Notes under the pieces: generated by a model | Database searches by the model: none | What the model saw: the letters and a program-made list of their open reading frames with translations, nothing else | Told to the model about the DNA's origin: nothing | Translations under genes and position numbers: made by a program | From: Lytechinus pictus | Lineage: Eukaryota | Direction of reading: 5' to 3' | DNA: 60,000 nucleotides | Assembly: GCF_037042905.1 (NCBI RefSeq) | Contig: NC_087245.1 | Span: forward strand, 1,738,001 to 1,798,000 | In this document: positions 1 to 60,000 of the stretch, one piece after another | Layout: the number at the start of each line of letters is the position of its first letter | Position numbering within the stretch: the stretch's first letter is position 1

Positions 1-1037
1 TAATTTAGGGTAGAAAGTTTACAATAATGATGATGAAAAAATGAAAAGTTTGATTATGATGATTATAGTGATGATTATAGTATGCCATCAATCAGTTTTT
101 TCCCTCGCAATTTGTGTATATTGTTATTAAATAAAAACATTCTTTCCAGGACTTTTGAACAGATGGGTGGAGGTTCAAAATGAAAAAGAACGAAATGTTT
201 ATGTATATGATATTTTTTAACACATGACATAAAAGGACCCCGACGAAAAACAACTTTTGTTGAGAGGGTGTTCCATCCCACCAGTGGTAATATGATCATA
301 TCTTTACAATTTTTTAATAAGTGAAACCTATTAATGGTTTCAGAAAGAATAATCATTCATTTCTCTCTAAAGCGTATCTTCGGATATGAACATCGGATGT
401 TTTTTTTTTCATGTTATTGTTGTTATTGTTATGGACTTGAATAACTAAACTTGATTGATTTTTTCTTATTTTGGCAAAAAGAAATCTCTTTTGAGTTTGG
501 AAAGGGATGACAGTTTTGCATTCTATATGAGCACACTCATGTGGTACGTAAATTTCATTTTAACACATATATTAGCTGATATTACACACTGATGGTTCAA
601 GAAAATGTTGGAGAAATATCATAACATGACAGTTGAGTTTTGATTGTTTTTATGTTTGTTTTTGTTTCATGCACTTATAAAGCATTTAAAACATGTTAAA
701 ATCCAGGGTTAAAATCGTCTAAGGAATGACGGTACGCCCGATGGCGCACGAGAAGCCACACAGTTTGTAATTTGTGCTAGTCTTAATTTGTCCGAATCTG
801 CATTTTATCATCATGCATTAAGAAGAAAAAAAGATATTGCCAGTCGGGTTAGATTTAAGAGAGAAGTTGTATACATCATGTTCAATAAACAGATCACTTT
901 GTACATGGTCCAGACAATTTTTGTCATTTTTTTCTTTCGTATGAGTTTAGAATAGGCTTACTTGTAACACAAATTGAATTTAAAAAAAAATTATATAAGT
1001 ACAGTACACTGCAACAATGAAAGAATTTCCAAGAACA

Positions 1038-2180
1038 CAGTGGCGTAACTACGGGGGGCATGGGGGCACGCCCCCCCCCCCCCCCCCATCGGCTGGCCAA
1101 AAAAAACGGGGAAGAGGAGAAAGGAAGAGAAACGTAGTGGAAATGAAGAAATTATTGTTCATTGTAATGTTACATTATAATAATATTACATTATAATACA
1201 TAAGAAACATTTTTTCATAACTTTATTTTGCTCAGGCCTAGATGTCTTCATTGTTCCCGGTACTCGCATTGTCTGTTTAACGTTTTTAAGTCAATATACA
1301 CCAAATATATTTCCTCGCACTTCAACTTATTATTGTTTTATGTAGTGACATATGGTTCTTTTTCATGACTACTTAAAGTGATTGCCCCATTTTAAGGTGT
1401 TAATATAAAACATTTCCTGTCCGTGCTTACGTTCGCACTAGTAGATTGGTGAGATATGTCTGCTCTTCATGAATTCCTAAAAATCAGTCCTTAAAATGTC
1501 CCTTTTTCTGATCTGAATATCAAAAATTTTCAGCTCGCGCTTCGCGCTCGCATCATTTGTTTAGTGAAATACGTATCGTATGGTCTTAGTGAATTCTTAC
1601 AAACAGGCCTTAGAATGCCTCTCTTCAGGTCTGAATATCCTAAATTCTCAGCTCGCGCTTCGCGCTTCGCGCTCGCAATATTTGATGAGTGAGATGCGTA
1701 TTATCATGATTACAATGACTACAAAAAGTGCTTAATGTGTTTAGATGTAGCAAAATCAGCAAGCGCTTTGCACTCGCATTAGATGACTATGGTGAGATAT
1801 GCATACTCTTAATGGATTCCTAAAATATAGTCCTTAACATGTCCTTGTTTGGGGTCAATATTTACAAAAATTTCAGCTCGCGCTTCGCGCTCGCATTGTT
1901 TGTTTAGCGAGACAGGTATGTATCATGATTATAAAAATTCGCTTATAATTGGTCTGCAAATTCGCTTATTTTGGTCTGCATATCAAAAATGTTCAGCTCG
2001 CGCTTCGCGCTCGCATTATTTGAGCAGTGAGATACATATCCGTTTAATGGCACTGTCCTTAAAATGTCCCTATTAGGTCAGTATACCTGGCAACTGAGCG
2101 CGCTTCGCGCGCTCACTAAGTGACTCAAAAATTTGCTGGTGCCCCCCCCCCCCAGTGCCGTGACTCACGGTACGCCACTG
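1038..2180. mobile_element. Non-autonomous hAT-like DNA transposon (MITE)
   Basis: TIR CAGTGGCGTA/TACGCCACTG; perfect 8-bp TSD CAAGAACA (1030-1037, 2181-2188); internal repeats of GCTCGCGCTTCGCGCTCGC. Confidence 0.9.
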
Positions 2181-3461
2181 CAAGAACACCATGCATATCA
2201 ACCACTCCCAAATGTCCTAACTTGTGATTTTAGTGGGGGTAATGTTGAAATATCCCCATCCACAAGAACATTTGTGTCAATCATCCCCCCAACCAAGAAT
2301 ACCGATCGACACCCATGGTAATGAGCCAAACATTTTGAGGGGGCTCGATATGGTGTATAATGTAAAATTGATAAGAAGCTGCGAGTAAGCGAAGCTAGCG
2401 GGCAATAAAATTGAAATTTTTATTACAAAAATCCAAGTTTGTAAAGTTTGTAATAGATATTTACATTACATTTAGAAAATAATATCATATTTCACCCTTA
2501 TCCCTTTCCTTTTCTTTTTTTTTCTTGGTCGTGAAAAATTGGGGGGGGGGGGCAAAACGCCCATGTCCTATAACAGTCATTTCTTATAAAACTCCATTAA
2601 TGTGTAATAATCTCATAAGCCCTATTTAAATAGTGCGAACGCGAAGCGCGAGTTAAATTTTTTGGAATTTAATTTATTTTGTCCTGAAAATTGAACATTC
2701 TGGACATTCTAGATAATTACTGCGAGCGCGAAGCGCGAGCAGAAAATTTTTAAAATGCGTTCTAGCCTGATCGAAAAGAGACTTGTTATAGGACGTTTTG
2801 CAATCAGTCATTAAAATGATACATAAATTATGCGAGCACTAAGCGCGAGCTGAAAATGTTTGACATTCCGACCTTAAAAATTGACATTCTAAGCATTTTC
2901 TTTGTACTCATTAACGGTGCAGGTATATGAACCAAACAATTGATGCGAGCGGAAAAAATGAGATTATATCTGACCTAAAAACGGGACACTCTATTTTTGT
3001 TATGTAAATCATGAAAAAGGATGGGTAATTTGGTATCGAGCGCAAATCGCGAGCAGACAATTTTTGATATTCTGATCGGAAACTGGATAATTTTAGCACG
3101 TTTTGAAGAAAGACCAAGTTGCGTATCTCAATAAAAATGTGTGCGCGTGTTTTTTCGTATGGGAAATGTGGGAGGCAATAGAAGGATCACAGCCTGGATT
3201 TATCCCCCGCCCCCCCCCCCCCCCACCATGAACACCAATTACAGGGGCGGATCCAGCCTTCGCCAATAGGGGGGACGGAAATTTTTTCAGCCATATTTAA
3301 TTCCCCGATCAGCCGCTCGAAGTTGATTTTTCATGTTTGTTTCTGAAGGGGTAGTCCTAATAGTCACTTCTTAGCTTTATTATTATAAAGCAACATGAAT
3401 ATTCCTTATTTAAATAGTGCGAGTGCGAAGCGCGAGCTATTTTATTTTTTAAAATTCTATT

Positions 3462-3628
3462 TATCCATGCATTGTGCTGCACCCGACCTAGGTGAGATGA
3501 ATGGGTACCCGGTAGGATTTATTCATTAACGCTTAATTAGCCATATGGCGGCTCAGCTACAGCCAGGGTAATTATGATACCAACTAAAGCGCAGTTGAGT
3601 ATATGCACATAATAACTGCGCTGTAAAT
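3462..3628 (+). mobile_element. 5'-truncated SINE fragment
   Basis: GACCTAGGTGAGATGAATGGGTACCCGG core resembles the SINE at 57240; AAAGCGC...GCGCTGTAAAT tail. Confidence 0.5.
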
Positions 3629-3777
3629 CGACATTTTTCTTGTCCTAAAATTTGAACATTCGATCTGGTCAATATTTGTGATCCTGAATAAGCTGTGTAT
3701 GCAAATAAATAATTACTGCGAGCGTAAATCGCGAGCAGAAATTTTCAATATACGTTTTGAACTGTTCGAAAAGATAC

Positions 3778-4366
3778 TCCGGGGGGCCACTTACATTGGC
3801 GAGTGGATACCATGCGCGACCAAAAAAACACGTAAAAAGGATGTCTTTTTCATGATAGGGCACGTTACGTACGTAACGTACTAGGGTGTCAAAAACACTA
3901 AAATAATGAAAAAAGGGTATATCCATTTTCGCTAGGAAAGCTACGTACGTGTTTAGGGTCAAATTTGCGAGGGTATACAAAATTAAGACTAAAATGTTTT
4001 ATAAAGGATATACTTTTTGCCCCAATTAAGAGTCAACATTACGTGTTAAGAGTACGATTTGCGCGAGGGGTGGGATGTGGGGCTATACGGGCTATACTAA
4101 ACCCAATGATAGGTAAAACCGACGACCGACGTCCGTGACATAACAATTGAAATATCGCTGTACTTGTTTAGAGGTTCAATTCAGGGAATAGGCCCTACTT
4201 GCCAATAGTATCGTTTAAGCATGTTAAGGGTATGGTTTCACACGCCAATACTAGTTAAGGGGTGCATTTTCAGAATATGGAAAATACGTGTTTAGGGTGC
4301 TTTTCGAGACCCCATGGTCTCGCATGGTATCCACTCGTCAATGGAAGTGCCCCCCCCCCCCCCGGG
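3778..4366. mobile_element. MITE with ~45-bp TIRs and CCGGG-type termini
   Basis: CCGGGGGGCCACTTACATTGGCGAGTGGATACCATGCGCGACC is inverted at 4316-4366. Confidence 0.8.
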
Positions 4367-4387
4367 TCCAGGCTAAAGATATTTATA

Positions 4388-4903
4388 TAATAAATAGAGT
4401 AAAATTCACGAAGCAAAATGCTAAAAGAATCATCAAAATTGGATGATAACAAATAACGAAGTTATTGAATTTTAAAGATTTGCATTATTCCGGTAAAACA
4501 GCTAGGTCTATATGTCTTCATGAATATTCATTGGTGGGATGATGATGTCATACCCCCAATTATTATATGAAATAAGGTTTATTAAAAACATTTCTACCAA
4601 GAATTAAACAATTAGATTGACAACTGATTAAGTGCATTATATATTTCTTGCTGCAACTTATTTCATCATAATGGAGACACATCATTTACACATTCATGAA
4701 AAATAAAATGATTTCATGTAATAACATAAGAAATAGGAAAGTGGGGATGTGACATCATCAGCCCACCTAATATTCATGAAGACATGCCTAGAACTGTTTC
4801 ACCCGAAAAATGCAAATCTTTAAATTTCAATAACTCTGTTATTTGTTATCCTATTTTGATGAAATTTTCAGTATTTTGCACTGTGAATTTTACTCTATTT
4901 ATT
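4388..4903. mobile_element. Palindromic MITE remnant
   Basis: ~160-bp arms (4388-4550, 4750-4903) are reverse complements; related fragment at 21780-21872 ends GACCTTTAA. Confidence 0.65.
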
Positions 4904-5334
4904 GAGTCAGCCATGAAAACGTTACATTATTTTTTTTTGTGGTAACTTCCGTAGGAACTCGGCAGGACAGCATTTTTGCTGGTAAACGCCAAGCTGGCAA
5001 CAATTAAATAAATGCGCGAGCGCGAAGCGCAAGCTGATTTTTTTTAAACTTTTCTATATACCTAAAGAATGGAAACTCTAAGCACTTTTGTAATCGTTAA
5101 CAGGAAAGGTATATATATAACTAAACTATTATTGATGCGAGCGCGAAGCGCGAGCGGAAAAAATCGAGATTTAGACCTAACTTCGGGACAGTACTCTATG
5201 TTTTGTAAATCCGCGAGCGGAAAGCGCGAGCAGAAAGTTTTTTGTATTCTAATGGCTGAAAATGGATGATGTTTTAAATATAGAATAAGCTGCGTATCTG
5301 ATAAACATGCGCGCGCGTGTTTCAGATTTAGACC

Positions 5335-5643
5335 TGGGAAGTGTTTCATCAACATTTTCATCCGACAAGTTGTCAGATCTGGGGCCCGTTGCAGAAAGAG
5401 TTGCAATCAATTGCAACTCTAAAAATCATGCGCAACTTGATTTTCAACCAATCTACAGTGCACATTTGGGACTTGCGATTGATTTTTTGACTTGCGTTCA
5501 AACGCAACTCTTTCTGCAACGGACCCTGACATCTTTCTCTGATGTTGATTGGCTGAGAGGTACTGTTACTATGGTAACTGTCGGATAAAGTGGGACTTGT
5601 CGGATAAAACTTCCGACAATTCCTTTCATGAAACGCTCCCCTG
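5335..5643. mobile_element. Harbinger-like MITE containing a second MITE (5382-5525)
   Basis: Inner TIR GGGCCCGTTGCAGAAAGAGTTGC / GCAACTCTTTCTGCAACGGACC with CTG duplication; outer ends GGAAGTGTTTCAT / ATGAAACGCTCCC; related copy ~24432-24598. Confidence 0.7.
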
Positions 5644-7430
5644 ATCAGTAGAATCTGGGCATTCTATTTAAATGTCATGTTAGTGAAAATTATAAAGCGA
5701 GCGCGAGCTTAAACTACTTGATATTCCAATCTGAAAAAGGGTCGATTTAAGCTCTATATTTTAAGCACTTTTAAGGAAGATTGTAAGGTGGATATGGATC
5801 GCACTTAATAAATAGCTGATATTTTTCATTATTATTTCTTTGAGTTTTGACATAGGACTGGGACATTCTAAGAACATTATATGTCATCATATGAAAATGA
5901 TGACTATATCTTCCTATTCCTCTTCCTAAGGGCGAGATGCTAGGAAACTTGTCGACATTCTATTCTGAAAAAAGGGACAATTATTATTAATATCTTATTT
6001 ATCAATCTAATATATAAGCCTAATCGAGCGCGAAATCTGTTAATATATATGGCCTGAAATCTGGACACTCCAAGTACTTTCGTAATTATGAATAGGATGC
6101 ATTAGTTAATATATTTTTAACAATAAATGCGAGCGCAAATCGCGAGCCGAAATTTTTGATGTCATGAAATCATGAAATCAAAATGCGAGTGTACAGTGTA
6201 AGCTGATACGTTTTGACAATCAGACCTGAATGATAGGGATATTTTGAGAACTTTATGGAATACCCGGATGGAATACACGAAAATAATTGGTACCTGACAA
6301 ATCAAATTTTGCGAGCGAGCTGCGCGAGCAGAAAATATTGATCAGAACATAAAACCGGCCATTTATTACTAAACGAGCACTTTTTAAAAATCAATATGTA
6401 AATCAAACAAAATAATTAAAGTTCGATTTCCGAGCTAAAATATATAGTATATCAATCTCCAAACTTGATATTTTAAGCTCCATGTTAGTTGAGCAAGATA
6501 TCACCTAACAGGCAATGGGAGCGCGAAGCGCGAGCGAAAATACGTGAAAGATTGTTTTTATTTTCCAAGTCCTCATCTTTTTTTATTCACTCGTCTTCCT
6601 CCTCTTCTTTTTTCCTCTTCGCTTTTCCCTCCTTTTTTTCTTCTTTTTTTTGCTCCGCGAATATAGGGGGGCGGGGCCCCCTGGATCTGCCTATATACAT
6701 AACTCACTGACCAAAATGCGAGTGCACAGCGCAAGCTCATAAACAAACGTTTTGACAATCAGACACCATAAAACGAACATGTACAGAGCACTTTAAAAAA
6801 CTGATCACTTTGTAAATCAAACTGAATGAAATCTCGATGTCGATCCGAGCTGAAATTAAGCTCCGTATAAATTGTGCAAGATGTTTCTCATCATTACGAA
6901 ACTTTGTGTTTAAAAATGGATCTCCTCTGACACCCCAATTTCAAATTCCAAGCTACTTTCACTCGCCCCCCCCCCCCATTCCAATATCAACAAGGAATGG
7001 TTATCCTTAAGTAAACAACCACGCACTCTCCCAGCTAATCCACCTTCCCCCAAGGAGAAGTGACCATCATAAGGCCTGGCAGAGAGAGAGAGAGATAGCA
7101 AGAGGGGGAGAGAGAGGGAGTTAACTGGGGGTAATTTTTTAAAAACTTATTGTTATTTCGGCAATTGTGGGTCATTTTGCATCGTTCAAAATTTCAGTTC
7201 GATCTCCATCTAAATTTTGAATCGTTTTTAGACATGCTAATGTCCTAAAACAGATAGAATACAAATATATTCTTTCAAGATTACTGTCAGCCAGGAAGCT
7301 CTGAAGAGTTTGTTTATACTATTACGTAACAAGGACAGCTGCAATCCCACTCCATGCCGTTCATCAGCCTGATGTGGTGGCATGCACAGTGTTTTATCAG
7401 CTCTTATCAGCAGCTGCAGTCACTAAATCG

Positions 7431-7647
7431 ACCCCACCCCAGTTTAAACGAGAGAAATGAAACTTTCCCAAAAACTGAAAGTGGGGTGTCAATACCCCAC
7501 TTAAGCTCCCATTGACTAACACGCAAGACGTTATCAGCAGTCAGATGAACCCCACCCCAGTTTAAACGAGAGAAATGAAGCTCTCCCAAAATCTGAAATT
7601 GGGGTTTCAAATACCCCACCTGAGCTCCCATTGACACAACACGCAAG
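7431..7647. repeat. Tandem duplication, 2 x ~118 bp
   Basis: ACCCCACCCCAGTTTAAACGAGAGAAATGAA...GCTCCCATTGAC...ACACGCAAG occurs twice. Confidence 0.85.
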
Positions 7648-9504
7648 GCAATGGAGTTCCTGTGTTATAAGCTGGTGGGGTATTTTTTAAACACAGGATT
7701 CGCGTAATGATACAACAGGCCTGCAACAGGCAATGCGAGCGCGAAGCACGAGCGAAAATTTTTTATAGTGACATGAATTTTTTTTTTCCAAGTCTTCCCC
7801 GGGGTCTTCCCCTGATGAATATTCATTCCTCTTAATTCTTCTTTTTCTCTTCTTTTTTCCCCCCATTTTTTCCTCCTCTCTTTCCCCTTCTTTTTCTTTT
7901 TTTCTTTCTTTCCCCCTTTTTTTCTTTTTTTTGCTCCGCCAATAGGGGGGGGGGGCGGGCCCCTCAGCCCCCCTCCCTGGATCCGCCTATGAATTAATGG
8001 ATCGACACCATATACTAGTTTTTCTATGATCGACACCCATGGTATAGGGGTATAGCTTATAGCGGTTACCCGAACGTCAAATCCCTAGTCAATGGGAGGC
8101 CGCGGTTGGAAGGTATGCCTGCATGAAAAAAAGGTGAATATTTCATTTTTGTGTTGCCAATTTTTCAATTTTTGTCGAATGCAGAATTAATGTTTACATA
8201 ATTTTATTTTGTGGTAATCATCAACAAGAAAAATATTTAAAGGAGAGTTTTATTGATGATATGCTGAATTTGTAAAATTAATTAGGTAAACTACTTTAAT
8301 TTGATAACGGTTTTAAATTTCAAAATTGGCACTAGCTTTTGCCCTTTAATTCTTGTACGCATACAGTCACATGCGTAGCTCTTTTCCTCATACCTAGCGA
8401 AAGAAAGTGGTGTGAAAACCGTGTTTTTACGGTTATTTTCTTTAGTGTTTGCCAATGTTTTTGTAATTATAAGCCCTCTCCAATTCAGAGGACAGATTTG
8501 CAGATACCCTGGTTACAGGTTTTGTCAGCCTTGTATAAACGTGAGTAATTCAAAAGGCAGAATAAAAACGGAGTGGCGAGTGAGTCTGAGTGAAATGAGC
8601 ACTGCACTGGCCACTGCAACTTGCAACTGCAAGTGCAAATTAAATGCATGCATATAAAGTCAGTACCGTACGGTATGTACATGTCATAACTTGCTCACTG
8701 TTGCTGGCTAGTCTGCTGGGCAAACCCTTCGCTCGAGTTAAGGGTCTGAATGTGCAGCCTACTCATGCCTTGTGTACTGAAGGCTCTCTCGCTCAGTTTT
8801 TCATTCAAACATGCAAGCACACACACGCACACCCCACACACACCTTCACACAACAAACATCAACCACTCTGCACAACCACTACCGTAATACTTGGTGCAA
8901 GCTGAAAGAGGGGGGAAAAACTCTTTTTGAAGATACCATAGAAAAACTCGCTCTTCTTGCACTTCACTAGGTGGTACGTATACTGTACGCGTACCACCGA
9001 CTGCTTACGTGCAGCGCTGAGCTTCAAGCGTCCGAGTGATTCCGAAATAGGTGTAAAACTTTGTAAAAAAAAAGTGTCAAAACGGCAAATATTCAACTTC
9101 TACTGGACTTTGGAGGCTCAGATGCAAGTATTTTAGGTTGTGAATTATTTAGGGTGAGATTGTACATGTTTGAAAACCATTAAACGGGGAGGTGCGAAAC
9201 TACACTAGCGCCGGACTTTTTTTAGGAGAGTAAATTATTCAGCATGCCAGGCATTAGCCATTATCCTGGTTAAGACTTAAGTCACCACTCCATTCACTGC
9301 TGTTCATTTCGTCAGCGGCGGTGACTTTTGATAACTTAAGTTTCATGATCTTTGTACACAACGAGTGCACACACACGAGAAGAGAGGTGACTTATTTCAG
9401 GATAAGGCCAATTATTTGCACCTATAACTTATAAGGCGGAAACGGGGGGCTAGGCTTCAGCCGGCCCCCCCCCCCCACTTTTTTCCAAAACCGTGTACAA
9501 AAAC

Positions 9505-9930
9505 GTCTCCAATGTGGGAGATTATCTCCAATATCAGAGACTTTTGTAAAGAATTTGGGTATTATCCAATTTCAGAGACAGTCTCTAGAGTCTAGTTTTG
9601 GAGACCAATTTTCTTTGTTTACATTTGCTGCAAAAGGATTACCTTGGCGGCAAATAAAAATGTGATAAGGAGATTCCTCATGAAAAATTACCCCTTTTCA
9701 CCGTCTACTTTAAAAATTCACCGTCTACTTTTGTTTTGATAAGGATTTTTGTTGTCAATCACACACAAAACAAATGGGCTTCTGACCTCAGTGAGACAAA
9801 ATTTTGGGTGGAAAAAATCATGCTTTTGTTGGTGTTGTTTCTTTTGTCCTTTTGCAAAGCAAGTCTCCAATGTGGGAGATTGTCTCCCCTATTGGAGAGA
9901 GTCTCCCATATTGGCCGTGCGCCTCTACTG
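9505..9930. mobile_element. Truncated copy (right half) of the 32557-33366 element
   Basis: Near-identical to 32970-33366, ends GGCCGTGCGCCTCTACTG; interrupts another small TIR element (~9431-10006). Confidence 0.85.
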
Positions 9931-10202
9931 AAAAATGACCATATGATTAATTGTGATTTTTTGCATGGTCAGCCCCACCACTTTGAAAACCCTTCCGCGG
10001 CCCCTGTATGTAGTGTAAGGTGACCACTAACTTCTCCAAACTTGGCCAAGCATCATGAAGCATACGCCGTAGGCGTAGGGCTGCACTGTGTAATATTGGG
10101 CAGAGGCATGAGAGGATACTCTCCAAAAAGGGGTAGAATGGGATCACCATAGCACCTTGAACCTTGAAGAGTAATCCCTTTCAGCAGCTTCAAAGCTATC
10201 CC

Positions 10203-10499
10203 GGGAAAAAATAAATTATGCACTTACCTCGATTATAATATGGATGAAGATCTATCGTGACACAGAATCCTCTGACATCGAGGCACAAACTGGACCCTCA
10301 AAAAAAGGAAAAGTTCTGTCTCGTTCGTTCTCCTTTCAAAATTAAAAACAAAATGGCCGATCGTTACTGAGAACGAGCGCGACATGGAGGTCTAACTTTT
10401 CCTTTTTGAGGGTCCAGTTTGTGCCTTGATGTCGGGGATTCTGTGTCACGATAGACCTTCATCCACATAATCGAGGTAAGTGCATAAGTTATTTTTCCC
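10203..10499. repeat. Long inverted repeat (palindromic MITE), arms ~110 bp
   Basis: TTATGCACTTACCTCGATTAT...GGAAAAGTT versus AACTTTTCC...ATAATCGAGGTAAGTGCATAA. Confidence 0.85.
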
Positions 10500-10515
10500 C
10501 CTTTATTTGGAGTGC

Positions 10516-10742
10516 TTTTACCTTTACCCGAGATTCTGGAAGAATGCTGATGACCCCAGCAGTCGTGCTTCCAGTTCAAGTCCTTCATCCTTCTCGCTAG
10601 TTAGGTATCTTCATAGCAGTCTAGCTTGGAAATCTACACCGTCCCCGACATTAGTATGGTTTATACATCATAGGGTGAGCAGTACCGCTGGTCTGCCCAA
10701 ACCTTGTCTAGCCTTATTTTGAAACTGTTCACTTGACCCCAT
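10516..10742 (-). mobile_element. CR1-like LINE 3' end fragment
   Basis: Minus strand encodes VNSFKIRLDKVW (CR1 ORF2 C-terminal motif), then a 3'UTR ending in GGTAAA repeats. Confidence 0.6.
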
Positions 10743-11373
10743 TTTGGAGAGTACCCATGTCTGCCTAGTATTACACGGACGAGTCCCGGGCTCCAGCCTG
10801 CAAAGTGGGCCGGACCTCCCTGGGTTAACGCCGTATCTGTAATGTATATTGCCCTGCTTAGTCTTAACTTATTCTTAATCTTAGTTCGAACCAGGGAATC
10901 TTTTTTGGGGGGGGCTAGCCAGGAGGCTCCTAGAGAGTAAAAATCATTTACTAACGTATGCTTACCCTCCACGGAGCCAGGGATTCCATCCCATTCATCT
11001 GCGTGTACCGCCAAAAAACATGAAACTTTCGCCCCCGAGATTTCTACTTCTAAAAGATCTAGAACCTCTAGCCCTAATTGGGATACTACTTCATTTCTAC
11101 CCTATTGATTTCATTTTTTAACAAGAATTCATTAAAAAAATGAGAAAAATATGAAAAGACGGGGGAGAGGGAGACTTGCCTGATGTTTACGCCACCATCT
11201 TGTTTCTCATTGTTCTTCGCCAATGTTATGGACGCGTGCTCATTACATGTACACAGTCATATAAATAATTTATGGTAAGCATGACACATCTATAAATTTG
11301 TTCATTCAATTAACTATTATTAATTCATAATTTTATTTATGCATCTAGTTGAAACGCCACAAAGCTTGCAACC

Positions 11374-11646
11374 ATGTCGACCAAGATGTCTCACTCTGCA
11401 AACCAGTCAGCTGCTCAAGCTGCTGCTACTTCCCCATCGTCAGAGGCACATCCTACCGGCCGGCCAGCGGGAATCCTTCCCATGCCAGCCCAGATGCTGT
11501 CGTCCTCCAGTGATGGTGGTAGTGGTACAAGCAGTGGCCTTACTGATGCTTCTGCAAGTCCCAAAGTAACACAGCAAGACTCTGGCCATGTCAGTGTGCC
11601 TACCACTGGTGGTGGAGACAATGCTGCACAGGGGCCTGTGCAAAAT
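11374..11646 (+). CDS. stau: staufen coding exon 1 (S/A/G/T-rich N-terminal extension)
   Basis: Acceptor ctag at 11348, in-frame TGA at 11350 upstream of accATG at 11374, phase-0 donor GTAAGT at 11647 fits the next exon. Confidence 0.8.
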
Positions 11647-14600
11647 GTAAGTTTCAGGTAGACTATAAATATCCAATATAGGATCATTAAATGAGTCTAT
11701 CATTTTGTACAATTTTGCAGTCATACCATATTTTGATTAATTAATTTCTTGCTACTTTTGGGGGTTATTTTTTAATTTCCTGGGCTACTATTAAACTTTG
11801 AAAGTAAGATATTTTGAAAATCCCTCAATTATCTGCAGTTACTATGTGAACTGCCATTATGGCTATTAATATGGCAACATGACTTGGCAGCCAGTCACAA
11901 TCAAGGTTTTTGTCTATGGTACTTACAGTAATGGCTGAGTCATAATATTAGTCACTTTTTAATCCTCTACTTGGATTGGTAAAAATTGCAAAGTAAAATT
12001 TTGCAGGGTTACATTAGTTGCAAGTGTTAAATCTTCATAAACTGAACCCCAGTTGGATAATCACCCAGATAGTATCTAATTAACTAGGCCCGTTTCGGGT
12101 ACACGTGTACACGCACGGTCAAGTCAGTGCACGTGTACTAAATTCCATCACCGTGTACATGGTAGCATCTGCATAAAGCTTGCATGGGACTACAAAGTCA
12201 GTGAACAAGCTCACAGCCTCACATTAAATCTTAGTTCTCAGACACTGCACATGTTTTAATTACTAATATGTCAATATATTTCAATTAATCTAGAGTGAGT
12301 TCACTTCCAAAATTGCCGATTTAATCCACATTCATTCTGGAGACTCAAGTTTTTGTACCACGAAATGGGTCTGCTCCGGTCTCGAAAGCTCGAAAGCATT
12401 GCTCAATCACACTCAGAGCCAATTTGAGAATCACCAATTGCGACAGCGATCATTGCTACAACTTCCGTGTTATACGCTTGTACACATGTGCTACAAGCCT
12501 AAAAACAAGCGCCGCTCAAATTGGCAAAAAAAAAAAGAAAATCAATTGATAACTTCAGTTACACTTAATTCTGCAGAGATCTGTGCATGCATGTACGGTA
12601 CAGTATACAAAATGCGCATCCAACGAGCGTCGGCGCTAGCTAGGGCCCTGCACTGATTTTCTTTTGCATTCTTTATTAATTTAATGCGCTGCTAAGCTGA
12701 GTAAACTTTTAATTTGCACCAATTTTTGTGGATTGATACTTCAAACTTCTCAGGTAAGCTTTAAAACCGTGACTTAGGCTATATAGACCCCTTTTTATGA
12801 CATGTTGATGCGGGTCCGTGTCGACATGAAAACATCACTCGCTCTCACAGTGTTTACAACGTGTACACGACCAAAAAACACGCCGTGTACACGTGCATCA
12901 AAAATGGACTTTCAAAACAGGCCTATAATTAACCTGATGACACTATTTCTTTGTATTTTTTCTTTTCATCTTATTTCAATTCCTTATAATTTGTGTAGGA
13001 AGCTAACAACATGGCAAATACCAAAGAGAAGACATCAATGTGCCTGCTCAATGAGCTTGCACGATACAACAAACTCCAACCCAAATATGAACTCATCAAA
13101 GAAAAGGGCCCTCCCCACGAGAAGATCTTCTCTGTATGCCTTACCCTTGGAACTCAAAAGTATGAGTCCTCTGGTAAAAGCATTAAGAAGGCACAGCATG
13201 GAGCAGCTGCCATTGCTTTGGAGAAATGTGGACTGCCCCATCCTGTTCCTAGAGTGAGTATGATGCCTTGATGAGTGATTATGATGCCTATAGAATAACA
13301 CTGCTTAGAGTAAGAATTCATGGAGGTCCTTTTAAATCCTCTTCAGAATCTGCTCTTGTTTATATTTTCCTCTCACAGGTTTAACAAGTATCATCTTTAT
13401 AATCAACCTTCAATAAGTCAAAGAGAGTTATGTATTCCTGAACAAAAAGATTTAATTTCTTAGAGGCAAATCAATTGTAGTCGACCTGCCAACCTGTACG
13501 ATTTTAGTCGTATTAGTACGATTTGCAAATTACGAGTATAATACTGGTTTGTTTTATATGTGTTCTTACAACTGAAGAGGGTTAATGGTTTGGTAAATAT
13601 TACCAAACATGATCATGAGTTTCTGTGTTAGAGCACACCAACAATGAAACAGCTTTTCTGTTGACACCTATTATGTGACATCCATGCAATTGACTACCAG
13701 TATATTGACAAAGGAAGTTAAAATGTTCAGGGACGAAAATTAGTTTTTGTGAGTGGTGATTTGGTTTGTACATACTGTTCTTTTAATTATAATATTGTTT
13801 TGGACTTAATAAGTAATTCTCATCAAAATGTCCGTTCACATCTGCTTTTGTCGCATCCGCAACACAAATCTACAGAAAATACAAACTTGAAAGAAAGGCA
13901 TTAGCAAAGTGGGCATTATGTATGGGTATGTCACTGGAAACAAACATGTAGATGAAATATCATACATCCTAAAAAGGGAATTGCCAAACAGGAGAAACTT
14001 TTTGATATCATGTACTCTTTCCCATATTTTTCCATCAGAGTAGCTTATTTCAGTCAAAAATACAGATAAAATTTTCCAAATTTGGAACAATGATAACTTG
14101 AATACTACCTAATCATTGAGACAATTCAAAATTATTGCATTCCAAAGGGTAATTCAGCTACTTCTTTTGGAATGGTATGGTGTTTTCATTGAAAATTAAT
14201 TAAACCTTTGAAAGAGCCATTATATTTTTTGACTTTATACATTGAAGTAAGCCTTGGTTTAATTTTTTGAAATAGAATTCACACTCTTAGGAATAAAAAA
14301 CATTATTATCACTGCTGTACATTGAACTTGAAATTTGACAACCTAGGTTGATGAAAAAGTGTCGCCTAAGTACAGAGCTGTCAAGAGTCATAATTTTTAC
14401 GATTTTCATGTCAAATTACGCCATTTGCTTTTGACCTTAATTATTATGCTTTTGAGGGTGGAATAGGTATGTACACATGTTATACACACATAGTAATTCA
14501 TTGCACAGTGGTGAAATTTACTTGCCTGACTCGGCAAGCTAGTGCTTCATAAAAGTTATGTAGCACCCTGGATATACATTCCTGAAACCATCCTGTAGGG

Positions 14601-17600
14601 TTGGCAAAAATTGGCATTTTACACATTGTGCATCTCTTACCTCTCCTCAGAAATTTATGATACTGCATGACACATTTGAAATTATGGTTTTTATCTCAGA
14701 ATTATGACTTTTGAGATTCTAGATTACTACTTATACTTTTAAAGGTTGGTAGCGCTGTAACTGTGAAACGTGCCTCATTGTATTCATTAAATTATGTGAT
14801 ATAGGACCAGCCCAAGAAGTTCAAACATAGGCCCATGAACACCAACACTGATGCCATGACCCCAACTGTCAAGCTGAACAGCCTAGCCATGAAGACGGGC
14901 AAGCAGGTGCATTACGTGCCCCTCAATCCTGTACCGCAGCGCCCCTTTTACGGGGGTTACCGTGGCCCAAGGAACCAGGGTATGCCTCACCCTAATCATG
15001 GTATGCAACAGCCACCGCAACAGGGTCCTCCACCACCCAATCAGCAACAACAGACTTCTCCACCACAGCAGCAACCAGGGGCACAGCAGGGTCAGCAGCA
15101 ACAGGGGCAGTCTGGGTCAGCGCAACCACCTCCTACATTCCACCCACCTGGCCCTCCTCAAATGCCACCTCCACCCATCCAATCACAGCAAGGTTTGAAA
15201 ATTTAAACTCTTCTATAATTCAACTGAATATTTTTGTTATTCTATGAAATTTATTCAAGTTGTCTTACAATGTTGATTAAAAAAAAATAGAGCTCTTCAA
15301 TAAGTTGGTGGTTGAATATTCAATGTATCTTAAGGAATTCAAACTTGTAGTTATTAATATACATATTACTAAGGGGTGTAAGCTATTTTTTTTTTATATG
15401 TTTGCCTTAATTTCCCATTTTCAAGTCATTTGTTAGTTTGTTCAGATAAATTTTTGTACTTAGACACACCTTTTTCAATTATTTAATGACACTTTCCTGT
15501 TTTACCTAAACAATAACCGCCTTTCTAGGTCAAGTGCCACCTCCTCCAGGCATTGCCCAACCCCAGGGGATGCCTCCCCAGGGCCCTGGGGGGATGGATC
15601 AGCAGGGACAACAGGTTGGGGCACCACCACCAAACCAAGGACAACAACAACAGCGTATGCCCCAACAGGGAGGCCCTCCATATCAAAACCAGCATCATCG
15701 GCCTTACTATCGGTAAGCTTTTCCTATTGCAATTTTAGAATGTTGGTCTTGCAAGCTACTATGATATCCTCCGGAAACTATTAGCAGCATTCCAGTATAT
15801 TTCAGTGGCAATCTCTGCCATAAATATTTAGGGTTTCATTCAAAAGTGGGAATTGCCTATCAACATATTTGTGCAATACAAGACAGCTTTTTTGTGTAAT
15901 AAAGGGCCAATTCTCTCACTTGTCATTTTAAAATCTTATTCATCATTGTTGGGGCCAATAACCAGCTGAAATGGAAGTAGAAGGAAAGACAAAGTTATAT
16001 AATTAAAGTGTAGTCTGTGTGCTCTGATTGTAGGTGTATTTTTACTGGAGACAAATGCATTGTGCATTTTCCACACCCCAACTTATTCTTTTTCTCTTTC
16101 CATCTGTCGTGAATCAGCTACCCAAGGCCATTTGTGCATTATGTTAAGGTGACTGTCGGTGAACGTGAATTCGTAGGGGAAGGAAAGACTCAGAAGGGAG
16201 CTCGTCAAAATGCTGCCTCCCGTGCTCTGAGTGCTCTGGAAAATGAACCTGCACCGAAAGTTGACATGGCTACAACAACCAACGTGGATGTTGATGGAAA
16301 TGGTGATGCCTCAAGTGGTGGGGAGGAGAGGAACATCAAGTCTGATATTAGTCTCATCTACGAAGCTGCAAACCTTCACAATCTCAATGTTGTCTTCAAG
16401 GTGAGATGAGATTTTTAAAATTTAGTATATTTATCAAGTGTATTTATTATTACTTTTTTAAAACTTGCTTGCCTATTTGTGCCCATTATAATTTTTGGAG
16501 TATGTGAAGAGATTTTGCAAAAAAAAATTGTATTCAATTTTAACCTATTCTTAGAGAGAATAATGCAACTTTACTTGCTTTATGAAAAAAATACCACATT
16601 GACCATATTTAAAGGGGTTAATTTTGCCGTATGATGATGCTCCTTTATGGTGCATTGAACACAGAAACAGACTTGTATTTTATCCTGACATGAAATAATT
16701 TTTATCATTTATTTTACAAAGTAATCAGGGAAAATTTTTGTTACTTTATGTGCATGTTGGATTTTATATTTGTATACATGTATATAAACAGCAGAAACAG
16801 TACACTAAAAAGTTGGTGAATGGATATTCACACATTAGAGGCACAGTTGAAATAAGTTTAGTGCTCTTTTCATTCATATTAATTTATATTCCAGCTGTGG
16901 TCAATCGGTAAATGATTGTACTGATTTCAGTCAGTTATTACTAATGCACATGTTCAATGTTTGACAGGTTTTGGAGGAACGTGGACAGCCACACTTGAAG
17001 GTTTTCAAGCTGCAGTGTACTGTGGGAGAGTTTGTCACTGAAGCAGAAGGTCCTTCAAAGAAAGATGCCAAGCGTAAAGCTGCTGAATTAATGCTCCCAA
17101 AACTTAAGGAACTCCCTCCAGTTGCTAATAAGGTAAGATTAAATTATGTGAGAAAACATAGATCATAATCCAAGCAAATTGCCCATCACGTGAGCTTCCT
17201 CATAGTGCTACAAGCTTCATCAGTGCCCCATACCATAAAGCTTTGCGATTCATTGTGGGGTTGATTTTAACAAATTATCATACTCAATAACCAATCCAAT
17301 CATTCTTAGTAATCAGCCCTATTATCAATTGCTATGCTTTATGTTGCGCGGCCCAGACTTTTGTGATGCATCAGTAACCACAATAGCAATGGTATATGAT
17401 CAATGAAAAATGCAGCAAAGCATATAAAATAACCAATGAAAATTTACATTGATCTTGATAAAAAATCTTTCTCATTTTTTCACACTTATCAGACGAACCT
17501 TTACTAAAATGGTAAAAATTGAAGTCTGTTTAAGCCTCCAACCTTTCTCCTTGGTTGGAGGAAGATCGGAGTAACTCCTGTCTAGACGGGCATGACTCTG

Positions 17601-20600
17601 ACATTTCCTCCCGACACTTCCTCTGACCTGACCCAGCCTACTCTGAGTGGTGATGAGATAAATATCTTTGGAATTTTAATCAATGCATAATACAATTTTA
17701 CTCCGACCAGGATCCCCCTGGATTCTTTTTTTAATTCTAAAATGGCGTTGGATCATGCGTGAAAAGGAATCTGTTTATTTTGACCTCCTGCACCTTCTCA
17801 CCTCTATTTCATTGCTATTTTCTTTGAACAGGTTGTTGTCCAACATCAAATGATGCAACGCAAACTTTGGATGCAGGACAAGAATAAGAAAAAGAAATCT
17901 AAGTCACTTCTCAAGACATCTCCAGAGGACCCCAATTTTGGCGCTCCAGGCCTTCACCCTGTCAGCAGGCTTGTACAGATCCTCCAGGTAATACCTTTAT
18001 CCCTTTTTAACAATAAGCCAACAATATATCTGTTTTCTACTATGATATCTCCTCTTTATCAAGTAAGAAGAAAATTATGCCATGACCATACAGTTAAGAC
18101 TTGATATTTCTAGGGCAGTCATTGTTACTTTTCTTTTCATTTTAGCTATTGTCCTAATCATAACTAGAGAGCTCCTGTTCCATAAGAAATTTGCATGACA
18201 CCTAAATGACATCTAAGATTTCATTTTTACAGTACCATACCTTGTACTCACTATGGATGACACATAACCGTCGGTTATTCTTTTAGTTGTTTTCCCCTTT
18301 GTAGTTCAAGAAGAACAGTTACGTCTAACTTTTGAGGCTGGAAATTATGTTTATATACAAAATAATGAATCTCTGTCCCAACCTCTCAAAAAGATGCGAC
18401 CTAACTGTTGATCTGGTATTTATTGTATGTTTTTCTGTAGGCCAAGAATGAGCGTGAACCTGAATTCACTGTGATTGATGATCGTCCTCTAATGGAACGA
18501 GCTGGACCTCACATGATACGGAGACGAGAGTTCACCATACAGGTACATCTTACCTAGTTTATTCTTATAAAGAAATAAAAACAACTATTTAAGCTAATTG
18601 CATAAATGGTAAGAAATGCACTACCTGTGATGTGTTTTTGTCTCACCTGCATAGCAGAGTGAGACTATAGGCGCCGCTTTTCCGACGGCGGCGGCGGCGT
18701 TAACACCAAATCTTAACTGAAGGTTAAGTTTTTGAAATGACAGAATAACTCAGAAAGGATATGGACCTAGTTCATGAAACTTGGCCATCAGGTTAATCAA
18801 GTTTTACTGAACATCCTGCCTGAGTTTCAGGTCACATGACCAAGGTCAAAGGTCATTTAGGGTCAATGAACTTAGACCATGTTGGGGGAATCAACATCAA
18901 AATCTTAACCTGAGGTTAACTTTTTGAAATGTCATCATAACTTAAAAATGTATAGACCTAGTTCATGAAACCTGAACATATGGTTTATCAAGTATTACTG
19001 AACATCCCGCCTGAGTTTCAAGTCACATGACCAAGGTCAAAGGTCATTTAGGGTCAATGAACTTTGGCCAAATTGGGGGTATCTGTTGAATTACCATCAT
19101 AACTTTGAAAGTCTATGGATCTGATTCATGAAACTTGGACATAAGAGTAATCAAGTATCACTGAACATTCTGTGCTAGTTTTAGGTCACATGATCAAGGT
19201 CAAAGGTCATGTAAGGTCAATGAATTTTGGCCAAGTTGGAGGTATTTGTTGAATTGCCATCATAACTTTGAATGTTTATTGGTCTAGTTCATAAAACTTG
19301 GACATAAGAGTAATCAAGTATCACTGAACATCCTCTGTGAATTTCAGGTTACATGACCAAGGTCAATGAACTTTGGCCATGTGGGGGTATCTGTTGAATT
19401 ACCATCATAACTTTGAAAGTTTATGGATCTGATTCATAAAACTTGGACATAAGAGTAATCAAGTATCACTGAACATTCTGTGCGAGTTTTAGGTCACATG
19501 ATGAAGGTCAAAGGTCCTGTAAGGTCAATGAACTTTGGCCAAGTTGGGGGAATTTGTTGAATTGCCATCATAACTTTGAAAGTTTATTGGTCTAGTTCAT
19601 AAAACTTGGACATAAGAGTAATCAAGTATCACTGAACATCCTCTGTGGATTTCAGGTTACATGACCAAGGTCAAAGGTCAATGAACTTTGGCCATGTGGG
19701 GGTATATGTTGAATTACCATCATAACTATGTAAGTATATCGGTATAGTTCATAAAACTTGAACATAAGAGTCATCTTTTATCATTGAACATCTCATGCAA
19801 GTTTCAGGTCACATGACCAAAGTCAAAGGTCATTTATGGTCATACTTTGGCCATTTTAGAGGTAATTATTAGATTGCTGTCATAACCTTCAAAGTTATAG
19901 ATATAGTGTATAAAATGTGGATATAGGGGTAATCAAGTATCACTGACAAGTTTTAGGTCACATGATCAAGGTCAAAAGTCAGTGAATGTAGTATTGTATT
20001 ATTATATAATGGTTTTTTGTTGTTGTGAATAATAATTTTATAGTAGTTTTCAAAGTCAGCACTGCTGCTATATTGAATCGCGTGATGTAGGTGAGACAGC
20101 CAGAGGCGTTCCACTTGTTTTTTTAAATCAGAGCACTATAACTTTCCCATAAAAGAAATAATTAATATTCTTCAAATTGATTCGAAAACAGTACATTAGG
20201 CTATTGTAGAATGAGCACAGGAGCAGGTTTGCATATTTCATTGTCGCATATGTGAAGTCCCTTTTCTGGATTTCGTCCTGCATTGCACTTTTGTGGATTT
20301 AAAGGGGAAGTTCACCCTGACAAAAGCTATTTGTAAAAATAGTAGAAAAAAATAATAAAAGATAGTACTGAAGGGTTGAGAAAATTCCATCCAAGAATTA
20401 AAAAACTTATTAGAATTTCAATTATGTTTGTGACGTCATATGCAAGCAGCATTCTTACATAGCGAATGGTAAAAAATCAATGAAATTTCATTTTCTCAAA
20501 AAAAAAATGAAAATGGTTTTTACTGTACCTTTTTTATATCAAGAGACAAATCATTTCACACCCTATCGTGAAGAGAAAACAAAAAATAAGTCAACAGGAA

Positions 20601-23600
20601 CCATTAACTATTATATTACATAACATACAAGGCAGCTGCTCGTTTATGACGTCGCAAATCAAACATTTAAAATTCTAATAACTTAATCTTTAATGGATTT
20701 TCCTCAAACCTTCACCAATATTTTTTTGAATTTTTTTCTGCTATTTTTACAACAAACTATTCTCCAGGGTGAACTTCCCCTTTAAAGAAAATTTGCATGA
20801 TACCTAATGGCATCTATGATTTTGTTTTACAATATAACACCATATGTTTACTCTGAAAGACATATAATCTCTGGGTATTCCCTTTGGTTATTCTTTTGGT
20901 CGAGCTCTATTGTGTTTTAGGAGATGATGTTTGGTTTATTAATGTTTTGATGGGTATTTACGTTGATCAGGTGGCTGCTGCATCTAAGAAAGCTACTGGT
21001 AAAGGGAAGACCAAGAAGGATGCCAAGAAGCAAGCTGCAGAAAACATGTTGAAACTCCTTGGCTATGCCCCTACACCTGATGAAACCAATGGTATGAGTC
21101 CAGGACAACCATCCAAATCAGCCCTCAAGACTGGAGCCAAGGTAAATATGATGGTAGTTCGCAGGCACAAACCCTCTGTCACTGTTCAGAAAATGTAGTG
21201 CTGTTGGTTTTAGCAAACCAACGAAACCAACTCCAATCGACTTACGATATGTCATTGGAAATAATATAAAAACTTTGGTTGGTCAGGGTCCCTTAACACA
21301 AAGCATAGTGATTAATCGTAAGCTTGATTTTCATGATTGATTGTACATTGCAGTCAATGGAATCAATCGTAGAAAAAGTATTCTACGATCATTGCTAAGC
21401 TTTATGTTCCGGGCCTCAGTCAGTTTCACATATCCCAGGTGTGATGGCCATCAATGAATAATAAAAATAATATATTGTATTTATATAGCACTTAATACAT
21501 GGTGTTTCTAAGCGCTTGATTCATTGAGTCATCAATGATGACTAATACTGTAACGGGGCTCAACAGCTAGTCAAAGTTGCACTTAATGCAATGTTAACAC
21601 TATTGTAAGATTTCCCTTTGAAACTTGTTTTCAGGAGATCAATACAGATGAATGAATAGTAAGTTATGTTCTGATAATAACAACGGTCACCTGTATAGTG
21701 TTTGTGTCAACAACAAATACGCACACTACAATGTCAATGTTGAAAAAAGTTGTTGCACAATCATCTTGTTTATTTTACATCCAATTTTGATGAAATTTTC
21801 AGCACTATGCTAGTTTAATTTTTTTCTATTTATTCAAGTCAGCATTTTCCTGGGGTGGACTTGACCTTTAAAAACATGATGATAAATTATTTTTTTCCCT
21901 ATGTAATTCAATATTTTTTACATTTATCACATTCATGAAACTGATAGTTATTGTGGAAAGATTCAGCACATTGAATGGCCACAAAAGTGACACAATAGGA
22001 AAACACAAGATTTTGGCTTTGATTGGCCACCTTTTCAATATTGTGTGTTCTAATCATATGGTCCTGTATTGTATCTACCAGAAGATTGTTAACACAAAAG
22101 ACCTATTTGGAAGCAAACCTATTTTACCAACAGGTGGTATATTTAGGAATCACATTTCTACTATTGATGAAGAATTACAGAAATTTACCTTAGTACTATC
22201 AATCCTTGACCATTCATATTCTTATCTGATTTTCTGCCAATGATTAAAGTTCTATTATTTTATTTTCTTGTTTAGCCTGTAGATCAGGAGGGGGACAGGA
22301 AAGTTACTTTCAAGGATGAGAAACAGAAGAAAGGTAAGTCTCCATCTTAACCCTAAAAATGTCGAGGGGGGGGCTGAATCAGCCCCCCCCCCTCGACATT
22401 TTTCGCGATAAATCTGTAACGCGAAAAGCTGGCGCCGCGCCGTTCCATGACTTTTTTCTTTAAGTCTTGCGCAACTTTTGAGACCAAATTTGCGACGCCC
22501 GGGTACGTGGTTCCGAAATTACGCAACATTCTGTAAGTGCATGTCGACACGAAATTGCAAAAAAACGTGAATTTGTGTACAAATCCAATGCAAATTGTGT
22601 TTTTAGCCAAAGTTTGTAAATGTATCATTATTTTCAATTTTACTAATCAAACTCAATTAATTTCATCTTGTTTATGGTCAGAATAAAGTAGCGGACGATT
22701 TCCATTGAAAAAACAATAAAAAACAACAAGTCGAAAAACAAAGAAATACATGAGAAATTTTAAAAACAATAAAATACATAAGAAAAGAATTGTGATATTG
22801 AATCTTTTTTAAAGTACATTTGATCAGAATCCTTCAAATAGTCTGTGAATAAAAAATTAGCAGTTTAGAGGCCTTATTTAGTGAATTAGAGCAAATCTTT
22901 GATTTAACGCATAAATTAGCATAATTAATGAATTTTGAGATTTTTCGGAAAATTTGATCCTACAGTCTTGGAGATTATGCCATGGGTTATGCATGTGCCA
23001 ATTTTCGTCGCGATCGCGCGGTCGACGGCCGAGATCATAGGGGGGGGCTGAATCAGCCCCCCCCCCCCCCCCCCCCCCAGTCTTCTTAGGCATCAAAATA
23101 GCCCAGTCTATTTAGGGTTAAGATTTGGGGAAAATCTGCAATTACTACTAAATTGATATCAGTGTAAAAGAGCATTTACTAGGTGAAGCTATGAGATATG
23201 TTGTCTCAAATTAATTTCAGAAACATTTAATAATTGAACCTTTGATATATATATCTGAAATATATATGTCAATCTCTGCAATATTCCTTTTTTCAAAATT
23301 AATGATCTTTCCTCAACTTTGTTATCTTAATTTATTTCATCCCAGGTACTAAGAAGGATGAAAAGAAAGATGGCTCTCAAGTCCAAGGGAATTCTGGGAA
23401 GGGACTTGCCCCAGGGTTACTTCCCATGATGCCAGGCATGGGAACCCAACCACAGATCTTCCCATCAGGCCCTGCTCCAGCAGGAGCTCATAAAATGCCC
23501 GGGCAAGGTAGGAACTGCTTCCATCACAGTGCTCGATTTTACAAAAGCTGCCTTCTGATAAACTTGTGTGTCTGTTTCATTAAGCAGTTAGGCAGTTAGT

Positions 23601-25085
23601 TCTGCCTTTCATAACCTGCATGAAGATGCTTTCACTTTACACACTAGTATTCCTATCAAATACTAAATAGTTGGAAAGCTTATGAAACAGTATAAATTTG
23701 CTACGTAGCATGGTTTTCAAAATGTTCATAACAGAATCTTTGAACCTCAATGCATTACACAGGGAATTAATAGGTCTACACTTTTTAAGAGGGTCTTTTT
23801 TTTATTCAATACATAATAAAGTGGTAAAGACCTCTTACAATAATGATTTTGTATCATTTGGGAATGTCACATTGAGGCATATATAATCCTGATCATGATA
23901 ATTCATGAAAAGCATTATCTTTTCAGAACAAGATACACAATACAATGGAGCCCATGGTAATGAGAAGGAAAATGAAAGTGAAAAGATGTTTGATCCAAAT
24001 TTTCCATCATGTTGAACAATACTTTAGGACCATCAAAAGGCAGAACATCTCATAACTTTTTTTATTATTTCCTTTCATCAGGCCTAAACCGTGCCCCTGG
24101 TGCTCCTGTCACAGGCTCTAATATGAAGGTTTCCCCAAAGAAGAATTCTCTACGTGACATCGCTCAAGACCTCCTCAGCCTTGGACACTCCCCAACCGCT
24201 GAAGCACTTCTAAAGGGAACAGCTGGACCACATTCTATCCCCAATCTCTCTAGACCAACTCAACAGCTAGAGTACCTTGCCAAAGTCAGTGGTTGCAGCA
24301 CCAAGTTTAATGATTTCCCAAAGGTAGGTCCAAGGTGAAGTCATATATGGTATACTCCGAACTACCAAACCAGGTTGCTGCCTGAGCTTCTGATATTATT
24401 ATTCGCCATGTAATTTCTGTCTTAATCAGCATCGAGGAGCATTTCATCAACATTTGTTGTCTGACGAGTTGTCATAACTTAAGAATTTTTGTGAGTTGTG
24501 ATTTTCTCGTAAGCAAACGTGTCTGGACTATTAGAATGATAATCGGCGGATAATGACAACTTGTCAGTGCTGAAAACTTCAACCAAATGAACCCCAGATC
24601 CACAAGCAGAATGCATTCATTAAATGTGCACTTTGCTTGAATTCCTGCATCTAGTTTTTCAATCGCAGGTTACACAATATTTGTATATATCTGTATAAAC
24701 TCTGAAATCACAACTTAGTAGCTAGATTTACTTTTTCAGTACTCTGGTACAAGTCTCCAAATTTGATTAATGATATGTCTATTTTTCTGTTCATTTATAC
24801 TCTACTATTATCTGAGAACTGAATATTTAACAGGCCATTATTTTCACATCATCACTTTGGCAAATTAGTGGTCTTGCTAGATATATAAGTGCTTCCATGT
24901 TACATCAACAGGGAAACAAACCTGAGTTCCAGTCTGTGGTGTACATCTCAACTGATCCTCAGTCTGCATACCGTGGTTCAGGTGCCACTGTAGAAGCAGC
25001 TCATGATGTAGCAGCAATCACTGCATTGAGAGCTCTAGCAGGCATCACTGATGGGGATACAAGCAAGAAAGGTGCTGGACGATAG
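11374..25085 (+). CDS. stau: Double-stranded RNA-binding protein Staufen homolog, spliced CDS join(11374-11646,12999-13253,14805-15192,15529-15712,16118-16400,16968-17132,17832-17987,18441-18542,20971-21141,22276-22333,23346-23507,24082-24323,24912-25085), ~870 aa
   Basis: Exon translations match Staufen: MANTKEKTSMCLLNELARYNK (dsRBD1), TPTVKLNSLAMK...VTVGEREFVGEGKT (split dsRBD2), KSDISLIYEAA...GPSKKDAKRKAA (dsRBD3), PVSRLVQILQAK...RRREF (dsRBD4), RKVTF, SSM IAQDLLSLGHSPTAEALL, QQLEYLAK (dsRBD5). All introns are GT-AG with compatible phases; total 2613 nt. Confidence 0.96.
12085..12925. mobile_element. Non-autonomous hAT-like element in staufen intron
   Basis: TIR TAGGCCCGTTT / AAACAGGCCTA; perfect 8-bp TSD TAATTAAC; subterminal CGTGTACACG repeats. 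Confidence 0.88.
12999..13253 (+). CDS. stau: staufen exon, dsRBD1
   Basis: gtag|GAA...AGA|gtgagt; EANNMANTKEKTSMCLLNELARYNKLQPKYELIKEKGPPHEKIF. Confidence 0.95.
14805..15192 (+). CDS. stau: staufen exon, N-half of dsRBD2 plus P/Q-rich insertion
   Basis: TPTVKLNSLAMKTGKQVHY; acceptor at 14805 or the in-frame alternative 14811; phase-1 donor gtttga. Confidence 0.88.
15529..15712 (+). CDS. stau: staufen exon, P/Q-rich insertion in dsRBD2
   Basis: ttctag| and |gtaagc; phases 1 and 2 bridge the flanking exons. Confidence 0.9.
16118..16400 (+). CDS. stau: staufen exon, C-half of dsRBD2 and start of dsRBD3
   Basis: HYVKVTVGEREFVGEGKTQKGARQNAASRAL...KSDISLIYEAA; atcag| and |gtgaga. Confidence 0.95.
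16968..17132 (+). CDS. stau: staufen exon, dsRBD3
   Basis: VLEERGQPHLKVF...EGPSKKDAKRKAAELML; gacag| and |gtaaga. Confidence 0.95.
17832..17987 (+). CDS. stau: staufen exon, basic linker and start of dsRBD4
   Basis: KNKKKKSKSLLK...HPVSRLVQILQ; aacag| and |gtaata. Confidence 0.93.
18441..18542 (+). CDS. stau: staufen exon, dsRBD4
   Basis: AKNEREPEFTVIDDRPLMERAGPHMIRRREFTIQ; ctgtag| and |gtacat. Confidence 0.93.
18636..20118 (+). mobile_element. Helentron/HINE-like non-autonomous element with internal tandem array (~8 units of 145-190 bp)
   Basis: Subterminal IRs GTCTCACCTGCA / TGTAGGTGAGAC, (GGC)n microsatellite, central GGTCAAAGGTCA repeats, T-rich insertion site, no TSD. Confidence 0.8.
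20303..20781. mobile_element. Kolobok-like palindromic MITE
   Basis: TTAA on both sides; TIR AGGGGAAGTTCACCCTG / CAGGGTGAACTTCCCCT; partial copies ~34720-34836 and ~51296-51630. Confidence 0.88.
20971..21141 (+). CDS. stau: staufen exon, end of dsRBD4
   Basis: ATGKGKTKKDAKKQAAENMLKLLGY; atcag| and |gtaaat. Confidence 0.93.
21283..21419. mobile_element. Short Harbinger-like MITE
   Basis: Imperfect TIR GGTCCCTTAACACAAAGC / GCTTTATGTTCCGGGCC; related inverted copy ~17221-17356. Confidence 0.5.
22276..22333 (+). CDS. stau: staufen small exon with RKVTF motif
   Basis: tttag|CCTGTAGAT...AAAG|gtaagt encodes PVDQEGDRKVTFKDEKQKK. Confidence 0.88.
22351..23117. mobile_element. piggyBac-like MITE
   Basis: TTAA|CCCTAAA...TTTAGGG|TTAA; GGGGGCTGAATCAGCCCCC palindromes near both ends. 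Confidence 0.9.
23346..23507 (+). CDS. stau: staufen exon (linker, GLAPGLLPMMP)
   Basis: cccag| and |gtagga; open phase-1/phase-1 exon. Confidence 0.88.
24082..24323 (+). CDS. stau: staufen exon, Staufen-swapping motif and start of dsRBD5
   Basis: DIAQDLLSLGHSPTAEALLKG...PTQQLEYLAKVSG...DFPK; atcag| and |gtaggt. Confidence 0.93.
24912..25085 (+). CDS. stau: staufen last coding exon, dsRBD5
   Basis: GNKPEFQSVVYISTDPQSAYRGSGATVEAAHDVAAITALRAL; TAG at 25083-25085; donor CAG|gtaggt 9 nt later. Confidence 0.92.
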   Translation, partial: GNKPEFQSVVYISTDPQSAYRGSGATVEAAHDVAAITALRALAGITDGDTSKKGAGR

Positions 25086-25385
25086 ACATCACAGGTAGGT
25101 TCCTTTGTCTATAGTGTGAGGAGGAGCTGCCATGTAGAGATTCTAATAAACTTCATTGCATTGGTCAGTGTGATCAGATGTGTGATCAGATGTGAATAAA
25201 CAAATACAATCAAACTTTGCATGATGGAGTTCCTAGTGGTATTATTTTATGAATAAAGTCAATTTTAATATTGATGTGGTATATGATTGGTGGGTATGTA
25301 CTATTGGATAGTTTACAAATAATACATGTGTTCTGTATATCATTTATGCATTTGTACTTTACTATAAATCAAAATTCTTTCTTAA

Positions 25386-26165
25386 CCCTATCTAGGCCGG
25401 GGGGGGGGGCCCCCTCAACGAATCGCGCGATATTTTCGCCGCGCGAATTTTTTTGACTGCGCCGCTCGCTGACTTTTTACTTTCAAGTCTTGCGCAACTT
25501 TTAAGACCAATTCTCCGTCACCCGGGTACGTGGTTCCGAAATCACGCAACGTTATGTAAGTGCATGTCAGACCAAAAATTGCTCAAAAACGTGGTTTTGT
25601 GTACAAAGTCAATGCAAATTGTGTTTTCAACCAAAATTCATAAATGTATGATTATTTTTTAGTTTTGCTGGTCTAAATGTAGTTATTTTATGCTTTTTAT
25701 TATCTCATAAGAGTCCCCAACAAATTTCATTGAAAAAACAATGAAAAACAAAAGGTCAAAAAAACAAAGAAATGCATAAGAAATTGCAAAAAACAATAGA
25801 TTACATAAGAAAATGATTTGATATCGCAATTTTTTTCATGTACACTTGCTAAGAACACCACAAAGTGTTTTTATACCAAAAAGTTGAACATTTGGAGCTT
25901 TATTTAGGGAGTTAGAGGAAAAAGTATGATTTCGCGTACTAATTACGCATAAATTAGCATAATCACTTAATAGTGATTCGCATGAAATAAATTACTATAC
26001 AATTTTGTAGATTATGTCCTAGGCAACCCGCGTGCCAATTTTCGGCGCGATCGCGCGGTCGACAGCCGAGATCTCAAGGGGGGGCATGGGAGGCCCCCCC
26101 GGCCATATGAACTCCAAAAATACCCCGGCCATATGAACTCCAAAAATACCCCGGCCTAGATAGGG
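25386..26165. mobile_element. piggyBac-like MITE, related to 22351-23117
   Basis: TTAA|CCCTATCTAGGCCGGG...CCCGGCCTAGATAGGG|TTAA; internal sequence homologous to the first copy; ~27-bp tandem duplication near the right end. Confidence 0.9.
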
Positions 26166-26741
26166 TTAAAAGAGGAAGTCTGTTTATCTCGTACATATAA
26201 ATCGTTTGAAATTTTTTAGTTACTCATGAACGAATGTGCCTAATATATAAGTTGCCTATTTAATTTTTAAATGTCATATAGTATGATATTAACTTCTCAT
26301 TCTAATATTGACATACCACTGCATCATCTCTTTGTTGATGTGCACGTGAAGCTTTGTTGGGGATGTTACAGATTATTTATTAATTGGTAACCAAGATATT
26401 TTATTTTTTATGTTGAATTTTGTCATCTTATAGCACTTTGAAAATCATTCCATTGATTTCAGGATATGAAATGGTAAATCAGAAGTGACAAATAAGGTGT
26501 TGTATAAGATCTATCGTTGCAATTCAGGAAATTTCCTGACAATTTATCAAAAAAATTCTGATTATGATGTATAATACCTAGAAAATCATAAGAGAGAAAA
26601 TTTTGATTTTTTTTTTCAGCATTTCTTGATTTAAGAAGGAATACCGAAGGCCTCTATGATTTGTTCCTTACCAAACAAGAATTGATGTATGATATCTGAA
26701 CCATGTTTCTTACCTTTTTGTTTGATTTTTTCATACAACAG

Positions 26742-27640
26742 GCTTCTTTGGCAGAAACGTGTAAGCTGCTGACAAACAGAATGGATGTTAACAAGTTCGT
26801 TCATAGAAAACTTCTTGAAAGAAAAGGAAATTATTATTATAAGATATATTGATATAAATTGATGATTTTATGTCATTATCATTGCACTTTTGTTTTTATT
26901 TTTAATTGAATTCTTATACACTTTTGCATGCAAACACAAGAATTTAGTTTCATGATAGTTTACCCTAGTTTTTATGGTTACACTTCGTAATTCCGAAGGT
27001 TCGTAATTCTGAAGGTTCTTTATTCCGAAACACGTAAATTGCCTATACCTCGATGTTCGTTAATCCGAAACGTAAAAGGGTTCGTTAATCCGAACATTTG
27101 TGGCGTTATTCCAAAGGTTTGTTATTCCGAAGGTTCGATAATCCGAAAACGAAATAAGGTTCGATGATCCGAAGGTTCGTCAATCCGAAAACGAAATAAG
27201 GTTCGTTGTTCCAAAGGTTCGTTAATCCGAAGACGAAATAAGGTTCGTTGTTCCGAAGGTTCGTTAGTCCGAAAACGAAATAAGGTTCGTTAATCATTAG
27301 TTTTCGGACGAACGAACCTTTGGAATTACGAACCTCATTTCGTTTTCGGATTAACGAACCTTCGGAATAACGAACCTCACTTCGTTTTCGGACTAATGAA
27401 CCTTCGGAATTATGAACCTCATTTCGTTTTCGGACTAACGAACCTTCGGAATTACGAACCTTCGGAAATACGAACCTTCGGAATATCCGAACCTTCGAAA
27501 TAACGAAGCTTCGGAATTACGAATGTATGCGGTTTTTATTATGTACTAAAATATTATGAGGCATCCTGGATTTATCTATAAGTTTTAATGTTTCTTTTTA
27601 AGTGATTATTCTTAAATAAAAAAAAAGGTATTTCTGGTGA
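26742..27640 (+). other. stau: Putative terminal 3'UTR exon of staufen (may extend further downstream)
   Basis: Strong acceptor ttttgtttgattttttcatacaacag at 26741 can pair with the donor at 25095; AT-rich; first canonical AATAAA at 27615. Confidence 0.55.
26976..27531. mobile_element. Foldback-type element with modular tandem-repeat TIRs (possibly Mutator-like)
   Basis: Left arm TTCCGAAGGTTCGT repeats (42-nt higher-order unit), right arm ACGAACCTTCGGAA repeats; flanked by direct repeat GTTTTTAT (26968-26975, 27532-27539). Confidence 0.85.
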
Positions 27641-29589
27641 AAGGAAGATCTTATTCTTTTGATTTTATTACATAGAATGAATGTATGTATATTCTTAATG
27701 TTTGCATGCAAAATTTGTCACAAGATGACTAAGAATAACATTGAAAAGAATTTATTAGGTGTGGTATTGTGAATATTGTTAATCAAAACAAAGTTGCTTA
27801 AAAGTTCATGTTTTATGCTTATGGATAGAAATGGCTTGCTTGTAGTTTTAAAGATAGTTAACAGATTGGAATTTCCTAAAACGATCAGAATTTGTCTTGT
27901 TTTCATTGTTTATATTTTGGAATATTTGGAAGGCCCAAACTTCATCATTTGTATTGTATTTTTGCTGATAAGTATCAACACTGAGGATGATGATTCTGAA
28001 TAGATTCACCATTAAGCTGTAAAACATGTATTTCTAAATGAATGTATATATATTCACACTACCATGCTGTGTATTACTTACAAGAATTAAAAGTGTAATG
28101 ATTATTAGATTAATGAAACTAAAAATTGAAAAAAAAAGCTGTGGTAGGTTCATTAAATGGAGAGGGCCCTCCCATTGCTTTTTATTTGAATGAAAACCTT
28201 TGTTTCACCATGCATTAATTATTCAAAAAGAAGTCGACTTATGTCTGAAGAAAATAAATAATCTGCACACGAAAGTTGTAAAAGTGGAAGTAGGAAAAAA
28301 CAAACGTGTTTTTGGAAAATAAGATAATTAGACAGAGTAGATGAAATAAAGATATCCATCACTTAGTGTTTTGATCTCTCTTCCACACAGATTCTTTTGG
28401 CAAATTGCCATAATTTTTTTTACCATTGTGTTTCATTGCCATTTATAATGTATTTTTTGTAGAAAAGACATAACAAAATGCATAATTAAAGCACCTACTG
28501 TATGTATCAGGGGAAAGTTTGCTGTTACATTGTACAGTTGTAGGATTATGGAACACATTTTTCAATTGCAAGATAGCTAATTTAAATGTAGAAAAGCTTT
28601 GACTCTTGAAAACATTTTGTTCTTTCTGCTTTCACTACAATGCAATTTGTATGTAGATTATTTACACCTAAAAAAAGAGGTCCTGTAGACATATACAGTG
28701 TGACAATATGTTTCTTAAGTTTTCACTTGCTGTTCAAAAGAGGTTTGGAGGAAAGAAGAAATAATACTATGAGCAGTGTTTGAAGCAAAGGTTTTTACTG
28801 CAAATGAAATCTTCAATTTATTTTACATCTATGTATTTGCTTATATAATGTGATGATGATGATAAAGGCATGTATAGGCACAAATTTTGCACCCGTGTTC
28901 ATAATCTGGTGTACAATTTATGTTTATCCTGCCTAAATGTATTTTTAAAGGTATTTTTTATTCACTTGCTTCACGGCTAGATTTCCTGATTTGTATGTAT
29001 TTATTTTAGATAAAAATATTGGACTGACCCTATTAATGAATAAGTCTTACTAGACTACTCCAAGGCATGTACCTATTTTGTTTTTTAAATGATGTACCAA
29101 AAGTTCTTTTCAACCCATCATATCAAGCATTCACACTATGGGTGAAAATATTATTTTGTGTCATGGTCATTTAATTCACGGTTGTACCTGTTAGATCGGA
29201 CTTTGATATAATATGATTCTGGATGGAATATTCAAGTAGGAAATCTACAACTTGTATATTCATCAGTAAGAAATTATCAAAATTTGCCAAACAATCCACA
29301 AATCACAGAAAACTATGTCTTATTATCTGTTATAGTATTATTATAGCACATGGGATTATCAGTGTAAGTTTTCATCACAAGGTTTATGATGAAAAAGGCA
29401 TTTTGTTGCTAATATTAAAGATGATTCAGAAGAAACCACAAAGACTTGTGCTAGAAGCATTATGTTAGTATTCTAACAATTCATCATTAAATACTCTTGG
29501 TTATGCAACATAGTGCTTGTACCTCTCAATATGTGTATTTATTTGTTTGGCATATTTCTTTTTAATGGCAAAAAGAAGCTGCTGAAAAA

Positions 29590-30410
29590 CTGCTTATCTA
29601 ATAAAAGAGAGCCAATGGAGTAAATTAGAAAGTCAAAAAGGGGCCTAAGCTTTCGATCCTAGCAGAATCTTCGTCGGAGGCAAAATGACAAACATATAAA
29701 GTGGAACAACCATAATATAGACCACAAACAAGCTACAGCAACACTAGAAACAAGGAGACAAAAGGGGCATTAGTGAGTAGAGAAGACCAATCAGGTTAGT
29801 GAAGGGGATGAAAGAAAAGGAGTAGGCAGACACAAAGGGAAGTTAGTGTGAGTAAGGCCAGTAAAAGACCTCAAGCCAAGAGGGATTAAAATAATGAGGC
29901 AGGCAACATCAAACAGGATCTGGAACAAAACAGTGATAATGGGATGAAAAACAAGAGAATTAGTGAGAGGTGGGTCAAACAGGTCACAAAGAAAGGCTTA
30001 ATAAACTGGTGCATAAGAGTGGGGAAAAAAAGAAAAAGAATGGGGAACAACTGATGTGCAAAAGACATATAAGTATATATGATAAAGCATTAAACAAACT
30101 AAGAGAAGAAGGTAAGTGTAAATATGTATCTATAAGTGATATGTATATAAATATATCCAAAAAAGAAATGTATATGAAAAAATATATAAATACACATATG
30201 GTGTAACTGATATTGTAATCCGCTAGGATTTTTTTTAAGAAGTTAAAGTTGTAGAAAATTTCATAAAATGGACTGTTCAAAACGGGAAAGAGATGGATAG
30301 TTAGAGATGACAGAGAGTGTGTGGGTGAAGATGGAGTGAGAGAGAAAGGGGGGGGGGGGTAAGGGTGGTGGCAAAATGAAGGTTCATTTATTTTAGTTTT
30401 TAACAATTAT
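29590..30410 (-). mobile_element. Penelope-like retroelement terminal remnant with minimal hammerhead motif
   Basis: Hammerhead-like fold at 29643-29681 on the minus strand next to a pyrimidine-rich (minus strand) low-complexity tract; boundaries approximate. Confidence 0.5.
29643..29681 (-). ncRNA. Minimal type I hammerhead ribozyme-like motif with variant core
   Basis: GCCU-CCGACGA-A-GAUUCU-GCU-AGGAUC-GAA-AGCU-U-AGGC: stem I, stem II, GAAA and palindromic stem III; CUGA changed to CCGA. Confidence 0.6.
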
Positions 30411-31296
30411 CATGGTTTAGAGGATTTCCCAAGCTTTGGGAACATTTTCAAACCAGGGTGGGTGATATTGACTAGCTAAAATAACAAATTTTGTGAGCAG
30501 TCATTTGATTTTTTTTCATGTTTTAGAAAGGCTTTTCGGATCGCTTGGTTCAGTTATCACATGGGGGGTGCTAGACATGAGCTAAATAAATAAAGGATTA
30601 TTGCGTGATAAACCAGATTATAAGTTTTCTTGAATGTTGTAAACGAAGTACTAATTTTACTTGAATAAAATTCTGATGTGAGTTCGTCACTTTTTTTTCA
30701 GACCATCTCCAGAAGCCTATTGAAAGAAGAAAAATTAAATCAAATAGAAAATGTAAAGTATGTTAAAATGTACATACCTATTATCAGAAAAGGGCCTTTC
30801 ACTGAACAGTGAATTGCCTTTCTTACAAATTCGGGTTAGTGTTTTAGAGTTCTCTGCTTAAGAGATTGGAAAATATTTGCAAGTTCATTTCATGAGATGT
30901 TTGAATAAACAATGAGTCAAAGAGACATCCAGGGGGTATTTTGTTGTCAGTGTTTTGTGTGTAGCCAATGTAAATTAGATGGTTCAAACAAGTTGAAATA
31001 CAATGAAAAAGAGAAGTGGCTAAAAATAATTCGCAAAGAAATTACTAGTTGTAGCCGTTTTAAGATTAATTCAAGTACATGTAATCTCATTCACCACCTT
31101 CATGTAGATCAATATGTTCCATTCATTTTTTCAGAACAGTGAGATGATAATGTAGGGGCTATTATTAAAATTAATCATAATTTTATTAGTTGGTTGAAAT
31201 CAAAATATCCTTGATTGATGACAATATATTGATATCATCATTAATCATGGATTTTTCTTGTTTTGATCATCAGTTATCACTGGCATATAAAAATTG

Positions 31297-31510
31297 GGGT
31301 GAGGGTAGCTCAGTCGGTAGAGCGGGGGTTTCTTCCGGTGACCCGGGTTCGATTCCCAAGTGGTGCGCTCGGGTGCGCTTGTGCCCTTTGGTAAGGCATT
31401 TATCCTCATTACCAGGTCCCTCGGAGAGGACCTTAAGCCGTTGGTCAACTGGTTGCTTGCTCACAGCTCACAGGCATTTGTGCGTTCTTAGCAGTCGGGT
31501 AAAAAAACCT
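31297..31510 (+). mobile_element. tRNA-derived SINE
   Basis: A box TAGCTCAGTCGG, B box GGTTCGATTCC, then GTGCCCTTTGGTAAGGCATTTA body and A-rich end; no full cloverleaf. Confidence 0.8.
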
Positions 31511-32556
31511 CGGTATGGTATGGTTACTTGGGAGCCTAATATGACACCCCCCCCCCTTACAAAAAAAAGGAGTGAAGGAAAGAAAAATGTGAAATACCCT
31601 GTATGCCATGTTATCATGATTAGGTCAAAATCTATCCCGAAACAAGAATTTTTGCCCCATAATCCATGTTGTGCCACTAGGTTCTTTTTTGTTGTTGCCT
31701 ATATCTACCTCATGATCGACGCCACGGAAAGTTGTGCACCCTTACAAATAAACCTATGCATAGGATTCACGTGTACTCTCGTAGAGAGTCGTTTTAGAGA
31801 TGTTCTACTCGTGCTGTTTTCGTATTACAAATGACCAGTTTTCAATGATTTCTCCACAAGCTGTCAAAGGCATTACTACTCATCGAAACTTTATTCATTT
31901 CTATATTATTTTAAACTTTGAAAGTATTCTAAGATTTGCAAGATTTCTCCCCTCCTGAGATTGAGTAGACTACCCTCGTGATGTGATTGTGTCCCCCCCG
32001 ACTTTGGTGTCTAGGGGTGTCTAGCCCTTGAACGTTTGATTTTTACTACAGTCAACTGCCGTGACTGGGTTAAGGTAGTTAGACCTCTTCCCACTCACGC
32101 TCTTTCAGCCAAAATGTCGGTGTTATTGGCAAATATGAAATCGTTCGCGTTGCAACTCTGACGAGACATCAATTTTTATTTAGCACCAGAAAAGTCATCG
32201 AAAGTCTCTCAGTATTTGTTTCAAGCTGTCCAATTACACTGCTTTCCTTCGGTTCAATCTACAACTCGTGGTTGATGCCAGAGTTAATTAAGCCTAAGGT
32301 GAGATTTATTTTTTCAGACAAAATTGCACTCGAACGAGTCATTCCAGCGGGAGCCTCCCCGCCGCTGCGGCGGAGCTCAAGATCGTAATCCACTCGCTCG
32401 ACTCCGTCTCCGACCAAGACTCAAGAGTTAGCCAGCCCATACATTGTAGCGCCCAGGACTGAGGTTCCTAACGTTAGAGAGCAAAAATCATTGACAGTAA
32501 AGTGCCCAAATATCGGACACTTAAACATAATTGGACCAAAACAAAAAAAATACAAT

Positions 32557-33366
32557 CAGTAGAGGCGCACGGCCAATATTGGAGATTATAAAATAGCTGT
32601 ATTATTTCAAGCATCGCGATTGGTCAATACACGTCACATGACATCCAACTTTTTTTGTGCACTGCAAAGGTGTGCAACAAAAATTGACATTGCACGCTCG
32701 AGCAAACCAGTGCGGTAGAAGTCCAACAAAACTGTACTGTAGGCCTAACTTTTTAAAAAATTGTTTCTGTGTTGCTATTTTATAAAACAAATAATGCACT
32801 TGCTCTGTCGTGCATAAAAGTAAATGCAGAGAAAGCTCGGTTTCTTCAGATGGAGCACACTGGGCACTCGCCGCAAGCGGCTCGTGCTCAGTGCGACTCC
32901 TATCTAAAGAAACCTCGCGTGCTCTGCATTTCCACTAACGCACTAGGCTGCATGCATTATTTGTATACTGTCTCCAATGTGGGAGATTATCTCCAATATC
33001 AGAGACTTTTGTAAAGAATTTGGGTATCCAATTTCAGAGACAGTCTCCAGTTTTGGAGACCAATTTCCTTTGTTTACATTTGCTGCAAAAGGATTACCTT
33101 GGCGGCAAATAAAAATGTGATAAGCAGATTCCTCATGAAAAATTACCCCTTTTCACCGTCTACTTTAAAAATTCACCAGGATTTTTGTTGTCAATCACAC
33201 ACAAAACAAATGGGCTTCTGACCTCAGTGAGACAAAATTTTGGGTGGGAAAAATCATGCTTTTGTTGGTGTTGTTTCTTTTGTCCTTTTGCAAAGCAAGT
33301 CTCCAATGTGGGAGATTGTCTCCCCTATTGGAGAGAGTCTCCCATATTGGCCGTGCGCCTCTACTG
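32557..33366. mobile_element. Non-autonomous TIR transposon with 5-bp TSD (unclassified)
   Basis: TIR CAGTAGAGGCGCACGGCCAATAT / ATATTGGCCGTGCGCCTCTACTG; TSD ACAAT. Confidence 0.9.
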
Positions 33367-33459
33367 ACAATCATTGAATCAAATAAAAATGTTTCCGTAC
33401 TAGTAATAGTATGATCAGGGGCACTCACACTAGTACGAGGTTAGTATATATATATACTA

Positions 33460-33905
33460 ACTTACCGACGGAGCTCACTGCGCTACTCTCTTACCCCCTT
33501 TATAATGATATAAATCTTCTCTTCAACCTCGTGGTGATAGCTGACCCCGCCATAAACTTTTAAAGACTGTACTATTGACGGAGCTTATTGCGTTACTCTT
33601 TTACATCGTTTATGATGATATACATTTAATTTTCAACCTCGTGGTGATAGCGGATGCCGCCGTGAACTTTGAAAGGTCGTACTATTGACGGAGCTCATTG
33701 CGTTACTCTCTTACATCGTTTATGATGATTTACATTTTATTTTCAACCTCGTGGTGATAGCGGACCCTGCCGTGAACTTTTAAAGATCGTGCTACTGACG
33801 GAGCTTATTGCGTTACTCTCTTACATCGTTTATGATGATATACATTTTATTTTCAACCTCGTGGTGATAGCGGATGCCGCCGTGAACTTTGAAAGGTTGT
33901 ATTAT
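33460..33905. repeat. Tandem repeat, ~4 x 110 bp
   Basis: GACGGAGCTTATTGCGTTACTCTCTTACATCGTTTATGATGAT...CAACCTCGTGGTGATAGC repeated at 110-bp spacing; followed by a looser ~190-bp duplication (33908-34240). Confidence 0.9.
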
Positions 33906-34868
33906 TGTTTTGAGGAGTTAATGAGTTCAAATATATTTGATATACCTTTCGTTACGGACTCCCGTTCTCCGAGAAGAAATATAAATCACGCATTATTCTT
34001 TAATTTCTTACAACCGCGGAAAAGAAAATAAAACAAAATAGAAGTCACAAACATCTCAGATTAATGAACGATCGATTTGGGAATGTTTTAAAATTGTTTT
34101 GAGGTCCTTACGAGTCAAAATAAATTTTGAATACCTTTCGCTATGAACTCTCTAAGAAATAAAATGACACGTCTATTCTGACAACAGCGGAAATGAAAAT
34201 AAAATAGAACAGAATTCACAAACATATCACTAAACAGATCACTTGGATTGTGAAGCCTCTCGGCTTGATAGGGAGGTATAAACCGGGGTATAAATGATAG
34301 TCTTTAATAAAATTGTTGAAGATTCATAACATATTTGTAAAGAGTTTTGATGCAATATCGACATGATTTATGATATAAAGTCATTCTTCGAAAAGCAAAA
34401 TGAAGCTCACAGCCAGAGCAAGTGATACCTCCTTCGTCATAAGGTACAAGGTACATTGCGTAATACCTTGGGTGACCCAGCTGGGCCAAGTCTGTCATCA
34501 AGACACTCAACAACAAATTGAGATAATCTGTCGAGATTTGCTGAACCATTAAATCAGGTAAACATGAGATAAAAATCGTTTCTCTTGGGACTCATTTGGG
34601 CAGCCACTGAGGTGATTTTAAAACATGAGCCACGCGAGCAATTGCTTTGGGTGTTGATGGACATTTCATTGATTTCTTTTTTAATCAGCGACTTTACAAA
34701 TAAAAAAAATAATAATACACATTCTAATAACTTTTTAAATCTTTGATGGATTTTCTCAAACTTTCACAAATACTTATCATTATTTTTTCTCCTATCTTTA
34801 CAATAAACTTTTTGTCAGGGTGAACTCCCCCTTTAATGTTTGGTCACTTGAAAATGACACCTACATAT

Positions 34869-36935
34869 GGGCATTTTCACCACAGATGGACACAGAGGCA
34901 AAAAAATCAAGTTGATATTCATGTCAAATGCTTTATGTTTTTTAATAAAACAAGACCTGAAGTTTCTGAGACAAAAATTTTTCCGACTCTGGCAGCCAAT
35001 TTTTATTTCAAAATGGCTGCCAAAGTATGGATACAAATTAGTGTTGAAAATAGTATATTGATACATATTTTGTTTTGACAGATTTTTAAAGAACAGGTTT
35101 GATCATGATGTTTTCGCCTGTGATTTAGCTTGCTATTATAACACTCTTTAAAATCCCACAGAAAGAAACACCAGTAATTCATTCATTTGATAAAAAAACA
35201 TTGATGAAGTATGTGATATAGTATGTAATGTCAGTTACCGAAAACATGAACTTTTTTTTCTCATTTCCTGGAAAAGAGGATATATTATATGAAACTTGGC
35301 AGATTTCCTCTCTAGGTAACACCCCTCCCTTCTACACCGAAATTAAAGATTACCAATTAACAATGAAGCCATAGGGTACCATTAAATATATGTAATGTCA
35401 GTTACCAAGTGGAAAATGTAATGTCAGTTACCATGATAAAACTGATTACTGATAAAAATTGATTACCAATATTGAAATGCAAATATGTGGTCAATTTTAT
35501 GGTGAAGAAATATTGTATACTTGTTATTTAAGTCTTTCACTTTAAAAGTCACACCCACCAGAAGGAGCTTGCTATTGACTTTTAAAAGGTATAGTTCACA
35601 AGGAATACTATATGAAATTAATGAAATTGTGAAGGAAGTTGCATTCCCGTCGTGCAAAAAAAATTACTATGAAATTGTTTTGTACATGCACTTACCAAGT
35701 ACCTAATTGTTTGTATCAGACAATTTTTTGTTTGGTTTTCGGGGGGGGGGGGGGTAGGGGGGTAGGGGGTACTTTTCCCAACCTATTGCCTAAATCTGCA
35801 ACATTTTTTAAGCTTAACATTGTGATGAAGGGGATTTCCAGGGTCCCTTTTTTAGTTTCTAGGATTCTTTTGAGCATTGCCTCGCTAAAAGTAAATTCCT
35901 GGTTTTTATACCTGTTAGTACTGTGGATGTGTGATACAATTTTGTTTTTGGTTTACAAGTATAGATGAAAAGTGAAATTTGACAGTTCTGATCAATGTTG
36001 CATGGATCTACTAAAACTGTGTTTTTTTTTCTAATTTACAAATAGTTCAGTTTCAGTTTAGAAGCTGGAGTTTATTTTTTGTTGACAGCTTAAAAAAGAA
36101 ATTAACAAAGAAAATGATTAAACAAATTATGAAGAGAATTGAAATCCGACAGATATGAACAAGCATTGCTTGCACTGACCAGAATAGAAATCAATAAAAC
36201 TACATGGCTGCATGAGATTCGGGGGAGGGGTATGTGTAGCCTAGGGGAGGAGACCCTTATTCATTTTGCCTTTTTTGAGGGGAGGGGGAGGTTGGAGAAG
36301 GAAAAGGTTTAAAAAGTCAATATAAAACTGATGAATATATTATGGGTATATAGTCAGAAAAATCCATGTGTACAGTCAATGCAATATTAAATTACTATAG
36401 GAAAACATGTAGCTGCTATGACCCCACCAACACCACCCCCGCGAGTAAGTAAAACATAAATTTCTTGTCTTTTGATAATTAAAAATGTGAAGTATGAAAT
36501 TTTTTATGATTTTAAAAAGTGTAATGTCAGTTACCGTAATGTCAGTTACCAGCATGGTTGTGGAAAAATTATCATAGCCCCCAAAAGACAAAAACGAATT
36601 GTTTAATATTTTGACACATCTTAACCTAGTAACGGAGGTATATTTACATATTCAAATTATTACTCTATCTACTCAGGGACATGAGATATTTCAATTTTAA
36701 TGAACACCCTGAAATTGCATGTCCTTTTGCGTAATGTCAGTTACCAACACATTTTTGCTTGCTGATGCGAAAAAAATGTGGTTACATAGGAAAACTTAGT
36801 ATCAGAGTATACAGCAAGGTTCACTTTATTAACTCTATCAAAAGCAAACTCCCATCATTTGTTGTTTTAGAGATACACACAATGAAAGGTGTGAAAACAT
36901 TGTGCCGTTTAATGTCAGTTACCGTGAAAATGCCC
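34869..36935. mobile_element. Non-autonomous TIR element, Sola-like
   Basis: ATAT|GGGCATTTTCAC...GTGAAAATGCCC|ATAT; seven internal TAATGTCAGTTACC motifs. Confidence 0.7.
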
Positions 36936-37659
36936 ATATCATGAATGTGTTTTCAGTTGGGAAAATTTGGAAATATTCAAAATCACATCGTTTATTTCTA
37001 CCATGTTTTATTTTTTCTCAGAAAATTGAGACTTCAGAAAGATCTCTTGGGACTCATTTGGGCAGCCACCAAGGTGATTTTAAAAAATGAGCCACACGAG
37101 CAATTGCTTTGGGTGGTGATGGACATTTCATTGATTTCTTCAATTCATATACAAAATAAAATACATTTAAGAAATATAAGTTTGATGTCTTTACAAATTG
37201 ATAAATACCTTGACAACTTGATAAATTTAACACCATTTTTTCCCCTTAAGTGTTACAATAAAACACAATGTCAGACATCTTCCAATACATAATTATAAAT
37301 AATATTGTTGATAATAATATGCATTAAGAATAAAACATCTACAATAAATTCAACATATTGATTTTTTTCCAGTGTCAAATATCAACATAAAGAGATTTTC
37401 CAAATACATATTGGCATGACATATCGATTAGAAATACCTAAAAATATATTTTTATGTATTTCTAATCGATAATGTCAATCATGCGGTCTCATGCCACCCC
37501 CGCCCCTAGATTATTAATTCAATAGAAGAAACTGTACACACATCATATGTGAAAAGCAATGCAAGAAATTATAGTCTGTTTTAGATTAAAGAATGAAAAA
37601 TAAACGTTGAAAACAAGCAATTGGCCGTCAAACAAATAACATTAACTTTACATCTCGCT

Positions 37660-37752
37660 CCCGCGCCCGGGATCTCGTTTTTCTCCTTCCACAAAATCAT
37701 GCACGCACGTGTCGCCCTAGCCCGACTTCCAGCAAGCTAGTCAACACTTATT
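37660..37752 (+). other. dbr1: Candidate non-coding first exon / promoter region of dbr1
   Basis: Locally CpG-rich segment ending in donor-like TT|GTGAGT at 37753, upstream of the acceptor at ~38735; start approximate. Confidence 0.35.
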
Positions 37753-38782
37753 GTGAGTAACTTGTGACATGACAGCAGATCAGAATGACATGAGAAATTG
37801 AGAATGAACATTTAAAAGAGTATTACTTAGCAAGTAATTAGGGGGCAAATTATGTGGAACAATTCATTTTAAAATAAAAATTTCTTGAAAACTATCGGAA
37901 AACGGTATCATGTAAAAATGGAAGGCTATGTCGCACCCGGGTAGCACCGCGGACAATTCAGTTCCAATCATACATTATAGCATGCATGTCCGGCTCGGCA
38001 CGCTGGCAAAGCTAGTGAGAATGGCTCAGGCTTGGCTGGCTGGCTAGCCGGCTGGAAGTGGGAATGCGCCAGTTTCTATACATGGATATTTTCCGGTCAT
38101 CAATAATAAGATCGTAGTTTGTCGGGGTTTGTCTGTTGCCGAAATGATTCTGAAACATTCTATACTTTTGAGGATTGATGATGAATGATGCAACAATTAT
38201 TTCCGATGATTTTTCCCCACTTTTTATGATTTTTTTTTTGCCTGTGTCGCTCGCGTTTTGTGCGTGACGCATAAAGAGCTTGTGGAATTTACGTGTGTCG
38301 CATGCGACGCGTGTGTACTACACTGGCGAGAACGTTGCATGTGCGATAATTTTTAGAATACCACCCCTGGCGATGTTATAGCAACTACACCTAATTTCAC
38401 CTTTAAGTTCTTTACATTATGAATTATGCAGAATTGCATCATGATACATATCTCTAGGCAAACAATACTCAATGCATATATTTTTGCCAAGCAGAGCATC
38501 ATATCAATAGCTTTTGTTAAGAAAATCAGTACTTAGTTTAAAACCTTTAAACTGGACATGATTTCAGATTTAGATAATTCGAATGGGTATGACTAACAAC
38601 TGGAAAAAGTGAGGAGTAACCCAATCTAGCCATATATTTTTGAGAGATAGGCCTATTTCATTATGCAGCAAATTGATTTTCACCCCTGTTAACTCACAAA
38701 ATTTAAATTTCTCACTTTCTCTCTTTTCTTCAGACAGGTCTTGATTATTATTCTTGATTGGAAGACACAGTATTAGGACAGT

Positions 38783-38864
38783 ATGAGGATCGCAATAGAG
38801 GGGTGTGGCCATGGGGAGCTTGATAAAATATATGAAACTATAGCATTTGCAGAACAGAAAGAAG
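38783..38864 (+). CDS. dbr1: dbr1 coding exon 1
   Basis: ATG at 38783, [27 protein letters not shown]; donor gtaaga; acceptor near 38733-38737 implies an upstream non-coding exon. Confidence 0.95.
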
Positions 38865-41800
38865 GTAAGACTTTGATGAACCGTGATAATATAGGGGGAT
38901 TAGAGGGAGACTGGAATCAATGAATTGAGATAAACCTTCAAAGATCATACATGTATATGATTTATGTCTGTTCATAAATACTCATGTTGCTACTCTCATT
39001 TTGTAATTTGTAAGTAAGCAGCAACGAATCAGTCATTGACCCATTAAAAATCATGCTGAAGCCTTTCTCGAAAATGTTTTCTAATGTAGCCCTGTTCCAT
39101 GTTTAAAGTTTTTTCAACAACTTATTTAATGAATGTATTTTGGGATGGTACTATATTTTTAGAAAGATTTATTTTCTATGTCTTAATTTCTTCATTCACA
39201 AATTATACAAGAATTTATACTGACTTGTTTTGTAGGTAAAAAAATGTTGATTGTAATATATATCTTAGTCCCTGTTTATTTTTATCATTTTGTCACCTTT
39301 GTAATTTTTAAAGGGGAATTCATCCCGAATAAAAAGTTTTTTTAAGAGGAAAAAGAAAATCAGACAAATTGATAGGTGAAACAAACAAACAATAAGAAAG
39401 TTATGAATTTGTAAAATATTGGTAATCACTATACCCAAGGACACATCAAATTGGCCACATATGTGATGTTATACTGAGGTAAGGCAAGGACATATAGATG
39501 TATACTAATTACGCTAGAGTGCGGAGTCGCCATAGGCGCGCGTACTTAACGTCTGTGATTGCGCGGAGCGTGGTCGGCCATTGCTCGATAGGTCGAGATT
39601 TGCAAAAGTACCCGGATGTACACATAGCTCGTACTTGTAACGCTGTGAAAAAGGGTGCTGTCTCCGGCTTTTATCTTAAAGAAAAGAATCCAACCTCATA
39701 TACAATTGAAAATATGAAAGACAAAATGCATCTCAATAAACTATTAGTGTGATTACATATGGATCAGCTATTGATTTGTCTTTTTACCTGAATTCTCGGG
39801 ATGAAATTCTCAAATAATTTGCATCTACGATTACCTGTCCGTTTATAGGCCTATTATAATAATAGACAACATATTGATAACACATAAATAAATAAATAAA
39901 TAGAAAAATAAATAAAAATAAAACATTAATAGTAAATTCAACATTTAATTCAAAAGACAGTTCAGCCCATCTTCTATGGATTTCCCTACCTTTGGCTTTA
40001 ACTGTCATCGTCCTTTGGCAATTCCTTCATCCACATGATTCCATGTTCTCATCGACCAATTTATGTCGGATATAATTTTGTAATTTCAATTCAATTCATT
40101 TCACTTCACTTCAATTCATTTTTTAAAATTTCACTTCCATTCAAACATAATACAAATTATATAAATCGGATAGGCCCTCAGTTGCCAGGTATACTGACCT
40201 AATAGAGACATTTTAAGGACATGCAGTGCCATTAAACGGATATGTATCTCACTAATTAAATAATGCGAGCGCGAAGCGCGAGCTGAAAATTTTTAGACCT
40301 AAAAAGGGACATTATAAGCAATTTGTTTGTAATCATGATAAGTACCGGATCCCTAAAAAATTAAATGCGAGCGCGAAGCATGAGCTGAAATTTTTGTATA
40401 ATTATATTGACACCAAACAGGGACATTTTAAGGACTATTTTTTTGGAATCCATTTAAAGCATAAATATCACACCATAGTCATCTAATGCTAGTGCCATGC
40501 TTTGCTGATTTTATTAGAATTACATCTCAACACATGAAGTCATTGTAATCATGATTAACATACGCATCTCACTAATCAATTATTGCGAGCGCGAAATGCG
40601 AGATGAAAATTTAGGAAATTAAGACCTGAAAAGGAGCATTTTAAGGCTTGTTTGTAGGAATTCATGAACGTATTTCACTAACCAAATGATGCGAGCGCGA
40701 AGCTCGAGCTGAAATTTTTGTATATATTGAACCCAAACATGGACATTTTAAGGACTATTTTTTAGGAATCCATTAAGAGTATACATATTTCACCATAGAC
40801 ATCTACTGCGAGTGTCAAGCGCTGCTTCGCTGATTTTGTTAGAATTACATCTAAACACATGAAGCACTTTTTGTAATCATTGTAATCATGATTATCATAC
40901 GCATCTCACTAATCGAATACTGCGAGCGCTAAACGCGAGCTGAAAATTAGGAAATTCAGACCTGAAGAGGGGCATTCTAAGGCTTGTTTGTAGGAATTCA
41001 CTAAGACCGTAAGTATTTTACTAACCAAATGATGCGAGCGCGAAGTGCGAGCTGAAAATCTTTATTATTCAGATCAGAAAAATTGACATTTTAAGGACTG
41101 ATTTTAGGACTTCATGATGAAGAGCAAACACCTCACCATTCAACTAATGCGAATGTAAGCACGAACAGGAAATGTTTTATACTAAGACCTTTTAGTAGTC
41201 ATGAAAAAGAAGCATAATATTATCACTATTACCTAAAACAATAATAACTCGAATTGCGAGGAAATATATTTGGTGTATATTGACTTAAAAACGGGAGGTT
41301 TTAGTACAACAGGATTATATATCTCGTTAAACTGTCTATGCGAGCATCAATTAAGGAACAATGAAGACACATGCCCTGAGCAAATAATGTTTCATAAAGT
41401 AATGAAAAAGAAACCGTCTTATGTAATACAACAGAACATAATATAATATAACATTATAATGAATAATAATTTCTTCGTTCCCACTACGTACGTTTCTCTT
41501 CCTTTCTCCCTCTTTTTCTCCCTTTTCCCTTTTCCCTTTTCCCGTTTTTTTTTTTTTTTTTTTTGCCAGACGATTGGGGGGGCACGTGCCCCCCCCATGC
41601 CCCCCCCCTGTAGTTACGCCACTGAAGTGATATATACGCATCCAAGCAAATGCACAATCAAAATAAAAGTATTCAAGTACAGGGGGTGCGACCGGACCCC
41701 TCCCTGAAGTGAAAATGAACAGTACATAATAAAATTTGATTGTGATTTTATGCATCCCCCCGACCACCACTTTCAAAATCATTCCGCTGCCCCGTAATAA

Positions 41801-44800
41801 ACTGACATAATAATTTTGTTCACCCATGGAAATCGTATCATTAAAAAAAATGAGAAAATCAAATTCAGTATATACTTTTAAAATGACCAAAAAAAAAAAA
41901 AAAAGAATCTGCAAAACGCGTGTTTATATCTGTTTATACACATGCAGAGCCGAGAGGCCGGTGCCATGCAGTGTCAGGAAATCTTTGTCATTATCATGAT
42001 TAAGTTAGTATTTCAAGCAACACGGTCACATTTGATTAACACAAATTCAAGACAGGTATTATATTTGAGGTTGAGTTAGGATGATCACTCAACAGCCGAC
42101 AATTTGTAATATCTTATTCCAAGGATTTGTCAGTTTTACAATAGGCCTATAATTATTGTTTAATATGTTTGGTTTTCATACTCACAATTTTACAAAAGTT
42201 TTTATGATAAGTTGAAGTGTGCATGTATCTCTTTTGGGATATTATTATCAATTGGTTTTATACACTCAGTTGCAGTAATAATGTACTTCGTAGTATAATA
42301 CAAAAATTTATTATATCCCCCTCCCGCTCTGTTTATTCTCTCCTTCTCTTCCTCCTTCTTCCTCTTCTTATTATTTGATCCTTGATTGTTCACATAAATA
42401 TTGGTTCAATCATAGGATCACAATATCTCAGCCGGTTTGCCGATCAGCATGGTATTTCAGCCGGGGTGAATCAAGTCTATAGATTTTCCAGAAAATCAAA
42501 GTGAAAATCTTTGATTTTGCGTTAAACACGCATCGTAATTTATTTATCATGTTTACAAGGCAATACTGTAAACACAATTTCCCTCAATATTATAGGCCTC
42601 CTGTATACATTGCAAAATTGTACGACTGCATGCGCGCATTCGATATGCAAATTTTGCTGTCAACAAACTTTTCTACAATGATTTGCAAGTAAGAAAGTAT
42701 AATATGATCGGATGGTTGCCAACATTGGAAATATAAATCATAAACTTATTCATCAATTAACTGGACCAATGTGTAAATCATTTTCAAATATTATCAATAA
42801 AAAGTCATTTTATGACTCACGAGTTATTGTGATGACGGTTACATCGACATTTAAATCCATGGGGAAAAGGAGTTATGCCCATATGATTTCTATGTGTAGA
42901 TCTATACATGTATATATGGAAAATAAATTATAACAATTATTCTAAAATATGAAGAAATAAATTATCAGCATCATGGTTATTATGAAACTACTTGAAAAAA
43001 TGCAATTATGTTTTCTATCAATACATTGTGTCTCAGATCAGGCGCGGATCCAGGATTTTCCAGAAGGGGGAGCCGGGGGTGGATAATTCAAAGGGGGGTA
43101 CACTTGTGTTTTAACGGCATTTAACATTACAAATTTTAACTGTGCCTCTCAAAATTGGGGGGTCACGAGCCGGCTCTGCCCCCCTCCCCCTTAGATCCGC
43201 CAGTGTATCATACTGTAGACACTGCATGTGATATGGCCTGTAGGCTAAGTTAACTTTCTTGACTAAATTTCTGAGGTCAACTTGAACATGTTAAATTTGT
43301 TAATCAGGACTCCCTAGAACAATATGCCCAGGCCTACATGTTATTTTTAATATTCATCCCTTCCAAATCATTAGAAAGTCATATTAGTGTATCGAAATGT
43401 TATGACTAAAGCAAAAACAATTGGGGATGTATCATTGGCCTGTATATTATGCGCTATATTGATATAGGCATTTTTGTTCTCAGTTTTGTTAGATTTTTTG
43501 TTAATTTAAACTGTAATTCTGTACATTCAATACTATTTAACTTTTCCATCTGCTTTCGCGCTCATATGTCATCATTTTGTTCCGTTTCTGTGCTATCACA
43601 GTACATGGCCCATAGGTACTGTACGCGCATGGCAGGCTGCGAAGACCTATCGAGTAATGGCGGCCGGTCTCCGCGTAATCACAGCGATTTGACGAAGTAC
43701 GCCCTCTAGCGTTATTAGTATACATCTCTATGGGCAAGGACTACTTTTCCATGTACTCCAATACATAAAATGGCTGAAATGTCATTAAAAGAAATAACTT
43801 CAAATTATTTTTTTCTTTCATGAAGACATAAAACAATATACTACCCGGGTTATATTTTAATACTGCCCAAGGGGAATAGGTACTTAGCAGAAAACCACAA
43901 ATCCCTGATAATTCAGTACATGGCCTATGGGAAAGTTGTCCTTGCCCTTTTGTCATAATTTATTTCCTCAGTTGCCAATTTGGAATCTACATAGTCTTAG
44001 GGATCTAAATTTTTAAGCAGCCATAACTTTCTTATTGCTTGTCTGATTTCTTTCAAACTTTCACCATTCTCTTTTGTCAAATTTTCTTCTTTCCAATACA
44101 ACATTGTATGACCAAGGCTGCTTTCCCCTTTAAATGAATGTATTTATTTTTTAGGTTTCAAAGTCGATCTGCTGTTGTGCTGCGGTGACTTTCAGTCAGT
44201 GCGTAATGAAGCTGATATGGAATGCATGGCTGTCCCAAAGAAATATCGCCAGATGAATACTTTTTACCAGTAAGTATGGTTTGGTGTGAACTGAATTGTG
44301 TGCCACTTCATGGTCACTCAAAGTACCCAATAAACTAGTCTATCATCAAAAGCCTCACAAAATTCTGGCAGTTAAAAAAAATCAACTGATTTCCAACAAC
44401 TCTGGGAAAATGGAATGTCAGATACTTAACAAAGATTCTGGTATAATGCACTGCATGTGAGTTTCATTGTTAATTTGCTGTTTTGTTTTCTATTGTTCTG
44501 ATTTATGATAGGAAGTGCGGTCTCATCCTCCCCACCAGCTTCAATTTCTTCAGATCCTTAGCACAGGTCTTTGATCTTTGTCCCATACTTGTATTCCGTA
44601 TGTCTCATTAACTCTTAATTCCCAATTACATTCCCTTGTCACTCAGGTACTACTCTGGTGAGAAGAAGGTTCCAATCCTGACAATTTTCATCGGAGGAAA
44701 CCATGAGGCCTCTAATTATCTTGCTGAATTGCCTTATGGAGGATGGGTGTGTCCAGGAATCTACTATTTAGGTAATTATTGTCTACCATCCAGTACGATT

Positions 44801-47800
44801 TGCAAATAAGAATACAGGTACACACTTTTTCATTATTTTAATACGATATTCTGTAGAAATTATAATGATCAGCAAATTTAGAGTTTCTGGCGTTCCATAC
44901 AATTTCTAGCATATATGGCGGTCTATATTTCGTGTAGCGCTTGGATTAAAGTGCTCTTGTAGCTTCCACATGCATGTTTTGGTATGCATTATAGGTGATA
45001 TCATTTTGTGTACATGCACTTTATATCACCTCTCGCTCCTCTGCAGTGTGCGAGCACCACACACTGCAGTACAGTGCCAGCATGGTCTTGACCAGCTCCA
45101 CTAGAGTTTCGGCAGGGAATACAGCTAGCTAGTGCTCCGCATATTATGCTGTACCCTGAACTTGTGAGTCACTACTGCATGGAATTTCAGTGGTTCAAAG
45201 GAAGTTTAATGCATAAATCTGTTAATAGTGGCGTCCAATCCAGCAAGTACAGGAGGAAAGAAACAATCCAGAAAACGGTGCCTTGAGTTGGATTACTCTG
45301 AGAAGTGGGATTTAATTGTGAAGTCTTCAAGACTTTGCGCAGAAGCGGTGCACTTTACTGCGGCAGCCCGAACACTTCGCGTCGACGTCCCCGGGGCTAC
45401 GGTTGCTGATGCACTGTGATTGTACTGACTTAGCATGTGGTCCTTGAACCACCTTTGTTTTTGTTTTTACCAATCGTAGACATCAATACTACAAGTGAAA
45501 AGCTTGAACAGCATGAGACAGAAATACGAATTGTCAAAATATTCATTGTGTTCATTAATACAAAAGTGGTGTCAACATTCATACTTTGTATATCTGTAGG
45601 GTATGCCGGTATCGTGAACTATGGTGGTATTCGGATTGGCGGACTATCTGGTATCTATAAGAAACATGACTACAGGAAGGGTCACTTTGAGAGACCTCCT
45701 TACTCACAAGATGAAATGCGGAGTGCATACCATGTCAGAAACCTAGAAGTTTTCAGATTAAAGCAGGTTGGTTTCTCTGAAATATTTATCCAAATCCCGA
45801 TGTTATTACATCTAAATTATGAGAGAGAGGGTGATAATCTGTGTAGTGGTTTCTAATATGGTATAGAATTAAAGTAATGGCAGGGAGGGTAAATGGTGCA
45901 AGACTGATTACTCTGACATGAATAGACCCTTAAAAGTGATCTTGATAAATGTTCCATTTATATCAATTGTTTTGAAATTTCACTTATGATTTGTAGCAAC
46001 TTTTCCCTTTTACTTCCAACACCACTTTAGGCTGCTGGGGCAGCAGTCCCCCTACAGGCCTTCGCAACATCTTTATGTGTGTGAATTACATTTTTGGAAC
46101 ACCATGCAAAGCCAATCAATATTAATTTCCTTGATGCTTTTGACTTTTAGTAAAAGTTCTTTTAAATTGTTATCCAAGCATGCAACTATTAAAAGTGAAA
46201 AACAGAAATGCATAGTTTTTAAGCCTGAGTCGAATCGATTTTAAAATCGGTGCTCGATCGATGTCATCGAGCGCCGGTGCAGATTTTGCAAAATCGGTGC
46301 ATCGAAAAAAATATGTCGGCCGGCTGATTCGTTTGGTTCACACAATCAATCATCAAAATAAACAGAAATGTCCAACTTGACTACTAGTACTACTTACTTG
46401 ATTTGTATTCCCCCCAAAATGAAACCGATTGTGTAATTATGATGCCTATTCACCATTAATTTGAAGTTTATTTCGATCATAGTTCGAGTCTTACTCGTCT
46501 GCTCGTGCCGAGATAATTTATGCACGATGAATTCATGAATGGAAATCATCGATCGTGCAGCGCATGTGCTGTACTGTGCTTTAATCAAAACAGAAAATGG
46601 CCGGAAAATTGACGCAATCAACGTAAAATAAACCTTGCTATCATGAACAATATTAATATCATGACCATAGAACATTATTTAATCGTAATATTTGACAATG
46701 ATTTGCATATGATAATCATTAATATGAATTTAGAGCTTGATGTGAAACGTTTGTATTTCGTTTCAATTTTCAATGACGGACATCACATGACGATCGACTT
46801 GAGCGAGTGCACTTGTCTAAAAAAAAAATTATCACGTCAGGATTGATTCTCGAACATTGTCAACATGCAGAAACTTTTTCAAGATCGTAATATCTCCATA
46901 TAATAACATTTTACATGACAAAACAGAGAAAATTGCGTGATATTTTTTTTCCATCAATTTGAAGCTAATTTGTGCCCAACTTCGGGCTCTGATTTTCATG
47001 AATGGAAAATATGTCCTACGTCAACAACGCGCATGCGCATTGTGCTTCTTTTTCTTGGAGCTAGCTAGCTCCGGAGACGTCCAGGCCAGAGATGGAATAA
47101 AAATAAAAATAATGCCATTATAATACTATAAATACTTCCATATGAACATGACATGCTTTGCTGACATTGTCAATATCTTTAATATGGCCATAAAATCTTA
47201 TTAAATCGTAATTATTTAACTTCCAATAATAATTTATATGAATTTATTGCTCGATCCGAGACATATTTATTTCGATCGCATGCTCTTGTCTTGTGTCTAG
47301 AATTAAAAAAATATGGATTATCATATCAGGATTAATTCTCGAACATCGTCATTACTCATATTTCACAATCTTTCCTCACAATCGTTATATCAGCATTGAA
47401 TACCAATTCAAATGACCATCCAGAGAAAATTACGTATTCATTCCCGTAAATTTGGAGCTCATTTTGGATCTAACTACACAATCTCAGGCAAGTTACAGTG
47501 CTCCCGCTGGTTGCACTTTTTCGCTGGACGGGGCTGCGGGCGAGGCTGGTGTGTGCGAGTCTGGACCGCGAATGCTAGTTGACCGAAAATTGTTCGGATC
47601 GACTCTGCGTGATTCATGTCTTTGATATTGTTTCATTTTAAACTTATATATTGTCATCTGCAAATATCATTGTTGATGATATTTTGGGAAGAATCCTGCA
47701 TTGGTCCCCGGCTTTTTTGTGTTTTGTGATCATGGAAAATACAAACGAACTTTGCTCTGTCATCTGCTTGTGCAACGCTCAGCCAGCGCATACTGTCAGT

Positions 47801-50800
47801 GCATGCAATGCGTGCATAGCGCATCGACGCGACGGCCGGAGCAAAAAAAATATTGACTCGATTTTCCCCGCCGCGCCTTCAAAATTTGATTCATCGATGT
47901 TCGATCGAATTAAAGCTGTCGAACACCAGTTTTCAAAATAATCGATATGACTCAGGCTTAATAGTTTTAGATACAAACATGTCATTACTCTTTTTTGGCG
48001 GGTTGCACGCATTACCAACCTAATGTTAACCCCAGAATGAAAAAAAATGGCCCTCATTTGTAGTTCTTACCTCTTATCTGTCAGGGGTAAGATTGTTATT
48101 CAAATATCCAAAACTAGAGATTGTTTCTTCAAGAGAAAAATCGTTTTAGGTTTGAACTGTCTTGTATATGAATTTGAAGATCATGATGAAGTGTTAAAAT
48201 GATTAATTGTCATTAAGACTTCTTTCAAGGACACTCAAATAATTTAAATAAGTTTGTTCTTAAAAAGGGAGATCTATTTTGTGGATGAATAAGATGTAAG
48301 TCAAATATGTCAAATTTATATTCTGTTGCAAGTGCCTAGTAAGTTTTTGAGATATGTTTGTCAATGTTCTCTCTAGTGCTAAAATCTCAAAATATAAATT
48401 ATTTGAATTCATCAAATTTTTACTTCATTAATATCCTACCACACAGATTCAGCAGCCCATTAACATTATGATGTCACATGATTGGCCTAGAGGCATATAT
48501 CACCATGGTGACAAAGATGACCTATTCCGCAAGAAGAAGTTTTTGGTTGAAGAAGTAAAGAGTAACACATTAGGTAAGGAATTCATTTTCTCACGTTTTC
48601 CACTTTCACTAAGCTTTTGATATTGATCAGTGTTTCTGTCATTTGGAACCTAGTAAAGGTGTCTTTTTAACCAGTGATTAATTGAAATTCATAATACTTG
48701 CTGTTAGGGAATGCAATTCAGTGGATTCACAATACTGAGACAATCTTCCATGATGTCAATGACTGCTTGTTAAAATGGGACTTGTATCTCAAAGGTTTGC
48801 AATCTTGACAGGTCTTGCTATAATTAAAACTCTACTACTACTTGCTGAGTCTCGATGCTGGTTTGAAATGCCCCCTCAAAGAAATCTAATAAAGTTATAT
48901 TTTGAATGGTTGCGTTTAGAAGTGCATTCTATGCCCTTATCATCAAATGAGATTGGTGGAGTACAGGGTGGAATTGCCAGTCACCTATAGGGGTAAACTG
49001 TGTCTTGTGTTTCTGAAAATTATGGGTACAGTGGATATTGCTATTTTTTGTATTTGATCACGTTCAGAAGATTTAAATTATCATTCTTAAGGGTATTTGA
49101 ATAATAAGACTGCAGCAAGAAAATTAGTTTTTGTTACTACATGTATTTCATTTTGAAGGGATTGTTTTTTCTCATATACCTTGTGGCAAGACTGCCCATT
49201 TTATCCCCGATTCAGCCTGACATGTGGTAAAACAAATAATGTACACATAGCTTTTAGGTGAAATATAATCAAAAGACCCCCAACCATATTTGTCATGCAT
49301 TAATGTTTTTGTTTTGATATAAGTGCTTCAAAAGCTTCAACACTTATAATGTACATTTTAATTGTTCTCCAGAGTATATCCAACTATACCATTTATTATT
49401 TCTGAAATAGAAATATTTGGAGAATCAAGACATTTTAATCTCCAAAGTTTTTTGTTTTTTCTTGATACAGGTAGTCCACCAGCTGAAGAGTTGCTCCATA
49501 ATCTCAAACCAGACTATTGGTTCTCAGCTCATCTTCATGTAAAGTTCTCTGCTTTGGTGGAACACAAGGTAGTTTATTAGCCCCTTTTTCTTTTCTCATA
49601 CAGTATAGTACAGATACATTGTGTGGAAGTCAGGGAGTTTTCATCATTGAGAATTGCACTGTTGAAAAAAATCTGATAAAAAAGTTTTCATTGTAATTCA
49701 AAAGTCTGATAAAGTCTATATAAGAAGTTGCAGTGTAGCATTTGCAGACCTATTAATTTGTTAGTTATTTTACAAAGATACATACTAAATGAATGAGAAT
49801 TTATGCATTCAACTGTAATTGGCACAGAAGAATGCGGATCCATCTTTCAAATGAACCCCATTCTCAGTTAATTTTTTTTTTTCAAGATGGCAATGAATCT
49901 GAAGCAAGTTCAGAGATAGCAAGAGTTCACCTTACCAGTGTATTTATTGTGGTGTTTACCGTAGCATGTGTTGCACACAGATACAATGTTTGCAGTGGAA
50001 ACAACCATGCCAATGTTTTGATATTCAACCTCTCCAATTTCGGTAAAATTTGGATAGTATTTATCAAATCAGGTATAGACAGTCATGTAAATTGTACTGT
50101 CCTTTGTATTTCAGGGTGATGATGGCTCTGTCAAGAAGACTACTAAGTTTCTTTCTACAGATAAATGCCTACCGGGCAGGGATTTCCTTCAGGTAATGTA
50201 CAGTTATATCCATTTTAGTATATTGCATTTGACCCTTCTGATAATAAATTATTTGTGGCCAAATCTCATCTTTTACCATTTATCATATTGCTGTAAATGT
50301 TTGCTTTCTCTCCCCCTAACACCCAACCCTGTATCCTGATATTTTCAATGAACTAAGCGTTGGTTAATTTCATCTCACCATTATTTATAATCCATGTTGC
50401 TCTTTAGACAGTACCCTTTTTTGAAAAAGATAATTCATTTCACAGAGCAGATTGCAATTGGTATATCTAGTGTTAACAATGATTACCATTGCTACAATGA
50501 GATGGGTACTGCAGCAGTGTAAATTCTTTGTATGAGAATGTGGATGTCAATTCTAAGAATTTCCTATGTGATTGGTTATGCCTTCATTCATTTTAGATTT
50601 TCTTTACATTGTCCAGTTATCTGATATTGCTGCAAATTGCCATTTTGATGACACCTGTCTCACAGAAATTCAAAAAATGGAAGTGTTAATAGATTTCTTT
50701 AAATTCTTAGAGAAATCTGAGAGGCCTGAATCAGCCAATAGTTCTGTTCTATTTCTTGGTTGGTATATATGTTCAGGTGTACATTTTTATTTTTTTTTAA

Positions 50801-52713
50801 TGTTTTCTTTCGAATCCTTGAACTCCCAGAGAAATCTGAGAGGCCATTTTAACATGAACAGTGACGTGGCTCTCTCTACAAGCAACTAATAATTTTTTAA
50901 TAATCATCATTCTGTACTCTTGGGTTATTGTTTTAATTATTGTTTTTCATTGCACACTTGTAGATTCTTGAATTCCCAGAAAAGTGTGAGAGGCCATTTG
51001 AGCTGAGCCTCGATACTGAATGGCTTGCTGTCCTTCAGGCGACCAATCATCTACTGACGACTTCAAGGGATATTGTTCATATGCCAAACCCTGGCTACTT
51101 CTCTAAGTAAGATAATGGACCTAGTTCACATAACAAAGGGTACAAATATTCAGAGATGTGTCCTTAGTGCACTAATCTGCATTGTCAGTCACATTATCTG
51201 ACTCTAAAATATCCTGAAAATATGGTCATATGTATTTGCAAGGCTGTCTTTCATATGATAAAGTTTACATAACACTGTCTTGTGACAAGTATGTTTAAAG
51301 GGAAAGTTCACCTTAACAAAAAAAAATTATTGCAAAAATAGCAGAAAATATAGTTTAAAAATATTGGTGAAGGTTTGAGGTAAATCCATAAAAGAATGAA
51401 ATAGTTATTAGAATTTTTTTTCATTTGTGGCGTCATATGTAAGGAGCTTTCCCATGTATCGTATAGTAAAAAAAATCTTTGAATTGTCATTTTCTCAGAA
51501 AATTGAAAATGGTGTTATTGTACCTTCAGTATATCAACAACAAAAAAAATCATCACAAACAATTAAAAATTGAAATTAATGCTTTTTATATTGCATAACC
51601 AAAGAGGTTATATGACGTCAGAAATTTTACATTCATCAAAATTAATTCAGGCTTCATCTTATTAGTCAGTGTTGAAGTATTTTTAACGGGGAACATTTAT
51701 ATAATTTCCTTGTTTATAATAGGTGGGATTACAGTGTGGATATGGAACAGCTAGCAGCAGTGAGAACTGCATTTGGAGATGATCTCAAACTACCAGACTC
51801 CTTTGATCAAACAGTCAGGGTGTATGACCCCAACAATATAGAAAGGAATCCCAAGCAACCTAATCTCATGATCAACCCTCAGACTACTGCACTATGCTCT
51901 AGACTACAGATTACAGACCCTTGCATCGTTCTCATGGGTGGGTCTGAGCCAGGTGAACTAGCTGGGCCGATTCTACCACCTCAAGATGAAACACACTCCG
52001 ATGACGGCAATGATGCAGATGATGACACATCAGAGTCATCCAGAATTCTCTTTGAGAGTTTCATTGACTCTGAAGCAGGGGCAAGTTTCTTGGACCTGTC
52101 TGTGAATGATTCAAGGAGAAGCAATAATTCCTCCAGGATGTCCATTGATCCAGAGTCTAGTCTGAACCCCGAGGAAATCTGTCTGAGCGATGATGATGAT
52201 GGTGGTGTGGAGAAAGAACAAGATAATGGTGATGGGAACATTGTGGTTGGAGGGAAAGCTGCAATTGATTCCCCATCAAATGTAGACTTCACTCCTTCTC
52301 CCATCAAGAGAACTTCACTATCTCTTCCAATCATTACTAAAACTCCAAGCGTTCCATCCCCTTCATCCGGTCTTGACAGTAATGTTCTGCCGGCTAAAGA
52401 CGAGCTGACAAATAAAATTCTCTTTGATGAACTTGATGAAGCAAAGGATCGAATTTCAAGCATGGATGGTGAGGTTTCTTCATTTGACTCTAGCACGCCA
52501 AGACATGGTCAAATAAAAAGAAGGAATTTAGAGGTGTACACATCTTCATCCCGTGATGCCTCAGATGAGGCTAGCATCTCGGACGATACTGACCGCAGTG
52601 GTGTCTTGAGCGATGATTCAAGACCAGATGTTATAACCATTAAAGGGGGGAGCGGTTCAAAAAAATTTAAAAGAAGGAATGTTGCCATATATACATCTAA
52701 TGAGGATGACTGA
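38783..52713 (+). CDS. dbr1: Lariat debranching enzyme (metallophosphoesterase), spliced CDS join(38783-38864,44155-44269,44647-44771,45600-45766,48447-48573,49471-49568,50115-50192,50964-51106,51723-52713), ~641 aa
   Basis: [79 protein letters not shown]-terminal KKFKRRN: collinear with metazoan Dbr1. Phases consistent; total 1926 nt. Confidence 0.97.
39491..43732. mobile_element. 4.2-kb non-autonomous TIR element with 8-bp TSD (P- or hAT-like)
   Basis: TIR CATATAGATGTATACTAATTACGCTAGAG / CTCTAGCGTTATTAGTATACATCTCTATG; TSD GGCAAGGA (39483-39490, 43733-43740). Confidence 0.85.
40177..41624 (-). mobile_element. Inverted, one-end-truncated copy of the 1038-2180 hAT-like MITE
   Basis: Reverse-complement similarity throughout; ends TAGTTACGCCACTG; extra internal repeat units. 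Confidence 0.88.
44155..44269 (+). CDS. dbr1: dbr1 coding exon 2
   Basis: [37 protein letters not shown]. Confidence 0.95.
44647..44771 (+). CDS. dbr1: dbr1 coding exon 3
   Basis: [41 protein letters not shown]. Confidence 0.95.
45600..45766 (+). CDS. dbr1: dbr1 coding exon 4 (lariat recognition loop region)
   Basis: [34 protein letters not shown]...[16 protein letters not shown]. Confidence 0.95.
46220..47960. mobile_element. Non-autonomous hAT-like element in dbr1 intron
   Basis: TIR TAAGCCTGAGTC / GACTCAGGCTTA; perfect 8-bp TSD ATAGTTTT; subterminal ATCGAT repeats. Confidence 0.9.
48447..48573 (+). CDS. dbr1: dbr1 coding exon 5
   Basis: [42 protein letters not shown]. Confidence 0.95.
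49471..49568 (+). CDS. dbr1: dbr1 coding exon 6
   Basis: [32 protein letters not shown]. Confidence 0.95.
50115..50192 (+). CDS. dbr1: dbr1 coding exon 7
   Basis: [26 protein letters not shown]. Confidence 0.94.
50688..50893 (+). pseudogene. Two decayed tandem copies of the 5' part of dbr1 exon 8
   Basis: 50814 ATCCTTGAACTCCCAGAGAAATCTGAGAGGCCATTT ([12 protein letters not shown]) versus exon ATTCTTGAATTCCCAGAAAAGTGTGAGAGGCCATTT ([12 protein letters not shown]); weaker copy at ~50690-50727. Confidence 0.75.
50964..51106 (+). CDS. dbr1: dbr1 coding exon 8
   Basis: [31 protein letters not shown]...; tag| and |gtaaga. Confidence 0.93.
51723..52713 (+). CDS. dbr1: dbr1 last coding exon (end of C-terminal domain and acidic disordered tail)
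   Basis: WDYSV...NPQTTALC...NPEEICL...[17 protein letters not shown] stop. Confidence 0.95.
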
Positions 52714-53669
52714 TATTGAAAGCTAATTTTGCCATGTGCAATTGACTATTTTGTATAATTGTCAGCAATTGTGCAACTATAACAAACATTAGGAAGTTTT
52801 CACTGTGTGGCATATAGAGGATTCAAGAACAGAAAAAATGTATTGCCCTTCATAACAAAGAACAACTAAGCAGTATTAGTCAATAATTGGTGGATCCAAT
52901 CAGCAGTTTAGTCCTGGATTCTGGACAAAACATATTTACAATGATATCGTCAGCTCCAAAACTTTGGACAAAATTGCTGCTACAGTTCACCATTTTTGGA
53001 CAAAGACCATCCAGCTTTTCTTTGTCATTTGACTGTTTTTCAATATAATTACTGTGTTCCTGAACCCTCTGTACATACTGGAGCGAAAACTCCATATACA
53101 CTTTCTTAAAACCAATTGCTTCTTATGAAATTTTATATTGGTGCTTTTAAATTTCCTCATTTTTGTACATTTTAAAATGTAAATAATAATTGTGAGTACA
53201 TTTTTTTACTATGTGTATAATATGGAATAATCGGGGAATTTTTTATTTGACTTCTACATTTTTATTCTTCCAGGAGGAAAGCGGTTTTAAGAATTTCAAC
53301 GAAGCTATTAAAGATTAACTTGAAGAAGGAGAAAATTATCCCAAATACACAAGTGAACATATAGAAGACTTGAAAGCAGGAACTATGTGCTGTTTTGAAT
53401 ATATCCCAGCTGTCCAGAGAATAGTGATAACTAATCTATTATCAGTGGATAGTGACATTTATAGATAACCACTGTTTATAGTCTTGAACAGATAATCTTT
53501 ACCAGAATCTGCATTGAACTTGACGTTTTAAAGGCAGAAAATTTGAAAATGGAACAACCTTGTTTTGCCTCTTCAAATTGCATGTTTGTGAGGAAAATTA
53601 TGTGATCATCCCCACAATGCCACAGCCCAACTTATCTGTGTAGGCAGTATTGATTTCTTATTTCCACTG

Positions 53670-53929
53670 ACAATACAATACAATATTGCAATTTGTATTG
53701 CACTCTTTACATTTACTGTATCACATTGCTTTACAAAGAAGAAAATACATGTACTCACAGAAAATTATGACAGAAAACTACATACGTTAATAAAAAATAC
53801 TAAACTATTAATAAGAAGTGTCTTTAAGGACCGCTGGAAAGCACCCAGAGATGACAATTCACGGATGCAACGAGGGATCTGATTCCAGAGGCGTGGCGCG
53901 GCAGTAGCGAACAACCTGTCCCCAAATGC
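53670..53929 (-). mobile_element. L2-clade LINE 3' end fragment
   Basis: Minus strand encodes FGDRLFATAAPRLWNQIPRCIRELSSLGAFQRSLKTLL (typical L2 ORF2 end), with a (TATTG)n tail. Confidence 0.8.
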
Positions 53930-56900
53930 CTAATCTTTTTTCACCTCTCCTCTTTTTTATTACATTCATCAGTCTTGAACATTTTCTCAGTAATTTATAA
54001 ATCACCAATTTCATCTTTTTTATCATGTATTAAAAGCAATGCTTTACTGTAATATTGACTATTTATTATCTGGTAAATTGGTATGTGAGAAAATCTGTAT
54101 GAAGTCTTATTTTGATATGATGCCAGCTACATTTTTAAGTGATCTCATTCAGTGACACAAGTTATACCCCTTCTGCTAATAAATGTGCATTTTACTTTAT
54201 GCTTCAACTCTTCAAAAGTGGTCCATAATTGAGCAGATGAACTAATTACATTGTGATTATTTTGTTATGATCCTGTGACAATTTCTGCACAAATCTGAAC
54301 AGGTTATTGTACACATACCTCTTTTAATTTGGACATGAACTGAAAAAAACTTTATTCGTCTTTTGAGTTTTTGTCTCCTTGTTTAAAAATAAAAGTTGCT
54401 TGCCTCTGCAAAATGATGTTATACTTCTTATGCCATTGAATTTGTACACAAAGATTTTGCTGAGCTTTTCAAGTATGAATGAGCCATTGTATTAGTCTTT
54501 GATTTCCCTTGGAGATTGTTCAGGCAATTATATTTCTGGTGACTGAAATAGATGATATCCAGAGTTTTGTAGTATATATAGTCTGTACAACCTGATTATG
54601 TAAATGATTTTAAATACCGTATAATGTAAGCATTTTAACATCGGATCTACAGCAAATTTGAATTTGAAATGTACAGGATTTGATATAATATGAATACACT
54701 GTATTTCAAGTTTGCACCAACAATAACGGTCAATTCATTTATTCATTACAGACAATCACTCCACTGATGTAACATCACTATTACTCAGAATCTAATAATA
54801 TACCTTTTCTCAAACAAGAAGTTTCAAGGTGTATTTCAAATAAATATTTCTATATAGCTATTAATATTAGGAACCTTATGATAACATGATTTAAAAGGGG
54901 GTAGTAACATGCAATTCCCTTCCAAAGTCAAATTTTAGCTCACTGTATTGTTAGGCATCCTTCATTTCAGAGTGCTCTTTCTTTTCTTTTTTTTACTTCT
55001 TTTTTTTCTTACTTAATGATTGAAATGCCATCCTTCAAAATTGAATGGTCCTACTGAAAATTGTCTGTTGACCTCAATTCATTTACAGATGACCCTGCTG
55101 ACTGTCAGATTCAGGGAAGTGTATTTAAATATTCACAAACATGTTGGCCAACAGTGCACTTCTAAGAACTTGCCACCGGAAATGGAAGTTGTCAGTTCTG
55201 GTATGGGGAAGAATGTACAAGGATTTGAATATTTGTTAGATACAATATTCTTGAAGGCTGCAAGAGGGTAACCTCATTGCACATTATATGTTAGTCATAA
55301 AATTGATTTCCTTTTATGTACATCCGTTACTTGGTAAATACCAATTGATGTCATATTCTCCATACAAACATGATGATGCAGAGATGGGGTGAGAGTTGCA
55401 TATAAAAAAAAAACTAGACAAATGATTGGAGGGACGACTGACTGTTCAGACACTGTCTTGACCCTCTGACCTTGTCTAATTTGAACACTTTGATGTGACA
55501 AATGATTTGAGAGGTAAACTACTACATGTATTAGCACACAATGACTGGCCTTGTCTTGTCAACTCGGAACGTTATTGTGCCACTGTTATTCCTTTCTTTA
55601 CTTCCAGTATTATACATCTCCTGTAGAGAGGCCATGCAAGAACTATTTTCCCTTGTGACTAGGATATCTTATAGTGGACCATTATTGATAAATCAAGACC
55701 CTGTAGAGATTCAGATTTCTTGGAATCACCAGTGATTGGAGGTTCCACATTTCCCTCTGGATTTTGTGCTGATCAATACTCTATTGTTAAGGACATGAAG
55801 GAAGTGTCTACTTTTTCTAGTATCAAGTCCCATTTTCATGAATAATTTGTATAGTGTTTGCTGTCAGTTTATTTCTTTATTAGATTATTTTTATGATTAT
55901 TCATTTCTCATTTTATTTGTCTTCCAAATTCTGTCCATAATGTTTTCTTTTTTTAAAATTATGATTATACTTTTGAAAGCCTAAACAGTCCAAATGCAAG
56001 AGATAAAATTCCTCCTTCACATGATCAAGAATGTGGGGTAAATTGTTTTATGAGATATTCTGCTGTCCCATGACCAAAGGAAGCAGCTGTTAATCTTTTT
56101 CCTGAAAAGGGCCATCCAAATTCCTTGTCATAAGCAAACATATGCCCACAAAAAGGATGCATCGTATTCTATGAGCATTGATAAATTCTTTGCCATGGAA
56201 ACCATGCGAAGTTACCTCATGATGAAACCAATGTTTAATCTCAGAGGACTTTGACAACATCTTGACCATGTTACAGAAATCTTAGCATTGATATTAAATT
56301 CTTCCATAATGAAATATCATATTGCTTACAATCAAAATCTAGGATTCCATGTAATTTACAATGAATCATGGCAATATTAATAGTAAGTTGTGATTAATAT
56401 TTTGTGAAGATACAATGATCGGTCGAGTTAAACCATCCCCATTATGTACAGTTAGCTAAGGATCTCTGTGGCAACCAATGTGTATTAATGAATTTGATAC
56501 TTGGCAAAATGCATTTCTTTCATTTTCAATGTCACTCTGTAGAAATGAGTTGTCTGTACTCTATATAAGCCTAAATAGTTACTTTTATTCACTGTGCATT
56601 TTTCTTTCAGGTTAAAATAATTGGATATTTCCGATTTGATTTATTTTATTTATCCTTGTCCTTCAAGATACCAATGGCATGCTGCATTTCTATACAGTTT
56701 CATCCACACATGAATTTGTCCTTTTCTTGGGAATTGTTTTTTGCTGATATCAATTTTGGGGATATTCTCATGAAATGTAAATATAAAAAAAACGATGAAA
56801 CACAAAAGCCAACATTTTTTATTTTATTTTGTGTATCGCCATTGAAATGAAAGTATTTAGTTCTAATATGAGAGAAGGTTTTGATGTTCTGAAAAACCCG

Positions 56901-57239
56901 AGAAAAAAACCCACTCCCATCCTCTTCCCAATAAATAGGAAGTGTTTGTGTGGAATCCCTTACATTTTTATATGGAATCACTTCCCTTTTTATATAACTA
57001 CTAGTATGTATTCTGTATTTCTCATTCTTTCTCTTGCATTTTGTATCTCATCATTCCCGATCCAAACTTATCAATGATGCGATGGAAATGGTGTCAAAGA
57101 GAGGGTGTCATGTTTGTTTCTCAATGATGGGGATAAAGTGGTAGGGTTGCTGCAGCAGGGGTGATACTTGTAGTGTGAGAGAGCATTGATGGTAGTTACT
57201 GAGGATGCAGTGGTGGGACTTCTACTGGTTGTACACCAC

Positions 57240-57599
57240 GGAGGAGCCATGGTGTAGTGGTTCTGACTCGCCTTGTAAACAGAGGGTCGTGTGTTCGAAT
57301 CCCTCCGCGGTCTGGCATTCTTTGGCAAGGCGTTAATCCACACTTTGCCACTCTCGACCCAGGTGCTAAATGGGTACCAGGTAGGATGTGAAAGTCATTG
57401 TAGCTTGTCTAGTACTGTGTGTGCCTCACTGGCGACTGACTGTAATACTCCCCAGGGAGTGGAGGATGTGCATACATCGTGTGTGGGAATGACTGATTGA
57501 ATCCGATGACCGGGGTAATAATATATCTGTAAAGTGCTTAGACACGTCGTTACGATGTAGTAAGCGCTATATAAAAGCGGTTTATTATTTATTATTATT
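57240..57599 (+). mobile_element. tRNA-derived SINE with L2-like tail
   Basis: A box TGGTGTAGTGG, B box GTTCGAATCC, core CTCGACCCAGGTGCTAAATGGGTACC, tail AAGCGCTATATAAA...(ATT)n. Confidence 0.85.
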
Positions 57600-59574
57600 G
57601 TATTATGAAAGTGATGTTAGTGGTAATGGAAGCTACATGTAGAATGCAGTGATTTTGCTACTGCTGGTGTTGAGGTTGTTTGGGGGTAGCACTAATTGTT
57701 GGGAATGCAGTGGTGGGGGTTACAGGTGGTGATGAATAGCAGTGATGGTAGTGGTGGTGGTTGTTAGGAACGTAGTACTGCTGCACTGCTTGTGTTGTTA
57801 AGGTAGGCATGGGAGCAGCACTCGTTGGGAATGCAGTGGTAGGGATTTGGGGGTTTGGGGATGATTGCTATAGTTTTGATGGTGATCGGTGAAGCAAAAT
57901 CAAGAGATGTTGATTACAATACAATGTTTATGATTATTTTTCGCACAAAGCTTTTGTGATAATGGCAACAAAGAGTCACAAAGCTGTCCTTCTAGGCGAC
58001 CGTTGGTTTCTATTAAAGGCAACAAAATACCAAACTTATTTTATTCTAAATGTCTTAATGCAGATAAGAAGGAAATGAGACACAGTGTAAGAAGCCCTAC
58101 ATGTGTTCAAATGACCTATAGTATCTTGCATTTACTACCAGAAAAATATGAATGACCTATATTATATATTTTAAAGGAAACAAGGAGAGGAAGCAAGCCG
58201 TTCATGGATAAGAATAAGATTCTAGGCCTATCTTATAGAACCCGCGATATTTTGTTCATTAACTCATACACATTTTCAAAATAAGCGGGTATTATTCATG
58301 TATGAGTAAGTTGATCGTGGGAAAAAGTCACATGTTTATTTTAATAAATAGGGGAATATTATGAACGATGATACCTGATAAGAAAGGGATAATAATATGG
58401 TATGCTATGAATGGGAAGGATATAAAGGCAATGGGGCAAGGAGCGAAAGAGTGATTATGAAAAGACTGTCCAGTAGCATATCTATGCTTTCATGTGGCGC
58501 AAGACAGGCAAAAATGGGGGGGGGGGGACCCGGCTGAAACGGGAAGGGAAAGACGAATATTGAATAATCAAAACAGCCATCAAAGTGATATAGAAGGGAA
58601 CAGCTTCGACGCAGACGACAGCTTCTGCTAAAGTGGCTCGATTTCACCGATAACCCTGGTTGTCAGATGTTATATAGATGGAGCTCAGTAGCACTTCTAG
58701 CGTTATTTTCCTTACAGTTTTCTTACTATTATTCTGATAATGTCGGAATCAAATTGAAGTTGAAAATGAAAGATATAATATTCGAATTACAATATATGCA
58801 TTATTCAAATACAACCCGAGGAGATGGTGAGAAGTAAAGGCTTGAACTTTAAGGGTTTCAGAAAGATAAAATGATAGATATATACGCGAAAGAGAAAAAA
58901 AGAATGGAGAGAACTTAATTTAGAGCCGAGACAGGAATCAATATTTTCTTTAGTGTGGGCAATTTGCAATACATGTATTTCCATCATGTCCATGGTGTGG
59001 GAGAGAAAGAATGAAATAATATTCAGAAATAACTAGTAGACGGGAGAAGAGGAAAGTAAGGAAATTCCTTTAAATATGAGAGGTGACGAAAAGTGCGTCT
59101 CGGGTATGAACGAACGAAGCCATGCAAGCGGGGACCAAATTTTCTAAAAGGGGGTAGACGGTATCATAGGGGTCAACTTGCATGTATTTCGTGCAACCAT
59201 CATTACTCAAAGTGGTTTTTCATTAGGTTAATTGTAGTGTTAGGAAGTCGGTAGAGGGGAGTGCAATTACTTGTGATGTCCCAAATATTTACGCATGTCA
59301 GTTACCTTGACGCTGTTAAAAGCGAAGTGACCTATTCGACAAGTATATGCTGATCTTTAATTTGCTTCTGCGTGTGATGCATAATTTTCCTTTTCTCTTG
59401 TAGCTTACACTTGACTGTTGAAATACGTGTAAAACGAAAGTTTATGACAAATTCAACAATTTACTGAATTTAGCTAATCGAATTCTAGTTTTTATTCCCG
59501 CAATTAGAAAGGCAAAGTTTAGAAAAGGGATAGGACCTTAGGTATATGCCTTGATTCGTGCGTCTGATGCCTTT

Positions 59575-59775
59575 AACACGACATTAGCTCCGGTCTTATC
59601 TCAAATTGCATATATAGGGTTAGAGTTAGGAGTGTAATACTATAGACTTTTTGGTTCATGATAGTGTAAAGGTTGGGGTTAGGGTTTAAGTTTTGGAGGT
59701 TAGGTTTTGTGTTTGTTTTAACGTGTAGATTTTCCATCGGATCAATAGTCGCCGGATCAAATGTCATGGAACACT
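59575..59775. mobile_element. Small MITE-like repeat with degenerate (TTAGGG)-like internal units
   Basis: GACATTAGCTCCGG / CCGGATCAAATGTC imperfect inverted ends flanking TAGGGTT-like repeats. Confidence 0.45.
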
Positions 59776-60000
59776 GATACCACCCCCCCCCCCCCCCATC
59801 TTGCTTCATCATGGAATGTAAAGTCATCACCTTCCATGTTAAGGTGACTTGGTCCTACCCCGATTCTGACAAAAATCAAATAGATAGTTATATATAGGCC
59901 TGTATGAAAAAAATGATATTAATAGACCTGACCGGGGGGGGGGGGGGGTTAGAGGAGTCCCCATGATAAACGTAATCTTTAAAAAGAAGATAAATGGGGA

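Follow-up and report, generated by a model that had tools for sequence, protein, structure and literature searches.

The 60,000-nucleotide stretch of Lytechinus pictus DNA analysed here (the window) contains a staufen gene, and a foldback element of 556 nt lies in its terminal exon. Among seven staufen exons, Pfam finds the dsRNA-binding motif in four and Staufen_C in two, with no match in the remaining one. The translation of 24084-24323 is 100% identical to P0001, a Staufen homolog 2-like protein of Lytechinus pictus, whose C-terminus is the translation of the last coding exon (24912-25094) and ends at the normal stop. P0001 matches human STAU1 dsRBD3-4 (E 1e-32) and the PDB chain 4DKK (E 8e-19), which we take to be the SSM-dsRBD5 structure; with Staufen_C in two exons, this bears out an earlier prediction from the letters of this DNA (the original prediction), which held that the SSM/dsRBD5 module is kept.

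The splicing of the 3' region was followed over 24000-27110 in two raw-read runs (X19 and X20, stranded and rRNA-depleted, from organism A, each sampled at about 6%) and in one contig set each of organism A and of a close relative, organism B. The stop (25083-25085), the donor GT at 25095 and the acceptor AG at 26740-26741 lie where they had been placed, and the 25094/26742 junction expected from them is carried by 7 reads of X19, 6 reads of X20 and contigs of X1 and X5; the corresponding counts for the upstream intron are 11 and 13. All reads splicing the 3'UTR intron do so in the orientation of the coding exons, contigs of both organisms have it spliced, and its unique bins have zero depth at 25144-25351 (in all four runs) and at 26184-26703. 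Three AATAAA hexamers (25145, 25195 and 25252) sit just inside this intron, downstream of the stop; polyadenylation at these was rejected, the depth there being 0 in four of four runs. The hexamer at 27615, previously named as the first canonical signal, is indeed the first within the terminal exon, where others follow at 28253, 28345 and 29600, but the three intronic copies precede it. A micro-exon using a donor at 26761 does not appear among the joints listed, and contigs are unbroken over 26738-27002 in organism A and 26738-26975 in organism B; an alternative donor near 25071, which would give another C-terminus, is absent among the joints listed, P0001 ending at the normal stop. Nonsense-mediated decay follows a rule of a junction 50-55 nt past the stop, and the junction here, only 9 nt past it, is too close.

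The window holds further repeats. Two related MITEs (25386-26165 and 22351-23117), matching each other at 75% of 633 columns, have CCCT...AGGG termini and a TTAA at either flank, and we take them to be piggyBac-like. Reads from other copies give both strands a high depth there, and the first of the two sits in the 3'UTR intron. Staufen introns also contain a tandem array with periods of 145, 163 and 308 nt (18708-19946) and an element whose inverted arms each measure about 150 nt (20298-20786), relatives of which lie near 34712-34836 and 51294-51437. Dispersed pairs are formed by a 430-nt repeat (9505-9934 and 32970-33370; 92%, same orientation) and by one of about 1 kb (1112-2039 and 40560-41514; 76%, inverted). 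Exons of the lariat debranching enzyme (DBR1) lie at 49362-52713 on the plus strand, the last one matching Pfam DBR1 with E 4.5e-7.

Table 1. Features of the 3' region of staufen and of the foldback element, in positions of the window.
Feature	Position	Strand	Evidence or remark
Coding exon, SSM and first half of dsRBD5	24082-24323	+	Pfam Staufen_C, E 2.4e-12; spliced in 4/4 runs
Last coding exon, with stop TAG 25083-25085 and 9 nt of 3'UTR	24912-25094	+	Pfam Staufen_C; joints on both sides
3'UTR intron, GT-AG, 1647 nt	25095-26741	+	Reads and contigs; contains three unused AATAAA and a TTAA-flanked MITE
Terminal exon, 3'UTR	26742-29620	+	29620 is the end of the stretch queried, not a mapped 3' end
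Left target-site duplication GTTTTTAT	26968-26975		Organism B contig departs right after 26975
Foldback element	26976-27531		Flanked by the two duplications
Left 8-nt terminus GGTTACAC	26976-26983	+	Read ends from other loci stop exactly at 26976
Left arm	26984-27295	+	Three 16-nt units, spacer ~27030-27115, then alternating 16+26-nt units
Main RNA duplex, 159 bp	27109-27467	+	MFE structure, predicted
Right arm	27296-27523	-	Inverted 16+26-nt units, then 16-nt units
Right 8-nt terminus, CGCATACA on the minus strand	27524-27531	-	Same 8-mer closes the loose-end consensus
Right target-site duplication GTTTTTAT	27532-27539		Direct-repeat search of flanks

Anatomy, empty site and relatives of the foldback element

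On each side of the element stands the same 8-bp sequence, GTTTTTAT, in direct orientation and without mismatch; the flank search gave no longer exact repeat. Its arms are inverted arrays of 16-nt and 26-nt units with a higher-order period of 42 nt, the spacer being present in the left arm only; the best ungapped pairing of arm to arm extends over 176 nt at 85%. The two halves thus have the build of inverted tandem arrays first ascribed to them, at a measured length of 556 nt and not 555 bp. The termini GGTTACAC and CGCATACA are not reverse-complementary, as they would be in a classical TIR element or MITE, and because the outermost 8 nt of the two ends differ, the inverted repeats are subterminal. 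Fixed variants specific to one or the other arm led us to reject the 85% arm divergence as an estimate of age. No transposase ORF is recognisable in the 556 nt, the only frame (136 aa, stop to stop) being built of the repeat itself. Long inverted tandem-repeat arms, a target duplication and the lack of such an ORF are the features of a foldback element. A second copy was not found within the 60-kb window, and a search of viral contigs gave 0 matches. Rfam returned three matches, none reaching its gathering score; an identity as MIR2606 (69 bits against a gathering score of 139.7) was rejected, the match reflecting just the long hairpin.

The site of insertion appears empty in organism B. A contig of 3472 nt matches 26738-26975, so that the match runs out exactly where the left duplication does, and its next 434 letters do not fit the element, which is absent from the orthologous position in this contig. 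The contig has 9 differences in 242 nt and 4 in 181 nt, its exons being 96-98% alike, and 7 differences with 3 gaps in the 238 nt of flanking UTR. This pattern, seen in one contig of one run from one close relative, looks like that of an empty site within an older 3'UTR. The contig of X1 carries the insertion with 0 differences, so the insertion is not private to the assembled individual, and it may be fixed. As one copy of an abundant family that a close relative lacks at this position, the element appears to be a passenger of recent arrival and not a self-regulation switch shaped by evolution.

Other copies of the family are evident in the reads. Loose ends fall exactly at 26976 in 162 and 149 reads of the two runs, with a flank agreement of 0.47 and 0.44 that indicates mixed flanks, and 149 and 154 reads end in the other terminus (the CGCATACA 8-mer). 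At 27016-27110 reads from both strands pile up to depths of 448 and 431, compared with 7-9 in unique UTR, which places the staufen copy at about 2% of family reads; RNA from the other copies, again on both strands, is about 50-65 times that from the staufen copy, these levels being taken from total-RNA libraries with introns included. The family is present in organism B too. Dispersed copies with shared termini and unrelated flanks, the 8-bp target duplication and the one empty orthologous site together support the earlier supposition that the duplex was donated by a transposable element.

When metagenome contigs were scanned for the motif, 43 loci came up, of which 18 had one arm only, 4 were truncated where their contig stops and the remaining 21 were scored. 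The best 8-mer duplication matched at 8/8 positions in 6 of these, 7/8 in 4, 6/8 in 3, 5/8 in 5 and 4/8 in 3, leaving 11 of the 21 with no convincing duplication (6/8 or less). The six perfect cases represent five independent loci, and for each perfect locus 0 of 200 trials with displaced flanks reached a perfect 8-mer. Every locus with a perfect duplication has unlike ends of about 7-11 nt followed by a 16-nt unit, and unlike ends recur in L002, L025, L027 and L028; the duplication of L001 can also be read as 9 bp. Among the 43 loci, L002 and L035, L003 and L036, and L007 and L041 are pairs of the same DNA, and L005 (63% GC) looks like a chance match. Minimal relatives of about 95-160 nt (L025, L027, L009, L034, L042, L028 and L001), have about two 16-nt units per arm, unlike ends and 8-bp duplications, and may represent the least that the family needs to move.

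Locus L041 is 75% identical to the element over 576 columns, shares its one-sided spacer and reaches 85% over 130 nt against 26984-27111. In L041 (1397-1975) and L004 (1315-1746) an end of the GGTTACAG type lies on the arm opposite the spacer; in the window the GGTTACAC end adjoins the spacer, and the interior of the element looks flipped relative to its ends between the window and these two loci. Comparison of the flanks of the 43 loci with the window gave no repeat in common. In the search for an autonomous parent, long ORFs were listed for all 43 loci and 10 of these were compared with Pfam, which found no transposase; frames for homeodomain, trypsin, bZIP and ZP/CUB domains in the flanks point to animal DNA. 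If the host of L041 is no urchin, the likeness could be due to horizontal transfer.

From this evidence we consider it probable that the element is a non-autonomous cut-and-paste foldback DNA transposon inserted in the terminal exon of staufen, with the hairpin a by-product of its structure and not an evolved switch. The anatomy of the element suggests that a transposase supplied in trans would have recognised the repeat arrays, the subterminal arrays being its probable binding sites, and that, after a cut with an 8-nt stagger, the copy would have come to lie 244 nt along the spliced 3'UTR. The insertion would have been lineage-specific and into a terminal exon that staufen already possessed.

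The predicted duplex and its probable place in the mature mRNA

Folded as RNA, the element has an MFE of -308.5 kcal/mol, compared with -146.1 +/- 6.5 for shuffled sequences (z -24.8), and none of 100 shuffles was as stable. The predicted structure contains 227 pairs, 226 of which are kept when 26742-27700 is folded, with a continuous main duplex of 159 bp and a longest unbroken helix of 26 bp. An imperfect duplex of more than 200 bp, as first expected, is consistent with the total number of pairs but not with the length of the continuous duplex. Among 298 segments of 556 nt across the 60-kb window the element forms the strongest hairpin, and stems of at least 50 bp occur in 3 loci, or about 1 per 20 kb. 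At this density about one 3-kb UTR in 7 would contain such a stem, a figure drawn from the small sample of only 3 loci, and the coincidence of a hairpin with staufen is only mildly surprising. Two more long self-complementary elements, at 10203-10500 and 4389-4903, have stems predicted at 70 and 93 bp respectively; the first is about 0.9 kb upstream of the frame with the staufen start codon.

ADAR favours A-C mismatches, and the predicted duplex contains about 10 A-C oppositions, several of which recur once per 42-nt unit; those at A27156, A27198 and A27240, in UAA context, are candidate editing sites in the MFE structure, and further oppositions lie at 27113, 27141, 27183, 27213 and 27395. 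A Type I Staufen site is defined as a 19-nt stem with at least 15 pairs and balanced loops that contains a 12/10 stem, according to the available text of PMC3814352. By an MFE-based approximation of these criteria of Laver, the predicted duplex contains structures of the Type I kind: the element has 9 non-overlapping sites in its 556 nt, 26742-26975 has 0, and the 2.1 kb downstream (27540-29620) has between 4 (folded in pieces) and 6 (folded whole).

In the spliced mRNA 244 nt separate the stop from the element, and the RNA data make it likely that the hairpin is part of the mature staufen 3'UTR. A contig of X1 (3070 nt) matches both exons and 26738-27002 with 0 differences and stops once it has entered the element by 27 nt. 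Of 217 words sampled from 27540-29620, a share of 0.88 occurs in this run. X1 behaves as RNA, having a spliced contig and empty unique intron bins. All eight organism-A rows indexed, from 2 studies and with records that leave their RNA status unstated, hold 0.82-1.00 of these words; the shares of 0.23-0.24 in 10 organism-B rows were not used as evidence. What stands of the proposed location in the staufen 3'UTR is thus a spliced contig that enters the element, with downstream words in the same run; full passage through the element goes beyond the 27 nt entered.

Most mature staufen mRNA might instead end just before or inside the element, the signal downstream being that of a minor, longer isoform or of another transcript, and the full duplex would then rarely form. 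Such an early end is suggested by the halt of the X1 contig at 27002, by the left junction, which no read or contig mapped to 24000-27110 bridges by a 31-letter rule (the best reaches 27 letters), by read depth that declines ahead of the element and by weak signals upstream of it (TATAAA at 26853 and AAGAAA at 26819). Contigs, however, break at repeats for technical reasons, the organism B contig goes on for 434 nt beyond the insertion site, and the X1 run combines the look of spliced RNA with most of the downstream words. Nor is there a neighbouring coding gene to explain the downstream signal, as 0 of 74 ORFs of at least 62 aa in 27540-49300 reach the Pfam cut-off. We regard both an early end and the rarity of the full duplex that it implies as very doubtful.

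Possible consequences for staufen

With the hairpin in the mature 3'UTR, staufen mRNA would read through the element and fold into a duplex of about 160 bp, which would be handled like any repeat-derived dsRNA, mainly by ADAR editing; Staufen and other dsRNA-binding proteins would bind it opportunistically, and the net effect on the level of Staufen would be small or independent of Staufen. The generic dsRNA that the element would form is probably a substrate of ADAR, by analogy with other repeats, and it is possibly bound by Staufen. In Xenopus, no repeats are edited more than palindromic DNA transposons that fold on themselves, and for the purple sea urchin the number of unique hyper-editing sites is given as 83,594 (PMC5625713); by this analogy editing would be the likeliest fate of the duplex. 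Differences in the element reads are mostly C>T and G>A, in reads that come mostly from other copies and under a 90% cut that would drop heavily edited reads.

The original prediction went further and saw in the hairpin a candidate autoregulatory loop. In such a loop Staufen would bind its own mRNA and change how it is exported, localised, translated or degraded strongly enough to act back on Staufen levels. Its ingredients are present, as the hairpin is probably in the mature 3'UTR, the dsRBD3-4 and SSM-dsRBD5 of P0001 are intact and the approximated criteria (PMC3814352, as available) give 9 Type-I-like sites in the element. STAU1 on inverted Alus in 3'UTRs is described as promoting export and translation or triggering decay (PMC11263572, PMC3985646, in the parts accessible), and staufen mRNA itself is reported to be spindle-localised in sea urchin embryos (bioRxiv 10.1101/2022.08.16.504170). 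Binding of the hairpin by Staufen is plausible on these grounds, but it is not in itself feedback. Three observations speak against the loop, namely that the site is empty in one relative, organism B, that the staufen copy makes up about 2% of family RNA, so that a 50-65-fold excess from other loci would compete for Staufen, and that the flanking UTR already has predicted Staufen-like stems.

The mammalian literature adds to these doubts. Repression by inverted SINEs is described as STAU1-independent, persisting in STAU1-null cells (excerpts of PMC5080714), and the evidence for STAU1-linked decay is mixed, one global study having seen little decay of STAU1 targets (reviewed in PMC4156307, as far as accessible). 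Site definitions derived from the fly are stated to be no better than UTR length for human targets (PMC3814352, available text). STAU1 on inverted Alus enhanced export and expression in the accounts available (PMC11263572, PMC3985646), and since its binding tends to enhance export and translation, even the sign of the putative loop could go either way. We take FBgn0003520 to be fly staufen. Its row in the genome-wide table of PMC3814352, as available, lists Type I sites, and with the 4-6 sites of the downstream UTR this indicates that self-binding potential does not need the element. We therefore hold feedback through the hairpin to be improbable, and give equally little credence to the narrower proposal that a recent insertion gave one urchin lineage a 160-bp Staufen-binding duplex in staufen mRNA, and with it a new feedback loop absent in the relative.

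A recent insertion can still have an effect, and the hairpin might alter staufen expression without Staufen, by slowed elongation, editing-linked retention, dsRNA cleavage or shifted polyadenylation. The depth over 26779-26878 falls ahead of the element (7, 6, 4 in X19 and 9, 7, 2, 2 in X20) and four AATAAG hexamers lie within the left arm; inverted SINEs are reported to cut RNA independently of ADAR, STAU1, PKR, DICER and DROSHA (PMC5080714, excerpts). The falling stretch, however, has 17% GC and tiny counts for which library bias suffices, no pile-up appears among the read ends listed, and artificial non-Alu hairpins gave no repression in the experiments excerpted from the same paper (PMC5080714). 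We consider such an effect unlikely, if a little less so than feedback, and keep to the reading of a transposon whose hairpin is a by-product.

As a transposon, the element is nothing unusual for this genome. It is also a very stable self-folding repeat that, by the RNA data, probably lies in the 3'UTR of a main dsRNA-binding regulator of mRNA, and the filled and empty sites in close relatives make a natural experiment on a new long duplex in an mRNA. The family stands out in that its 8-nt ends are unlike, its inverted arrays subterminal and its target duplications 8 bp long, and it occurs in other animal-type DNA as well. Were the feedback true, a transposon would here clearly have given rise to an autoregulatory loop, the birth of which the filled and empty alleles of sister taxa would make directly testable, and the self-folding family would be an urchin counterpart of primate inverted Alu pairs, wiring many 3'UTRs to Staufen and ADAR. 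We found no paper on a transposon-made autoregulatory loop for staufen in a literature search largely confined to journals open without subscription and to the accessible parts of papers. The reported spindle localisation of staufen mRNA in urchin embryos offers a read-out (bioRxiv 10.1101/2022.08.16.504170, in part).

Comparison with known transposons and repeat-derived duplexes

The likeness of the element to the sea urchin TU element is by description alone. With Drosophila FB, Tetris and TU it shares a non-coding structure and long inverted arms of tandem repeats, and its 8-bp target duplication falls within the 8-10 bp given for Tetris (PMC4079207, accessible text). Unlike these three it has only 556 nt, no middle domain, units of 16 and 26 nt and an unmatched outermost 8 nt. 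Duplications of about 8 bp are produced by hAT, P, Merlin and Mutator elements as well. A Helentron or HINE origin, considered for the T-rich flanks, was ruled out, in view of the features of Helentrons, by the repeated perfect 8-bp duplications. Zisupton is said, in work by Bohne of 2012, to have subterminal inverted repeats, a likeness by description alone to the inverted repeats of the element that are set in from unlike ends. Zisupton (KDZ) and the element also have an 8-bp duplication in common (PMC12730594, as available), and Zisupton-like proteins occur in sea star, lancelet and mussels (PMC9297572); the element differs in that Pfam finds no KDZ transposase among the 10 locus ORFs scanned. 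The 8-10 bp range of Mutator-type foldback elements (PMC4079207, accessible text) includes the 8 bp seen here, again with no parent among the 10 ORFs; Dada elements are described with 6 bp (PMC3706591, in part). Going by these sequence features, Zisupton/KDZ, Mutator, hAT, P and Merlin are all candidate superfamilies.

As a source of dsRNA, the element resembles the palindromic Harbinger repeats of Xenopus tropicalis, in which a single copy of a DNA transposon likewise self-folds to long dsRNA; these belong to another superfamily, and editing is shown in Xenopus and for the element is predicted only (PMC5625713, text available). With the inverted Alu pairs of human 3'UTRs it shares a long imperfect intramolecular duplex of repeat origin (PMC11263572, PMC3985646, PMC5080714 and PMC4156307, in the parts accessible). 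In contrast to these pairs, it is one DNA element in place of two SINEs, in an invertebrate, with staufen itself as the host gene, and whereas Alu pairs are bound by STAU1, the binding of the element is predicted.
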